A stretch of DNA of 64,000 nucleotides from Anaerolineae bacterium (GTDB lineage: Bacteria > Chloroflexota > Anaerolineae > UBA1429), in contig OY776562.1 of NCBI GenBank assembly GCA_963675785.1, positions 2,336,001-2,400,000 of the forward strand, read 5' to 3'. Below are positions 1 to 64,000 of this stretch, piece by piece; the first letter of the stretch is position 1; each line of letters begins with the position of its first letter. Made by a program: the position numbers and the translations under genes. Below the pieces are notes generated by a model that was given only the letters and a program-made list of their open reading frames with translations, ran no database searches and was not told where the DNA came from.

Positions 1-175
1 CATCGCTATCCGGGGCAAAGCGCGTGTAGCCGATACTCCACATCTCGGGCATCAGGGCGATATCCGCACCCTGCTGTTTAGCCTCACGGCAAGCAGCATC
101 AGCAATCTCCAAGTTAGCTTTGACATCGATGCCCACTGCTATCATTTGCAGCATAGCGATACGAATAATTGCCAC
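1..175 (-). CDS. Carbon-nitrogen hydrolase (nitrilase superfamily), N-terminal part, runs off the window
   Basis: Manual translation from GTG at 175 after GAGGAGG RBS: MAIIRIAMLQMIAVGIDVKANLEIADAACREAKQQGADIALMPEMWSIGY; GADIxxxPE-W-xGY is the nitrilase catalytic Glu motif. Confidence 0.8.
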   Translation of the reverse strand, partial: MAIIRIAMLQMIAVGIDVKANLEIADAACREAKQQGADIALMPEMWSIGYTRFAPDSD

Positions 176-230
176 CAGGGCCTCCTCTTACGACATGAGC
201 AACAAAGCTCTTACCACGCCATATCATAAC

Positions 231-262
231 AAAAAAAGGGCAGAGGTGTTATCCTCTGCCCT
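231..262 (-). terminator. Intrinsic terminator of the 276-764 gene
   Basis: Stem AGGGCAGAGG/CCTCTGCCCT next to an A7 tract (U-tract on minus strand). Confidence 0.75.
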
Positions 263-275
263 CTAGGATACGGAT

Positions 276-764
276 CTAGTAGGTGATGCCACCACCACGA
301 GTCACACAGAATTCCATAGCCCAGTTGTTGGAGAATTCCACGCCATTACCCCAGGCTGTCTCTGTCTTGCCAGTCGCAGCATTTACCACAACAGCATGGG
401 CTGCAAAACAGACGGTATCACCGCTGACATCGGGGATATCCACGATATATTCTGCCGAGTCAACAGCCGGCTTGTAAACGCTCTTATACGGGAATTTTCC
501 CGGCGCGGCCTTGGCAGGCGCACCTTCACCCACCCACAGGTGGGTCTCGCTGATCAACCAACCCGAGTCGCTGGTGTCATAGACGACCTTGAACTGAGTA
601 CCAGCCTCATTTACATAGACCGTGACCGTGCCAACGTCGATATGCTGTCCAGCGATCAGCGTAGTCTGCTCAATCTGGTGCCATTCCACTTCGTCTGCCG
701 AAACACCCAAAAGTCCTGGAAGTGCCAGAGCAACCAAAATCGCGATAACAACCCGTAGTTTCAT
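276..764 (-). CDS. Secreted protein of unknown function
   Basis: Signal peptide MKLRVVIAILVALALPGLLGVSA; beta-rich domain with AGQHIDVG, ETHLWVG, PGKFPY, AAHAVV, ETAWG motifs. Confidence 0.7.
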   Translation of the reverse strand: MKLRVVIAILVALALPGLLGVSADEVEWHQIEQTTLIAGQHIDVGTVTVYVNEAGTQFKVVYDTSDSGWLISETHLWVGEGAPAKAAPGKFPYKSVYKPAVDSAEYIVDIPDVSGDTVCFAAHAVVVNAATGKTETAWGNGVEFSNNWAMEFCVTRGGGITY

Positions 765-887
765 CGCGCTTTCCCCCTCATATCTATAGCTAAGAATAGC
801 CTCAGCTTCATACTCTTATTATTATAGCAAAGCGACGATCATCATTCAGTCAAATCTAATTACAATAAGGTTACAAAAAACTTGCAA

Positions 888-1367
888 TTAGCCAGAGGAG
901 AGGCCAATACGGTACCGTCGCGTCTCCCGGCGTCCACGCTTAAGCAGCTCAGGATCCTGGTTGAAGGAAATCGTATCGACGAGCTCAGCACCAGCCAATT
1001 CGCAACTCCGGCAAGAAGCTGAATTTCTCGGATCACAAGTGAGCCAAAGCTCGCCAAGGCCGTGTGCCAAAGCCAATGGCTTGAGCAGCAAGCAACTTCG
1101 CGCTGCATAATGATGACCCCGATAGGCTTCGTAAACTTCATAACCTAGGTTGCCGCCGAACAAGTTCAATTGAGCAGTGAGCTGAATGCGAAACGTGATC
1201 CAGCCCATCGTTTCACCTGTCTCCGTAGAACGCATCTCAAAATGATAGGCAGGGACCCAGCCTTTTGAGGGCGCCCCCGGCTCGCAAGCAACCAATATCA
1301 ACTCAAGATCATCATCCACCATGGGGCCAGGGTCGATGAATGGAGGAGTAATCTTTACTTGAGTCAA
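888..1367 (-). CDS. GNAT family N-acetyltransferase
   Basis: GNLGYEV..YRGHHYA and LTCDPRNSASCRSCELAG motifs; AGGAGG RBS before TTG. Confidence 0.8.
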   Translation of the reverse strand: MTQVKITPPFIDPGPMVDDDLELILVACEPGAPSKGWVPAYHFEMRSTETGETMGWITFRIQLTAQLNLFGGNLGYEVYEAYRGHHYAARSCLLLKPLALAHGLGELWLTCDPRNSASCRSCELAGAELVDTISFNQDPELLKRGRRETRRYRIGLSSG

Positions 1368-1394
1368 GACGAGACCTCCTTTAGGCCGAAATTG

Positions 1395-1667
1395 CTAGTC
1401 AACAGCTTTGGCAGCATTTTGCCGTGAATACTTGAAATAGAGCATTAAATCTGTAGCCACCATCACCAAGTTTAGGATATAGAGTGCTGTCACCCAATCC
1501 GGATTGTATAACAATTTATTGATAATGCCGCTGGCATAGCCCACACAGATCGCAATCATAAAAAACGGACTCTTACCCTCCACCCGTTTCGCCTTGAGTG
1601 TTTTGGCGATTGAAAGGGGCCAACTCAGGCCAAAACAAAGTAGCATAATAACTTCAAACACACTCAT
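1395..1667 (-). CDS. Small PQ-loop/SemiSWEET-like membrane protein
   Basis: MSVFEVIMLLCFGLSWPLSIAK...GKSPFF, three hydrophobic helices; ATG at 1667 chosen over the longer track start. Confidence 0.65.
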   Translation of the reverse strand: MSVFEVIMLLCFGLSWPLSIAKTLKAKRVEGKSPFFMIAICVGYASGIINKLLYNPDWVTALYILNLVMVATDLMLYFKYSRQNAAKAVD

Positions 1668-1686
1668 CGCAGATCCCCTATATCTA

Positions 1687-1863
1687 TCAAGAAGGCCAAT
1701 TGGCAACAATTCCTTCATAAAAATTGCGGACGCCCTCGCCAAGAGATGTGACTGACAGAATGATGGCGATAGCGATCAGCGAAATAATAAGCAAATACTC
1801 GACCAAAGCGGCGCCTTGCTGCGATTCTCCGGGGAAAAGCAACAATTTTAGGTTGCCAAGCAT
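1687..1863 (-). CDS. flp: Flp/Fap type IVb pilin
   Basis: 58 aa; QQG/AALVEYLLIISLIAIAII has the G cleavage site and E+5/Y+6 Flp motif; AGGAGG RBS before ATG 1863. Confidence 0.85.
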   Translation of the reverse strand: MLGNLKLLLFPGESQQGAALVEYLLIISLIAIAIILSVTSLGEGVRNFYEGIVANWPS

Positions 1864-2111
1864 ACAGGACCTCCTGTGTGTATTGAAATTCACGCGGCCA
1901 GCACCGATCAAGGTTATTATAACGTGGTTATGTTCGGCAAACAATGCCTGAGCGCCTCAAATGCTTGCCTCAGCATAATGGGCAGCGTACAATCCAAGTG
2001 AAATTCACCCCTGTCTCCGCAAGGGTACGGGCTGATTACCGACCATCACGTACGCACAACTCTGGCTTTGACTCAAACAGCCTTGTGCACATCAGTAGTA
2101 AAGGAGAGAAA

Positions 2112-2480
2112 ATGGCGAACACACCCATAGTATTTTGGGAATTGGCTTCACATGACGCCGACAAGTCCGCCCAATTCTTAAAGGACGTCTTTGATTGGGA
2201 CATCAGCTACGACGCCGATGCAAATTTTTACGACGTTCCCGCTTTTGACAAGCCCGTTCCTGGCGGCATTTTCACGTTACGGCGAGCGCGCCTGCCCTTT
2301 CTGACGATCTATATCCGCGTAGACGACATCGATGCCATGGTCACTCGGGTAGAGGAGCACGGAGGCTATATCGTCGATCCGCCCATCGTGATAGACAGCG
2401 GCAGCAAAATCTGCCTGTTCTCCGAGCCTTCGGGGGTTATCCTAGCCATGTATGAACCGGCCAAGGCCAAAGAAGAGTAG
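2112..2480 (+). CDS. VOC/glyoxalase family protein
   Basis: IVFWELASHD...VFDW...YIRVDDID...GGYIV..P...EPSG; AAGGAG RBS before ATG 2112. Confidence 0.8.
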   Translation: MANTPIVFWELASHDADKSAQFLKDVFDWDISYDADANFYDVPAFDKPVPGGIFTLRRARLPFLTIYIRVDDIDAMVTRVEEHGGYIVDPPIVIDSGSKICLFSEPSGVILAMYEPAKAKEE

Positions 2481-2507
2481 GCAGTCGATTATCGTTTGAG
2501 GAGACAC

Positions 2508-3494
2508 ATGAACAAGGTAAAATGGGGTATTTTGAGCACCGCAAACATTGGCGTACGCCAGGTCATTCCAGCCATGCAGCAGGGTAAGTATTGCGAGATC
2601 GTCGCCATTGCCTCTCGCAATCTGCCCAAAGCCCGGCAAGTAGCCACAGAATTGGGTATTCCACGAGCGATTGGTTCTTACGAAGAGCTGTTAGCTGATC
2701 CCGAGATTGAGGCTGTATACATTCCTTTGCCCAATCATATGCACGTCGAATGGGCCATCAAAGCGTTAGAAGCGGGCAAACACGTGCTCTGCGAAAAGCC
2801 CATTGCCCTTAGCAGCGCGCAAGCGCAAACCCTGGCCGACGCCGCAGCGGCCCATCCCGAACTCAAGGTGATGGAAGCCTTTATGTACAGGCACCATCCC
2901 CAATGGCAGGCTGCCAGGCGCATTGTCAACGAGGGGGGTATCGGCGAACTGGTCGCCGTCAATTGCCTGTTTAGCTACTACAATGTAGACCCCAACAACA
3001 TCCGCAACCAGGCACAAGCCGGCGGCGGTGCCCTGATGGACATTGGCTGTTATTGTATCTCTCAATCACGGTTCATCTTTGGTACTGAGCCCAAGCGTAT
3101 CGTAGGCTCGGTCGAGTTCGATCCAGAGTTTGGCACCGACAAGCTAGCCTCTGCTCTACTTGAATTCGAGCAAGGCAAAGCAACCTTTACCTGTTGCACA
3201 CAGATGTCGCCTTATCAGCGCGTGAACATCATGGGCACAACTGGCCGCGTCGAAATCGAGATTCCTTTCAATGCGCCCATCGATCGGCCCTGCAGAATTT
3301 GGCATCAGACCCAAGCCGGCATTCAAGAGATAGCTTTCGAAACCTGCAACCAATACACCATCCAGGGAGACCTGTTCTCACTGGCAATCCTCAACGATAC
3401 AGATGTGCCCACACCGTTGACGGATGCAGTGGCCAACATGAAAGCCATTGAAGCCGTCTTTCGCAGTGCCGAGACGAGCGGTTGGGTGGAATAA
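2508..3494 (+). CDS. Gfo/Idh/MocA family oxidoreductase
   Basis: WGILSTANIG, YIPLPNHMH, GKHVLCEKP, GGGALMDIGCY motifs. Confidence 0.9.
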   Translation: MNKVKWGILSTANIGVRQVIPAMQQGKYCEIVAIASRNLPKARQVATELGIPRAIGSYEELLADPEIEAVYIPLPNHMHVEWAIKALEAGKHVLCEKPIALSSAQAQTLADAAAAHPELKVMEAFMYRHHPQWQAARRIVNEGGIGELVAVNCLFSYYNVDPNNIRNQAQAGGGALMDIGCYCISQSRFIFGTEPKRIVGSVEFDPEFGTDKLASALLEFEQGKATFTCCTQMSPYQRVNIMGTTGRVEIEIPFNAPIDRPCRIWHQTQAGIQEIAFETCNQYTIQGDLFSLAILNDTDVPTPLTDAVANMKAIEAVFRSAETSGWVE

Positions 3495-3510
3495 AACTGC
3501 TCTCTAAAAG

Positions 3511-3545
3511 AAAAAAGCCCATCGCTTTCAGCGATGGGCTTTTTG
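3511..3545. terminator. Bidirectional intrinsic terminator
   Basis: AAAAAAGCCCATCGC-TTTCA-GCGATGGGCTTTTT between convergent genes. Confidence 0.85.
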
Positions 3546-3546
3546 T

Positions 3547-5208
3547 TTACTCTCTGGCGAGTTCCACTTTGATGGCCTGGCCGCGAATCTTCCAGCCTTT
3601 CATGCGCCGGATGACATGGTCTACTTGGTCCTGGGCAACATCAACCGAAGTATCCAAATCGTGGATCTTGATGGCGCCAATGGCCTTACCCTCGATACCC
3701 GCCGTGCCTGTAATCGCACCCACAATCTCACCCGGGCGTATGCCGCTTTCGCGGCCAACGTTTAGTGAAAGGCGAACCATACCCGGCTCATTGCGTGTTC
3801 TGGTCTGTGTTGGGCGTCGGCGCGGAGCGGAACGCTGCGGACTACGCCGCTCAGAGCGATCTCGTCGATCTCGCTCAAGCGTATTCGTACGCATTCGTGC
3901 AATATCCTCGACAGGTCTCTTGATTTCGCCAGCACGTGCCAACTGAATGGCCGCAGCCGCCAAATCGAGGGGATCATAACCCCCTGCTACGAGGTTCTCA
4001 GCCAGAGTACGCTCATCAGCAAAATCGTCCAGAGCCAACTGCTCGGCAAGTTTATCGATAAAACGCTCATCCCGGCGCTTTTGCACATCCGCAATGGACG
4101 GCAGTGAAACTTCGGGGATGGTCTGGTGCATATACTTTTCGATGCGCCCGAGACGCCAGCCCTCTTTGGGCGTCACCAGTGTCAAGGCCACGCCTTGTTT
4201 GCCCGCACGTCCTGTGCGGCCAATACGGTGCACATAGTATTCAATATCCACAGGGATATCGAAATTGATAACGTGAGACATATCGTCGATATCCAAACCA
4301 CGTGCAGCCACGTCCGTCGAAATCAGTAGTTGTGTTTGCCCCTGGCGGAAATGTCGCAGCACAGACTCACGAGCCTGCTGCCCAAGTTCGCCATGTAGCG
4401 CTTCAGCCGTAAATCCGCGGGCTGTCAGTGCATCAGCCAACTGATCGGCGCCAACACGCGTCTTGGTAAAAACCAGGGCACTGGTGACATCCTCAGCTTC
4501 CAAAAGGCGAGTGATGGCCGCCAGCTTGTCACGCTCGGGCACCACGTAATAGCGCTGCTCAATGTTCTCTACCGTCACCTGGCCCGGATCAACGGTGATT
4601 GTCTCGGGTTCGTGCATATAGTTATCGGCCAGAGCGCGAATCTCTTTGGGCATAGTGGCCGAAAAAAGCGCCGTCTGCCGTGTATCAGGGGTCTCGCTCA
4701 AAATAGCCTCAATATCTTCGATGAACCCCATGCTGAGCATCTCGTCAGCCTCGTCCAGCACGAGAAAACGCACGCCAGCAAAGCTGAGCACGCCCTTTTT
4801 CAAGAGATCCAAAATACGGCCGGGTGTACCGACGACAATTTCGACGCCTTCTCGCAGACGCCTGATTTGATGCGAGTAGGACTTGCCGCCGTAAATCGGC
4901 AGCACGCGTGCACCTGTATAGCGCCCCAGGTCATGAATCGCCGCAGCAATCTGCATGGCCAATTCTCGGGTCGGGGTCATCACCAAACCCTGTACCTGAC
5001 CCTCTTCGGGATCCAGATTTTGCAGCATGGGCAGCGCAAAAGCGGCAGTCTTACCGGTGCCCGTTTGGGCCTGTCCCACCATGTCATGCCCCGCCAACAA
5101 AACGGGGATGCTCTTTTCCTGAATGGCGGTGGGGCTTTCAAAACCGAGCTCATCCACAGCCTTTGCCAACTCGGGGCCCAGCCCCAAAACCTCGAACGTA
5201 ACTGTCAC
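3547..5208 (-). CDS. deaD: DEAD-box RNA helicase (DeaD/CshA type) with C-terminal DbpA RNA-binding domain
   Basis: Q motif, AQTGTGKT, PTRELA, DEAD, SAT, HRIGRTGRAG; likely GTG start at 5208 after AGGGAG. Confidence 0.9.
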   Translation of the reverse strand: MTVTFEVLGLGPELAKAVDELGFESPTAIQEKSIPVLLAGHDMVGQAQTGTGKTAAFALPMLQNLDPEEGQVQGLVMTPTRELAMQIAAAIHDLGRYTGARVLPIYGGKSYSHQIRRLREGVEIVVGTPGRILDLLKKGVLSFAGVRFLVLDEADEMLSMGFIEDIEAILSETPDTRQTALFSATMPKEIRALADNYMHEPETITVDPGQVTVENIEQRYYVVPERDKLAAITRLLEAEDVTSALVFTKTRVGADQLADALTARGFTAEALHGELGQQARESVLRHFRQGQTQLLISTDVAARGLDIDDMSHVINFDIPVDIEYYVHRIGRTGRAGKQGVALTLVTPKEGWRLGRIEKYMHQTIPEVSLPSIADVQKRRDERFIDKLAEQLALDDFADERTLAENLVAGGYDPLDLAAAAIQLARAGEIKRPVEDIARMRTNTLERDRRDRSERRSPQRSAPRRRPTQTRTRNEPGMVRLSLNVGRESGIRPGEIVGAITGTAGIEGKAIGAIKIHDLDTSVDVAQDQVDHVIRRMKGWKIRGQAIKVELARE

Positions 5209-5300
5209 TTGGTACTCCCTTGCAGAGAAAAAGGACCCGCCATACAGGCAAGGTCCTTTGCATTTCCTATAGCCTCTAAGTTTCATAACACCAACGAGTA

Positions 5301-5329
5301 TCATATCACGGATTGCCGCCGATGCCAAT
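5301..5329 (-). promoter_or_regulatory. Putative sigma70 promoter of the helicase
   Basis: Minus strand TTGGCA-N17-TATGAT with TG extension. Confidence 0.5.
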
Positions 5330-5526
5330 ATCCTGTATGAAGGTGCACACACATTCATGCGTGCGCCTCGACACTATCCTGGCACAAAATTCTCTCCATG
5401 ACCTCACAAATACTTGACCAACTCAACTAATACAGATCATTACACTCCTTGGGCAGTTGAGCCATCCCTGCTAGAATATCAAAAGATCAATGGCGATCAC
5501 GAACTCATTGAAACGCGAGGCGCCAT

Positions 5527-7356
5527 ATGGTGAAACACCCTTTTTTATCAAGATTATCAAGAGGTCCCCTACTGGCGGATGGAGCCCTGGGCACCGAACT
5601 CTACCGGCGAGGCGTCATACCCGACCAGGTATGCATCGCCAATATCGATCAGAGCGAGCTGGTGCAAGAGCTGCACATGGCCTACCTGCAGGCCGGGGCT
5701 GAACTCATCGAGACCAACAGTTTTGGGGCCAACCGCATTCAGCTGGCTCGCTGTGGACGCGACAACCAGGTGGCGCGAATCAACCGTCAGGCGGCCAAGC
5801 TAGCCCGGTATGCCCGCGATACTGCCGGCAGTCAGGCATTTATCGCCGGCTCCATTAGTCCTCTAACTATTAGCAGCCGCACCACCACCCGTTACGCTGT
5901 TGAACAAGGACGAGCTTTATTCAGCGAGCAAATCGAGGCCTTGATTGAGGGCGGCGTCGATCTGCTATTGTTCGAGACCTTTCCCGACGTCGAGGAATTG
6001 GCCTTTGCCGTGAAAACCGCTCGCGAACTCTGCCAGTTGCCCATCATCGCCTCTGCAACCTTTGGGCAGGATGGCCGAACTCCCTGGGGTCAAACCCCGC
6101 AAGAGGTAGTCAAAGCATTGCAAGCTGCTCAAGCTGATGTCATTGGCTTGAACTGCAGCGTAGGGCCCAGCGATGCCCTAGATATCGCCAAACAAATGCT
6201 CTCGGCGGGCGTTGAGTACCTCAGTATGATCCCCAATGCGGGCATGCCCCAAAGAACCAGCGACGGACGCCTGCTATATGCAGCCACACCGGCATACTTT
6301 GCCGAGATCGCCGTCAAGGCCGCTGCTGCTGGCGTCTCGGTGATTGGCGGCTGTTGTGGCACCACACCAGAACACATTGCCGCCATGCGCCAGGCACTGG
6401 ATGCAGCTCACCCCGAGAAAAAGCCTGCGGCGGTCACGGTGGTACTGCCGCCCCGGCAAAAGGCCGGACAGGATACAGAACCCACAGCCTGGGCCAAAAA
6501 GCTCGCTGCGGGGCAATTTGTCACTTCTATCGAGCTCTCGCCGCCGCGAGGCCTGCACACTGGCGCCTTTATGCGCCAGGCCCGCCAAATCGCCGAGGCC
6601 GGCTGTGTGGACGCCATCAATGTCACCGATAGCCCCATGGCTCGGGTGCGCATGGACGTGGCCGCCGCCTGCTATATGCTGCAAACGCAGGTGCAAATCG
6701 AAACTATCGCCCATGTGACCACCCGCGACCACAGCCTCATTGGCCTGGAATCCATGCTCATTGGCGCCCACGCCATGGGCGTGCGCAACATCCTGGCACT
6801 CACTGGCGATCCTCCTTCGCTGGGAACCTGGGATCACAGCAGCGCCGTCTATGACATCGATTCGATCGGTTTGGTAGAGGCCATACAGGCCATGAAGCGC
6901 GGACAGGACATTGTAGGCACCGACCTGGGTTATGGAGCCGGCTTTTGCGTGGGTGCCGCCGCGGATCCCACACGCGATGATTTGCGCACCGAGGCCGAGC
7001 GCCTGCACCGCAAGATCGAGGCGGGGGCTGAATACGTCATGACCCAACCCCTGTTCGATCTGGCGCTGTGGGATCGTTTTTGCACGTATTACGGTGGTGA
7101 GGTGGAGGTGCCGGTGATTCTGGGGGTGCTGCCCCTGCTGAGCCAGCAGCATGCCGAGTACCTGCACAATGAAGTACCCGGCATTACCCTGAGCAAAGCT
7201 GTACTCGAAGAGATGCGCCACGCTGGCGCCAATGGACAGCAAGTGGGCATTCGCCTGGCGAAAGAGATGGTGGCCGCCGCCCACGAGCGCTTTGCTGGCG
7301 TGTACCTCATGCCCTCATACAACCGCTGCGAGACCGTATTGCAGGTGCTGGAATAG
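5527..7356 (+). CDS. Bifunctional homocysteine S-methyltransferase / 5,10-methylene-THF reductase (YitJ-like)
   Basis: LADGALGT, ETNSFGAN, GLNCSVGP, GGCCGTTPEHI; C-terminal MTHFR with NVTDSP, LALTGDP, TQPLFD, LHNEVPG. Confidence 0.9.
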   Translation: MVKHPFLSRLSRGPLLADGALGTELYRRGVIPDQVCIANIDQSELVQELHMAYLQAGAELIETNSFGANRIQLARCGRDNQVARINRQAAKLARYARDTAGSQAFIAGSISPLTISSRTTTRYAVEQGRALFSEQIEALIEGGVDLLLFETFPDVEELAFAVKTARELCQLPIIASATFGQDGRTPWGQTPQEVVKALQAAQADVIGLNCSVGPSDALDIAKQMLSAGVEYLSMIPNAGMPQRTSDGRLLYAATPAYFAEIAVKAAAAGVSVIGGCCGTTPEHIAAMRQALDAAHPEKKPAAVTVVLPPRQKAGQDTEPTAWAKKLAAGQFVTSIELSPPRGLHTGAFMRQARQIAEAGCVDAINVTDSPMARVRMDVAAACYMLQTQVQIETIAHVTTRDHSLIGLESMLIGAHAMGVRNILALTGDPPSLGTWDHSSAVYDIDSIGLVEAIQAMKRGQDIVGTDLGYGAGFCVGAAADPTRDDLRTEAERLHRKIEAGAEYVMTQPLFDLALWDRFCTYYGGEVEVPVILGVLPLLSQQHAEYLHNEVPGITLSKAVLEEMRHAGANGQQVGIRLAKEMVAAAHERFAGVYLMPSYNRCETVLQVLE

Positions 7357-7379
7357 CCAGCCCCAAGCCGGAGGTTCTT

Positions 7380-8228
7380 ATGCTGACGAAACTCTCATCC
7401 AAGAACAAGACCGTCAAGATTGCGCCAGAACGGCCGGTGGTGCTCATTGGCGAAGGCATCAACCCCACAGGCCGGCCCCGGCTGGCCCGTGCCCTGGCCA
7501 AAGGCGACATGGCCTATGTGCAAAAGCTGGCTCTGGAGCAGGCTGAGGCGGGCGCCGACGTGCTGGACGTGAATGTGGGCAGTGGAGGTGTAGACGAAGT
7601 GGTCGCGCTGCCCGCCGCCGTGCGGGCCATTGGTGAGGTGTGCGACCTGCCGCTGTGCCTGGATTCGCGGAACCCGGCTGCGCTGGCCGCCGCCCTAGCC
7701 ATCTACGAGGGTACGGCCCTGCTCAACTCCATAAACGGCGAGGCGGCAGTGATGGAGCGCCTGCTGCCAATAGCCGCTGAATACGGATGCGTCATTATTG
7801 CGCTTTGCACCGACGATGAGGGTATACCCAGTACGGCCAGTGGACGCCTGCTCGTGGCCGAAAAAATCATTAACCAGGCAGAATCGGCAGGAATTGCCCG
7901 GGAGAACATCTTGGTGGACTGCCTGGCGGAGAGCGCAGGTGCCACACCGGCGGCGGGCGCGATCTGTCTGGAGGCGGTGCGGCTGGTGCGTAGCGAGTTG
8001 GGCTGTAATATGACCTTGGGCGCCAGCAATATCTCGTTTGGGATGCCCAACAGAGAGACGATTAATGCGCGGTTCCTGGCGATGGCAATTGCCGCAGGGG
8101 TTAACGCCCCCATCGTGAACGCGGCACAGGCTAAAGAGACGGCGATGATCGCGGATCTGCTGATGGGCAATGATGAGTTGGGTATCAAGTACATCCGAGC
8201 TGAACGTAAGAAACGGAGAATGTCCTAA
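7380..8228 (+). CDS. Stand-alone pterin-binding methyltransferase domain (methyl-THF:corrinoid MT, AcsE/MetH-folate type)
   Basis: LIGEGINPTG, GADVLDVNVG, LCLDS, LNSING, LGASNISFGMPNR, FLAMAIAAG. Confidence 0.85.
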   Translation: MLTKLSSKNKTVKIAPERPVVLIGEGINPTGRPRLARALAKGDMAYVQKLALEQAEAGADVLDVNVGSGGVDEVVALPAAVRAIGEVCDLPLCLDSRNPAALAAALAIYEGTALLNSINGEAAVMERLLPIAAEYGCVIIALCTDDEGIPSTASGRLLVAEKIINQAESAGIARENILVDCLAESAGATPAAGAICLEAVRLVRSELGCNMTLGASNISFGMPNRETINARFLAMAIAAGVNAPIVNAAQAKETAMIADLLMGNDELGIKYIRAERKKRRMS

Positions 8229-9302
8229 AAAGCAAGGCCATCCTCTCGGAGAAGACGAATTCAAAGATTTTCGTCTTCTCCCCCTTTTGCCTAGGCCGCC
8301 ATTGGGCTGCCCAACCGTGAGAGGATCAATGCTCGGTTCCTGGCAATGGCGATTGCCGCGGGGGTCAATGCGCCGATTGTGAATGCGGCGCAGGCTAAAG
8401 AGACGGCGATGATCGCGGATTTACTGATGGGCAATGATGAGTTGGGTATCAAATACAGCAGATAAAAAGCATCTGACGAGCTGAACGTAAGAAACGGAGA
8501 ATGTCCTAAAAAGCAAGGCCATCCTCTCGGAGAAGACGAATTCAAAGATTTTCGTCTTCTCCCCCTTTTGCCTAGGCCGCCATTGGGCTGCCCAACAGAG
8601 AGACGATTAATGCGCGGTTCCTGGCGATGGCAATTGCCGCAGGGGTTAACGCCCCCATCGTGAACGCGGCGCAGGCTAAAGAGACGGCGATGATCGCGGA
8701 TTTACTGATGGGCAATGACGAACTGGGTATCAAATACAGCAGATAAAAAGCATCTGACGTGCTGAACGTAAGAAACGGAGAATGTCCTAAAAAGCAAGGC
8801 CATCCTCCCGGAGAAGACGAATTCAAAGATTTTCGTCTTCTCCCCCTTTTGCCTAGGCCGCCATTGGGATGCCCAACCGCGAGAGGATCAATGCTCGGTT
8901 CCTGGCGATGGCGATTGCGGCAGGAGTCAATGCCCCCATCGTGAACGCGGCACAGGCTAAAGAGACGGCTATGATTGCGGATTTACTGATGGGCAATGAC
9001 GAACTGGGTATCAAATACAGCAGATAAAAAGCATCTGACGTGCTGAACGTAAGAAACGGAGAATGTCCTAAAAAGCAAGGCCATCCTCTCGGAGAAGACG
9101 AATTCAAAGATTTTCGTCTTCTCCCCCTTTTGTTAAACACCGACCAAGATAGAGCAACAGACGGCTTTTGGCGATGGCAATTGCCGCAGGTGTGATAGAG
9201 AATGTCCACAAAACGGGGATATCCTCTTGAAGAGGACGAATTCAAAGATTTCGTCACCTCCACCTTTGCTTAGCCGCTATTGGGCTGCCCAACGAGAGAC
9301 GA
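8038..9302 (+). repeat. Tandem array of ~281-bp units copying the 3' end of the pterin-binding gene plus its hairpin
   Basis: Units start at 8038 (in gene, 264 bp), 8302, 8583 and 8864 (281-bp period); a degenerate, internally deleted copy at ~9145-9279 and a stub at 9280-9302. Confidence 0.95.
8248..8289 (+). terminator. Terminator-like hairpin, repeated at ~8529, ~8810, ~9091 and degenerate at ~9232
   Basis: GGAGAAGACGAA-TTCAAAGATT-TTCGTCTTCTCC followed by CCCTTTTG. Confidence 0.7.
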
Positions 9303-9424
9303 CCATGAAGAATAAACAGGCTGATGGTGCATTCGCCTGTTTCTTTGTTTGAAGGTTTCTTGTTTTCTGGTCTGCTATAATTAGTGGAAAACAGGAATAA
9401 ACAAGAGTTTGTGAGGTGAACGCT

Positions 9425-9892
9425 ATGCCGCAGATCGCTAAAGGCGGGAAATTCATCTTTGGAAAATCTCTGATTCGGGACGGCTTGAAGATTCAATTTC
9501 CGCCTCAGGCTATTGCAGAATACAACATCACCGCGGAGGGGAAAATCTATTTATTCACAGGCAGCAAGAGTACGGGCGGATTTTGTGTAACACGAAAAGG
9601 ACTGTTGTATCCATCCAAGATCGGCAATATTCTGCAAGATACGCCCGTGTTACTGAATTACGAATTGCAGGAAGGCGAGTTCGTCCCTTACAAAGGACGT
9701 TTTTACTGCTGGGTGAAGATTTTGCCCGAGGGGATGATCACACTGCCCAGACCGACGGCAGCTTTGTTGCAGGTTGAAACTGGCATGGCGCTTTTATCCA
9801 TCAGAAGCAGCGATATTGCTTTTACAATGGGGGCAAAAGGACCATTGCTAGAAAAGGCCCAGAACTATGACGGCGTAATCGACGTTTTCTAG
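9425..9892 (+). CDS. Conserved hypothetical protein, possibly with duplicated AbrB/SpoVT-like swapped hairpins
   Basis: MPQIAKGGKFIFGKS...IQFPPQA...GMITLP; GAGGTG RBS; extended -10 TGCTATAAT at 9373-9381. Confidence 0.6.
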   Translation: MPQIAKGGKFIFGKSLIRDGLKIQFPPQAIAEYNITAEGKIYLFTGSKSTGGFCVTRKGLLYPSKIGNILQDTPVLLNYELQEGEFVPYKGRFYCWVKILPEGMITLPRPTAALLQVETGMALLSIRSSDIAFTMGAKGPLLEKAQNYDGVIDVF

Positions 9893-9964
9893 TTCGCTAG
9901 ATTCCAACAACTGCGCGGGTGGGGCGAGTCAGGAACTTGTCAGTAAAGGGTAAGGGTATTGGCC

Positions 9965-10432
9965 ATGTTTCGCTATGTGCATACGAATATTGTTGCTAAA
10001 GACGCAGGAAAACTGATCGATTTTTACAAGCGTGTGCTGCACTGTAGCAGCATTGACGAAAAGCGCGATCTGCGCGGGGAATGGTTGGATGAGCTCACGA
10101 GGGTAGATGACGCTCATATCAGGGGTGAGCATCTTTTGCTGCCGGGGTATGGCGAGGATCACCCGACACTGGAGATCTTTGGCTACGACACGACGAAAGA
10201 TGCCATCCCCCAAGAGATCAATCGCCCCGGTATCGCTCACTTGGCGTTTGAAGTGGATGACGTGGAAGCCACCCTGCAAGAGATCATCCAGGCGGGAGGA
10301 AGCAGCATCGGAGAGGTGGTGACGGCAGCCTACCCGAACGGCGTGGAAGGGGTCTTTGTTTACGCACGAGACCCTGAAGGCAATATTGTCGAGCTGCAAA
10401 GCTGGAAACGGATCCAAGCCGACTCGAAATAG
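9965..10432 (+). CDS. VOC/glyoxalase family protein
   Basis: YVHTNIVAKD, PGIAHLAFEVDDVE, YARDPEGNIVELQ. Confidence 0.85.
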   Translation: MFRYVHTNIVAKDAGKLIDFYKRVLHCSSIDEKRDLRGEWLDELTRVDDAHIRGEHLLLPGYGEDHPTLEIFGYDTTKDAIPQEINRPGIAHLAFEVDDVEATLQEIIQAGGSSIGEVVTAAYPNGVEGVFVYARDPEGNIVELQSWKRIQADSK

Positions 10433-10563
10433 TGGATGCAGAGAGCCAGTACCAGGAGCCCACAGCGTAAGATGGGGTTTCTATGTTGATAGACCACAAG
10501 CGGACTCGCCGGTGAGGGCGGGGTGGCGAATACGGCAGACCCCGAGCTGAAGGGGCGCCGAGG

Positions 10564-11775
10564 TCAGTTTAGCAGGGCAGACAGCTCCGAGTAACCCTGG
10601 GCATCTGGGGCAATCTCGATACCCTGAAGACCCTGATAGATCCGAAAATGATCCAAAGCCTGAGAAAACGCACGGTTCATCTCGGACGAAGGGGCCACAT
10701 TGGGCTGCCACCACCAATTCTTGATGAGCAGGGTGTTGTTCTGGCGGTTACGGACCGGCTCGAAACGGGCCACAAAGCGATCGCCATAGAGCACGGGGAG
10801 CACGTAATAGCCGTACTCGCGCTGGGCGACGGGCTTGTAGACCTCCCAGCGATAGTCGAAATCAAAGAGAAAGCTGAGCATGTCGCGATCCCAGATGAGA
10901 TTATCGAGGGGGGCGATGAAAGAGACACGCGGGGCCTGGGTAGGCGGCTGCTGAGCCAGGGGCAGCAGGGCCTCCTCGGAGCGGCGCAGGTAATAGGGCC
11001 ACCTGGCGTCCTCGACCTCGACCTCTAACAGCTCGCCGCGCTCGGCCAGACGCTGAACCGCGGCCGTGCGCTGAGCGGCCTTGATTCCGGACATGCCCAT
11101 CCAGGGGACTCCGCCGCCGGTGCGCAGCAGGCCCACACTGCCCAGACGACGGAGGACATAGGCCTCCTGATAGGCCTCGGCGGTGGGATTGGGCTCCTCG
11201 GCAGAGACGATCTCGGTGGGAAGGTGGCGCTCGATGAGATCATAGACCTTGCGAGTGCCCACGCGGTGATGAATGACCAACTGGCCCATGGTGTGCATGC
11301 CCTCAAGGGCGGCACGAGAAACGCGGGCGGGGCCCCAAGGCCAATCCACACGCTCGTTATGGTCGAGATCGATGGAAGAGAGAGGGCCGCGCTCGGCCAG
11401 GGCCCGGCGCACCTGGGGGATGACCTCGAAAATGGCGCCGGAGCGCCTTTGCATGTGATGACGCTCACTCTCTCGCCAGCGCCCGAAAAAGGGCCAGTCC
11501 TCGACGGGGTAGAGGCAGGCCATCTTGTCCCAGCCATCCAGCAGGGCGAAATCGGTGTAGAGCAGCTCCTCCAGCAGGGCGGGCGTATAGCCAGAGACGC
11601 GCGACTGGAGGACCAGATCGGGATTGCGGCCCACCACATTGAGGGGGTCGAACTGGACGGCGCGCACGTGATGGACAAAGGCCAGAGCGCCCTCTTTGCC
11701 GCTGAGCTGCCTGGGGGGCAGCAGGTATTGGTGTAATAAGAGCAAACGACCGGCCTGTTGGCGGGTGAGCTTCAC
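10564..11775 (-). CDS. YcaQ/AlkZ family DNA crosslink-repair glycosylase (HTH_42 winged helix)
   Basis: VQFDPLNVVGRN (QxD catalytic motif), APLDNLIWDR, YRWEVYKP..QREYGYYVLPVLYGDRFVAR; GTG 11775 after GGAGG. Confidence 0.85.
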   Translation of the reverse strand: MKLTRQQAGRLLLLHQYLLPPRQLSGKEGALAFVHHVRAVQFDPLNVVGRNPDLVLQSRVSGYTPALLEELLYTDFALLDGWDKMACLYPVEDWPFFGRWRESERHHMQRRSGAIFEVIPQVRRALAERGPLSSIDLDHNERVDWPWGPARVSRAALEGMHTMGQLVIHHRVGTRKVYDLIERHLPTEIVSAEEPNPTAEAYQEAYVLRRLGSVGLLRTGGGVPWMGMSGIKAAQRTAAVQRLAERGELLEVEVEDARWPYYLRRSEEALLPLAQQPPTQAPRVSFIAPLDNLIWDRDMLSFLFDFDYRWEVYKPVAQREYGYYVLPVLYGDRFVARFEPVRNRQNNTLLIKNWWWQPNVAPSSEMNRAFSQALDHFRIYQGLQGIEIAPDAQGYSELSALLN

Positions 11776-11818
11776 GAAAACCTCCACGATTGACGGACAA
11801 CGGATACATGTTATCATA

Positions 11819-11830
11819 GAACAGATGTTC
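11819..11830. promoter_or_regulatory. LexA SOS box (Cheo-type)
   Basis: Exact GAAC-AGAT-GTTC in the ycaQ/ogt divergent intergenic region. Confidence 0.7.
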
Positions 11831-11902
11831 TTGTCTAGTGGGGACTGGAAAGATGGACAAAACCTGCTAGAGTAAGTTTATTGAAAAAAGAAAGAGGGAG
11901 CC

Positions 11903-12427
11903 ATGAGCCCAGAAGATAAGCTCGTTCGCATTCGCCGTACCATGGTGCCCAGCTCAATTGGGCTGCTGCTGGTGGCGGCCACGACCAAGGGGCTATGCTA
12001 TGTGGCCCTGGGGGATACGGAGGACGAGGTGGAAGAGGCGCTGCGCGCTGCCTACCCGCAAGCAGAGTTCACGGCGGGGGACGCCGAGCTGGCGGGCTGG
12101 ACGCAACAGGTGCTAAGTATCATCGAGGAGCCGGGGCAGCCGGTGGACGTGCCCCTAGACGTGGAAGGGACAGCCTTTCAGCAAAAGGTGTGGCGGGCAC
12201 TGCAAGAGATCCCGCTGGGGACGACGGTGAGTTACGGCGAGTTGGCGCAAAAGATCGGGGCGCCCAAGGCGGCGCGCGCCGTGGGCCACGCCTGCGCGAC
12301 GAACAAGGTAGCGCTGGTGATTCCCTGCCACCGGGTGGTGCACCAAGACGGTACGCTGGGCAGCTACTATTGGGGGCTGGCGCGCAAGAAAGAGCTGCTG
12401 CGGCGAGAGAAGGACTCCCGAGGGTGA
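11903..12427 (+). CDS. ogt: Methylated-DNA--protein-cysteine methyltransferase
   Basis: GTAFQQKVW, SYGELA, ARAVG.AC..N, IPCHRV active-site motif. Confidence 0.9.
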   Translation: MSPEDKLVRIRRTMVPSSIGLLLVAATTKGLCYVALGDTEDEVEEALRAAYPQAEFTAGDAELAGWTQQVLSIIEEPGQPVDVPLDVEGTAFQQKVWRALQEIPLGTTVSYGELAQKIGAPKAARAVGHACATNKVALVIPCHRVVHQDGTLGSYYWGLARKKELLRREKDSRG

Positions 12428-12447
12428 TGCCCTCGGGAGTTTTTTGT
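12414..12447 (+). terminator. Intrinsic terminator of ogt
   Basis: ACTCCCGAGGG-TGATG-CCCTCGGGAGT followed by TTTTTG. Confidence 0.8.
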
Positions 12448-12540
12448 TAATGGGCATTCTGCTTTGGTTGCTTGACGAAAACAGCAAGAAAACTATAGAA
12501 TGATATTAACTATCCTGTATGCCATATTCAGGAGACAAGC

Positions 12541-13977
12541 ATGGGACTATGCAAAATCTTCCAAAGTAAATCTTCCAATAAGATATCCCCTGTTTCAGAA
12601 ATAAATGAAAATAAAGATAGACAAGAATTAAGGTTTAGAGGAAATAAACTAACGCTTGTTCCATGCACCAATACTGACGGGATACGTTTCGAACGCTATC
12701 TGCTCACGCCAGACAAGAACAGCTATGAAAAGGCTGAGGAATCCATAAGTGTAGAAGATATCCGCTCATGGATTGAGCCTTGGTTAACAGCGCTTTGTCA
12801 AGCTGAGCATCTTTCTCTGCTCGTAGGATCAGGAATGACACATGCTATTCATGCCATAGCTACTGGAGATTCGCTTCCAGGAATGGGCAAACTCTCATGG
12901 GGATCCAATGATGGAATCATCCAGGATGCCTCTCTTGAGTCTGCTAAGAAGATGGGGCGAAACGAAGGAAATCTAGAAGATCAGATCAGAGTAGCAAATG
13001 AATTATTACGTGGATTTTCTATCCTAGCGAAAGGTGACAAGAGTTATGAAGAAAGGAAAGATGAATTAGAAGAAATACTGGATCAAAATTTAAAACATTT
13101 TGCCCAATCGATTCTTAAAGGCGAGAACAACTTGATTGTTGCAGATGAGAAAGAACGTCAAAAAGCCTTTAGTTACCTTATCAGCTTCTTGATGAGCTTC
13201 TCCAGTAGGACAGGAACAAGAGAGCGACTTCAAATATTCACTATTAACTATGACCGTGTCATTGAAGCTGGTGCTGACGTAGCAGGCTTGAGGCTTATTG
13301 ATCGCTTTGTGGGAGCGTTGAGCCCCATCTTCCGCTCATCACGCCTTGATATCGATATGCACTATGATCCCCCCGGAATTCGAGGAGAACCGCGCTATCT
13401 GGAAGGCGTAGCGAAATTCACCAAACTACACGGCTCGCTGGACTGGATACAATCCGGAGAAGATATTCGTCGTGTTGGCCTGCCCTTTGGCGCAACTAGC
13501 ATTGATCCATATCTACAAGTACCCGAGGCAGGATCAACATTGCCACTCATGATCTACCCAAATTCAACAAAAGATCATGAAACGGCTCTTTTCCCCTACG
13601 TTGAGCTATTTCGTGATTTTGCAGCTGCAACATGTAGACCGAACAACGTGTTGTTCACATACGGCTACAGCTTTGGCGATGACCATATTAATCGAGTCAT
13701 CGAAGACATGCTGACTATTCCATCTACACATCTCGTTATCATTTCGTATGGTGACAGCTTGGGCCGAATTACTTCTTTCTATGAAAAGCTAGGACGCAGC
13801 TCACAGATTACAGTGCTACTCGGCAATCACCTGGGGAACCTTGAATGCCTTGTAGACAACTATCTCCCCAAGCCAGCCATTGATCAAGCATCCTTTCGGA
13901 TGTCTCAATTACTCAAGAACCGTTGGGGACAAAAACAAGCCGTCCCTCCCGATGATGTAGAAGAAGAGAAATCATGA
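12541..13977 (+). CDS. SIR2-like (SIR2_2) NADase of a Sir2-HerA defence system
   Basis: LLVGSG, FTINYD, KLHGSLDW, GYSFGDDHIN motifs; ATGA overlap with herA. Confidence 0.85.
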   Translation: MGLCKIFQSKSSNKISPVSEINENKDRQELRFRGNKLTLVPCTNTDGIRFERYLLTPDKNSYEKAEESISVEDIRSWIEPWLTALCQAEHLSLLVGSGMTHAIHAIATGDSLPGMGKLSWGSNDGIIQDASLESAKKMGRNEGNLEDQIRVANELLRGFSILAKGDKSYEERKDELEEILDQNLKHFAQSILKGENNLIVADEKERQKAFSYLISFLMSFSSRTGTRERLQIFTINYDRVIEAGADVAGLRLIDRFVGALSPIFRSSRLDIDMHYDPPGIRGEPRYLEGVAKFTKLHGSLDWIQSGEDIRRVGLPFGATSIDPYLQVPEAGSTLPLMIYPNSTKDHETALFPYVELFRDFAAATCRPNNVLFTYGYSFGDDHINRVIEDMLTIPSTHLVIISYGDSLGRITSFYEKLGRSSQITVLLGNHLGNLECLVDNYLPKPAIDQASFRMSQLLKNRWGQKQAVPPDDVEEEKS

Positions 13978-16052
13978 GCTATGCTCCCTTTGAACACTTG
14001 GAGAGTCTGTGTATAGGCACAGTGGACTATGTAGCTCCTGATGAAATCAGAGTGCTCCTCGACACTGAAGCCCCTGAGACAATCGCTCTCAATGCTGGTG
14101 ACCCTCGACCATTTCCACGCGTTAATGGATACGTCTTGATTCCTGTAGATACAAGCTATTTGGTAGGACAAATCGAATGGCTTACAGTCGAACGTTCTCC
14201 TTTTCCTCAACGACAAGGCATGCGTGATTTTGGGCTAATCGACTTGCCATATCCTTTAAGAAGAATGAAGCTCAATCCATTGGGCATGTTAACAGCCCAG
14301 AGTACGCCAGACGGAGCAGCTGCCTTTAGCTTCCGACGCGGAGCGGATGCACTGCCCTCCATTGGAACGAGCGTCTTGCTTCCAACAAGCGTTCAACTCC
14401 GCTCCATCATCGAATCCGGAGAAAAGCGACACGTCAAAATTGGCACCAGTCCCTTGGCAGGAAACGCAGACGTATGCGTAGATCCAGATCGTTTGTTTGG
14501 TCGACATCTAGCCGTTTTAGGTAATACGGGCAGTGGCAAATCCTGTTCAGTGGCAGGACTTGTCAGGTGGTCATTAGAAGAAGCAAGAAGAAAAGGAGGA
14601 TGTGAGCCGAATTCCCGATTCATCATTCTAGATCCCAACGGTGAATATAAAAGCGCGTTCACTGGAGAAAATGCCCGCTTTTTCACAGCCAAAGTAGAAG
14701 AAAATGGGGACCAATTACTAAAAGTCCCAATCTGGTTTTGGAATAGTTCAGAATGGTGTAGCTTCATTGAAGCAAGTTCAAAGACACAGCGTCCCACTCT
14801 CATCCAAGCATTGCGAACTGTGAAAAGTGATCTAGTAGAGCCTGAAGAAAATCAAAGTCATGAAATGAGACGTTTCTTAAGAACGCTCGTCCAGATTCTA
14901 AGGATCGAGAAGAACAAGGGCAATCCTTGGGCAGGTTTTCCTAAATCAAAAGGATTCTATGAGCTTCTCGAAAAATGGAATTCTAGCTTAGAAGATGGAC
15001 GCGCATCTTTAGAAACACAAGAAAGTGATAAACTCGAAGAAATCTGCGATGAACTAGAAGACCTCTGTAGGCCACGTCGGAAGCAGTATGCTACTTACGA
15101 TTTTACTCTTCAAGAAATTGGCCATCTAATCGAACTCGCAAGCAACGCACATTCCCTCTTCGGCGGCAGTATAGAAGAACTAGAGCTTCTTGACGCAGAT
15201 ATTCCCCGGTATTTCTCTGGAGACTCTCTGCTCAGAAGCGTAGAAGCAACTGCCGAAATACTCAATGTTTCCGAACATGTGGAAACGCTGCTTATTCGCC
15301 TCAGAACGCTTCTAGGCAATTCCAATATAAAAACTATACTCGGAGACAAAGAAACAACTCTTGATACATGGCTAACCGATTATATTGGTTCAGAGAGAAA
15401 TCTAAATGGTTGTATCTGTATCGTAGATCTTTCATTAGTACCTAACGAAGTCATCCAGATTATTACAGCAGTTATTGCCAGAATGGTGCTCGAAGCCCTT
15501 CAACGCTATCGGAAGATGAATAAAGAGGTTTTGCCTACGGTGCTTGTTATGGAGGAAGCACACACATTCATAAAAAAATACCCCCAAGACTCTGAAAATG
15601 TCACTTCAGCAACCATCTGTTGCCAAATTTTCGAAAAGATCGCCCGAGAGGGGCGAAAATTTGGTCTTGGATTGGTTCTTTCCTCACAGCGTCCAAGCGA
15701 GCTCTCTCCAACCGTATTGTCACAATGCAATACTTTTTTACTGCACCGCATTAGTAACGACCGAGATCAGGAACTCGTGCAACGCCTTGTTCCCGATAAC
15801 TTGCGTGGCTTGCTGCGTGAGTTACCCTCACTTCCATCACAGAACGCTATATTGCTGGGCTGGGCAACAGAATTGCCTATCCTTGTCCGAATGAATGATC
15901 TGCCCGAAAATCAACGTCCCCACTCTAGTGATCCTGATTTCTGGAAAGTCTGGACTGGCGAAAGTGAAAGGTCAGTTGATTGGGAGAAGATAGCCGATGA
16001 TTGGCAAGGTGGTAACCCCGAGGGTGATGCAGAAGATTCCTCACCTGACTGA
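13974..16052 (+). CDS. HerA-like ATPase/helicase (DUF87) of a Sir2-HerA defence system
   Basis: N-terminal HAS-barrel-like region, HLAVLGNTGSGKS, ILDPNGEY, VMEEAH, IAREGRKFG, SSQRPSEL. Confidence 0.9.
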   Translation: MSYAPFEHLESLCIGTVDYVAPDEIRVLLDTEAPETIALNAGDPRPFPRVNGYVLIPVDTSYLVGQIEWLTVERSPFPQRQGMRDFGLIDLPYPLRRMKLNPLGMLTAQSTPDGAAAFSFRRGADALPSIGTSVLLPTSVQLRSIIESGEKRHVKIGTSPLAGNADVCVDPDRLFGRHLAVLGNTGSGKSCSVAGLVRWSLEEARRKGGCEPNSRFIILDPNGEYKSAFTGENARFFTAKVEENGDQLLKVPIWFWNSSEWCSFIEASSKTQRPTLIQALRTVKSDLVEPEENQSHEMRRFLRTLVQILRIEKNKGNPWAGFPKSKGFYELLEKWNSSLEDGRASLETQESDKLEEICDELEDLCRPRRKQYATYDFTLQEIGHLIELASNAHSLFGGSIEELELLDADIPRYFSGDSLLRSVEATAEILNVSEHVETLLIRLRTLLGNSNIKTILGDKETTLDTWLTDYIGSERNLNGCICIVDLSLVPNEVIQIITAVIARMVLEALQRYRKMNKEVLPTVLVMEEAHTFIKKYPQDSENVTSATICCQIFEKIAREGRKFGLGLVLSSQRPSELSPTVLSQCNTFLLHRISNDRDQELVQRLVPDNLRGLLRELPSLPSQNAILLGWATELPILVRMNDLPENQRPHSSDPDFWKVWTGESERSVDWEKIADDWQGGNPEGDAEDSSPD

Positions 16053-16274
16053 ATTCAAATTCTTACATCCTCATCAAGCCGCTGCCAGCCGCGCAGCGGC
16101 TGTTTTCTTTAGCGGCCCCACACCGAGGACCGACTTGAGAAACCAATTCAGTTGAAACATACTGAATGCAGACATCCTCGCATCCCTCCAGCGGAACCAT
16201 CCCATGCCTTTTTGCGTATACTAGAATGGCATAACCCACAAAAATAGCATAGGTATTCGAAAGGAACCCCACCC

Positions 16275-18020
16275 ATGCCAAACTTTCGATTGAAGCTGGC
16301 CGCACTGGTTGCGTCAGCCGTCATGGTGGTTGGCTGCAGCACGAGTGGCTCGGCCAGCCCTGAGCAGTTTTATTCCACCGGGCAAGTAACGCGCGGCGAT
16401 ATGGCCGAAGTGATTCAGACCTACGGCCAGATTACGGCGCAAGAAGAAGAGACCCTCACCTTTGGTACTGTCAGCGGCACCATCTCTGAGGTACTGGTGA
16501 GCGTCGGCCAAACCGTACAGGCGGGTGATCCGCTGGTGCGGCTGAACACGGCTGCGTTGGAAAAGGCGCTGGTAGAAGCCAAGGCCGATCTGGTGGTGGC
16601 CGAAGCCAAGCTGCGCGAAGCCGAGGTAACTGCCTCGGAATCCGCCGTGCTGGAGGCCGAAGCGAACCTCATCTCGGCTGAGAACGCGGTCTCTAAAGCC
16701 TATCTCGACTGGCAGATCGCCATCGCGACGGGCCTCGAATCGCTGCAGAACGCGGTGACCAAGGCCCAGGCCGACGTGGCGCTGGCCCAACAGCAATTGG
16801 AGATGACTCAACTTACCGCGCAGAGCGGGCAGATTCGCCTGTTGGAATACGACGAGGCGTTTTTGCAGCGCAGCCTGCGCGACATTACCCCCGAGCAAGA
16901 CCCCGCGCCGATTCAGGAGCAGTTGGAGCAGACTCAGCAGAGCCTGGCCACTGCGCGTGCCTCGCGCGAGAGCAGCATTCAATCGGCGCAGGACGTGGTG
17001 GATCAGGCCGAGCAGGATTTAGCCCGCGCCCAGGCCAAGCTACAGCGCGCCACAAATGGCACCGACGATCCCACGGTTAGCGCCGAACTCGCCTATACAC
17101 AGGCTGTGAGCCAGCGCGATGCTGCCCAAAAGGCGTTGGACGACCTCAATCAGGGCGGTGACCCTGCCTCTGTGGAGGCCGCCAAAACGACTTATGATGC
17201 GGCCTTGGCCAAGGTAGAAGAGATCGAGTCCAAGATTGAAGATACAACCCTCACCGCTCCCTTTGCCGGCGTCATCTTTTCGCTCAATGCCCAAGAGGGC
17301 CAGGTGGTTACTTCCTCCGATCAGATCATTTACCTGGCCAACCCCTCTGAGTTGAGCGCTACCGCCAACGTTTCCGAGGTCGATGTGGTGAAGCTCAGTC
17401 TCGGTCAAGAGGTGCGCGCCACTTTTGACGCCTTCCCCGACGAGCTGGTTATCGGCGAATTGGAGAGCATCGATCAACAGGCTGATACGCAGAGCGGCAT
17501 TCCTGCGTTCGCCATCAAGGTCGCTTTTGACGAGACGCCTGACGGCGTCAGCCCCGGCCTGAGCGCCAATCTGCGCATCATCATTGGCGAACGGCAAGAT
17601 GTCATTATGGTGCCCGCCGCCGCCCTGCAGCAGGATTGGGAAAACGTGTATGTGCAGGTGCAAAAGGCCAGCGGTTCCTGGGAAACGCGCACTATCACCA
17701 TCGGCATCAATGATGGCATCATGGTGGAGGTTCTCAGCGGACTGGAAGAGGGCGAGACAGTGATGCTGCCTCTCACCGATACCAGCACTGACACCGGTAC
17801 GGGCGTCGTCGAACCTCTCATGGAAGATTCCAATCAAGAAGGCGTCATCGATGAGACTGGAGACGGCGTCATTCTTGACGATTCAGGCGAAGGTGTGATC
17901 ATCGAAGAAGCAGGGTCTTCTGAGGCAGGGATTGGCGGAGCTGATAGCCCTGAGATCATTGAAACGACGCCGCTGACCGATACGGTGTCCGTTGATAAAG
18001 AAAGCACAGAGGCCAGGTAA
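16275..18020 (+). CDS. Lipoprotein efflux adaptor (HlyD/MFP) with long coiled coil, operon 1
   Basis: Lipobox VVG-C; split lipoyl halves (GQTVQAGDPL / LTAPFAGVI); GLEEGETV; acidic disordered tail. Confidence 0.8.
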   Translation: MPNFRLKLAALVASAVMVVGCSTSGSASPEQFYSTGQVTRGDMAEVIQTYGQITAQEEETLTFGTVSGTISEVLVSVGQTVQAGDPLVRLNTAALEKALVEAKADLVVAEAKLREAEVTASESAVLEAEANLISAENAVSKAYLDWQIAIATGLESLQNAVTKAQADVALAQQQLEMTQLTAQSGQIRLLEYDEAFLQRSLRDITPEQDPAPIQEQLEQTQQSLATARASRESSIQSAQDVVDQAEQDLARAQAKLQRATNGTDDPTVSAELAYTQAVSQRDAAQKALDDLNQGGDPASVEAAKTTYDAALAKVEEIESKIEDTTLTAPFAGVIFSLNAQEGQVVTSSDQIIYLANPSELSATANVSEVDVVKLSLGQEVRATFDAFPDELVIGELESIDQQADTQSGIPAFAIKVAFDETPDGVSPGLSANLRIIIGERQDVIMVPAAALQQDWENVYVQVQKASGSWETRTITIGINDGIMVEVLSGLEEGETVMLPLTDTSTDTGTGVVEPLMEDSNQEGVIDETGDGVILDDSGEGVIIEEAGSSEAGIGGADSPEIIETTPLTDTVSVDKESTEAR

Positions 18021-18021
18021 G

Positions 18022-19647
18022 ATGAGCAAGAAACGTAAATGGACCAAGCCGCTGGCCGGCATCGGCTGCCTTTCTGTCATCGCCATCGTTGTGGTATTGG
18101 TGATTACGGTCGCAATTCCCCAGATCAAATCGCTGGTGAACGGCGACACGGATCAATCCCAATGGGACCTCATGGGCCCTACTATCGACCAAACAGTAAC
18201 TGTTGGCTCGGTTTCCAACGGCATTCAGGTGTACGGCACGGTCAAGCCTATCCGCGAGGCCTCGCTGTCCTTTGGGTACGGCAACGCCACGGTATCGCTG
18301 ATCAACGTCTACGCGGGCATGCCCGTCATGGCGGGGGATACTCTCATTCAGGTGGATACCGAAGAGCGCGAGCGCGACCTGGCGCAGGCCAAATCGGATT
18401 TACAGGACGCCCAGGATGAACTGGACGCCCTTTTGAGCGGAGTCGATCTGGCATCAAAACAGCTCGAACTAAGAGTAGAGCTGGCCCAGTGGCAGGAGAA
18501 ACTCACTGACGCACAGACTGCACTGGCCGATTTCGATGCGGGCAAGGGGACTCCTGCCGAAGAGAGAGAACGCGCTGCGCAAGAACTGACCCAGGCTCGG
18601 GCCAATTTGGACGAGCTAGTAAACGGCCAAGATCGGCAAGAGATGATCGATCAGTTGCAGTGGATCTATAACCAGGCCGAAGTCAAGCATGGCGAGATGA
18701 CGGTCATTGCCAACCCCAGCGAGCAAGACATGGATATCGAGTGGCTGCTGCGCATCGATATGCTGGCCAAGTACGAATCGTTGGAGCAGGCCAAACTGCA
18801 ATACGATATAGACGTTGCCAACGCCGAGCTGCGTGTGCAGACTGCTGAGCAAGAACTCGCCCGGCTGGATGCAGAGCTGGCGCTAGGGAGCCAGGCCATT
18901 GCCCGGCAAGAGATTGTCGCCGAGATTGCCGCAGCGCAAACGCGTATTGCCCAAATCAACGCGTCGCTTACTAACCTTTCGCAGAATGTGGATACGGCCG
19001 AAGTAGCCGAAGCGCGTGCTGAGGTCATCAAAAAAGAGGGTGCTCTGGAAGAAGCCGAGAACGCCATGGCGGATTCGGTGCTCGTAGCCCCCTTTGACGG
19101 TCTCGTGGCTCAGGTCAATGCTGAGCAAGGCAGTCCCGTATCCGCTGGGGCAGCTGTTGTCATCATCCAGGATACCAGTTCGTTGCGCATCACTGCCCAG
19201 ATGAGCGAGGTCGACCTCAAACGCATTACCACTGGCGATCCCGTAGTGGTCACTTTTGACGCCTATCCTGGTCAGCAAGTCTATGGCACAGTTGGCGAAT
19301 TGCCGCTCACGGGCACTTATCAGAACGGCATCACCACCTACGAGGTGCCTGTTCTCCTCGAGGATGTGGGTATCGACCTGATGACCGGCATGTCGGCCAA
19401 TGTGCTGGTGCCACTGGAAACCATCGATAACGTGCTGGTGGTTCCCGCAGCAGCCGTGTTTAGTGAATACACTGGTGACGACTATGTTTGGCTCGTCAAT
19501 GGCAACGATGTCGAAAAACAATACATTGAAGTGGGCATTAGCGATGGCCTAAACACCGAGATCAAGGCGGGGTTGGAAGAGGGTCAGATTGTGCGAATGG
19601 TCACCCAGAGCTATTCCCAAAGCTCTGGAGGAGTGATATTCTACTAA
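18022..19647 (+). CDS. Membrane-anchored efflux adaptor (HlyD/MFP), operon 1
   Basis: N-terminal TM helix, long coiled coil, LVAPFDG, GMSANV, GLEEGQ. Confidence 0.8.
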   Translation: MSKKRKWTKPLAGIGCLSVIAIVVVLVITVAIPQIKSLVNGDTDQSQWDLMGPTIDQTVTVGSVSNGIQVYGTVKPIREASLSFGYGNATVSLINVYAGMPVMAGDTLIQVDTEERERDLAQAKSDLQDAQDELDALLSGVDLASKQLELRVELAQWQEKLTDAQTALADFDAGKGTPAEERERAAQELTQARANLDELVNGQDRQEMIDQLQWIYNQAEVKHGEMTVIANPSEQDMDIEWLLRIDMLAKYESLEQAKLQYDIDVANAELRVQTAEQELARLDAELALGSQAIARQEIVAEIAAAQTRIAQINASLTNLSQNVDTAEVAEARAEVIKKEGALEEAENAMADSVLVAPFDGLVAQVNAEQGSPVSAGAAVVIIQDTSSLRITAQMSEVDLKRITTGDPVVVTFDAYPGQQVYGTVGELPLTGTYQNGITTYEVPVLLEDVGIDLMTGMSANVLVPLETIDNVLVVPAAAVFSEYTGDDYVWLVNGNDVEKQYIEVGISDGLNTEIKAGLEEGQIVRMVTQSYSQSSGGVIFY

Positions 19648-20939
19648 TGAAAAGGCCAATCAATCTACAATTTGCGCTGCATGGGCTGGGTTCCAGCAAG
19701 CTGCGTTCGGCACTCACTACACTTGGCATCGTCATCGGTGTCGCCGCTGTCATTACGATCGTCTCTTTGGGGCAAGGCCTAAGCCGGGCCACAAAGGAAC
19801 AGATGGAATCTTATGGCAGTGGTACCATTGAGGTGCGTCCATCGATGAGCGGCGGCTATTACTATTCTGATTATGCAATGAGCTCGGTTGCTGTAATGGG
19901 TGGGAGTGATTACTATTCTTCGCCGGCGCAGGCCCAGCTTACGTCTCAGGATGTAACAGCCATCGAAATGCTTTCCACACGCGTGGACGGCGTATCTCCA
20001 CAAATCGAGATCTATGGCAGCAGCTCGTGGAATGGCGAAAGCACCTACGCGGGTTCGATCCTTGGTATCACGCCGGAATGGCTCAACGTCTACAAGCGAG
20101 AACTGTCTCTGGGACGCTTTATCTCGGATGAAGACAACCAAAATCAGTTGCCCGTTGTGGTCATTGACGAGCAATTGGCAGAAGAGGTGATGGGAAGTAT
20201 CAATCCGATCGGACAAATCCTCCATATCACTGTCAACGAAGTTACGCAAAACTATACGGTGATTGGAGTGCTCGCTGCCAACTCTCAGTACAGTTCTACG
20301 CGCTATAACCTGCTCATCCCTATGGAAACCGCGAACGTACGCCTGCCTGGCGCACGTGATGCAGGTATCAGTATGATTGCCTTGCGTATGGATGATCGCG
20401 ACATGCAAGAACGCGAATATGCTTTGGCTGAGGTCAACACGATCCTGCGCGCCAGCCACAAGCTTAGCCGATCGGATACGGCAGACTTTTACCTGCAAGA
20501 CACGCTGCAATATAGTGAAAGCTCCACCCAATTCCTCCAAGTCGTTACTATTGTTCTCGCCCTGATAGCCGGCATCTCTTTGATTGTAGGCAGCATCGGC
20601 CTCATGAACATCATGCTGGTCACTGTAAGTGAACGCACCTGGGAGATCGGTATGCGCAGGGCCATCGGCGCCCAGCGCAGCGACATCATGGTGCAGTTCC
20701 TGACAGAAGCCATCCTTCTTTCGCTGGCTGGAGGTTTGGTTGGCATGGGATTGGGAATCGCTGGCTCCTATGGTGTGGCGATGCTGTTCGAGGAACTTCA
20801 AGGGCATATCGTGGTCACAGCGGGCATCGTCGGCATTGCCGTAGGTGTATCAACAATCGTTGGCGTCGTTTCAGGCCTGTACCCTGCATGGCGCGCAGCC
20901 CGGTTGCAACCGACAGAAGCGCTTAGACACATGGCCTAG
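19647..20939 (+). CDS. MacB/YknZ-like ABC permease, operon 1
   Basis: LRSALTTLGIVIGV, GLMNIMLVTVSERTWEIGMRRAIGA, YPAWRAARLQPTEALR. Confidence 0.9.
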   Translation: MKRPINLQFALHGLGSSKLRSALTTLGIVIGVAAVITIVSLGQGLSRATKEQMESYGSGTIEVRPSMSGGYYYSDYAMSSVAVMGGSDYYSSPAQAQLTSQDVTAIEMLSTRVDGVSPQIEIYGSSSWNGESTYAGSILGITPEWLNVYKRELSLGRFISDEDNQNQLPVVVIDEQLAEEVMGSINPIGQILHITVNEVTQNYTVIGVLAANSQYSSTRYNLLIPMETANVRLPGARDAGISMIALRMDDRDMQEREYALAEVNTILRASHKLSRSDTADFYLQDTLQYSESSTQFLQVVTIVLALIAGISLIVGSIGLMNIMLVTVSERTWEIGMRRAIGAQRSDIMVQFLTEAILLSLAGGLVGMGLGIAGSYGVAMLFEELQGHIVVTAGIVGIAVGVSTIVGVVSGLYPAWRAARLQPTEALRHMA

Positions 20940-20965
20940 TTGTAGCAAGTACGCAGGAGGATTTC

Positions 20966-21664
20966 ATGACAAGTGAAAACGGCGCTCTGCTGCACCTGGA
21001 GAACGTCCGCAAAATCTACCAGATGGGCGAAGTAGAAGTCGAAGCCATCAAGAACGCCAGCCTGGATATTCAGGCTGGAGAATTCGTTGCCATTGTTGGG
21101 CCTTCAGGTTCTGGAAAAACAACCATGCTCAACATCGTTGGCTGTCTCGATCTGCCTACAGAGGGCACGTATTATCTTCAGGGGCAGGATGTGATGGCCA
21201 TGAACGATAGGCGAATCTCGCAGCTTCGTGGCGAGGGGCTGGGGTTTGTTTTTCAGAATTATAGCCTTTTGAACCGCGCCACGGCCCTGGCCAACGTTGA
21301 AATGCCCTACCTTTACAAGTACCGCAATGGAAATAAGAACCGTGCCAAAGAATTATTGGAAAAGGTTGGGCTCGGAGATCGTATCAACCACCGCCCCACC
21401 GAATTATCTGGTGGGCAGCAGCAACGTGTAGCTGTGGCGCGCGCGCTGATGAACGACCCTTTCTTGCTGTTAGCGGATGAACCTACCGGCAACCTGGATA
21501 GTCACTCGGGCCAAGAGCTCATGGATTTGTTCGATCAACTCAACCATGAGCAAGGGCTTACTATCATCATGGTTACCCATGACGCCGACATAAGTGCACG
21601 GGCCAAGCGCACTGTACACATGCTGGATGGTGAAGTTGAGCACGACGAACACAACGGCAGATAG
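20966..21664 (+). CDS. ABC ATP-binding protein (LolD/MacB type), operon 1
   Basis: [32 protein letters not shown]. Confidence 0.95.
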
Positions 21665-21691
21665 CTCTCTCTAGATTTTGCTTATCAACAA

Positions 21692-21730
21692 GAACCGCTG
21701 CACCTCGAATGAGGTACAGCGGTTCGTTTT
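21692..21730 (+). terminator. Terminator of operon 1
   Basis: GAACCGCTGcACCTC-GAAT-GAGGTaCAGCGGTTC followed by GTTTT. Confidence 0.7.
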
Positions 21731-21881
21731 AGGTTGGGATGCCCCCACTCTACCCAAAAGCTCAATACTAAAAGAACTAAACAACTATCTAACAGCCGAT
21801 TCATATTGTCTCTATATTCTTTTACGAGAATCTAGTACAGATTTGCCGGATTTGCTCAATGAACCTCTCCCACACACAAAC

Positions 21882-21923
21882 AAAAAATCCGATTCACGGG
21901 CCCAAGGGCCTGCAAATCGGATT
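21882..21923 (-). terminator. Probable tRNA terminator
   Basis: AATCCGATT..GGCCC-AA-GGGCC..AATCGGATT hairpin with adjacent A6 tract. Confidence 0.55.
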
Positions 21924-21934
21924 AGCATTTCTAG

Positions 21935-22007
21935 CGCGCCCAGCAGGGGTCGAACCTGCAACCGACGGATTCGAAGTCCGGCACTCTATCCATTGAGCTA
22001 TGGGCGC
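21935..22007 (-). tRNA. tRNA-Arg (anticodon UCG), CCA not encoded
   Basis: Reverse complement folds as GCGCCCA acceptor, GCTC/GAGT D arm, loop CTTCGAA, GCAGG-TTCGACC-CCTGC T arm; followed by CTA; TTGACA-N16-TAAACT promoter at 22023-22050. Confidence 0.93.
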
Positions 22008-22158
22008 AAAACTCACCACCCTAGTTTAGTCTGGCCCTGCTCTCTGTCAAATGGCCCAGCCCGAAGACCCGTAGGCCAAGATATCTATTTGCTGGCGCAT
22101 TGCCCACAGAGCGCAAGTAACTATCCGACAAAGCACTATTCGAAAGGAGCCTTATCTA

Positions 22159-24054
22159 ATGCCAAGCTCTCGATTAAAACTGCCCTCCCTACTGGCGGCA
22201 GTTATTTTGGTGGCAGGCTGTAGTGGCACCACAGGCAATTCATCCGATGCCAGCGTTTTCTACTCTACTTCAGAAGTAGCAATCGGCAATGTCTCTGAAA
22301 TCGTTTCGAGTTATGGCAGCGTTGCTGCACAAGAAGAAGAGACCATGACTTTTGACAGTGTCAGCGGTACGGTTTCCGAAATCTATGTGACCGCAGGGCA
22401 GACCGTCCAAGAAGGAACTCCACTTCTTAGCCTTGACACCACCGATCTGGAAGAAGAACTTGTCGAAGCCAACGCTGAACTCGTTGTTGCAGAAGCCAAG
22501 CTGCGTGAAGAGGAAGTAACCGCTTCGGAATCTGCAGTACTGGAAGCCGAAGCCAACCTCGCTACTGCTGAAAACCAAGTTTCCCAAACATATCTCGAAT
22601 GGCAGATTGCCATTGCTAGTGGGCTAGAAACCCTACAAAACGATGTAACAGATGCTGAATACGCTCTGGAAAAAGCCCAACAAGAACTCGAGATGACTGA
22701 GCTTACTTCACAAAGTTCAACCATACGCCAACTCGAATATGATATCGCCTTCTTTGAGCGCACCCTGCGCGATCTCGATGATGAGGAAGAAGAAGCTGAC
22801 ATTGAAGAGGAATCGGCCGAAGCCGAAAAGAGTCTCACATCTGCACAAGCGTCTCGCGAGAGCGCAATTCAGAACGCTCAAGATGCAGTAGATCAGGCTC
22901 AAGAAGATCTGGATAAGGCTCAGGCTAAACTCAATCTGGCCATTGCCGGCACATACGACCCGACTGCTTCGACAGAGCTTGCCTATCAGCAAGCCGTCAG
23001 CGAGCGTGATGATGCTCAAGAAGCGCTGGATGAACTCAACGAAGGCGGTGATCCTGCTTCTGTGGAGGCAGCTCAAACGGCATATGATGCAGCTCTTGCT
23101 AACGTCCAAGATCTAGAAGAGCAGATTGCGGATACAACGCTCTATGCTCCTTTTGACGGTATCATTTTTACATTGAATGTTGATCTGGGAGACACTGTTG
23201 CAGCAACAGACAGCATTATCTATATCGCCAACATGAGTGCCCTAGGTGCCAGCGGAACCGTATCTGAAGTCGATTACTCTTTGCTCAAAGTAGGACAATC
23301 TGTTCTCGTTACCTTTGATGCCTATCCTGATATTTCTGTCACGGGAGAACTGACCGAAGTCTCTGAAGAGGCGGACTCTGACTCAACGGTGCCTACATTT
23401 GACATCGAGGTGGCCTTCTCAGAAACACCAGAAGAGATCACCCCAAGCATTACCGCCAATCTGAGCATCGTTGTAGGAGAGCTCGAAGATGTTCTTACGG
23501 TAGCTGCGGCCGCAATCCAACAAGATGGTGATACCGTCTATGTGCAAGTGCAAAAGAGCACTGGAGACTGGGAAGCACGTGAGGTATCGATTGGGCTCAG
23601 CGACGGCACACTATGTGAAGTTCTGGATGGTCTAGAAGAGGGTGAAACTGTCATGATCCCCGTTGTTTCTAGTGGCAGCTCATCAGAAGATGAAGAGGAA
23701 GATACGACTGAAGAGGCGACGCTCGAACCTATAGCGACGACCACACCAGAGAGTACCGAATCTTCAACAGAGGATACCTCCGCTATGCCCGAAATTACGA
23801 TGCCCACAGATGGCCAATTCCCGACCCAAGGGCAGCAAGGTCAGGGCCCCATGGGAGAAGGGGGAGGAACTGATTCTACTCTAGATCAGTTGCAGGATCT
23901 CTTGGGTGATGGCACTGATACTGCGCCCAGTGGTGGTGAGATGCCCAGCGGCGGCGAGATGCCCAGTGGCGGCGAAATGCCCAGTGGTGGCGAAATGCCC
24001 AGTGGCGGCGAAATACCCAGTGGCGGCGAGATGCCCAGTCAGACGAATCCCTAA
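22159..24054 (+). CDS. Lipoprotein efflux adaptor (HlyD/MFP), operon 2, highly acidic
   Basis: Paralog of 16275-18020; lipobox VAG-C; C-terminal PSGGEM repeats. Confidence 0.8.
   Translation: MPSSRLKLPSLLAAVILVAGCSGTTGNSSDASVFYSTSEVAIGNVSEIVSSYGSVAAQEEETMTFDSVSGTVSEIYVTAGQTVQEGTPLLSLDTTDLEEELVEANAELVVAEAKLREEEVTASESAVLEAEANLATAENQVSQTYLEWQIAIASGLETLQNDVTDAEYALEKAQQELEMTELTSQSSTIRQLEYDIAFFERTLRDLDDEEEEADIEEESAEAEKSLTSAQASRESAIQNAQDAVDQAQEDLDKAQAKLNLAIAGTYDPTASTELAYQQAVSERDDAQEALDELNEGGDPASVEAAQTAYDAALANVQDLEEQIADTTLYAPFDGIIFTLNVDLGDTVAATDSIIYIANMSALGASGTVSEVDYSLLKVGQSVLVTFDAYPDISVTGELTEVSEEADSDSTVPTFDIEVAFSETPEEITPSITANLSIVVGELEDVLTVAAAAIQQDGDTVYVQVQKSTGDWEAREVSIGLSDGTLCEVLDGLEEGETVMIPVVSSGSSSEDEEEDTTEEATLEPIATTTPESTESSTEDTSAMPEITMPTDGQFPTQGQQGQGPMGEGGGTDSTLDQLQDLLGDGTDTAPSGGEMPSGGEMPSGGEMPSGGEMPSGGEIPSGGEMPSQTNP
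23926..24039 (+). repeat. 18-bp in-frame tandem repeat x6 (PSGGEM/I)
   Basis: CCCAGYGGYGGYGARATR units read directly. Confidence 0.95.
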
Positions 24055-24072
24055 GGATAGAGGCAAAATAGC

Positions 24073-25683
24073 ATGAAAAAGAACCAGAAATTAACCAAAG
24101 CATTACCTACGCTTGGCTGCCTCACAGTCGTCGTCGTTGTCATTGTGCTGGTAATCACTATGGGCTGGCCAATGCTCAAGTCAGCTGTAGGGGTAGATAC
24201 ATCAAGCGCTACGTCGTCATTCGATCTTATTGGTTCAACTGTCGATGCGACTGTGGAGATAGGCTCTGTTTCTGATGGTATTCAGCTCTATGGCACAGTG
24301 AATCCGGTACAAGAGGCATCTTTGACTTTTGGTTATGGCAACGCAACCGTTTCCGTCGTCAATGTCGAGACCGGTGATACGGTTGCAGAGGGAGCTGTCC
24401 TTGTTCAGGTTGATACTGAAGATCGAGAAAACGACGTCGTTCAAGCCAAAGCAGACTTGCAGGATGCTGAAGACGAACTTGCCGATCTCTTGAGTGAAAC
24501 CAGTGCAGAGACGAGTCAGCTCAAGCTAGAAGTCGAACTCAGTGAGGCGCAACAACAACTGGCAGAAGACCAGGCTGAACTGGCAGCGTTCGATGCAGGG
24601 GAAGGGACTTCCACTGAAGACAGAGAACGTGCAACAGAAACGCTTGCACAAGCTGAAGCGACGCTGGATGAACTCGTGAATAGTAGCGATCGCCAAGATC
24701 AGATCGATAACCTGCAATGGATTTACAACCAAGCTGAGGTTAAGCATGGTGAGATGACGGTCATCACAAATCCCAGCGAACAAGACTCGGACAAAGAATG
24801 GCTTTTGCGCATCGACATGCTGGAAAAGCAAGAGGCGCTCGAAAAGGCTCAGCTACAATATGAGATGGATATCGCTGCAGCAGAGCACGATGTTGAGGTA
24901 GCGACAAGAGAACTCGCCGAGATCAATGCAGAAATAGCCCTTGGCAGTCAATCGATTACGCGCCAAAAGATCGTTGCCGCAATCATGGCCGACGAAGCGC
25001 GTATTGCTCAGATCAATGCCTCACTGACCAATCTGTCGGAAGATGAAGAAAGTTCCGATATAGCCGAAGCTCGAGCTGCCGTCATCAAGGCTGAAGGCGC
25101 CCTAGAAGAAGCCCAGAATGCTTTGGCCGACTCTATACTCGTTGCACCTTTTGCAGGCACAATCACACAAGTCAATGTCTCTGAGGACAGCGAAGTTTCT
25201 GGCGGCATGACGGCTGTTGTCATCCAAGACAGAACTTCACTTGTTCTGTTGGCGGAAGTAAGCGAAGTGGACATTGTGGATATTGCCGCGGGTGATCAGG
25301 TTATCATCACTTTCGACGCGCTTTCAGACATTGAGGTTACTGGCACGATCGATGAATTGCCGCTAACCGGTACATATGACAGTGGTGTCACGACCTATGA
25401 AGTGCCCATTAACATGGACACAATCCCTTCGACGGTCAAAACGGGCATGTCTGCTAACATACTCATCCCCACAGGTACGATCGAAGATGTACTCGTAGTG
25501 CCAGCCGCTGCAGTATATAGCGATAACAGTGGTGATTATGTGTGGATAGTAGATGGCAACAGCCTTGAACAGCAGTATATCGAAACGGGATATAGCGACG
25601 GGCTGTACACCCAAGTCAATGAGGGGCTCGAAGAGGGGCAGACCATACGGTATGCCACGCAGAGCTACTCATCTGGTTACTGA
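24073..25683 (+). CDS. Membrane-anchored efflux adaptor (HlyD/MFP), operon 2
   Basis: Paralog of 18022-19647 sharing LQWIYNQAEVKHGEMTVI.NPSEQD...EWLLRIDML. Confidence 0.8.
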   Translation: MKKNQKLTKALPTLGCLTVVVVVIVLVITMGWPMLKSAVGVDTSSATSSFDLIGSTVDATVEIGSVSDGIQLYGTVNPVQEASLTFGYGNATVSVVNVETGDTVAEGAVLVQVDTEDRENDVVQAKADLQDAEDELADLLSETSAETSQLKLEVELSEAQQQLAEDQAELAAFDAGEGTSTEDRERATETLAQAEATLDELVNSSDRQDQIDNLQWIYNQAEVKHGEMTVITNPSEQDSDKEWLLRIDMLEKQEALEKAQLQYEMDIAAAEHDVEVATRELAEINAEIALGSQSITRQKIVAAIMADEARIAQINASLTNLSEDEESSDIAEARAAVIKAEGALEEAQNALADSILVAPFAGTITQVNVSEDSEVSGGMTAVVIQDRTSLVLLAEVSEVDIVDIAAGDQVIITFDALSDIEVTGTIDELPLTGTYDSGVTTYEVPINMDTIPSTVKTGMSANILIPTGTIEDVLVVPAAAVYSDNSGDYVWIVDGNSLEQQYIETGYSDGLYTQVNEGLEEGQTIRYATQSYSSGY

Positions 25684-25696
25684 GAGGGGTGCACTC

Positions 25697-27004
25697 GTGA
25701 AACGACTCTTGAAACGACCTATCAATATTGAATTTGCTTTACGTGGTCTAGGGACAAGCAAACTTCGTGCAGCTCTCACGATACTGGGGATCATCATCGG
25801 CATCGCTGCGGTTATCACGATCGTCTCGTTAGGCCAAGGTCTCAGCAGTGCAACCAAGGCACAGATGGAATCCCTTACCAGTGGCATGATCGAAATCACT
25901 TCGTCGTCAAGCTCTTCTAGCATGGGGGGCATGGCTGGCATGATGGGAGGACGCAGTATGTTCTCCATGACACAGTCTACGTCTTCGACAGCCGCTGTAT
26001 TGACACTCGATGACGCCAAAGCCATCAAGACGTTTTCTAGTCGTGTGGATGCTGTAACTGCCGTAATCGAACTGTCGGGCACGCTCGCTTGGAGCGGCCA
26101 GAGTGTTTCCAATAGCGAGATACTCGGTGTCACTTCAGAGTGGCTTGACGTTTATCAGCGGGAGATGTATCTGGGACGTTTTATCTCGGATCAAGACAAT
26201 GAGGATATGTCAGCGGTCATTGTGATTGGCGAGGACTTGGCAGAAGACTTGATGGGCAGCAGCACCAATCCCATCGGTGAAGTAGTTCGTATTACGGTGG
26301 ATGACGTGACACAAAGCTATACGATCATTGGTGTGTTGGCCAGTGATTCGACAGTCACTTCCTCGCAGTACACGCTCATTGTCCCTATGGACTCTGCTAT
26401 TGCGCGAATGCCCGGGGCCCGTGAGAATGGTATCAGCACGATCATCATTCGCGTAGACGCGAGCGACTCGGACGAACGTGATCTAGCCGTAGCTGAAATC
26501 AACACAATCCTGCGTGCCAGCCATAAACTGGAAAGTTCAGAAAGTGAAGATTTCACAATAAGCGACACCATGGAGTTCAGCGAAAGTACATCCAGTTTTG
26601 TACAGGTTCTCACAATCGTCCTATCCATGATCGCCGGTATCTCACTCATTGTGGGCAGTATCGGCCTCATGAACATCATGCTGGTAACGGTAAGCGAACG
26701 CACCTGGGAGATAGGCATGCGCAGGGCCATTGGCGCACAACGCAGTGACATCATGATTCAGTTTCTGATGGAAGCTATCTTCCTGTCACTGGCCGGAGGA
26801 ATAGTGGGTATGGTCCTTGGGATTCTGGGGTCATACGGCGTAGCATCGCTGTATGAAGAACTGCAGGGATATATCACTGTGACGCCCAACATTATCGGCA
26901 TCTCTATTGGCGTATCGGCTGCCGTGGGCATCCTCTCTGGTCTCTATCCTGCCTGGCGAGCTGCCCGATTGCAGCCAACCGAAGCACTGCGTCATGTGGC
27001 CTAG
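25697..27004 (+). CDS. MacB/YknZ-like ABC permease, operon 2
   Basis: Paralog of 19647-20939; GTG start at 25697 after GAGGGG. Confidence 0.9.
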   Translation: MKRLLKRPINIEFALRGLGTSKLRAALTILGIIIGIAAVITIVSLGQGLSSATKAQMESLTSGMIEITSSSSSSSMGGMAGMMGGRSMFSMTQSTSSTAAVLTLDDAKAIKTFSSRVDAVTAVIELSGTLAWSGQSVSNSEILGVTSEWLDVYQREMYLGRFISDQDNEDMSAVIVIGEDLAEDLMGSSTNPIGEVVRITVDDVTQSYTIIGVLASDSTVTSSQYTLIVPMDSAIARMPGARENGISTIIIRVDASDSDERDLAVAEINTILRASHKLESSESEDFTISDTMEFSESTSSFVQVLTIVLSMIAGISLIVGSIGLMNIMLVTVSERTWEIGMRRAIGAQRSDIMIQFLMEAIFLSLAGGIVGMVLGILGSYGVASLYEELQGYITVTPNIIGISIGVSAAVGILSGLYPAWRAARLQPTEALRHVA

Positions 27005-27027
27005 TTGTAGCGAACAGGAGATATTTT

Positions 27028-27720
27028 ATGCCAAGTGATAATGGCGCTTTGTTGCACCTGGAGAGTATTCGCAAGGTCTACCAGATGGGCGAAGTGGAAG
27101 TAGAAGCTATCAAAGATGTCACACTAAAGATCTATCCGGGAGAGTTTGTAGCCATTGTGGGGCCATCGGGCTCTGGCAAGACGACCATGCTCAATATCAC
27201 TGGCTGTCTCGACTTGCCTTCGCATGGCGAGTACTATCTTCAGGGAAAAGACATGATGGCCATGAACGACAAGCAGATCTCGCAGCTTCGCGGTGAAGGG
27301 CTAGGCTTTGTTTTTCAAAACTATAGTTTGCTAAACCGTGCTACGGCTCTGACCAATGTCGAAATGCCTTATCTCTACAAGCACCGCAGTGGCAACCGGG
27401 AACGCGCCAAAGAACTGCTAGAGGCCGTCGGATTGGGGGATCGTCTGAATCACTGCCCCACCGAGATGTCTGGCGGACAGCAGCAACGCGTAGCTGTAGC
27501 CCGAGCTTTGATGAATAACCCGTTCTTGCTGCTAGCCGACGAGCCCACCGGGAACCTGGACACACACTCTGGGCAAGAACTCATGGATCTGTTCGACAAG
27601 CTCAACCAAGAACAGGGTCTCACGATCATCATGGTGACCCATGATGTCGATGTAAGCGAACGGGCCAAACGCATTGTTCATATGCGCGATGGTCTGATCG
27701 AGCATGATCAGATCAATTAA
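27028..27720 (+). CDS. ABC ATP-binding protein, operon 2
   Basis: [25 protein letters not shown]; close paralog of 20966-21664. Confidence 0.95.
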   Translation: MPSDNGALLHLESIRKVYQMGEVEVEAIKDVTLKIYPGEFVAIVGPSGSGKTTMLNITGCLDLPSHGEYYLQGKDMMAMNDKQISQLRGEGLGFVFQNYSLLNRATALTNVEMPYLYKHRSGNRERAKELLEAVGLGDRLNHCPTEMSGGQQQRVAVARALMNNPFLLLADEPTGNLDTHSGQELMDLFDKLNQEQGLTIIMVTHDVDVSERAKRIVHMRDGLIEHDQIN

Positions 27721-27728
27721 CCCAAGAA

Positions 27729-27757
27729 GAAGGGGGCAGCAAAAGCTGCCCCTTTTT
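27729..27757. terminator. Bidirectional terminator
   Basis: AGGGGGCAGC-AAAA-GCTGCCCCTTTTT between convergent genes. Confidence 0.8.
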
Positions 27758-29482
27758 CTAATCAAGCGTGACCAACACGGGTATAGTCCCCGCGCCCTCC
27801 TCAAGCGTTCCTAACGCCTTGCCGATTACTGTGCCCGGAGATGGCACAGTTGAAACCATAGCCAAGCCGAGATTGGAAGAAGAGACCAGTAAATCACCGG
27901 GGGCAATTGAGGCAGAACTAGCATCAACGTTGATCCAGCCGAATGTCCCCGAGGTTACGACATTCACATACTCCCCCGTGAGGATGCTTTCTGATTCGAG
28001 GACCTCCCCATTCTCCTCTGTTGCCTCGTCGAGCACCACACGCTCATCGACCACGCCGACCACGGCGGTACTGTTCGCCTCTGTGCAAGCTTTTACCAAC
28101 AGTAAGGGAATATCACCTAGCACGGGCTCGCCTACGCCGACGATAACCACCACATCGCCTTGATGCAACGGTGTCTCGCCCACGTTCATGGCCAGATCGA
28201 CAAGATAACCGCTCTTGCTACCTTCGACGGTGAGATCGCCCATCACGGTCAAATCGCCAGTCATCGTCGTAATGCCATTGACATAGAGACCAGCTCCGTC
28301 CGAACTCGATCCATCGAGATAGGCTGCCCAAGAACCATATCCGCCAGCAGCATACAGCCCTCGATAGGTGTTCGAGGTAATATAAGCACCATAGCTATTC
28401 TCAGAAGCCAGATAAGCACCGTAGGAATTGGTACTCAGGCCTTGCACTGCATAGCTGTTCGTGCTAGTGCCAACGACGCCTTTGCCATCCTTGGATGTAC
28501 CCATCACACCCACATCCTGGCCGAGTCCCTGCACGCCAATTTTGCCGACAGATGGCTCTTCCAGTGATTGACCGCTCTGGCCCACCACGCCCGAGTTAGT
28601 CTCACTCTCGCCAACGACTCCCGCTTCTGACTCTGAAACGGCCTGAAGGGCTGTTCCGTTAGAAGAACTGAAATATCCACCATAGCCCGTATCCGTGCTG
28701 GCACCATACACCGCTGTGCCAGTCGTGCATGTGCCATACAAAGCATAGCCAGAGTTCGCTTGCCCCTTGAGAGCGATACCTGACTCGCTCGTCCCTAAAA
28801 CGGCCGGGTAGGTTTCTGAGGCAGTCTCAGCCATAAGACCCACACCATTTTCGCTGTAGGCATAGACACCCGGAGCATAGGCATTGGCCTGAGAAGGGTC
28901 GGCACTGCTGGCTGCATAGACACCCGCAGCACTGGTTGAAGTGAACGAGCCGCCATATGAAGAGTCTCCAGTTCCGGTGCTTTGGCCAGCTATGCCCACG
29001 CCACTATTAGAACTGCCAGACAAACCGACGCCAGAATCCGAGGCAACAGAAAGCGCAGTGCCGCTAGAAGCTTGAATGCTGGCCCCCGGCAGCACGCCAG
29101 CAGCATAAGGTACAGCCGTCAATGGTTGACGCGGCGAAAGGGTTTCGCCATCCACTTGAACAGACAGCCAGAGGTCTCGGCCATCGAAAAGACTCGCAGG
29201 AACATTCAGGGTGACATCAAAGATGCCTTCATCCACGGAGACGGCTGTGAGGATACCGCTATCATACAAAGCTGTGACTGACACGGCGCCAGTATAAAGA
29301 CGAAAGCGCATATCGATGAGACCATTTATGGCTACGCCGCCAGCATCTGCCAGATAGCCGCTGTAACCCAGCGAAATATTGCTATCATCAGCAGATAAAA
29401 CTGGTGCGTCGGCAGCTGCTGATGATGCCGCCAAGAGCAGTACGAGGCAACAGACAGATATGAGAAACAGGGATCTCTTCAT
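27758..29482 (-). CDS. Secreted Gly/Ser-rich fibre/adhesin-like protein
   Basis: Signal peptide; N-domain ending ETLSPRQPLTAVPYA; many GxxGxS repeats; C-domain IAPGDLLVSS...GTVIGKAL. Confidence 0.65.
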   Translation of the reverse strand: MKRSLFLISVCCLVLLLAASSAAADAPVLSADDSNISLGYSGYLADAGGVAINGLIDMRFRLYTGAVSVTALYDSGILTAVSVDEGIFDVTLNVPASLFDGRDLWLSVQVDGETLSPRQPLTAVPYAAGVLPGASIQASSGTALSVASDSGVGLSGSSNSGVGIAGQSTGTGDSSYGGSFTSTSAAGVYAASSADPSQANAYAPGVYAYSENGVGLMAETASETYPAVLGTSESGIALKGQANSGYALYGTCTTGTAVYGASTDTGYGGYFSSSNGTALQAVSESEAGVVGESETNSGVVGQSGQSLEEPSVGKIGVQGLGQDVGVMGTSKDGKGVVGTSTNSYAVQGLSTNSYGAYLASENSYGAYITSNTYRGLYAAGGYGSWAAYLDGSSSDGAGLYVNGITTMTGDLTVMGDLTVEGSKSGYLVDLAMNVGETPLHQGDVVVIVGVGEPVLGDIPLLLVKACTEANSTAVVGVVDERVVLDEATEENGEVLESESILTGEYVNVVTSGTFGWINVDASSASIAPGDLLVSSSNLGLAMVSTVPSPGTVIGKALGTLEEGAGTIPVLVTLD

Positions 29483-29593
29483 TTCGCATCAGCTCCATCG
29501 CAAATCATGACTAGAACAATAGAGTCATCATAACGCAATCAGGAACAGTGATGCAACACAAAAAGATGGGTCACGATACAAAGAGAGAGGTAA

Positions 29594-30901
29594 TTAGCGA
29601 GTTTGGTTCTGCAACCATGTTTCAGCCTGAGCAGTGTTGACAAGTACACCGCGCACCTGAGCCAGGGTCAGTTCGTTGAGGAGGCGGCCAATCTCGGGAC
29701 CAGTTGCGCCGGTGAGCCGCTGTACATCGTTGCCAGTGAGGAGCCGGGGAGGTGTAACGAGCCGATCATGCTGTTCATACCAGGCAGAAAGCAAGGCGTC
29801 ACGCGTTTCTGCCGATGAAGAGCTTGGCGAAAGAGTGGCATGGAACACGGCCGCATCAACGCCCGATTCATTGAGCGCATCATAGTAGGCGTAAATGCGT
29901 TCCGGATCACGCCACCATCCGGGGGCCCAAGCGGAGAGCCAGGCTAGCCCCTGGCGAAGGCGCAGCAAGTGAGCACATTCGCGGCTGCTAAGCACCAGCC
30001 TTTCGCAGATGGCGGGCCAGATTTCATCTTCACCCACAGCCCCCCACAAAAGAAGGGCCAAACGATTGAGCAACCAGCGCGGGCGATCTGCAGCCATGAG
30101 CTGCTGCCAATCTCGATCCAGAGCCTCTGTTAAATACGAATCAGCCACGAATTCAGCAGGCTTTTTCAGCAAAGTGTTCAAGCTCTGAATGCCACAAATC
30201 AGCGCTGTACTCTCAATACCCAACGTTATTTGCGACAAGTCGAGCCTGACGAATAAGTCAAGGGCATTGAGCGGCTCTGGCGCGGACAACATGGCCAGAA
30301 ACTCGTCGCGGATTCGCTCGGGCGAGACAGAAGGCAGCAATTCACGATCGCGCTGTACAAGTTCGAGAGTATGGGCCTCAATAGAAAAGCCCAGTGTGCC
30401 CGCAAAGCGGACAGCACGCAAAACACGAAGGGGATCGTCAGACAAGCTGGCATCGGTAATTGCCCGAATACGCCCATCCTGAAGATCCGTCAGGCCAGAG
30501 GAAACATCGATCACCTGATAGGTTTCATCGCCAATGTGCCAGGCCAGTGCATTCACTGTGAAATCCCTGTGAAACAGATCACCTTCCAGAGTTGGTTCGC
30601 GGTACTTTGTTATGTCAATATGAGTGGCTGCGTCAAGAAGCACGCGGCACACGTCACGTTCGGCATCGAGGACGTAAAAGGCCACATCCAGATCGCGGGC
30701 TAACGCTCGCCCAGTACAGATGGCTCCCTCGGACACCAAGATATCCAGATCAGCAACGGGGCGCCTCAAAAGGAGATCTCGAACGGTGCCCCCTACAACG
30801 AACGCCTCTGGACATGAAGCAAGAAAAGACAGAGCCTGGGCGAAACGCGGCGCAGTGCTCAGCCATGAGCAGAACGCCTCACCCAGACTGTTCGCTAGCA
30901 T
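29594..30901 (-). CDS. CCA tRNA nucleotidyltransferase / poly(A) polymerase family
   Basis: VVGGTVRD.LL...DLDI, DLFHRDFTVNA, DDPLRVLRAVRF, VSPERIRDEF. Confidence 0.85.
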   Translation of the reverse strand: MLANSLGEAFCSWLSTAPRFAQALSFLASCPEAFVVGGTVRDLLLRRPVADLDILVSEGAICTGRALARDLDVAFYVLDAERDVCRVLLDAATHIDITKYREPTLEGDLFHRDFTVNALAWHIGDETYQVIDVSSGLTDLQDGRIRAITDASLSDDPLRVLRAVRFAGTLGFSIEAHTLELVQRDRELLPSVSPERIRDEFLAMLSAPEPLNALDLFVRLDLSQITLGIESTALICGIQSLNTLLKKPAEFVADSYLTEALDRDWQQLMAADRPRWLLNRLALLLWGAVGEDEIWPAICERLVLSSRECAHLLRLRQGLAWLSAWAPGWWRDPERIYAYYDALNESGVDAAVFHATLSPSSSSAETRDALLSAWYEQHDRLVTPPRLLTGNDVQRLTGATGPEIGRLLNELTLAQVRGVLVNTAQAETWLQNQTR

Positions 30902-31518
30902 GAGATGCCCGCCCGTTTCAGCAACAGGTGCTGCAGGGCAATCACAACTGTAGCAGTTTTCATCTGGCCCTCGCGCATCATACGTACAGCCTCGTCCAAG
31001 GGGAAACTACAAACCAGAATGTCTTCCGATTCGGACTCGAGGCCGCCCAGACATTGCCAACCTGATTCGATTGAGATGGGTGCCAGATACACAAACAGCC
31101 GCTCGGAGCAGGCCCCACCGCTGGGAAACACGGTGGCTACATATTCGAGTTCATCCAAGGTGAGATGCGCCTCTTCCATGGCCTCGCGCCGAACCACGTC
31201 CTCTGGCTGCTGGCCATCCAACATGCCAGCAATAGTCTCCCACAGCCAACCGTCGCCCTCGCGCACATAGGCGGGACAACGGAACTGCTTGATGAGTACC
31301 ACCATACCCGTCTCGGGGTCATAGGGCAGCACGGCCACCGCATCGCCACGTTCGAAAACCAGACGCTTCATCACCGGCCCCATACCGCCACCGAACAGCT
31401 CGTACTGGAGGGTATAGCGGTCTACCTTGAAGAAATCATCAAGCAAGCGTTCGCGGTTTAGCACCTCGACGCGAGATGGCGATAGTTCTTTTAAATTCTT
31501 TTCACTCTTTACAACCAC
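30895..31518 (-). CDS. NUDIX hydrolase, ADP-ribose pyrophosphatase-like (start uncertain)
   Basis: VFERGDAVAVLPYDP, QFR.P, AGM...RREAMEEA Nudix box, SGG..SE, ESEDI. Confidence 0.85.
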   Translation of the reverse strand: MVVKSEKNLKELSPSRVEVLNRERLLDDFFKVDRYTLQYELFGGGMGPVMKRLVFERGDAVAVLPYDPETGMVVLIKQFRCPAYVREGDGWLWETIAGMLDGQQPEDVVRREAMEEAHLTLDELEYVATVFPSGGACSERLFVYLAPISIESGWQCLGGLESESEDILVCSFPLDEAVRMMREGQMKTATVVIALQHLLLKRAGISC

Positions 31519-32180
31519 GCAACCAACTCCCCAACTCCCCACACAGTCAAATCAGGGCATGAATCCGCAAAACGAGCAAGATCGCCATGACTGGCCACGG
31601 CCACAGTCAATGCACCAACCGCCTTGCCCGCCAGAATATCCATCACATAATCACCGCACATGACCGACTCTGCACCCGACACACCAAAAGCATCCAGGGC
31701 CACCTGCAGATGCTCAGGGTTGGGCTTGACCTTGGGGGCATCCTCACGCGCGACCAGTAGATCGCAAGGGATATTGTTAGCCATCAGAATGTATTCGGCT
31801 GCTTTGCGACAATTGCGCGTAACGATGGCCGTTTTGAAACCGCGTAAAGCTAAAGCTGCAAACAATTCCTGCACACCGTCAAACACTCGCGCTGAAGGGG
31901 CCGCCATGAGCTCTACCCGCTCGATGGCTCCATCAGCAGCCAAGCGAAACTCCGCAGCCACCTCAGATGAGGCCTTGGCGGCCTCGTGTTCCACATGATC
32001 TACTAGTTCCAACACCGGATGCTGGCCCGCAAAGGGCAGGCAAGACGCGAGATCGTAGGCAGCAATGGTGCGCATCACCTCGGCACGCATCAAGGCAAAA
32101 TCCACGCGTTGCTCGACAAGCGTGCCGTCCAAATCGAACAACCAGGCCCGAGCCCGGCTCAAACGTTCCAGATTGTCCAT
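31509..32180 (-). CDS. HAD-superfamily phosphatase
   Basis: FDLDGTL, IVTRN, KPNP, CGD..MDI.AG motifs. Confidence 0.85.
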   Translation of the reverse strand: MDNLERLSRARAWLFDLDGTLVEQRVDFALMRAEVMRTIAAYDLASCLPFAGQHPVLELVDHVEHEAAKASSEVAAEFRLAADGAIERVELMAAPSARVFDGVQELFAALALRGFKTAIVTRNCRKAAEYILMANNIPCDLLVAREDAPKVKPNPEHLQVALDAFGVSGAESVMCGDYVMDILAGKAVGALTVAVASHGDLARFADSCPDLTVWGVGELVAWL

Positions 32181-32181
32181 G

Positions 32182-35100
32182 CTATTTGAATCCCAACACC
32201 CGGTTATTCAACGTATCGCACACATAGAGCGTGCCATCATCACTCAGGGCCACGCCAGTAGGCTGGTTCAAGCCATTCACGCCCGATCCCGTCTGCCCCC
32301 AGGTTCTCACCAGATTTCCCTCGCCATCAAACTCTAGGATACGGTCATCCTCGGGATCACTGACAAACACATGGCCCTCATCATCCACAGCGATATAGGG
32401 CTTGTTCACCACGGAGGTGCCTTCCCAGGAATAGATTGTCCATTCCCGGACATAGCGCAACTGATCATCAAAAACCTGTACGCGGTGATTCCATGTATCC
32501 ACCACATATAAATAGCCGTCAGGGCCTATCGCCAAGCCCACCGGCTCTTGGAACTGGCCCGCATCCGAGCCAGAGCCGCCGATGATAGCCAGCGTGTCTC
32601 CATCGGCATTGTACTTGACGATGCGTTTGTTACCGGTATCGGCCACATACACGTTACCCTGCTCATCCAGAACGATATCACGTGGACCATAGAGTAAATA
32701 GCCCGAGCCGGACACATCCTCTTGACCAAACTGCCCCCAGGCATTGACGAGTGTGCCATCGGGGTCAAACACCTGGATGCGCCCGTTCCAGGTATCGGCC
32801 ACATAACAAGTGCCATCATCGGCTACAGCAATGCCCCAGGGTTCGGAAAACTGGCCCAGCTCGGAACCGCTGCTGCCCAAAGTGCCAATTTCGATGCCTT
32901 CACTCGACAGAATGGTGACACGGTTCGCCGATCCTTCGGCAATATAGATATTGCCCTCAGCGTCTATGTCAACATCTTTGGGCGCACTCAAAGTCAACGT
33001 GTCCGCTGAACCTGTCAGGATCACATCGGCGTCTACTGATTCCCACAAGTCGAGGTACTCGTCGCCCGGGAGCGTACCGTCGAGCGAAGCCGTCTCGATG
33101 CCATAATCCCAGAGCTGCTGCGCAATATCGCGGCGAATATACATGGAAAAGCGGCTCACCAGCGGCCAATTATCGGTGCTCACGGTGTATTCACGACTCC
33201 AGATAATGTTCCATATCTGCTCGCGACTCTCAGCGTTGGTGAGCTTGTCCCACACATTGCGCAGGGTAAGGTTAAAATAGGTGTCTTGATTGGGCCACCA
33301 AATGAGGCGGTAATCACGCACATAATAGTCAGTACCCAGATAAGATGAGACTGCCGCTTGGTTACCAGAACTCACCAGAATAACATCAGCGCCCATTACG
33401 CTAGAAGCTGTATCTTCTGTAAAGAGAATGCGGTTATCGAAATCGCGCAGGTACCACTCGAAAGGCCACGATGATTCGTTGTCATAAGCAACTGTGAGGT
33501 GCAGATCGCCGGTCAAACGCTCTGAAAGCTCTTCCAACTCGTCGGCCACCAAAGCCACGTCTGGCGTGCCCTGGGCGTATACCATGTATTCGGTCGCCAT
33601 GGCCGCATTGCTAAAGCTAGCCATGAAAGCAAAACGTAGTGTGACGGCAGCCAGGATAGAGAACAGCGACAGACCGACCATGCGCCAGCCATCTTGGCGC
33701 GACAGGCGAGACAGGATCCGTGTCATGAAATAGATCACAATTGCCCCGCCAATGAGAGTGACAACCGTTCTCATCCACTCTTGCTGGGCAATGCGGCTCA
33801 CATCCAAAGGGTTCCCCGGCGAAAGCAGGCGATAAACGACATAGAGAAGCATGGGCACGAGAAGCAGCAGCCACAGGCCACCCTTTTCGCGCAGCGCCTT
33901 CCAGTCAGTCTCAAACAGGTGTGCTGCGGTCCAACCGGCCAATAACTGCATCGGGATGGCGATGTGGATCATCAACCAGGGCATTTTCTCGCCAGCCCAG
34001 CTGTACATGACAAAAGTAAGGACAAACCAAACGATGAGCAGCGGCACAAAGGGGATGGAAGGTAGGTTGCTCAAGCCTTCGATCTGCGGCGATTTCTGGC
34101 GGCGATCACCTTTGGCGGCGTAAACACCAATGCCGCAAAGAGCGAGGATGAGCGGCAGGAATTCGTACAGCGAGATGAACAGGGCATAGTAATAGCCAGG
34201 CTGGTTGCCGCGCTTGACGCCCTGCTGAGAAAGCCAGTAACCCAACTGCCCCACGATACCCGTCGCTAGGCCCTCGACGGGATTGGTGAACATGCTGGTA
34301 AAGAGGGGGATGAAAATAGCCCAGAAAATGCCCGCCGAAACGAGCCACTTTTTGCGATTCCACAGAATGCCCAACAAAGCAGAAAGGGCAATCATGCCAC
34401 CCACAATGGCCGCCTTGGCCCCCAACTGGGTGGTGTAATCCACCGAATCCATGCCCAACAGGTTGATCACAAAGGGCGAGGCAAGGGGCAATATGAGCGT
34501 GACCATTACGGCCATGAGATCGAATACGGGAAGGTCGATAGCCTGACGGAAATTGAGCGGACGCATTCTATAAAGATGGTAGAGCCAATAGGCAAACAAG
34601 AACACGCCAAAGATGAAATAGGTAATAAAGGTGGTCTCTTTGGCCGTGAAGCCCAATGATATCATGGCGGCAGCCAAATAGAGATCGCGCGGTTTGCGAT
34701 GCGCAAGGTAGCGCAGGCTGGCCACTAACAATAACAGGTTAAAGAGCGCTACAAATTGATCGTGGCGAATGTAGCGAGAACGAGTCATCAATACGGGCGA
34801 AATGGCCATAAATAAGGCGGCCAACAGAGCACCCTTTTTGCCCAACCACTCTTTGAGCAGCAGGGGCACCAGGGTGATGCCGATGCCAAAGAGAGCCGCC
34901 CCCAGACGCGCTGTAAAGTCGGTATCGCCAAATATGGAAAAGATAAAGGCCGTAAACGTGTACAGGAAGGGGCCATGATAGACGGGGTTATGTTGGTAGC
35001 CCTGGCCGGTGATGTATTTCCATGACATCCAGGCATGGATGCTCTCATCATGGCTGTAAGCACGCCCGCCCAGGTCCCACAGGCGAGTAAATACGACAAA

Positions 35101-35199
35101 GACAAACACCGCCACATAGAGCACCATGAACCATGAAATTCGCGAGCCCTTGAACAGCGGCCGGTCTAGAAATGTTGTTCGTTCCTGATCATTGGTCAT
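32182..35199 (-). CDS. TIGR03663-like GT-C membrane protein fused to a C-terminal NHL beta-propeller
   Basis: SHDESIHA, HNPVYHGP, SRYIRHD, TAKET, EKMPW, WPFEWYLRD; C-terminal F.EP.GIAV...YVADTWN.RIQVF repeats. Confidence 0.8.
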   Translation of the reverse strand: MTNDQERTTFLDRPLFKGSRISWFMVLYVAVFVFVVFTRLWDLGGRAYSHDESIHAWMSWKYITGQGYQHNPVYHGPFLYTFTAFIFSIFGDTDFTARLGAALFGIGITLVPLLLKEWLGKKGALLAALFMAISPVLMTRSRYIRHDQFVALFNLLLLVASLRYLAHRKPRDLYLAAAMISLGFTAKETTFITYFIFGVFLFAYWLYHLYRMRPLNFRQAIDLPVFDLMAVMVTLILPLASPFVINLLGMDSVDYTTQLGAKAAIVGGMIALSALLGILWNRKKWLVSAGIFWAIFIPLFTSMFTNPVEGLATGIVGQLGYWLSQQGVKRGNQPGYYYALFISLYEFLPLILALCGIGVYAAKGDRRQKSPQIEGLSNLPSIPFVPLLIVWFVLTFVMYSWAGEKMPWLMIHIAIPMQLLAGWTAAHLFETDWKALREKGGLWLLLLVPMLLYVVYRLLSPGNPLDVSRIAQQEWMRTVVTLIGGAIVIYFMTRILSRLSRQDGWRMVGLSLFSILAAVTLRFAFMASFSNAAMATEYMVYAQGTPDVALVADELEELSERLTGDLHLTVAYDNESSWPFEWYLRDFDNRILFTEDTASSVMGADVILVSSGNQAAVSSYLGTDYYVRDYRLIWWPNQDTYFNLTLRNVWDKLTNAESREQIWNIIWSREYTVSTDNWPLVSRFSMYIRRDIAQQLWDYGIETASLDGTLPGDEYLDLWESVDADVILTGSADTLTLSAPKDVDIDAEGNIYIAEGSANRVTILSSEGIEIGTLGSSGSELGQFSEPWGIAVADDGTCYVADTWNGRIQVFDPDGTLVNAWGQFGQEDVSGSGYLLYGPRDIVLDEQGNVYVADTGNKRIVKYNADGDTLAIIGGSGSDAGQFQEPVGLAIGPDGYLYVVDTWNHRVQVFDDQLRYVREWTIYSWEGTSVVNKPYIAVDDEGHVFVSDPEDDRILEFDGEGNLVRTWGQTGSGVNGLNQPTGVALSDDGTLYVCDTLNNRVLGFK

Positions 35200-35214
35200 G
35201 AAAGCATCTCCAAC

Positions 35215-36921
35215 CTAATTCGCGAAAACCCACACCTGCACGCTGGTTTCCTCAAGATCACCTATGGCATCTCGCCACAGCAACCAGCTCAGCAGAGCGT
35301 TGGCATCATCCAGATGTTCGGTCCAATCCCAGCTCTTGCTCATAGAGAAAGTTTGAGCAACCATGCCCAGCGGGCCATCACGGCCATCCGCCGGGGCAAT
35401 CAATACATCATACGTTGCATCAGCATCCGCTGCCGAAACGCATTCAAAGCCACGTGTGGCCCACAGCGCCTGCGGCGAGACATCGGCATCGATGGCAACC
35501 ACGGCAACAGAAGCATCACCCAGATTATGTGCAGAATATGTATGAATCCAATCCTCTAGGAGCGACACCTCGCTGGAAGAAACATCCTCCACCAGCAGTT
35601 CCCGGGGATCTGCGGCCGTTTGATAGCCCACAGCCGTTGCACTGCGGATGGTGACCATAGCGGCTATGGCGCATAGCATCGCCAGGGCAATACGCCCCGC
35701 ACCCCAATCTGTGGTATAGGCGCTCATGGCCAGGGCAGCAACAATGCCGATACCACAGGCAACAAGGGTCATTGAAAGCACAGTGTTGTTGGCATAGACC
35801 ACATAGCTGGCTACCGAGAGGCCGCCAAACACTAGAAAAAGCCCAATCCCCCAAAGCAAGATGCCCTCGCGTGTACCAGGACGCGGCCAATTGACGATCA
35901 TATGCTGCAAACCGAATCCGGCCAAAACCACGGCCGGCACGAGGATGGCCATGGATGAGGAAAGAATAGCCTGTCCGGAGAGCAAGCCATAGAAGATCGC
36001 CATCCCCGCCCATATGGACAGGCCAATGCCCGCAGCATTGCGTTGGTGAATGCTACTGACTACTCCCGTCACGGCCAGAATGGTGAGCAGCGGCTCATAA
36101 AGCAGGAGCACAGCGAGCTGTTTCCACCAGAGCTGCGGCGCAAAGAGCAGCCCAAACTTGCCGATGCTGTCGATAGTCGTAGCGATGCCATCCAGATTGG
36201 TGAGTAGAGCGCTGGACAGCATCAAGAACACAGCCAGAGCAATCAGCCAGTCCTGTCCATCCTTCAACCAGGCGGAGAGGCGCTGGCGGATGATCGTCCG
36301 CTGGGAATAGCCTGACAGACGGTAGGCAGCCCAGCCAGCCACCGCAGCACCGAGCAGGGTGCCCACAAAGGCACCACCTGCTACCAAGCCAACGCCGACA
36401 AGGATAATCGAGGCTTTGGCACAGCGGGAATCGCCCTCAGCCCAGGCACGCCAAATGATCACCAGCCAGGCCAGAGACATCGCCCCCACCAGAATGCTGG
36501 TCGATGAGGTGCGCGAGGCCAAGGCCCACACGGGGCTCACCAATAAGAGCAGGCTCATGCCCAAGGCGCCCCAGCGCCCCACGTAACCTCGCAGGCCCAA
36601 GGGCAGCAGCACAATTAAAGAGCCCAAGAGTGCCGGCAGCACACGAGTTGCCACCACCGAGCTACCGAATATCTCAAACATGAGGGCGTCTGCATCATAC
36701 AGTAGTGCCGAATAGGCGTCGGGCAGGGCCTTCAGACCCAAAGCGCCCAAGGCCGTGAGCAAGCCCTCACTCGATAGAGGTGCATCGCCAAGCGCCCAAA
36801 AGCGCGCGAGCAGTGCCGCGAGGGCAATCAATGCATACGCGGCTACCTCGACAGTAATCGTAAACGGCCGTGACTCTTTTCCTGGCAATTCGCTGGAAAC
36901 TGTGGAATCAAACATGCTCAT
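35215..36921 (-). CDS. Degenerate GT-C (TIGR03663-like) membrane protein
   Basis: RFWALG.APLSSE, TRVLPALLG, LLVSP...SR, LLYEPL align with the neighbour; the acidic DE pair is reduced. Confidence 0.6.
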   Translation of the reverse strand: MSMFDSTVSSELPGKESRPFTITVEVAAYALIALAALLARFWALGDAPLSSEGLLTALGALGLKALPDAYSALLYDADALMFEIFGSSVVATRVLPALLGSLIVLLPLGLRGYVGRWGALGMSLLLLVSPVWALASRTSSTSILVGAMSLAWLVIIWRAWAEGDSRCAKASIILVGVGLVAGGAFVGTLLGAAVAGWAAYRLSGYSQRTIIRQRLSAWLKDGQDWLIALAVFLMLSSALLTNLDGIATTIDSIGKFGLLFAPQLWWKQLAVLLLYEPLLTILAVTGVVSSIHQRNAAGIGLSIWAGMAIFYGLLSGQAILSSSMAILVPAVVLAGFGLQHMIVNWPRPGTREGILLWGIGLFLVFGGLSVASYVVYANNTVLSMTLVACGIGIVAALAMSAYTTDWGAGRIALAMLCAIAAMVTIRSATAVGYQTAADPRELLVEDVSSSEVSLLEDWIHTYSAHNLGDASVAVVAIDADVSPQALWATRGFECVSAADADATYDVLIAPADGRDGPLGMVAQTFSMSKSWDWTEHLDDANALLSWLLWRDAIGDLEETSVQVWVFAN

Positions 36922-36971
36922 CTCTTTACAACTAGAACGACAAGAGGATTATACCACACCACTTTTTTCGG

Positions 36972-39326
36972 CTATGGACGCTCAAAGACAAGGTAGTCAC
37001 CCGATTCATAGGCCACCGATAAAAACTGACTCAAACGAAGTACCGTTGTGTCTGATACCCCGTAGGTCGTTCGCTCACGCGGCCCGATAATGACATAGTC
37101 CACATCATATTCGGCCAGGGTCTGGGAGATGGCGTCGATATCGGTACTGGTGTAGATCAACTCGACTGCCGCTTCGCGCTCTGCGGGAAGCTCGTAACTG
37201 CCACGCCATTGCAGCTCATGGCCGGTCCAGCCCAGCAGCGTGGGGATACCCGTAGCCGCCGAGATCCAGCCGTATTCAGTATAAGAGCCCCCTACAGCCT
37301 CGACTAATACGGCTTCATCGGGGGCGTTCTCGTTCAGCCAATCAATGACCGCTTGCTCATCGGGACGATAAACGGCTACATAAGCTGTGCCGTCCAAAGA
37401 AGGTGTGCCTGCAAACCCGTCGGTGCGACTGATAGCAGCCGCCACAGTATAGACACTGCCAGACAGGATGAGCACCACCACAACCACCAGCCAGGGAGCC
37501 ATCGCCAAGCGGCCAGCCATACGCAGTGCCTTCCAACGACTAGCCACTGCATACATGCCCCAGGCCGAAGCACAGGAGAGCAACAACCAGCCCGCATAAT
37601 AGAACTTGAATACCGTGTTCATGCGCGTGCCAAAACTATCACTCAGCATGATAAATTCGACGCTGGACACCAACAGCAGACCGCCGATGGTCATCAGCAG
37701 GGCGAGCATATCGGGCATATCAAGCCGAGCGCCATCCTCGCGCCAGTTGGCAAAAAAGACCGCAGCAGCAGCGGCAGCCAACCCCAGGGCGATGGCCGCA
37801 GTCCACCAGCCCTGCACCAAGCAAAGGCCGATGACGAGGAGCCCCAACACCTCAATCAGGCGTACGACAGGCTTGAGCGAACAGCGCGCACGATCCTTGA
37901 GGGCAGGCACAGCCAGTGAGATGATATAGCCCAACAGCGCTACAACGAACACGCCGAACATCAGCATGAACTGCTGTGGCTGCGTCTTGACATCGACAGC
38001 AGCAAAACCGCCCGCTTGAGAGCGGAAGGAGAGGTAAAAGGGCATATAGGCGATGATGGCAATGGACCCGATCGCCAGGCATTCTACCACCCAGGTAGAA
38101 AGCCACGCGCGCCAGTTACCGACCTGATAGCCAACCCGCACGCCCAACACCACCAAGAACAAACCAAGGTAAACGGGCAAGTCCCAGGTGTTCATAAAGC
38201 CAAAAGCACCTAACAGCAGGCCCCACAGCCAGGGATCCCAGCGCCAACCTGTGTCGACGCCCGAGAAGAGACGCGTCAGCACCATGCTGAGGCCGCCCTC
38301 TTTGTCACCTTCTTCACGTATGATGCGCTTGGCCGGCATGAGCAGCAGATTCAGGGCCAGTGCAAAAGCCAGCATGACAAAGGGCAGAGCCAATACGTGA
38401 GGGTGAATATCGCCCAAGATGAGGCTAAAGAAGGGAAACTCGTCAATGACCTCGGAAGATTGTCCCAGGGCGTTATAGTCGTGGACGACGCGCGAGGCAC
38501 GCCACCACCACCAGGAATCGGCGGGTAGCCAGGTGCCGGTACCGGAAACAGTGAGGTTCTTGACATCCAGCCAGGTAAAGAGCGCCTCAGAGCCCAGGCC
38601 GCGAGAGCGAATTACCTCAAAGAGGCCCTCAAGATTGCCCATGAACAAGGCCAAAAAGCCACCCAATAGGCCAGCCCCAACACCACTGGCGCCCTCTTTG
38701 CCCTTGTGAGAAAGCACCATATTGCGCAGCAACGAAAAAGCGCCCATGAAAGCCAGAGCGAACACGGTCGCGCAGACCAGGTTATAGGTGATTGAGGCGC
38801 TCAACCCGGAAAAGAGCGTCACAAAAGCAGCGAGGATATAGCCAAAGTAATAATAGCTGATGCCATAACCGGCCAACCAGGGATCGGCTGGTGGAAAGCT
38901 ATCCGAATGGAGGATGCCATTGATAAAGGCATATTCCATGGGTTTTTCAGTGGCAGAAATCTCGGGGCGGTAGGCCACAAAGAAGGTAATGCCCAAAAAG
39001 ATCAGCAAAAACAGCCCCTCATTGAGCAGCAGGTGCCCACGAATAGCCTGCCAGTTTTCGCGCATTGCCTCATGATCGCGCAGCCACGGCAACCAGGAGA
39101 TCACCCCAAACACCGTGATGATCGATATGACCGCCGCGCGGCTGTTATGCAGCAAACCTGCGGTAACCAGCAGCCAGTAAGCCAGGCCGCAGAGGGCCAG
39201 CCCCACCACACGTGCAAGGGCAACGCCCTTGTCCGGCAGGTGCCGAAAAAGCTGCACCGTCAGGGGCAGAGCGGCAAAACCGATGATTGCCAGGGAGAGA
39301 TACCAGACAGCAATGTCGAGAATCAA
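36972..39326 (-). CDS. DUF2298 / Chlor_Arch_YYY (TIGR03662-like) membrane protein
   Basis: TEKPME, DPWLAG..ISYYYFG, IDEFPFFS..LGDIHPH, NTWD, RMNTVFKFY, LLGWTGHELQWR. Confidence 0.85.
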   Translation of the reverse strand: MILDIAVWYLSLAIIGFAALPLTVQLFRHLPDKGVALARVVGLALCGLAYWLLVTAGLLHNSRAAVISIITVFGVISWLPWLRDHEAMRENWQAIRGHLLLNEGLFLLIFLGITFFVAYRPEISATEKPMEYAFINGILHSDSFPPADPWLAGYGISYYYFGYILAAFVTLFSGLSASITYNLVCATVFALAFMGAFSLLRNMVLSHKGKEGASGVGAGLLGGFLALFMGNLEGLFEVIRSRGLGSEALFTWLDVKNLTVSGTGTWLPADSWWWWRASRVVHDYNALGQSSEVIDEFPFFSLILGDIHPHVLALPFVMLAFALALNLLLMPAKRIIREEGDKEGGLSMVLTRLFSGVDTGWRWDPWLWGLLLGAFGFMNTWDLPVYLGLFLVVLGVRVGYQVGNWRAWLSTWVVECLAIGSIAIIAYMPFYLSFRSQAGGFAAVDVKTQPQQFMLMFGVFVVALLGYIISLAVPALKDRARCSLKPVVRLIEVLGLLVIGLCLVQGWWTAAIALGLAAAAAAVFFANWREDGARLDMPDMLALLMTIGGLLLVSSVEFIMLSDSFGTRMNTVFKFYYAGWLLLSCASAWGMYAVASRWKALRMAGRLAMAPWLVVVVVLILSGSVYTVAAAISRTDGFAGTPSLDGTAYVAVYRPDEQAVIDWLNENAPDEAVLVEAVGGSYTEYGWISAATGIPTLLGWTGHELQWRGSYELPAEREAAVELIYTSTDIDAISQTLAEYDVDYVIIGPRERTTYGVSDTTVLRLSQFLSVAYESGDYLVFERP

Positions 39327-39341
39327 GGATACTCCTCCAGG

Positions 39342-42300
39342 TCACATGGACGCGGGAACCTCATAGATTGCAGTCTCCGCATTTTGGTAGACGCGCTGTA
39401 GTTGACCAAGCGCCGCAAGCTGCTCGAACTTTTCCAAGCCTTCAGCATTGTACATGGCGTTCTCAAGCTGGCCTACATAGATGTACCGTACATCATAGAG
39501 AGATAAAAGGTCAAAGAAAAGGGCCTCGTCTGTGGTGTTGTACAGGGTCGAAACATCGTTTTGCCGACTCAGCACCGTCGCCCCATCGTGCTGTTCGCCA
39601 GAGTGCGCCCCTACGATGACCGCCAAACCCGTATAGGAAGAAACGCGCATGCCGCCTTCGCGATAGTAGCCTACATAGGCCTCCAGCAGGACGGGCGCAC
39701 CCTCGACGTTGTTCCACAACCAGGTGATCGCCTCGTAATCGTAGGTCAAGTCAATGGTATTGCTGGCATCAGGCCAAGTGTAAACGCCGCCGTCCATATA
39801 TGCCAGACCATCCAGTCCTACGGGGCGCGGTCCAACCTGACCGTTCACCTCGGGAAAGCGCTGAACGATACGTGAGGGAATGCTGAACGGCACATAAGAA
39901 AACCCGATAAACAGCACGAGCAGCAGACCCACGCGCCACGACCAGCGTCCCCAACCGAGTTTTTTGCTGGCCCGCCAGAGCAGGGGCAGTGTCGCGCCCA
40001 CAGCCAGCCCAATGAGAATCCAGGACTGAATGCCGAATTTGAACACCGTGTTCATGCGGAACCAATCGCCGCCATCCAAAAAATCGGGGAGATAAACGAG
40101 CTCTACACAGAGCAACATGCCCCAGCCGATACATAGCAACAGCGCGATCATACGTAGAGCCGCTGAATCGGCAGTAAGAGCGCCCCAGCCAGATAGCAAC
40201 ACCAGTACCGCGCACAGCCCCACCACTGGATGTACCCAGAAGCCCAGGGCGACACCGCCAACAATAGCCGCCAGAACCACGCCCCAAGTAGCCTTGCGTA
40301 AGCCGGCTGAAAGATGAGCCAGCTGCCATACCAGATAAGAGATGGAGGGAATGAGCAGCGTTCCCCATACCACAAACCACAATGCCGGTGCCGAACGCGA
40401 TGCCGAAGGGACGAGGCTGAGACCCGATTCGGGGGCATCAAAGGTAGCGTAAAAAGGCGCATAGAGAAGCACCGCCAGCAACACTAGGGCAAGCGCTATC
40501 AACAAGCCAATACCCAGGCCATGCCATCGTGCCTGCCTCCAGCCGCGTAACACCAGTGCCCCGGTCAGCAGCAGCACGGCGGCGGGCAGAGACCAGGTGT
40601 TCATGGGACCCAACGCACCCAGAGTCACAACAGCCCAAACAAACCAGCAGAGGGCACGTCGCCAGAAGAATGTCTCTTGCTCCTGAGCTAATACGGCCCA
40701 AGCCAAGGCCGCAATAAAGAGCATAAAGGGAATGGCGATCATGTGCGGATGCAGATCGGCAAACAGGAAACTGAAAAAGGGAAACTCGTTGATGGTATAG
40801 GGGATAATGCGCGTGCCATGGCTCCAGTAGTCGAACGAGCCGAGCTGCGCTGACCCTGCCAACACGCTGCGCAGCCCCTGCCACACAGCGCCGATATCGG
40901 ACCACTGCCAATCGGTGGCCGAGGCAAAAGTAGTGCCGCCGGCTGCAGCTAATTGCTCCAAGAGCTGCGCAAACGACGAAAGGTTGGCCAGCAAGGCCAC
41001 ACAAGCCGCGGCCGCCACCCCACCCCATAAGGCCAAACGCGAATCGAGGCGCTCGCCAGACAATCGCGAGGTCAACCATCGCCCCAGGCTATAGGCAATG
41101 GAAATGGTGAGTGCGAAAAAGGTGGGAATAGCCAGATTGAAAGCCACTTCGGGGGTCAGACCAGCCAACTTTTGCAGAAAATTGACCACGAACAAGCCGT
41201 AATAGTAATAGTTGATCGTCAGACCGGATAGATAGGGATCATAAGGCGGCATATAAGCCGATTTCGAGGTGGCGTTGAGAAAGGCGATCTCCATCATCTT
41301 TTCGCCGCCGTACCAGGGCTGCCACAAATCGGGGTTGAGCATGCGGATGATGACAAAGACGACGAACGCCGCGGTAAAGATCAGTTCAGTGCGCAGGATA
41401 TCCTGCAGGATATCCTGGCCGTTCTCGCGCCAGGCAACGCGCAACGCGGGTTGGCGGCGCCAGGCGCAAATCCCGACGATGAACATCACGCCCAGCACAG
41501 CCCAGGCCCAGCCAGCACTGTTGGGGATGATCTCCAGACTAGAGCCCAACCACAGCAGCAAACTGCCGAGCAGTAAGCCTGCCGTGCGCGCAAAACCATA
41601 GCCCTTGCCGGGCAGCGCCTCAAACAAGGGAGCGATGAGCGGCCAAGCGGCCAGACCCAACAGCCACAGCACCAACCACCAACTGACAATGGCAACATTG
41701 TCAGAAACAGCCGCGAGTGAGTTCCACCCGCGGCTGTCGACGGTCTCCCGCCCCAGAGGATCGAGCGCTGCTTCTTCGGCAGTAGCGCCATCGTCCTCAT
41801 CGGCCAGCACCGAAGCGCCAACCCAATGTTGGTTCAGCCAGCCCTTGATGCCATCGAGCAGACCGACAGCCTCGCTAACTTCTTTCTCTCCGATGACCTT
41901 GTAGATGACGGTATTGCCCTGTGAAAAGACAATCTCAAGGCTTTGACCCTCCATCTCGGTGAACTTGGACAAGCCCAAAGCGGTGTAGGAACTGCGTTCA
42001 ATCTGCCCCACCATCACATAGGCCACATCATATTCATCCAGAATCTCGAGAGCTCGTGAGATATCCTCCGTGTTATAGAACTCGGACACATCCTGCAGGC
42101 GCCAATCAATGCGCGTGCCGCCGGCCACAGAGCGCTGCTGGCGTTGGTGCCAATCCCAGCCAATAACCGTGGGCAGGCCAGTATAGATGGACACCCGACT
42201 ACCCCAACGATAGAGCTGGCCCACGCCTTCCATCACCACCGGCGAACCCTCGACGTTCTCTTGCAGCCACTCGATGGCCGCCAGATCCTCGTTGAGGCTC

Positions 42301-45300
42301 TCCGCCATGACGCCATCGTTATACATGGCCCGCTTCATAAAAGCGGTGCCATCCAGCGTGGCCTCTTGCTCAGAATCCCATTTATCGTTGACCTTGCCCC
42401 AGGTGCCCAGCACCGGATAAAGAAGGCCCGCAACCAGTAATAATACAAAAGCCACCCGCCAGAGCACCTTGCCCCAGGAGCGCCAGTTCACTTGGGCGTG
42501 CAACAGATCGGGGAGGAGCAACGCCGCGACCACGGCCCAGAGTATCCAGGCTTGCAAGTAGAACTTGAAGACGGTATTCATGCGACCGATATCGCCGTCC
42601 AGCACCACGTATTCAACAGCGATGACCAGCCCGGCTCCAACGGCTGCCAGAATACCAGCAAAGCGCATCATGTCGCTGGAATCCTGACGCAGGGCCAACC
42701 AACCACCCAAAGCCAACACCGGCAAAGCTAAGAAAAGTGCCCAGGAGCCAGAGAATAGAGCCATCACTTCTACCAGCAGCAGCACCAGAGCCAGAATCCA
42801 CAGATAGCCATAGGCCACGCTCTGGCAGCGCACCAGCAGGTCATAGAGGTGCGTGCGTCGTTCGCCATGACCAAGCTGCGTGCCCCATAAACGCGCGCGG
42901 CGCGCACAGGCATCGCGAGAGCGCCGCCGGAAACAGGCACCCAGCAAGCCAGAGAGGAGCGGCACATAGAGCACGATCCAGATGGTCAGCAACTCGCTCA
43001 GGGTGCTGGTCTCGCCCTCCCACAGTTCAAAGCTGGAATAGGCCGAGCCGTAAGCGCTGTGGAAAGGCAGATAGAGGATGATGCTCAACGCCACCAAGGT
43101 CATGGTTAGCAGCACCCAGGTGCGAATGGACTTGAAATCGACATGCCTAGCGGCGGCATAGATGCCCACAGCCAGCGCCGCGATGGTAATCAGTAGATAG
43201 GTGGGATAATCCCAGGTGTTGGTACACCACAAGGCCCCCACCACCAGTGCGCTGAGGCCCACAGAAAGGCCCAGCCGCAGCCAACGGCGCTTGCCATCAG
43301 TCTGTGAGCCGTCACGCAGCACAAAGATCAGATTAACAGCCAACCCCAGGGCCAGTACCACCAGCGGCATGGCCATCACATGGGCATGCAAATCGCCATA
43401 CAAGAAGGAAAAGAAGGGGAACTCGTTGATCTCGCCGTTGGCCATAATGCGCGAGGCGTTCCAGTACCACCACTCGGGACGGAAAGACAGGGTGATATCG
43501 GTTGTTAGCCAGGTCCAAAAGCCCGTAGCGGCCTGAGACAGGCCCGATGCGGTTGTCTCCACCAATCCCCGCGACAGGGCCAGGTCTTTGAAGCCACCCC
43601 ACAAGAGCTCTAGCTCGCCCAGATTACCGATGATCGCCGCCAGCACCGCCCCCACTAGACCAGCCCCCAGCCCAGAGAGCAGTTTTTTAGCGCGCGGGCG
43701 CAGATTATACACCAATGAAACAACGCCCGAGACCAGCATGGCGAAAAAGGTGGGGATGAGCAGGTTGTAGGCGGTGGTGGGCACAACCGCCGAGAGCTTG
43801 ACCATCACGGCGCTCAAGACAAAGCCGAAATAGTAATAGTTGATATAACCACCGGCAAACCAGGGATCATAGGCCGGGAACCAGGTGCTCTTGATGATGG
43901 CGTTGAGGTAGGCCAAGTCCATAGGCTTTTCGCCACCCGTCACCGAATGCCACAGATCGGGATTGGCGCGACGGATGAGCCAGAACAGGGCAAAAGCTCC
44001 CATAAAGATAACGCTCTGCGCCAGCATGAGCTGCCAGTGTTCGCGTAGCCAACTACTCAAAGCAGCGCGGTTACGCCAAGCACACCAAACTGCCAAGGCC
44101 CAGAGCACAGCGACAAGGCACCACAACACCGTCTGCGTAAAAGGCAACACCTTGACCGAGGCGCCCAACCAACTGAGCCATCCCACGACCACGAGGCCCA
44201 GCGTCAAAGCAAAGCCATAGCCGCGATCACGCAGGCCGCTGAACAGCGGAAAGCCCAATACAAAGGCCGGCACCGCCAGCAGAAACAGGATGAGCAACCA
44301 GGCCAACGTGGGCACGCTGTTGGCCAGTGAATCGCGGTCAAACATCTCGGACCAAGTGCCGCCCGCTTGCTGCTCCTCCCATTCTTTGTCCGAGAGCAGC
44401 AATGCTGTGGGCGCCTCGGTGATCTCGACGGGGCGCGTCCGGGCGATGCGCTCCAAGTCATAATCGTCAAAGAGTGCTTGTACGGCCGCAGGGTCATAGT
44501 CCGCGGTCTTGCGATAAATCAACACCCGTGGATGGTCATAGACGGTAAAAGTCTCATCGGCATTGTCATCTACGAACTCGAATCCCAACAGAGACGGGCG
44601 CGAGGTGAACTCGGCTACCAACTCAAAGCCCAGGTCACCGTCGAACAAAGCCTCATAGTAGGCCGTGGCCATGGGGTAGCGGCTCTCCATACGAGGGATG
44701 GAACCATAAAGGCGATTGCTGGAGAGGATGATGTAATCCGCCTGATCCAGCCAATTGTAAAGCGACTCGCGCTTGTCCTCAATGTCCTCCCAGTAGAGAT
44801 CCATGGTGATGATGTCATACTCGATGCTGGCATTATGACCATCGATATTGAGGGGCAGGGCGTCATCCCATAGTTCGTAGGTAATGCTCGTGCCCTCAGG
44901 GATATTCTCATAGATCCACCGTGAGGCCGTGAGACGCGTCACTGGCTCGGAATAGATGCCCATAAAAGAGATGGCATAGAACAGTGTGCCCAGCACCACA
45001 ACACCCGCGCCACCATAAGCGGCCACACGCGGCCATTTGATACCCCCCCGCCTGGCGCTGTATTCTTTGGCTCGTGAACAAAGGTACATCAGGCCATAGC
45101 CCGCCACCAGAGCCATAGTCGGATAGATGGGCAGCATATAGCGCACTGTTTTAACGAACTGGACGCTCTGATAAAAAAAGGTCAGCGTCATCCAGGTCCA
45201 GGGCAAGAGGTGCTGCCACCTCTTTTTAAAGAACATGTCATAGGCCATCAGGCCCCAGGAGGCCCACACGGCGAGGCCCAAGGGCACACCAAGACCCCAC

Positions 45301-46388
45301 AACACCATGTTCTTGAGGGAGTACCAGACGGGTGTACGATCCGTCCACTGGTCGCTGGGGGGATAGTCGGTCTCGCCGGTCACCATCTTTTGGCTGGATT
45401 CCATATCATCCAGCCACTGCTCGTTCAGTTGGAGATCAAAAAAGCCGGGGCCGGTAAAGGCCTGAGGCTGGGCGACACGAAAGGTGAACAAGGCGACCAC
45501 CAGAATGACCACCAAGGTCAGCGCAGTAGGCAGTAAGCGAAAGAGGAAGCGATCCGTCTTGGATTCGGGGCATTCCAACGGCGTCTCGGCTTCGCAGGTC
45601 AGGCGGACGCGGCCCAGGCGCAACCGCCAACGGCCGATGTAATCGGGGCGAACGTGTTCGGCGTCCTGACAAGCCCGCACCGTACGCTGAATCAACGCCA
45701 AGCCAATGACGGCCAAAAAGGTGAGCACGCTGATCTTGCTGCTAACGGCCATACCAAAGGAAAAGCCCAGCAGCAATACACTGCCCCAGCCGGCCCCCTT
45801 GGCCACGCGCACCGCTGCCAACAGAGCCAGGGTGACAAAAAAGGTTGTGGAGGAATCCACCGTGAAAAAGTGGGCGTGCTGGATGCTGAGCACCGACATG
45901 GAAAAGAGCAGGGCGCTCAACAAGCCGGTGCGCCGATTATAGAGTGCCTTGCCGATGAGATAGACAATCAACACGCAGGCCAGATCCATTACGCCGGACA
46001 TGACCCGCCCCGCCAGATAGACGCCCGAATAGCCGGTATAGCCGGTGAGTTGACCCACTGCCTTGGACAACACCACCGGAAAGATGCCGTACACATACGA
46101 ACCAAAGCCCTTGTTGTAGGGACTCAAGGGGTTGATGGAGCTGTCCCAATAGTCGCTCAGTGAGTCGGGCCATTCCAGGCCGTTCTCTACCATGGTAAGA
46201 AAGCGCTCGTCGGGATGCAGATGGGTGCCATCGTCCCAATCGACGTTGTAAAAGCGGAATATCGCTCCCAGCACGAGGATGGCAAGCAGCAGGATCGTCG
46301 CGCCGCGTTTGGTGTCCGTCCAGGCCAGCAGACGCTGCCAGGTGCTCATTTCGTCGTCTTTTACAATGTGGGGTTCACTATTGGGCAT
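39342..46388 (-). CDS. Giant (~2,348 aa) three-module membrane glycosyltransferase: PMT/ArnT-like module plus two DUF2298 modules
   Basis: HPDER module (~aa 1-690); two copies of GGEKxM, YYY[FY]G, INEFPFFSFL..DLH.H, NTW, RMNTVFKF; ATG 46388 overlaps the upstream TGA. Confidence 0.85.
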   Translation of the reverse strand: MPNSEPHIVKDDEMSTWQRLLAWTDTKRGATILLLAILVLGAIFRFYNVDWDDGTHLHPDERFLTMVENGLEWPDSLSDYWDSSINPLSPYNKGFGSYVYGIFPVVLSKAVGQLTGYTGYSGVYLAGRVMSGVMDLACVLIVYLIGKALYNRRTGLLSALLFSMSVLSIQHAHFFTVDSSTTFFVTLALLAAVRVAKGAGWGSVLLLGFSFGMAVSSKISVLTFLAVIGLALIQRTVRACQDAEHVRPDYIGRWRLRLGRVRLTCEAETPLECPESKTDRFLFRLLPTALTLVVILVVALFTFRVAQPQAFTGPGFFDLQLNEQWLDDMESSQKMVTGETDYPPSDQWTDRTPVWYSLKNMVLWGLGVPLGLAVWASWGLMAYDMFFKKRWQHLLPWTWMTLTFFYQSVQFVKTVRYMLPIYPTMALVAGYGLMYLCSRAKEYSARRGGIKWPRVAAYGGAGVVVLGTLFYAISFMGIYSEPVTRLTASRWIYENIPEGTSITYELWDDALPLNIDGHNASIEYDIITMDLYWEDIEDKRESLYNWLDQADYIILSSNRLYGSIPRMESRYPMATAYYEALFDGDLGFELVAEFTSRPSLLGFEFVDDNADETFTVYDHPRVLIYRKTADYDPAAVQALFDDYDLERIARTRPVEITEAPTALLLSDKEWEEQQAGGTWSEMFDRDSLANSVPTLAWLLILFLLAVPAFVLGFPLFSGLRDRGYGFALTLGLVVVGWLSWLGASVKVLPFTQTVLWCLVAVLWALAVWCAWRNRAALSSWLREHWQLMLAQSVIFMGAFALFWLIRRANPDLWHSVTGGEKPMDLAYLNAIIKSTWFPAYDPWFAGGYINYYYFGFVLSAVMVKLSAVVPTTAYNLLIPTFFAMLVSGVVSLVYNLRPRAKKLLSGLGAGLVGAVLAAIIGNLGELELLWGGFKDLALSRGLVETTASGLSQAATGFWTWLTTDITLSFRPEWWYWNASRIMANGEINEFPFFSFLYGDLHAHVMAMPLVVLALGLAVNLIFVLRDGSQTDGKRRWLRLGLSVGLSALVVGALWCTNTWDYPTYLLITIAALAVGIYAAARHVDFKSIRTWVLLTMTLVALSIILYLPFHSAYGSAYSSFELWEGETSTLSELLTIWIVLYVPLLSGLLGACFRRRSRDACARRARLWGTQLGHGERRTHLYDLLVRCQSVAYGYLWILALVLLLVEVMALFSGSWALFLALPVLALGGWLALRQDSSDMMRFAGILAAVGAGLVIAVEYVVLDGDIGRMNTVFKFYLQAWILWAVVAALLLPDLLHAQVNWRSWGKVLWRVAFVLLLVAGLLYPVLGTWGKVNDKWDSEQEATLDGTAFMKRAMYNDGVMAESLNEDLAAIEWLQENVEGSPVVMEGVGQLYRWGSRVSIYTGLPTVIGWDWHQRQQRSVAGGTRIDWRLQDVSEFYNTEDISRALEILDEYDVAYVMVGQIERSSYTALGLSKFTEMEGQSLEIVFSQGNTVIYKVIGEKEVSEAVGLLDGIKGWLNQHWVGASVLADEDDGATAEEAALDPLGRETVDSRGWNSLAAVSDNVAIVSWWLVLWLLGLAAWPLIAPLFEALPGKGYGFARTAGLLLGSLLLWLGSSLEIIPNSAGWAWAVLGVMFIVGICAWRRQPALRVAWRENGQDILQDILRTELIFTAAFVVFVIIRMLNPDLWQPWYGGEKMMEIAFLNATSKSAYMPPYDPYLSGLTINYYYYGLFVVNFLQKLAGLTPEVAFNLAIPTFFALTISIAYSLGRWLTSRLSGERLDSRLALWGGVAAAACVALLANLSSFAQLLEQLAAAGGTTFASATDWQWSDIGAVWQGLRSVLAGSAQLGSFDYWSHGTRIIPYTINEFPFFSFLFADLHPHMIAIPFMLFIAALAWAVLAQEQETFFWRRALCWFVWAVVTLGALGPMNTWSLPAAVLLLTGALVLRGWRQARWHGLGIGLLIALALVLLAVLLYAPFYATFDAPESGLSLVPSASRSAPALWFVVWGTLLIPSISYLVWQLAHLSAGLRKATWGVVLAAIVGGVALGFWVHPVVGLCAVLVLLSGWGALTADSAALRMIALLLCIGWGMLLCVELVYLPDFLDGGDWFRMNTVFKFGIQSWILIGLAVGATLPLLWRASKKLGWGRWSWRVGLLLVLFIGFSYVPFSIPSRIVQRFPEVNGQVGPRPVGLDGLAYMDGGVYTWPDASNTIDLTYDYEAITWLWNNVEGAPVLLEAYVGYYREGGMRVSSYTGLAVIVGAHSGEQHDGATVLSRQNDVSTLYNTTDEALFFDLLSLYDVRYIYVGQLENAMYNAEGLEKFEQLAALGQLQRVYQNAETAIYEVPASM

Positions 46389-48304
46389 CAAGAATCTCCA
46401 TAAACGGCAAGAAAGGCGATATTGCCCTCATAATCCAAATGCTCGATGATGCGCAGATCACCGCAGCTCTCCAGCAGTTGAAGCGAAGCAATGTCATCGG
46501 GGTGCAGCAAATAAAGGGAGTCATCTTGGGCACAGGCTGCTGCATCCAACTGCCTCGTCTCGTCAAAGGTATCATACCCCATAGCATCAAGCTGGCAGGC
46601 CACGGCGTTGCCATCGTACCAGTAGGGCCAAATGATCACCGTTCCCTGGCCGCTGTGCTCGGCGATGGTAGTGGCCATATCCAACGAGATGGAATAGTTG
46701 TCATAGGGCACTGCCAGTGGATAACGGCTAAAGCAGACATCCCAGGTATCGACAGCCTCGTATCCGGCCAGCCCCGCCAGCACAGCCCCAACCGCGACCA
46801 AACGCCAGGTTCTGGCCAGCCCAGTATCTGCAACAGATAGCGCATTGGCTAGCAGCAGGTCCAACCCATAGGCAGCGATGAGCAGTGCCGGTGGGCAAGC
46901 TCCAATGGCCCGAATGGCGTTGGGCACCTCATTGGGAAAAGCCAGAGCCATCATCGAGGGCCCAGACAGGCCAAAACCGGCCACCAGTACCCAGGCATTT
47001 TGCCCCTTGCGGCAGTTATGTACAAGCAGCACCAAACCTAATAAAAAGAGCGCCGCCGTCAGAAAGCCCAATTGACGAAGATAAGGCAGATTGGCCACAT
47101 AGACGGTATCGCCGTGGACGTTGAACATGAGTAGGGCGTTCAACATGTTCTGGCCAAACACTGCCAATAGATTGCCAGACAGAGAACGTTCTGTAGAAGT
47201 AACCCGCGTAGCCGTGCGATAGAAATATTGGGCGGGGTCATCGGCGATGTAACTCAACAGCGGCGTCATCACCACCAACGCCGCGATGACGCACAACAAG
47301 AAACCTGCCCGGTGCTCGCGCAAGCGCACGCCGTTGCCCTTGATGGCCTCTACTGCCAACCAAACCAACAGAATGAGCGGGGCCACCATCCAGGCATTAT
47401 AGGTGTAAAACCCCAATCCCAGAGCCAGCCCACTGACGATGTACCAGCGGCGAGAATTCGTCCGCCAGGCGCGCAGCAAGGCCCCCCAACAGATCAGCCA
47501 CACCAGTGGCAGGGTAATGGCCCGCAAGCCACTGCGGCTCATGAGGATATGCCAATGACTCACGGCCAGCATCAAGGCAGCAATCAGGCCCGCACGCCGA
47601 TTCCACAACTCTCGCCCCACCCAATAGACCAAAGGGATGGTCAGCGTGCCCAGCAACGCCGAAGAGAACTTGATGGCGTAAAAGCTCTGCCCCAATATAG
47701 CCGCAATGGGCGCCGAGAGGTAGAAGAAAAGCCCTTCACGGCCAGGGTAGGAGGTGAAAAAGATGGGGTATTCACCAGAGAGGATTTGGGCAATGTTCTT
47801 GTAGACATGGGGCACATCGCAGCCCATCTCAGATGGCAGGGCGTTGAGAATATAAAAGCGATAGACCGCACCCAGGGCGGTAATCAGCAGCAGAGCAACA
47901 CCGTACCAGCGCGCACTGCGCGTGGTGAATAACCCACGGCTCACTTTGATACCGCGAAAGAGCGGCACAGCCAAACAAGCCAGGGCCAGCAGCCAGGGAA
48001 TGGTGCCCCGCAGAGTGAAACAATTTTCGCCCAAGAGTACAAAGGCCACACCAGCCAACACTATGGCCAGAATGCTCCAGAAAGTACCCTTGATGACGAT
48101 GCTGCTTGGAGAAAGCTCTGTTTCAGGCGGCGCTTGTAATCCGACAAGGGCTCCAGCAGCAGCCAGAACGTACATCAGGCCGCCCCACAGGTAACGTTCA
48201 GCATCCACAGAATTCTGGGCCAATACAACAAGCACGAGAACGCAGATGGCAACAAGCCATCGGTATCTCGTGCATGGCGAGCAGATTTGGCGAATGCGCC
48301 GCAT
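46388..48304 (-). CDS. ArnT/PMT-like (GT83/GT39) membrane glycosyltransferase
   Basis: YPIFF...GREGLFFY, LLGTLTIP..Y..GREL, AVSHWH..MSR.GLR, GLGFYTY. Confidence 0.8.
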   Translation of the reverse strand: MRRIRQICSPCTRYRWLVAICVLVLVVLAQNSVDAERYLWGGLMYVLAAAGALVGLQAPPETELSPSSIVIKGTFWSILAIVLAGVAFVLLGENCFTLRGTIPWLLALACLAVPLFRGIKVSRGLFTTRSARWYGVALLLITALGAVYRFYILNALPSEMGCDVPHVYKNIAQILSGEYPIFFTSYPGREGLFFYLSAPIAAILGQSFYAIKFSSALLGTLTIPLVYWVGRELWNRRAGLIAALMLAVSHWHILMSRSGLRAITLPLVWLICWGALLRAWRTNSRRWYIVSGLALGLGFYTYNAWMVAPLILLVWLAVEAIKGNGVRLREHRAGFLLCVIAALVVMTPLLSYIADDPAQYFYRTATRVTSTERSLSGNLLAVFGQNMLNALLMFNVHGDTVYVANLPYLRQLGFLTAALFLLGLVLLVHNCRKGQNAWVLVAGFGLSGPSMMALAFPNEVPNAIRAIGACPPALLIAAYGLDLLLANALSVADTGLARTWRLVAVGAVLAGLAGYEAVDTWDVCFSRYPLAVPYDNYSISLDMATTIAEHSGQGTVIIWPYWYDGNAVACQLDAMGYDTFDETRQLDAAACAQDDSLYLLHPDDIASLQLLESCGDLRIIEHLDYEGNIAFLAVYGDS

Positions 48305-48313
48305 GGGTGCCTC

Positions 48314-49219
48314 TTATTCCCCGATTCCATCCTCTGGTTTGCGCGCCAGTACACCGACGTTCACAAACGTCTTTTTGCGCGCCAGGCGCTGGGGATTCTC
48401 ATTGAAATGATCGAACCAGCGAAAAAGCCCCAGAACCCAGTTGATGGGATTATACCAGCTCCCCTTGTTATCCGTTCCCTGAAAACGGTGTGTCGATTTA
48501 GCCAAGAACCCCGGCAACAGGTTATGGTCGATCAACCCCTTGCCAAAGGTGTAGACGATGGTTTGTGTGGCGGGGAAACAATAGTGGGTGAGCATGTCCA
48601 TCTGCACCACCTCAAAGCCCGCCGCAACTATGCGCTCGACGATCTGCTCACGGGTATAGAGGCGCACATGATTGGCCCAGATGCCCGCAAAAGGCCCTTT
48701 ACGAATGGGTCGATGGAACAGTCCTTCGGCCACACGATTGATGGGATCATACCAGGCCGGATAGTTACTGCAAGGCACAGTGATGGCCAACATGCCGCCC
48801 GGCTTGAGCACGCGATACATCTCGGCCAAGCCGCGGTCATCGTCCGGCAGGTGCTCGATGATCTCGGAAGCGATGAGCCGATCGAAAGAGGCATCAGCAA
48901 AGGGCATACGCTGAATATCGCTGCGCGACAAGAGCAGGCGGGCCTGATCGACGTGCTGGCGGGCGAAATCGAGCACACGAGGCTCCATATCGCAACCCCA
49001 CACCAGGCAATCGGTATAGAGCGAATGCAGCACCATGGGGTAAAAGGCCATGCCCGTGCCGCAATCCAGAATGCGGTCCCCCGGCTGCACGTTCAGGTAG
49101 CGCAACATCGTCTTGACCCGCCGCCGATAGGCCACGTCGGACTCGTTGCGCAACAGCGCTTCCAGCGTCTCTCGTTGGGCTGGGGTCAGCTCCAGATCGG
49201 GGTTTACTGTACTGGCCAT
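48314..49219 (-). CDS. Class I SAM-dependent methyltransferase
   Basis: ILDCGTG, PFADASFD, SEIIEHL, RVLKPGG. Confidence 0.85.
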   Translation of the reverse strand: MASTVNPDLELTPAQRETLEALLRNESDVAYRRRVKTMLRYLNVQPGDRILDCGTGMAFYPMVLHSLYTDCLVWGCDMEPRVLDFARQHVDQARLLLSRSDIQRMPFADASFDRLIASEIIEHLPDDDRGLAEMYRVLKPGGMLAITVPCSNYPAWYDPINRVAEGLFHRPIRKGPFAGIWANHVRLYTREQIVERIVAAGFEVVQMDMLTHYCFPATQTIVYTFGKGLIDHNLLPGFLAKSTHRFQGTDNKGSWYNPINWVLGLFRWFDHFNENPQRLARKKTFVNVGVLARKPEDGIGE

Positions 49220-50355
49220 CAATTCACCAGCCGCTCGAATAACGTCTCGTAAGCATCGATAGTACGCTCCAGACTAAACACATTGCGGATGGTCTCGGGC
49301 GACTTGATATAGGCCTGACGGTTACGCAACACCTCGATGATCCCCTCGGCCAAAGCCCGTTCGTTCCGCGGCTCGACCAGTTTGCCCATGCCTGTCACTT
49401 GCAGCACCTCACGGGCACCGGGAATATCGGTGGTCACCAACGGCGTGCCACAGAGCAGCGACTCGATCTGTACACTGGGAAAGCAATCAGTGCGACTGGG
49501 CAGGGCGAACACATCGCACATGGCGTAAAAGTTGGCCAACTTTTGCTGATCGGTCAGCAAGCCCAGCATGGCAATGGCATCCTTGTGGGCCTCGAGCATG
49601 GGACAACAGGATTCATAAAAGCCCTCATAGACGACGTTGCATTCGCCCGCATAGGCGAAACGCACATCGGGGAAAGCCTCTTGCACAAAAGGGATAGCCT
49701 TGAGCAGATAATCAAAGCCCTTTTCCTCGACAAAGCGGCCGGCAAAGCCCACCAAGGGTTTGCCCTGCAGACCCAGCTCAGTGCGCCAGAAGGCAACAGC
49801 CTCGCTATCGGGATCGGGCAGCACCGCCGGAGGATAGATGGCCTCTAGTTTATCGAGATAGGGCCGCAAATAAGCCGAATGCTCGGCGTAATCCTGGCTG
49901 TGGGTGGTGATGACATCGGCAGCGGCAGCGCCGTCGTCCAGCATCCTGCCCACCGTCAGCTGTACGAACTGGTTAAATAGCCCACTGGGCATTACCAAGT
50001 CACCATGATGGGTCATGACCATCTTTTTGCCAGCGCGATGGGCGATCCGCCCTACCAGGGCTGTCTCCAACATGGGGGTATGTACTTGAACGATATCGTG
50101 CTCGGCCATGAGCTGTTTCACCATACGCGGAAAGATGGGCATCACCCGACCGCGACTGAGACGAAACCAACTGGGCACACGCACAATGCGCACGCCAGCG
50201 TGCTCGTCTTCCAGAGGCTGATCATCCGCAAACTGGGCGGTCACCACCGTCACCTGGTGGCCGCGAGAAACGAGGCCTTCGGCGATGCGTTTGGCATAGG
50301 CAGTGAGCCCGGTCCAGTGGGGATAATAATAGGTTAGGGCCATCAGGATCTTCAT
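49219..50355 (-). CDS. GT4 family glycosyltransferase
   Basis: MKILM..YYYPH..G, FAGRFVEEKG, DVFALPS..DCF..VQIES...GTP. Confidence 0.9.
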   Translation of the reverse strand: MKILMALTYYYPHWTGLTAYAKRIAEGLVSRGHQVTVVTAQFADDQPLEDEHAGVRIVRVPSWFRLSRGRVMPIFPRMVKQLMAEHDIVQVHTPMLETALVGRIAHRAGKKMVMTHHGDLVMPSGLFNQFVQLTVGRMLDDGAAAADVITTHSQDYAEHSAYLRPYLDKLEAIYPPAVLPDPDSEAVAFWRTELGLQGKPLVGFAGRFVEEKGFDYLLKAIPFVQEAFPDVRFAYAGECNVVYEGFYESCCPMLEAHKDAIAMLGLLTDQQKLANFYAMCDVFALPSRTDCFPSVQIESLLCGTPLVTTDIPGAREVLQVTGMGKLVEPRNERALAEGIIEVLRNRQAYIKSPETIRNVFSLERTIDAYETLFERLVN

Positions 50356-50376
50356 GAAATGCGATTCTCCGGAAAA

Positions 50377-51411
50377 TCAATCCGTGCTATCAACGCTGGC
50401 GCTGTCGCCGAGAATATCGCGCCGCACATCAGAGAAGGAGAGATCCTGGCTGCGCAAAGATAGCAAACCATAGACAATGAGGGTGAGATTGGTGAACATG
50501 TGCAGGCCAAAGGCATAAGCCGAAGCATCGGCATTGCCCACTGCAAAGACACCAGTGAGCACCAGCACCGCGGCCGCCTCAAAGGGGCCAATGGCGCCCG
50601 GCGAGGAAGGCACAACCATGGATAGCCCGGTAGCGCAGAGTACGGTCAGCGCCGCTACAAAGGGCAAGTCTGTCATGCCCAAGGCCAGAAATAGCACATA
50701 ATTGAGCAGTGCATAGCCCAACCAAACCACCAACGACCAAGCCAACGAGCGCAGTAAAATGCCGGCATCGGTTAGCACGCCAAAGCCCTCGACTAAACTG
50801 GTCACCAAGCGCTTGACGATAGGATGGCCAAGCACAGGAATGCGTGCCATCTTGGCCCAAAAGCGCTCGGTCGCGGCCTCACTCAGACGCGAGAGCACCG
50901 CCAAAATGACAATGCCCACCAAAGCAACGATACCGAGGAGAATGCCCCCCTGCACTAACCACTGGGGCAAATCGACAAAGGGAAGCAAGCCGAGAGCCAA
51001 AAAAACAACGACGAGCACGTCGAGGAGGCGTTCCACCACCAGTGAGGAGGCGCCTTGCCCCAGTCCCCCCTTGAGCTTACGCCCGGCCAAATAAGCCCGC
51101 ACCACTTCGCCCGCCTTGGCCGGCAGCACATTGTTGAACAGGTAGCCAATGTTGACGATGGCGAACACTTGCAGCACCGGAATCGTCTTTTCACCCATGA
51201 GCACACGCCAACGCATGGCCCGCGCCATATTAATGCCCACCAGCAATAACAAGCCTGGCAGCAAATAGTCATATTTGCCGTTGGCAAAGATGCGCCACAG
51301 TTCGGTGAAATCCACTTTGGCAAACACATACACCAGACAGGCAGCGCTGATGAGAATGCCGATAATCAATTGCAGATGGTTACGAAGCCAGTTCAAGACA
51401 GACTTGATCAT
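50377..51411 (-). CDS. UPF0104 / LPG-synthase-TM flippase-like membrane protein
   Basis: RAMRW, GYLFNNVLPAKAGEVVR, VVERLLD, PSSPGAIGPFE. Confidence 0.85.
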   Translation of the reverse strand: MIKSVLNWLRNHLQLIIGILISAACLVYVFAKVDFTELWRIFANGKYDYLLPGLLLLVGINMARAMRWRVLMGEKTIPVLQVFAIVNIGYLFNNVLPAKAGEVVRAYLAGRKLKGGLGQGASSLVVERLLDVLVVVFLALGLLPFVDLPQWLVQGGILLGIVALVGIVILAVLSRLSEAATERFWAKMARIPVLGHPIVKRLVTSLVEGFGVLTDAGILLRSLAWSLVVWLGYALLNYVLFLALGMTDLPFVAALTVLCATGLSMVVPSSPGAIGPFEAAAVLVLTGVFAVGNADASAYAFGLHMFTNLTLIVYGLLSLRSQDLSFSDVRRDILGDSASVDSTD

Positions 51412-51493
51412 GTATCAACTCGTCGCTTCTGCCCACCTGAACGGCAGGCTTATCCGGGCGATTATAGCATCGGCAGCACATCGGGCCAAGCCC

Positions 51494-53335
51494 TCAGTCA
51501 GCGCTCTCACCAGCCATGAGCAGATCGTACAGCGCGTCGGCAGTGAAATACCCGGTGTTGGCAAAAACCAAGGTCATGGGGTGATCATAAACATCATAGC
51601 TCTCGTCAGCACGCCCGATGACCAAGCCGTTCTGACGCTCTTGTTCAATCAGTTCAGGCAAAGCCAAGTCCGTGCCCGTAAAAGTATCGTTGATCAGGTC
51701 AAGGCCGAATAAGGATGGGTAGCTTGATGCAGTATAGACGAGTTCATAGCCCAACTGTTCCGCAAAAAGCTGCTGATAGTAATTCGTAGTCAGCGGATAG
51801 CGCTCGGGCAGACGCGTGATGGTGGCATATAGGCGCTGGCTGGACAAGATCACATAGTCGGCGGAGGCCAGCTTTTCGGCCAATTCGGCCATTTTTTCTT
51901 CCGAATCCACGCCATAGGAATCAAAGCTGATCCATTGCACCCATTTGGTTGTGTCCCAGCCATCCACTCGCGTGACGGGCAAATTGTCATCCCAGGTCTC
52001 GCAGATCACTATTGATCCACGGGGCGCATCCTCTGAGAACCACAGCGAGGTTTGCACCCAGGTATGGGGCTCGTCATAAATGCCCAGATAGGCACAAGTA
52101 TAGAGGCCGCTGCCACTCAAAACGAGAACCAGCAGTGCACCACCTGCCGTATGCCAATGACCACGTTGCTTTAGGCAACGCTCGATGAGCATGGCTGCCC
52201 AGATAGACCACACGGGAAAGATGGGTAGCATATAACGCAAAAATCGCGCCTGCATCCTGCCAATGATGGCGAAATAGATGAGCGTCCAAGCAAAGAGGAT
52301 GATCGTGCCAACCTCAAAGGTGTGTTCACGGCGCCAGTCGCGCAGAGCCGCAATCGCCTCTCCGATACCGCCAACAAGGGCTGCCAGCCCCAGGGCTATC
52401 CCTGTCGACCAGACTACCGCCTGCTGTAACTGATACCAATAGGCGGTGGTACCCAAGAACTGGCGCGTATAGGGCACATCGATCAAGCCGCTGGCCATGC
52501 CGGATTCAAAAGTGACGTCGATGATAAAGGCGCCAATATCGATCAGGGCATAGGGTTCGATGATGAGAAAGATGACTATGCCAACGAGGACGGTCATTGC
52601 TGACAAGGAAATAGCCTGCCAAAGCCGCAGCCAAAAGCGATTTCCGGTTCCTTCAATAGACGCCAGGAAAAAACCAAGAAAGATGCAAACGCCAATGGGA
52701 GCCGCCGAAAGCTTGGTGGCCATAGTCATGCCCAAAACAACGCCAATCAACGCAGCCCGCTTAGCGGAGGGAGCTTCTGACGCCCAGAGGATGAGATAAA
52801 AGAGGAGTACAAGAAAAGTGGTGAGCAATGTATCCACAGTATAGAAATGGGCCAGCTGTACGTGGAGCACCGTCAGTGCCGTCAGTGCCGCAGCAATGAG
52901 GCCCACATTGGCGCTCCTTAGCTTTTTACCCAACACGTACACCCAAAAGACAGTCAGTGTGTCCGCCAAAGCCGAGATGATCCGCCCTACGAGATAGGGC
53001 TCGACCTCATAGTTGAACCATGCGCCGATGGGCGTTATCACATCAATGGCAATACGTAGCAAATAAACGGGCAGCGAGCCGTAGGAGAAGAAATCAGGGT
53101 TCCAGGGACTGTCCGCGCTCAGAAGGAGCTGCAAGTCCAGTGGCCAGGGGAAAGAGAGGTCATCCACCACCATGAGCAATTGGCGCTCATCTGGGTGAAA
53201 CTGGAGGCCATTATCCCAGTTGACGCCGTAGAGACGCACACACAGGGCACACACCAAAATGGCAGCCAGGGCCCATTTTTGCCAGTAGGCCGCTGGCTGG
53301 TCCTTTGCGTAGGAACGTGTCGCTTTGTCAGTCAC
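51494..53335 (-). CDS. Lipid-carrier-dependent GT-C glycosyltransferase, paralog of module 1 of the giant protein
   Basis: NWD....HPDER, YGSLP, AHFYTVD, FLRYMLP, ETWDD.LP, DE..DVYDHP; GTGA overlap with lepA. Confidence 0.8.
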
Positions 53336-55152
53336 GACTCGTCAAGAGAGAGAACGGCCATAAACGCCTCTTGCGGGATTTCGACCTTGCCGATGCGCTT
53401 GAGCCGACGCTTGCCGGCTTTTTGTTTCTCCAAAAGCTTGCGCTTGCGGGTAATGTCGCCACCATAGCACTTGGCCAGCACATCTTTGCGCGTGGCCGAT
53501 ACTGTAGAGCGAGCAATGATTCGCGAGCCAATAGCCGCCTGAATGGGCACGGCAAAAAGCTGCTGTGGTATAACTGCCTTGAGCCTCCGCACAAGCAAAC
53601 TCCCCTTGTTATAAGCCATCTCGCGGTGCACAATCATCGAGAGTGCATCCACTGGCTCACTGTTGACCAGCACATCCATCTTGACCAGATCGCTGGTGCG
53701 ATAGCCACCAAAGACATAATCCATGGAGGCGTATCCGCGTGATCGTGATTTGAGCTGATCATGAAAATCGATAATGATTTCGGACAAGGGGATATCAAAA
53801 GTCATTAGTACACGAAGTTCATCGAGAAACTCCATCTCGCCAAACTCGCCACGACGATTGGTAGCCAGCTCCATTAGCGGCCCAATATATTCCTTGGGCG
53901 AAAAGATAGAGAGCTTCATCCAGGGCTCACGGATTTCGTCAATCTCGCTGGCATCCGGCAGTTCAGCAGGGTTATCGATTTCGATCAATTCACCACTCGT
54001 GCGCAGCACCTGGTATTCTACACTCGGTGCAGTGGCCAACAGGTCAAGATCATATTCACGCTCCAGGCGCTCCTGCACAATCTCCATATGCAGTAACCCC
54101 AAAAAGCCGCAACGAAAACCAAGGTTCAGCGCCACCGATGATTCCGGCTGAAAGACTAGCGAGGCATCGTTGAGCTGCAACTTTTCGAGCGAGTCGCGCA
54201 GATCCTGATAGTCGTCGTTTTCAATGGGATAGAGACCGGCATAGACCATCGGCTTGGCCGGCTTGAAGCCAGGGAGCGGCTCATGGGCAGGATTTGCCGC
54301 CAAAGTGATGGTATCGCCAACGCGGCACTCTCGCACGTTCTTTAGGCCCGTGGCAATATATCCCACCTCGCCAGCGTGCAACGCATCCACCTTGCGCATA
54401 TCTGGCGAGAACACGCCCACCTCCATGGGTTCGATCTCAACTTGCGTCGACATGATCAAACCGAGGTCATCGGCCGTATACACACCGCTGATAACGCGCA
54501 CATAGGCTATCACGCCGCGATACGAATCATAGTGGGAATCAAAGACCAGTGCGCGCATGGGTTCGTCATCAACAAGCACGGGGGGCTTGATGCGCTGCAC
54601 AATGGCCTCCAGTACCGCCTCGACGCCCATCCCGGATTTTGCCGAAACCTGAAGTGCATCCTCGGCTGGAATGCCGAAAAGCTCTTCAATCTCTTCGGCA
54701 ACCTCGTCTGGCCGTGCAGAAGGCAGGTCGATTTTGTTGACCACCGGGATGATATCAAGATCGTGCTCCAGCGCCAGATAGAGGTTGGCCAGAGTCTGCG
54801 CCTCAACGCCCTGGGTTGCATCCACCACCAGAATCGCGCCTTCACAAGCCGAGAGAGCGTGCGAGACTTCATAGGAAAAATCGACATGCCCTGGCGTATC
54901 GATCAAGTTCAATTCGTATTGTTGGCCGTCGCTGGCATCATAAAACATACGGACTGCCTTGCTCTTGATCGTAATACCCTTTTCGCGCTCCAGGTCCATG
55001 CGGTCGAGAACCTGCTCTGACATGTCGCGTTCGGCAATGGTGCCCGTTAGCTGCAGCAGGCGGTCTGACAATGTAGATTTACCGTGATCGATGTGCGCAA
55101 TGATACAGAAATTGCGTATCCGTCCGGTCGTTCCAAATTCATTCGCGGTCAT
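53332..55152 (-). CDS. lepA: Elongation factor 4
   Basis: [54 protein letters not shown]. Confidence 0.97.
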
Positions 55153-55270
55153 TATCTATACTCCCAAGGGCAAACAGGAACATTTTGTTGGATGACGATT
55201 CCCAACAAACTACCCCTGACAAGTATACATCAGGGGTAGGCAGGGTCGAAACTGTGTAGGATTGTACGTG

Positions 55271-56398
55271 CTAGGAAAGGCGGGCCTTCATAATCTCCAT
55301 AGCCAATTCGGGAGTGGCTCCTCGCTCTGTGGTGCGCAGATTAAAGTAACGGAATACGTCGCGTAAAATGGCCGCCAGAGGCACGCCCAAAAGCATCCCC
55401 CAGATGCCGCTCACTTCTGCGCCTACTACCACAATGACCATGACCACTGCGGGGTGGAACTTGACAGCATTTCCCTGAATTTTGGGCAACAACAGTAGAT
55501 TCTCTGCCTGCTGTACGATGAAAAAGACGACGCCCACCCAGAGCACCTTTAGCAGATCGCCACTGGCCAAAGCAATGATTAGCGGCAGCAGCGCACCGAG
55601 GTAGGGGCCAAGATAGGGGATGATATCTAGGATGCCGGCCACACTACCCAGCAACAACGCGGGCTCAATCCCCAGAATGAGCAAACCAATGGTAGAACCA
55701 ATAGCAATCGAGAGACATAGTACGATCTGACCACGCACATAAGAAGACAGCAATCTGTCTACAATCTGGACCACCGCCCGCACATCAGCACGGGCCTTGT
55801 CAGGGATCAATTCATAAAAACTCTCTGTAAAACGCTTTTGATCGTTTAGAATATAGAATCCCCAAAAAGGTACAATGACAAGACCAATAACAAAACCCAC
55901 TGTACTGAATAACGTTTTGGCAGTGGCTTCGAGGCCTGCAGAAGCCGAGTCGATGATCTGATTGAATAGGTTTTCTACATTCGTCTCGATAGCCGTACTT
56001 AATTCGGGAGGCACCTTCTCTAGCCATTGGGGGAGGTCATGGGTGATGACGCGCTGCACGCTCTCAATCCAGCCAGGGATCTCTTCTACAAAACTCGCCC
56101 CCTGCTCACGGAAAAGCGGCACAAACACGGTTAGCACACCAGCGACTAGCCCGAGCAAAAGGATGTAAACCAACACAACTGCCAGTGTGCGTGCTACTCT
56201 CTTGCCACGCCAAAAGCGAGGTGCGTGCGCCTCTAACCAATCTACAATGGGCATTAACACATAGATCAAGATGCTTCCCAGGAAAAAGGGCACCAGCGCC
56301 GCTGCCCCGCGGATGAGAATCCAGAGCAGGATAATGCCAAAAACGGTATAGAGAATAACCCGGTTGCGCGTTCTGCTGTCATAAAACCAATCAAACAC
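55271..56398 (-). CDS. AI-2E family (PerM) transporter
   Basis: YVRGQ, IIPYLGP, QQAENLLLLPKI.G..V.FHP, GMLLGVP; GTG 56398 after AGGAGG. Confidence 0.85.
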   Translation of the reverse strand: MFDWFYDSRTRNRVILYTVFGIILLWILIRGAAALVPFFLGSILIYVLMPIVDWLEAHAPRFWRGKRVARTLAVVLVYILLLGLVAGVLTVFVPLFREQGASFVEEIPGWIESVQRVITHDLPQWLEKVPPELSTAIETNVENLFNQIIDSASAGLEATAKTLFSTVGFVIGLVIVPFWGFYILNDQKRFTESFYELIPDKARADVRAVVQIVDRLLSSYVRGQIVLCLSIAIGSTIGLLILGIEPALLLGSVAGILDIIPYLGPYLGALLPLIIALASGDLLKVLWVGVVFFIVQQAENLLLLPKIQGNAVKFHPAVVMVIVVVGAEVSGIWGMLLGVPLAAILRDVFRYFNLRTTERGATPELAMEIMKARLS

Positions 56399-57185
56399 GA
56401 GAACCTCCTGCACCAGCAACTATCTCTTGGATGTCTTGTTGCCAATCACCCAGCGCCGGCCTATTCCACCTCAACCAGACAAAAAACTCGACATTGCCCT
56501 TGGGGCCAGTAATAGGAGAGCGGCAAAGACCATTATAATGCCAGCCAGACTCTACTGCCCATGAAATAACACTCTCAAGTACCCGACGATGCGTATCTGA
56601 ATCACGAATTACACCATCTTCGGAGAATTCTCGCTCTGCTTCAAACTGAGGTTTGATCAGGGCGACCAGATCGCCTCCCTCATCAGCAAACCAGCCTGTA
56701 ATAGGGGGAAACAAAGCCTTGAGCGAAATAAACGAAGCATCGATCACAACCAAATCGACGGGCTCGGGCAGATTCTCCAGGTAACGCGCATTGGTACGAT
56801 CCATCACCACTACGCGGGGATCACTACGCACAGACCAGGCCAGTTGGCCGTAGCCCACATCAATAGCATAGACGCGAGCGGCGCCATGCTGAAGCAAACA
56901 ATCGGTAAAGCCACCGGTAGAAGCCCCAACATCGGCGGCGATGCGTCCCTCGACGCAAATGCCTAACAAGTCCATCGCTCCAGCCAGCTTGATGCCGCCA
57001 CGACTGACATACTGGCGCAACTCGGCCAACTGGATATCGGCATCCAAGGGAACACGCGTTTCAGAGGTAACAAAGCCCATACCGGGCACCGATACCTCGC
57101 CAGCCATGATGATTCGACGAGCTTGATCAATATCCGAGACGAGATCTCGCAGTACAAGAAATTCGTCCAAGCGAATTTGTTTCAT
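56391..57185 (-). CDS. tlyA: TlyA family rRNA 2'-O-methyltransferase
   Basis: RLD S4-like start, YVSRGGIKL, DVGASTGGFTD, DVGYGQL, SFISL, LIKPQFE, SPITG.KGNVEF. Confidence 0.93.
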   Translation of the reverse strand: MKQIRLDEFLVLRDLVSDIDQARRIIMAGEVSVPGMGFVTSETRVPLDADIQLAELRQYVSRGGIKLAGAMDLLGICVEGRIAADVGASTGGFTDCLLQHGAARVYAIDVGYGQLAWSVRSDPRVVVMDRTNARYLENLPEPVDLVVIDASFISLKALFPPITGWFADEGGDLVALIKPQFEAEREFSEDGVIRDSDTHRRVLESVISWAVESGWHYNGLCRSPITGPKGNVEFFVWLRWNRPALGDWQQDIQEIVAGAGGSRV

Positions 57186-57334
57186 AAGATTTAACCTATC
57201 GAAGTAGAGCGCATGTGTCAACCTGCAAGCCATCTTGACGATATAATGCCCCCCCACTAGTATAGTGCAGATTAGGTATGGAGTATCGGCTGTATTTTGC
57301 CAAGCCTTCATTCAGTGAAAACGGAGTGAAACCG

Positions 57335-58543
57335 ATGACGGATATGCCGTCTAGAGAACAAATTCTTGAAAAGGCTCGTCTGGTGCGACAGCGCATCCAT
57401 GATGTGCACATCAAGCAGTTCCCCGACCAACCCGGGCCTGTGTTTCTGATCTCAAACGCCTACCCCGGTGTATGGCTAGAGCACGTATACGACGCCATCA
57501 GCTTTGCCCGGCTAGAGCCTGCCATGGCGCACATCGCCCGCAATCAGGTGCTTCTTTTTCTACGCAATCAAAAGCCTGATGGACGGCTGCCTTTTCAGGT
57601 AATCGATATGAGCAATCCGAGGAGCAATCATTACAAAGAGGCTGTAGGGTACAATCAGATACAGGAATGCGTATCCTTTGCTCGATTATGCCTAGAAGCC
57701 GCCCAACTGACCGGGGATCGGGCCCTTTTAGAAGAAGCATACGCTGGTTGTGCTAAATGGGATGACTGGCAGTGCCAGAATCGCATGACGCTAAATACCG
57801 GCCTTATCGAGCTTTTTTGTTTATACGATACCGGCCATGATCATAGTGCGCGTTTGGATGGTATCCCCGTCAAGTGTCCCGACGACGAGGGACGCGTGTG
57901 TGCGGACCATCCTGCATTGCCGATTCTCGCGCCAGATATGAATGCCGTGTTTTATGGTTCGCGCAAAGCCCTGGCCGAAATGGCCGAACTGCTCGGAAAA
58001 CCAGATGAGGCCGCACAGTGGTGGCAAAAGGCCGAAACAGTTAAACAGGCAATGCTGGCGCGGCTGTACGATGCGCAAGACGAGTTCTTTTATGATGCGG
58101 ACAAAAATGGCAATCATCGCAAGTTCCGCAGCATCCACATCTCTAACGTCCTATCAGAGCGGGTACCGGATGAGGAGATGGCTCAGCGCATCTACGAACG
58201 CCACATGAAGAACCCAAAAGAGTTCTGGACGCCTTACCCCTTCCCTTCGATGTCGATCTCTGACCCTGGCTCCAAGCAGGATCGTGACGGCAACAGCTGG
58301 GGCTTTTACTCGCAGGGCCTAACAACACTGCGAGCCATGCGCTGGATGGATGACTATGGTCATGGTGACGATCTCGAGTACCTGATGTCGCGCTGGGTCA
58401 AGGCGTTCACTGAATCGCAAGAAATGAACTTTTCGCAAGAACTGCATCCTATCACTGGAAAACTGTCGCGCAGCTCGGAATGGTATTCTAGTTCGATGCT
58501 GGTTTTCCTTCACGCCATCAGACGATTGGGATATGAATCATAA
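57335..58543 (+). CDS. (alpha/alpha)6 glycoside hydrolase, GH63/GH37 (MGH1/trehalase-like)
   Basis: DTGHDHS.R, PDMNA, LYD..DEFFYD, EFWTPYPFPS, FSQE..P.TG. Confidence 0.65.
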   Translation: MTDMPSREQILEKARLVRQRIHDVHIKQFPDQPGPVFLISNAYPGVWLEHVYDAISFARLEPAMAHIARNQVLLFLRNQKPDGRLPFQVIDMSNPRSNHYKEAVGYNQIQECVSFARLCLEAAQLTGDRALLEEAYAGCAKWDDWQCQNRMTLNTGLIELFCLYDTGHDHSARLDGIPVKCPDDEGRVCADHPALPILAPDMNAVFYGSRKALAEMAELLGKPDEAAQWWQKAETVKQAMLARLYDAQDEFFYDADKNGNHRKFRSIHISNVLSERVPDEEMAQRIYERHMKNPKEFWTPYPFPSMSISDPGSKQDRDGNSWGFYSQGLTTLRAMRWMDDYGHGDDLEYLMSRWVKAFTESQEMNFSQELHPITGKLSRSSEWYSSSMLVFLHAIRRLGYES

Positions 58544-58648
58544 CCTTATCGTCAAGGTTTTGCCACCAGCAGCAACTGATCAACGCAAACCTTGACGATA
58601 CCACACCCTCTCGCTACTATTGGGTAATCTACATACAAGGAGCCAAGG

Positions 58649-59521
58649 GTGCATCCGCTACTCAAAACCATGCGGCCCAAGCAATGGGCCAAGAACGTTT
58701 TTGTTTTTGCCGGCTTGTTCTTTGACGGCAAGTTACTCAATCTCAAGAGTGTTGCTCTATCTGTGGCCGCATTCGCCGTTTTCTGCTGCGTTTCTAGTGC
58801 TATTTACCTGGTGAATGATCTCGCAGATATTGAACAAGACAGATTGCACCCCAAAAAACGCTTTCGACCACTTGCCGCCGGTACGCTTAAACAATCCACA
58901 GCTCGCATTGCTGCCGTCGTATTGTTGGTTGTTGCACTGGCAGGCAGCCTGGCCATTTCTACAACATTTGCTATCGTCGTGGCACTCTATGCCGTCATTA
59001 TGTTGCTCTACAGCTTGCGCCTCAAGCATGTGGTCATCATTGATGTACTCATCGTCGCTACGGGATTTGTGCTGCGCGTTTGGGGCGGTGCTGTTGTGGT
59101 GCAAGTAGCGCGATTTTCTCCGTGGTTGTACGTTTGCACCACGCTGCTAGCACTATTTATCGCCGTCAGCAAACGACGTAATGAACTCATCACCCTGGGA
59201 GAAGATGCAGGCGATCATCGTGCTGTGCTCAATGGTTACACTCTCGGTTATATCGATACACTCACCTCGATCATCATCTCTACGACTTTGGCAGCCTATT
59301 CCTTTTATACTTTCAGTGCGCCCAATCTGCCAGATAACCACGCCATGATGCTCACCATCCCCTTTGTACTCTATGGGTTGATGCGCTACATGTACCTGGT
59401 TTATGTCAAAGAGATGGGGGGCGCCCCTGAAGAGATCGCCTTATCGGACAGGCCATTGATCATCTGCATCATTCTGTGGATGCTCACTGCCGGTATCGTC
59501 ATCTATCCAAGCCTTATCTAG
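58649..59521 (+). CDS. Decaprenyl/polyprenyl-phosphate phosphoribosyltransferase (UbiA family, Rv3806c-like)
   Basis: MRPKQWAKN, YLVND..D.EQDRLHPKKRFRPLAAG, YS..LKH, GFVLR..GG, KRRNE, YGLMRY, GG.PE. Confidence 0.88.
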   Translation: MHPLLKTMRPKQWAKNVFVFAGLFFDGKLLNLKSVALSVAAFAVFCCVSSAIYLVNDLADIEQDRLHPKKRFRPLAAGTLKQSTARIAAVVLLVVALAGSLAISTTFAIVVALYAVIMLLYSLRLKHVVIIDVLIVATGFVLRVWGGAVVVQVARFSPWLYVCTTLLALFIAVSKRRNELITLGEDAGDHRAVLNGYTLGYIDTLTSIIISTTLAAYSFYTFSAPNLPDNHAMMLTIPFVLYGLMRYMYLVYVKEMGGAPEEIALSDRPLIICIILWMLTAGIVIYPSLI

Positions 59522-59553
59522 CCTAACTGCTAGAACACGGGCATATAAACAAG

Positions 59554-59585
59554 ACGAGCTATGCGAGGATTCTCGCATAGCTCGT
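59554..59585. terminator. Hairpin between convergent ubiA-like gene and rpsI
   Basis: 14-bp perfect stem ACGAGCTATGCGAG-GATT-CTCGCATAGCTCGT. Confidence 0.75.
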
Positions 59586-59608
59586 TGATATTCCGGATCC
59601 AAGCCGGA

Positions 59609-60001
59609 TTAACGCTTGGTATACTGCGGCGCCTTACGTGCGCGCTTGAGACCGGCCTTCTTGCGTTCCTTGGCACGCGGATCGCGCGTCAAAAAGCCAG
59701 CTCGCTTGAGTGCCGGGCGGAACTCGGGATCTGCCTCCAGCAACGCTCGTGCGACACCATGGCGGATAGCTTCGGTCTGGCCAGTTACACCGCCGCCGGC
59801 CACAACAACCGAGATGGTGAATTTGCCATCCACTTCAACCAGGCGAAGCGGAGCCAAAGCAACATCCAAATCGCCCTCGCGAGAAAAGAACTCTTCAGCG
59901 GGCTTGCCGTTTACTACAAAAGCACCGTCGCCAGGGTAAAGGCGTACACGCGCTACTGAAGACTTGCGGCGGCCCGTGCCATAAAAATACCTAGAAGCCA
60001 A
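59609..60001 (-). CDS. rpsI: 30S ribosomal protein S9
   Basis: GTGRRKSSVARV...LTRDPR.KERKK.GL..ARKAPQYTKR. Confidence 0.98.
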   Translation of the reverse strand: MASRYFYGTGRRKSSVARVRLYPGDGAFVVNGKPAEEFFSREGDLDVALAPLRLVEVDGKFTISVVVAGGGVTGQTEAIRHGVARALLEADPEFRPALKRAGFLTRDPRAKERKKAGLKRARKAPQYTKR

Positions 60002-60047
60002 TGGAATCCTCCTTTAACGATCCGGCATTCTGGTCAGCCTTGGCCGC

Positions 60048-60476
60048 CTAGAGAGCCAGTTCCTTGGGCTGCTGGGCCGCATGGGGATGCGACTCGCCGG
60101 CATATATCTTGAGTTTCTTGATCATCTGACGACCAAGTTTGTTCTTGGGCAGCATACCCTGTACGGCGTGCTCAATAACACGCTCAGGGTGCGTTGCCAG
60201 CATAGTCTCTAGCGTGGTCTCGGTCAACCCACCGGGATACCCGCTGTAACGATAGTACTTTTTGCTGGCCAACTTGTTACCAGTCACTGCAACTTTGTCG
60301 GCGTTGATAACGACAACAAAATCTCCCGTGTCCATGCTAGGGGTAAAGATGGGCTTGTGCTTGCCGCGAAGAATCTGAGCAATCCCAGTCGCCAGGCGAC
60401 CAAGAGTTTTACCTTCGGCGTCCACCACATACCACTCTCGCACAATATCTGACGGCTTGGCAGAGTATGTCTTCAC
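60048..60476 (-). CDS. rplM: 50S ribosomal protein L13
   Basis: [40 protein letters not shown]. Confidence 0.98.
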
Positions 60477-60543
60477 GTTCCGGAACTCCTTAATCCAACA
60501 CTCGGTGAGCTTGGCTCACACAACCACTGCTGCGCGGTCAGCG

Positions 60544-61314
60544 CTAATCAGCAGTCCCATGGTCATCATAACACACATGCCACAGAATCAGCCCTTGCGG
60601 AGGCGCGGGTGGCGCCGACTCGTTGATGTCCTTCTGTAGCAGTAACTCGTCAATTCGGGATACTGGCCAATCGCCAAGCCCGACCTGAACGAGTGCTCCA
60701 ACAATCCGTCTGACCATGCCTCGCAAAAAGCCCGATCCCTCAATGGTAAAAGTAACCTGGGCATTTGCAGCATTCGCTTGGCACAGAGCGTGATCGATAC
60801 GGCGTATTGTGCTAAAGCCCGAAGTAGGCTGACCGAAACCAGCAAAATCGTGCTCTCCGAGCAGGCTTTGTGCCGCCACATTCATGGCGTCCACATCCAG
60901 CTCGGCGCGTACTCGCCACATGTAACGCTCTCGGAGCGGATCGCGAATTGTAGAGCTATACAAACTGTAAACGTACGTTCGCGACGTTGCACTGTAACGG
61001 GCATGGAACCTGGGATCACAGATAGCCAAATCACGAAATGAAACTGCTGGATCGACTACCGCATTCAGTGCACGTTGCAATTCGCAAGTATCATGACGCC
61101 AGATTAAATCAAAAGTGATAACCTGGCCTCTGGCGTGTACTCCTGTATCGGTGCGGCCTGCGCCCGCAATACGAACTTGCTGGCCAGAGACCTGGCGGAT
61201 CGCATTCTCAATCTCACCCTGCACTGTCAAAAGGTCACGCTGATACTGAAAGCCATAAAACGTCGTCCCATCATAGGCGACGATTGAGCGGTACCTCTTG
61301 GAATCATCCATCAT
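60544..61314 (-). CDS. truA: tRNA pseudouridine(38-40) synthase
   Basis: AYDGT.F.GFQ, AGRTDTGVHA.GQ, FHARYSA, FLRGMVR, APPQGL. Confidence 0.95.
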   Translation of the reverse strand: MMDDSKRYRSIVAYDGTTFYGFQYQRDLLTVQGEIENAIRQVSGQQVRIAGAGRTDTGVHARGQVITFDLIWRHDTCELQRALNAVVDPAVSFRDLAICDPRFHARYSATSRTYVYSLYSSTIRDPLRERYMWRVRAELDVDAMNVAAQSLLGEHDFAGFGQPTSGFSTIRRIDHALCQANAANAQVTFTIEGSGFLRGMVRRIVGALVQVGLGDWPVSRIDELLLQKDINESAPPAPPQGLILWHVCYDDHGTAD

Positions 61315-61334
61315 GCACCGCCCGAACAGTCGAG

Positions 61335-61715
61335 CTAGTCAACCAGCTCCACCACGACCATCTCGGCACCATCACCCTTGCGGGGGCCCAAATTATATAT
61401 TCGCGTGTAACCACCATTACGTTCTGCGAATCTGGGGCCGATCTCATCCAAAAGTTTGCGTGCTACTGCAGGATCGCTCAACCTTGCCACAGCAAGCCGA
61501 CGCTCATGCACATCCGAAGCATCATCTGCACGCTTAGCCGCACCATTTTTGGCAATCGTGATCAAACGCTCAGCATAAGGCCTAAAAGCCTGGGCCTTGG
61601 CTTTGGTCGTTGTGATCCTCTCATGCCGGAACAGCTCTGTTGCAAGTCCTCTAAATAGCGCCAGGCGCTGCGACGTATTACGACCCAGCTTCCGTCCGCT
61701 TACACGATGTCTCAT
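61335..61715 (-). CDS. rplQ: 50S ribosomal protein L17
   Basis: MRHR..GRKLGR, ITTTKAKA, R.GGYTRI, R.GDGA. Confidence 0.98.
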   Translation of the reverse strand: MRHRVSGRKLGRNTSQRLALFRGLATELFRHERITTTKAKAQAFRPYAERLITIAKNGAAKRADDASDVHERRLAVARLSDPAVARKLLDEIGPRFAERNGGYTRIYNLGPRKGDGAEMVVVELVD

Positions 61716-61764
61716 CGAAAGCTACCTCACTCATCATCTACCAGGGACAGGTGCCCCGCTGGCA

Positions 61765-62712
61765 TTACAGATCCAGTTCATAGTCCGAGGCGAGATAGCC
61801 TCGTTCCTTGAGCGTATCCACGAGCTCGACCAACGACTTTTGGCCAAAGTTTCTGATGGCAAGCATCTCTGAAGCACCTTTTTCAAGGCGATCAAGGATC
61901 TCTCCAACCGTCATGATCCCCGCCCGCTTTAGGCAGTTAAAGGCGCGCATTGGCAGCTCTAGCTCTTCAATAGCTATATCTGCAAATTCGCTCTCTTCTT
62001 CCAGGGGAATCTCGGCTTCTTCCTCAGAAACGCCCTTTTCAAACACAGCAATCGGTTCAAAGTGGGCCAGCAAAAGCTTGGCTGCCCTTCGCAAAGCCTC
62101 GGTCGGCTGCATAGTGCCATCAGTCCAAACCTCAAGCTTGAGAAGGTCATAGTCGGTGCGCTGCTCAATTCGCGTCGCAGTCACATCGGTATGCACTTTG
62201 ACGATCGGGCTAAAGATGGCATCGATGGGGATTTGCCCAATAGGGAGAGTGCCTCGCTCCTCTGCAGGAGAATAGCCGACCCCTTGGTCAACTGTCATCT
62301 CAAAGTCCAATTCCGAATCCAAAGTGTCCAATGTCAGCAGCTGCAACTCTGGGTTGATGATCTCGATATCAGCCGGAACCTCAATATCACCGGCCGTGAT
62401 CACGCTCTTACCCTGAGCACTCACCCGCATATGCACTGTATCCTCACTGTGCGAGATCAAACGAACCCGCTTGAGGTTGAGAATAAAGCGCATTACATCT
62501 TCTTTAGCGCCTGGGATTGGTGAAAACTCGTGCGGGACACCAGCTACTCGCACAGACGTAATTGCTGCACCGGGCAGCGACGAGAGCAGCACACGACGCA
62601 ACGTCGTGCCAACAGTCATACCGTAACCCCGCTCCATCGGACCGATCGCAAAACGCCCGTAACTGAGCGTGGTAGCCTCACATACAATCCTCGGCAATAC
62701 TTGCCTCAGCAA
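61765..62712 (-). CDS. rpoA: RNA polymerase subunit alpha
   Basis: PMERGYG.T.G..LRRVLLSS, HEFS, IPIDAIFSP, alpha-CTD RAFNCLKRAG..IRNFGQKS. Confidence 0.97.
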   Translation of the reverse strand: MLRQVLPRIVCEATTLSYGRFAIGPMERGYGMTVGTTLRRVLLSSLPGAAITSVRVAGVPHEFSPIPGAKEDVMRFILNLKRVRLISHSEDTVHMRVSAQGKSVITAGDIEVPADIEIINPELQLLTLDTLDSELDFEMTVDQGVGYSPAEERGTLPIGQIPIDAIFSPIVKVHTDVTATRIEQRTDYDLLKLEVWTDGTMQPTEALRRAAKLLLAHFEPIAVFEKGVSEEEAEIPLEEESEFADIAIEELELPMRAFNCLKRAGIMTVGEILDRLEKGASEMLAIRNFGQKSLVELVDTLKERGYLASDYELDL

Positions 62713-62787
62713 GGGGCTTCCTCCTTTGTTTTAGATGGCGACACCGGATGCCACAGCAACTCGGCCAACGCCACCAAACGGTCCGCC

Positions 62788-63423
62788 TTATCGCGAATAG
62801 TATTCGACAATAAGTTGTTCCTGGACGGGGATATCAATTTGTTCACGTGTCGGAAGCGCGAGAACCTCACCCTTGAGTTCGGCAGCGTCAAGACGCAGCC
62901 ACACAGGGGTTGTTCTGTGCTCCAGAACCTCGCCCAAGCTCTTGAAATAAATGTTATTCTTGGAACCCTCGCGCACTTCGATCACATCGCCTTCGCTGAC
63001 GAGCGCCGACGGAATGTCCAAACGGCGACCGTTTACACGAAAATGACCGTGATTGACGAGCTGACGAGCCTGAGCGCGGGAATCACCGAAACCCATGCGA
63101 TACACGACGTTATCCAGGCGGCTCTCGAGAATAATCAAGAGATTAGCGCCGGTTGGGCCGGACTGGCCCAGAGCCATATCAAAATAGCGCCGGAACTGAC
63201 GCTCCAAGACGCCATAGTATCGACGGGCACGCTGCTTCTCGCGAAGCTGTGTACCATAGTCGGATTCCTTGGAACGAAAACGCCCTCTCTTGGGATCAAA
63301 CCCAGGGGGTGTGGGGCGCTTTTCCATAGCGCACTTGGGCGACATGCAACGCTCACCCTTCAGGAAGAGCTTCATCCCTTCCCTGCGGCAGAGCTTGCAA
63401 ACTGAACCTGTGTACCTAGCCAT
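62788..63423 (-). CDS. rpsD: 30S ribosomal protein S4 (four-Cys, Zn-binding form)
   Basis: [24 protein letters not shown]...[20 protein letters not shown]. Confidence 0.98.
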
Positions 63424-63576
63424 CTTACCTCCAAGACCAATGATTCATGCGAAACGGCAGAATCACGGTAGCGGGTTTACGCTCATTCATGACAGTCGGA
63501 ATGCCCAGTGTCATCCCCGCGCTACCGCAAGTGGGTGGGCTAAAAACACCCTCTTGCTACTACCGGCTCATGCAAA

Positions 63577-63972
63577 CTAGATTCGACGCTTCTTTGGCGG
63601 ACGACATCCGTTATGCGGAATAGGTGTTGTATCAGTAATAGAGCGCACTCTAAGGCCAACGGCCTGAATGGTGCGCATTGCAGCTTCACGGCCCGGCCCC
63701 GGACCTTTGACATAGATGTCGACTTCACGCATTCCATTATCCATCGCCGTGCGTGCTGCAGCCTCGCAGGCTACCTGTGCGGCATACGGCGTGCTCTTGC
63801 GCGAACCACGGAATCCCTGTCCCGCAGAACGCCAGCACACAACGTTACCCTGTGGATCAGTAAACGTCACAATGGTGTTATTAAATGTCGCCTGAATATA
63901 AGCACGCCCATAAGGCACGTTCTTGCGTTCTCGGCGAGACGTGCGCCCCGCGACATGTCCTCGACGCCCCAT
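63577..63972 (-). CDS. rpsK: 30S ribosomal protein S11
   Basis: [42 protein letters not shown]. Confidence 0.98.
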
Positions 63973-64000
63973 ACTATCCTCCGTGTAATGACTACGCGCT

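Follow-up and report, generated by a model that had tools for sequence, protein, structure and literature searches.

In bacteria, tandem or otherwise duplicated genes, tufA and tufB for example, evolve in concert through unequal crossing-over and gene conversion, and the pilE/pilS system of Neisseria maintains a silent-cassette array for segmental gene conversion. In the Borrelia vlsE/vls system, one expression site is accompanied by contiguous promoterless partial copies of approximately 90% identity, which undergo short-tract mosaic exchange (PMC11499132). A different arrangement is seen around prophage e14, where a 3′ fragment of icd (icdC) lies downstream of the gene in the same orientation with mostly synonymous and few amino-acid differences, and where recombination between gene and fragment can yield chimeric genes (PMC13626634). 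The principle of displaced target-gene fragments is also used by the Islander database for tRNA and tmRNA genes. The array described in the present report is akin to both of these kinds, the displaced gene ends and the silent cassette arrays.

The window under study is a stretch of 64,000 nucleotides (contig OY776562.1, positions 2,336,001–2,400,000) from an Anaerolineae bacterium of the Chloroflexota, in which repeated 3′ ends of a pterin-binding methyltransferase gene lie directly behind that gene (Table 1). Like a displaced gene end, the array consists of 3′ fragments in the same orientation with mainly synonymous differences; unlike icd/icdC, it has neither an island nor an integrase between the fragments, its period is exact, its units share an insertion and similar junctions, and each unit includes the gene's own downstream tail unchanged. 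Like vls and pilS, it combines a single expression site with contiguous partial silent copies, three of them intact and two decayed. However, the cassettes of those systems vary the amino acids of surface antigens, whereas here 22 of the 24 variable codons (among 51 compared) were fully synonymous and the product is a cytoplasmic Pterin_bind enzyme module. As in concerted evolution, the tails are identical within the genome and different between strains, and copy content varies among strains; in contrast to tufA/tufB, the repeats are untranslatable fragments, homogenisation is restricted to non-coding sequence, and deep synonymous divergence persists in the coding blocks. Comparable arrays were not found in the literature that we searched, by which we do not claim that none is in print.

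Table 1. Features of the array and the neighbouring genes (positions in the window)
Feature	Position	Strand	Description
Homocysteine S-methyltransferase + MTHFR fusion	5527–7356		ORF upstream of the gene
Expressed gene, pterin-binding methyltransferase module of split methionine synthase, 282 aa	7380–8228	+	ORF; Pfam PF00809 Pterin_bind, E=8e-26
Unit 0 coding block	8038–8193	+	Repeated part of the gene; starts at small palindrome TTGGGATGCCCAA
Unit 0 tail	8196–8301	+	Last 11 codons of the gene and TAA, hairpin 8248–8281 then CCCTTTTG, 12-nt junction CCTAGGCCGCCA at 8290–8301
Unit 1 (copy 1, haplotype H1)	8302–8582	+	Coding block, insertion 8459–8475 with TAA at 8463–8465, tail, junction
Unit 2 (copy 2)	8583–8863	+	5′ half as the gene, 3′ half of copy-3 type; insertion 8740–8756
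Unit 3 (copy 3, haplotype H3)	8864–9132	+	Insertion 9021–9037; tail stops at 9132 without junction
Decayed unit 4	9133–9279	+	Coding-block start, 32-nt coding fragment 9162–9193, ~115-nt internal deletion, tail with hairpin 9229–9261 at ~80% identity
Truncated fifth-unit start (TTGGGCTGCCCAACGAGAGACGACC)	9280–9304	+	Unrelated low-GC DNA beyond

TRF reported a single array at 8196–9132 (period 281, 3.3 copies, 94% matches, score 1685). A repeat search placed the coding block (161 nt) at 8038, 8302, 8583 and 8864 with identities of 100, 87, 94 and 88%, the tail (94 nt) at 8196, 8477, 8758 and 9039 with identities of 100, 100, 98 and 99%, and further decayed repeat pieces at 9162–9293. The tandem structure proposed in the initial annotation, a 281-bp period with three intact units behind the gene and a decayed remainder, was thereby confirmed. 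The units abut, with no DNA between neighbours; homology between gene and copies begins exactly at 8038, and the 5′ part of the gene is absent from all units. Two further features in that description were seen directly: an in-frame TAG precedes each copy, and all three copies share a 17-bp insertion, palindromic and carrying a stop codon, with which the frame ends in KYSR-TAA. Small palindromes occur at both edges of the variable segment. When 9123–9310 was aligned to one unit, it resolved into a fourth unit with the internal deletion and the truncated start of a fifth; both are decayed and have gene-type states, which in unit 4 are carried by the coding fragment. A genome search gave 81% identity over 113 nt for unit 4 and found no further copies elsewhere in the genome. 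The tail of unit 0 folds with −39.8 kcal/mol (z=−2.87), and the minus strand of each tail also has a terminator-like site. Other long-period tandem repeats of this genome are mostly in-frame within long ORFs, or belong to a CRISPR array; two (genome positions 1,962,141 and 2,706,706) span several ORFs.

That an assembler strung together strain variants of a single-copy gene end is extremely improbable. In the Logan contigs of sequencing run X1, possibly the sample that yielded the genome, the flanks had depths of 224 and 229, and the variant-specific pieces reached 237 (gene end), 232 (copy 1) and 227 (copy 3); each variant is thus present at full genome dose. The block common to gene and copy 2 reached 456, twice the flanks, and the tail 787, approximately 3.5 times. 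The junction CCTAGGCCGCCA+TTGGG can exist only with at least one real duplication, the genome assembled into one contig of 3,217,757 bases, and units were also read in three other assemblies. Run X2, from another study, contained identical pieces, though at low depth. For the order in which the units stand, the assembly is the sole source. Strain mixtures do occur in some samples, as evidenced by run X5, which held extra variant pieces and had flank depths of 43.6 versus 27.3.

Codon counts were made over 53 codons of the gene and the three copies. The gene differed from copy 1 by 16 synonymous and 3 non-synonymous changes (M>L, T>R, and I>S at the insertion edge), from copy 2 by 7 and 2, and from copy 3 by 16 and 2. 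Some of the synonymous swaps, AGA/CGT and CTG/TTA among them, take two steps. For copy 1, 15 and 2 had been counted before, and our recount gives the same figures once two edge codons are set aside. Variable columns fell 4/1/21 on codon positions 1/2/3 (chi-square p=1.5e-6). All 10 copy-private singletons were synonymous, where chance would make a change synonymous at a rate of 0.235 (p=5.2e-7); the six strict private changes of unit 1 were all at third codon positions and the four of unit 3 all synonymous. Nei–Gojobori pN/pS, summed over the six pairs, was 0.047 in the gene's frame, the lowest of the six frames. The antisense frame in which wobble positions coincide gave 0.115, a value that stems from these shared positions, and the other four frames gave 1.6–12.8. 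Two antisense ORFs of 84 and 136 aa were considered as genes and rejected, being without Pfam family or homologue in a region where the gene's frame is better conserved. Variation was concentrated in the coding block, where 26 of 156 columns varied versus 2 of 106 in the tail (Fisher p=6.3e-5), in line with the nearly invariant non-coding part described initially; the mean pS among copies was 0.365.

A plain, neutrally decaying tandem duplication was rejected for units 1–3, the changes of which respect codon position; the pN/pS value and the 22 codons and 10 singletons that were synonymous bear out the initial annotation, which had excluded neutral decay. Unit 4 does fit neutral decay, with its deletion and ~80% identity. 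We also rejected the idea that the units are snapshots of the gene from different times, arguing that a silent copy would gain about four times the gene's synonymous-site changes, mostly non-synonymous. The two amino-acid differences lie at tolerant sites: at the position of the gene's M, L is found in 13 of 13 relatives, and at the position of the copies' T or R, the relatives have A, E, T, D or G. Judged from this codon pattern, the variation in the units must have passed protein-level selection.

The copies are patchworks, as had been proposed. All four gametes were present at 41 of 300 pairs of biallelic sites. Copy 2 was identical to the gene over 8044–8125, an 82-nt tract that accounts for the match to the gene's 5′ half noted earlier, and identical to copy 3 past 8150. 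The 5′ end of this tract lies at the boundary of homology with the gene, since the copy-type C is kept at the 8043-equivalent. The block CGy-GAG-AGG-ATC-AAT-GCT was seen in the alignment to be common to copies 1 and 3, again as first described, and gene-type tracts occurred within copy 1 (8127–8156) and copy 3 (8106–8143). Near-identical strains differ within the array by states already present in other units. In X2 and X5 every contig covering 8414 had the copy-3 state, and one X5 piece carried copy-3 states at 8632, 8644, 8647 and 8650 in a copy-2 background; in the flanks compared, X2 showed no differences and X5 showed 1 in 374 and 1 in 481 bases. X5 also had tail variants (8482 T>A, 8496 G>A). 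The mosaic tracts and four-gamete pairs show exchange that may have run in either direction, where vls-type conversion is segmental and goes one way, from cassettes into the expression site. Unit-type sequence was found in neither of the two full-length genes seen for the species.

Units read as proteins from three other assemblies (P0121, P0126 and P0131) all carried the insertion (KYSR), and units with a readable junction had similar junctions. With the insertion common to all of them and their junctions alike, the units go back to a single ancestral unit and not to repeated captures of the gene end. Both full-length genes seen for the species have the long C-terminus of the gene type, without the insertion; since 13 of 13 relatives have 8–17 residues after a conserved Tyr, like the gene, the insertion is the derived state. 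P0121 is an 80-aa version of the unit ORF from a related strain with a different tail, P0126 has three altered residues, no longer has the stop and carries a tail that has diverged, and P0131 reads across several internally deleted units. As tails differ between strains (P0121 and the X5 variants), their identity within the genome points to homogenisation.

The initial annotation had concluded that the array stores alleles from functional genes of related strains. Its exclusion of neutral decay, the mosaics and the protein-level selection stand; the proposed origin in related strains' functional genes is not demonstrated. No close foreign allele was found among 164 matching full-length proteins from a 5.8-billion-protein library, where the nearest C-terminus outside the species was 62–63% identical, nor in metagenomes, where the best match was 48–51% identical (80 loci kept of 118 relatives found). 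Self-comparison of 95 other loci found no array of this type at the gene in other lineages; an internal repeat occurred in nine of them and involved the gene's 3′ end in none. The tail was absent from 41 other genomes of the family and from 40 relatives, and the hairpin had no match in metagenome contigs and one chance match in an unrelated genome.

Import of alleles is nonetheless the main rival explanation, one that we regard as unlikely yet plausible: functional genes of related lineages would be the source of the coding blocks in units 1 and 3 and of a portion of unit 2, the alleles entering by transformation and homologous recombination or by repeated Campbell-type or site-specific insertion of circular DNA whose cargo was later lost, as in icd/icdC-e14. 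High dS, low dN and two-step synonymous swaps are the look of orthologous alleles, and displaced gene ends with mostly synonymous differences are known for icd/icdC (PMC13626634). The array also lies at a synteny break, the ORF that follows the gene in at least 8 of 13 relatives being 2.08 Mb away here, and is followed by low-GC DNA (GC 0.46 in 9001–10000) and a SIR2-HerA defence pair. A second gene-end duplication in the same genome bears on this explanation as well. The last ~27 codons and terminator of an ABC-transporter gene (genome 309419–309559) recur at 310701–310839 with 84% identity; the two ends flank a 1.2-kb insert coding for a REase-ARP/PD-(D/E)XK nuclease, and the stretch after them is of low GC. 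Foreign DNA with a diverged gene end thus does enter this organism, which keeps import plausible for the array.

Several features of the array argue against import. One insertion is found in all units, the junctions are alike in those units that have one and the tails are identical to the resident tail, whereas at the ABC-transporter locus divergence in the tail is about double that in the coding part (~12 differences and an indel in 56 nt versus 9 in 85 nt). The period is exactly 281 bp without cargo or integrase, an outside donor would offer as homology a 156-nt island, 10–13% diverged with heterology on both sides and hence a poor recombination substrate, and a close donor allele is absent from the collections searched. 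Serial integration of an element carrying a replacement 3′ end, another origin suggested initially, is not supported in its usual form, given the abutting units and the absence of Pfam matches to integrase, transposase, recombinase or reverse transcriptase among 29 ORF translations (276–32180). No match to the unit was found in 50,697 phage and 72,556 plasmid records.

It is very unlikely that the units are themselves expressed and directly selected, whether as a ~52-aa protein corresponding to the enzyme's last structural element, by read-through, or in an RNA role. Such selection would explain the low dN without added assumptions, and an ATG at 8869 makes a 52-aa ORF (8869–9027) callable in unit 3, which is already recorded as predicted protein P0122 and has the 80-aa counterpart in a related strain. 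Against this, CTG replaces the ATG in units 1 and 2, the in-frame TAG stands 15 nt upstream, no Shine-Dalgarno-like sequence is visible before the start, and a scan of 7300–9600 found no promoter-like site, while a terminator-like hairpin precedes each unit. Two other strains no longer have the unit stop, and what is read beyond it is not conserved; because 281 is not a multiple of 3, read-through could not chain the units in frame. No Rfam family matched in 5000–12000 at E up to 1, and constraint on an RNA would not be codon-aware.

A dedicated switch, with the gene end swapped through recombination either between units or at the palindromic boundary (TTGGGMTGCCCAA), is highly improbable. Its effect would be to alternate the long basic C-terminus with the short KYSR end, or to recode the DNA and RNA with the protein unchanged so as to evade a sequence-specific attacker. 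The contiguous silent partial copies of ~90% identity beside an expression site recall vls-type systems (PMC11499132). The edge palindromes would suit such a switch, and a KYSR-ended protein would retain the whole region aligned to solved homologues, which are methyltetrahydrofolate:corrinoid methyltransferases and MetH pterin modules and with which the alignment ends at query residue 264 (2e7f) or 278 (4o0q). However, no recombinase lies nearby, the boundary palindrome is restricted to the locus except for one chance occurrence within another gene, direct repeats recombine to give deletions that are irreversible, and neither of the two full-length genes seen for the species has a unit in the expressed position. 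The encoded protein hardly varies: M/L, T/R and the shortened end are the sole differences between the peptides. This contradicts the silent-cassette exchange system entertained initially, if it is taken as one that diversifies the protein. Nor do the genome's CRISPR spacers match the region, and self-targeting was rejected: no spacer of the array at genome 1,073,424–1,082,056 (repeat period 61 bp) matches 7380–9420, the longest match being 12 nt.

Two other known systems were considered and rejected. A diversity-generating retroelement would confine the differences to adenines of its template copy; no adenine bias was seen, the copy base being A at 3 of 19, 3 of 8 and 4 of 18 differing sites, and no reverse transcriptase was present in the ORFs scanned. 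Integron cassettes accompany an IntI integrase with attI and have attC core sites RYYYAAC and GTTRRRY paired at their ends; here no IntI was found, and the unit-start GCCCAAC fits RYYYAAC, but the units have no conserved GTTRRRY partner.

The reading that we tentatively prefer, with less than even confidence, is that the 3′ end of the gene was duplicated in tandem long ago within this lineage, and that the copies evolve as a recombining array, kept gene-like by exchange with the gene. The ancestral unit would have been created when the stretch running from the palindrome TTGGGATGCCCAA to a point 12 nt beyond the terminator was duplicated, would then have gained the 17-bp palindromic, stop-bearing insertion, and would have given rise to all later units by unequal crossing-over. 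Intact units may swap short tracts (~40–80 nt) among themselves and with the expressed gene. A damaging change copied from a silent unit into the gene would be lost with the cell, since the gene is needed, so that the units would be purged of such changes by a selection by proxy; synonymous changes would escape this filter and build up. Recombination, working best on identical sequence, would homogenise the tails, and the diverged coding blocks would resist it. Units too diverged or deleted would leave the exchange and decay, as unit 4 may have done; its tail divergence of ~19% is of about the same order as the per-lineage synonymous divergence suggested by the mean pS.

Several points weigh against this duplication-and-exchange reading. 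Selection by proxy needs the product of conversion rate and effective population size to exceed ~1, yet conversion low enough to allow a pS of 0.37, which would be a narrow window. The contrast between tail and coding block (2/106 versus 26/156) is accounted for only if recombination is assumed to favour identical sequence. Finally, no unit was caught in the expressed position, both full-length genes seen for the species having the gene-type end.

Selection might alternatively maintain the array as a reservoir of housekeeping gene ends that are equivalent as protein and different as DNA, which we consider distinctly unlikely. The units would then serve as a template store for recombinational repair or for re-coding, through which a sequence-specific nuclease, RNA or other attacker would be evaded, or would let the enzyme alternate between a long and a short C-terminus. 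On a related view, prompted by the ABC-transporter locus, conserved gene ends would act as integrase-free homology 'attachment sites' at which cassettes come and go by general recombination, looping out and inserting; the array would be a cargo-less residue of this traffic.

The locus presents a natural case in which DNA that is unable to extend a gene, and that is without sign of its own translation, shows a strong purifying codon signature (pN/pS 0.05). A low dN/dS is hence no proof that an ORF is a gene, one unit having already been recorded as a predicted 52-aa protein, and arrays of this type can pass for strain mixtures in assemblies. If exchange with the gene is the cause, the locus could provide a way of quantifying both gene conversion and selection by proxy in the silent DNA of a bacterium. 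Together with the ABC-transporter duplication, the array hints that conserved gene ends may be entry places of foreign cassettes in this little-studied lineage of Chloroflexota.

The distal part of the methyltransferase gene is repeated in tandem from position 8038 with a period of 281 bp (3.3 copies, 94% matches by TRF). The gene's own end (unit 0) is followed by three intact silent units (units 1–3), the decayed unit 4 and the truncated start of unit 5. A unit comprises a coding block, a 17-bp insertion, codons of the former gene end, and a hairpin with its junction. The variable segment is bounded by small perfect palindromes, TTGGGC-T-GCCCAA (8038–8050) and CAGAT-AAAAAGC-ATCTG (8459–8475), and another, GCCTAGGC, lies at the junction (8289–8296). 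All 13 relatives' proteins extend 8–17 residues past the conserved Tyr, as does the gene; since they all end long, the 17-bp insertion is the derived state. The nearest solved relatives of the gene product are methyltetrahydrofolate:corrinoid methyltransferases and pterin modules of methionine synthase, and the relatives named by the protein search are Chloroflexota/Caldilineaceae. Because a fusion ORF precedes the gene, the pair looks like a split methionine synthase.

Features of the array, its gene and the loci compared with it (window coordinates unless a genome position is given)
Feature	Position	Details or basis
Homocysteine-S-methyltransferase + MTHFR fusion	5527–7356	upstream of methyltransferase gene
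Pterin-binding methyltransferase module, 282 aa	7380–8228	Pfam PF00809, E=8e-26
Coding block repeats	start 8038, 8302, 8583, 8864	repeat search
Tail repeats	start 8196, 8477, 8758, 9039	repeat search
Coding block of unit		156 nt; opens at small palindrome TTGGG(A/C)TGCCCAA
17-bp palindromic insertion CAGAT-AAAAAGC-ATCTG	8459, 8740, 9021	puts TAA in frame, ...KYSR-stop
Former gene end in unit		the 11 codons that once ended the gene, with its stop codon
Hairpin of unit		12-bp stem, then CCCTTTTG, then 12-nt junction CCTAGGCCGCCA
Unit 4	9133–9279	~115 nt lost internally; tail ~80% identical
Unit 5		nothing beyond 25-nt start
Low-GC stretch directly behind array	9305–9950	includes 158-aa ORF 9416–9892
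Low-GC SIR2 (E=2e-158) and HerA (E=5e-255) pair	12541–16052	PADLOC defence library models
Second gene-end duplication	genome G000:C1:309419–310839 (locus L103:4420–5840), outside window	end of ABC-transporter ORF

The silent tandem gene-end array claimed by the initial annotation is borne out and statistically robust. The genome is assembled into one contig (3.22 Mb), in which the unit occurs nowhere else. Among Logan contigs of the public run X1, which may be the source sample of the assembly, the flanks have depths of 224 and 229, against 237, 232 and 227 for the variant-specific pieces of the gene end, unit 1 and unit 3; the 82-nt block common to the gene and unit 2 reaches 456 and the tail 787. 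Were these strain variants at a single-copy locus, they would split the flank depth; each variant is present at full depth, which argues for a real array and makes an assembly artefact very improbable. The same pieces are present at low depth in X2, a run from a separate study; the order of the units is that of the assembly alone.

Variation among the four coding blocks follows the codons of the gene. The variable columns (26 of 156) fall on codon positions 1, 2 and 3 as 4, 1 and 21, and 22 of the 24 variable codons are fully synonymous, as are 10 of 10 changes private to a single silent unit (chance rate 0.235 per change, p=5e-7). The synonymous excess also holds in the six-frame comparison: read in the gene's frame, the blocks give a pN/pS of 0.047, against 0.115 for the antisense frame sharing its wobble positions and at least 1.6 for the remaining four. 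Gene and units differ in amino acids only at an M/L site, a T/R site and the insertion edge; relatives have L at the first (13/13) and A, E, T, D or G at the second, and both sites are tolerant there. The tails are nearly invariant, with 2 variable columns out of 106 (Fisher p=6e-5 against the coding block). Since mere decay or serial snapshots of the gene would yield mostly non-synonymous changes, this pattern indicates that each intact unit spent its history under protein-level selection. Direct expression of the units is an improbable source of that selection, as unit 3 is callable as a 52-aa ORF through an ATG that units 1 and 2 lack, and a simple scan of the array region found no promoter-like site.

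The units are mosaics. All four gametes occur in 41 of 300 site pairs; unit 2 is identical to the gene across 8044–8125 and to unit 3 beyond, and units 1 and 3 have seven derived states in common, with private states in each. A dedicated switch is less probable still than direct expression. No integrase, transposase or reverse transcriptase was detected among 29 ORF translations (276–32180), no Rfam family in the unit region, no CRISPR spacer match to the array region and no phage or plasmid match to a unit. The array differences had no adenine-directed pattern.

Two known systems come nearest: displaced gene ends of integrating elements, such as icd/icdC with e14 (PMC13626634) and the tandem islands of the Islander principle (PMC4383910), and silent-cassette arrays such as vls (PMC11499132). 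The array bears the displaced-fragment signature of the former but has neither element nor integrase; its layout resembles that of the latter, whereas its variation is synonymous and its protein a cytoplasmic enzyme. It therefore belongs to neither class.

The initial annotation had proposed that the array stores alleles of related strains' functional genes. The data bear this out in part: they show mosaic variation filtered by selection, but no foreign functional allele from which it came. In the collections searched no close allele was found; the best metagenome locus was 48–51% identical, and the closest foreign C-terminus of the 164 protein matches reached 62–63%. The array is missing from every relative compared (40 of them, and 41 more family genomes, match the coding part only, at 67–77% identity), 95 other loci of the gene family lack a repeated end, and the hairpin was absent from metagenome contigs, while species-representative genomes gave one chance match. 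That alleles were imported from related lineages is the less likely of two main readings, though a genuine displaced gene end, surrounding a 1.2-kb nuclease cassette, exists elsewhere in this genome. There, the final ~27 codons of an ABC-transporter ORF, together with its terminator hairpin, reappear 1.28 kb downstream; the copies are 84% identical, most changes are synonymous, and the hairpin carries compensatory changes. The copies flank a minus-strand REase-ARP/PD-(D/E)XK nuclease gene, a low-GC DUF6119 gene is next, and a scan of four ORFs there found no integrase. Synteny with relatives also breaks at the array, which adjoins low-GC DNA and has the SIR2-HerA pair 3.2 kb downstream. The 158-aa ORF behind it matched no Pfam or PADLOC model; in its place, at least 8 of the 13 relatives have a conserved ORF, starting M..ALGIDTGGTYTDA, behind the methyltransferase gene, and the homologue of that ORF lies 2.08 Mb off in this genome (258,858–260,189). 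Against import, divergence in the tail at the second locus is about double that of the coding part, whereas in the array the tail is more than 10 times less diverged than the coding part, and the array units have one common insertion, similar junctions and no cargo.

Other repeats were seen in this genome. Two consecutive similar gene sets (window 16275–27720), each with two HlyD-type membrane-fusion proteins, a MacB/FtsX permease and an ABC ATPase, suggest that an efflux module was duplicated in tandem. The window also has a very long ORF (2349 aa) on the minus strand at 39342–46391. Outside the window are a CRISPR-like array of ~8.6 kb (61-bp period, 29-nt repeat GTTTTCCCCACACCCGTGGGGATGGACCG, G000:C1:1073424–1082056), with a smaller related stretch near 1,082,659, and a side-by-side pair of copies of a small ORF (~35 aa, MKKTYYTIVYIVLSL...), 98% identical and each preceded by an upstream region of its own (G000:C1:2832067–2832331).

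Short predicted proteins revealed the array in three other assemblies, which must be of the same species. In P0121, a unit resembling unit 3, a Tyr codon stands where TAA was and the tail is different; two of the differences it carries coincide exactly with variants 8482 T>A and 8496 G>A of the public run X5. P0126, from a more decayed unit (three amino-acid changes, stop lost, tail diverged), shares its contig with the representative full-length gene, which has two amino-acid differences from the gene in the window and a gene-type end, and P0131 reads through several internally deleted units. The KYSR signature is present in all three and in neither full-length gene (0/2), from which it follows that all units come from one ancestral unit and that the array is older than the split of these strains. 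Tails differ between strains and so are not absolutely constrained; their identity within this genome reflects homogenisation or recent common origin. Differences within the array between closely related strains are states already existing in other units, as evidenced by the unit-3 state at site 8414 in X2 and X5 and, in X5, by a piece of unit 2 with a new mosaic; the flanks of both runs are identical or nearly so.

We tentatively regard evolution in situ as the most likely reading, ahead of import. It is consistent with the shared ancestry of the units, unit 2's gene-type tract ending at the homology boundary, strain differences built from existing states, and decayed distal units carrying gene-type states. 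It also fits the neutral divergence of unit 4 (~19%), which appears similar in size to the per-lineage synonymous divergence implied by a pS of 0.365. Under evolution in situ, short tracts would pass between the units and the expressed gene, where damaging changes would be purged on arrival (selection by proxy) while synonymous ones build up; recombination, favouring identical sequence, would keep the tails uniform, and units that diverged or suffered deletions would drop out of exchange and decay.
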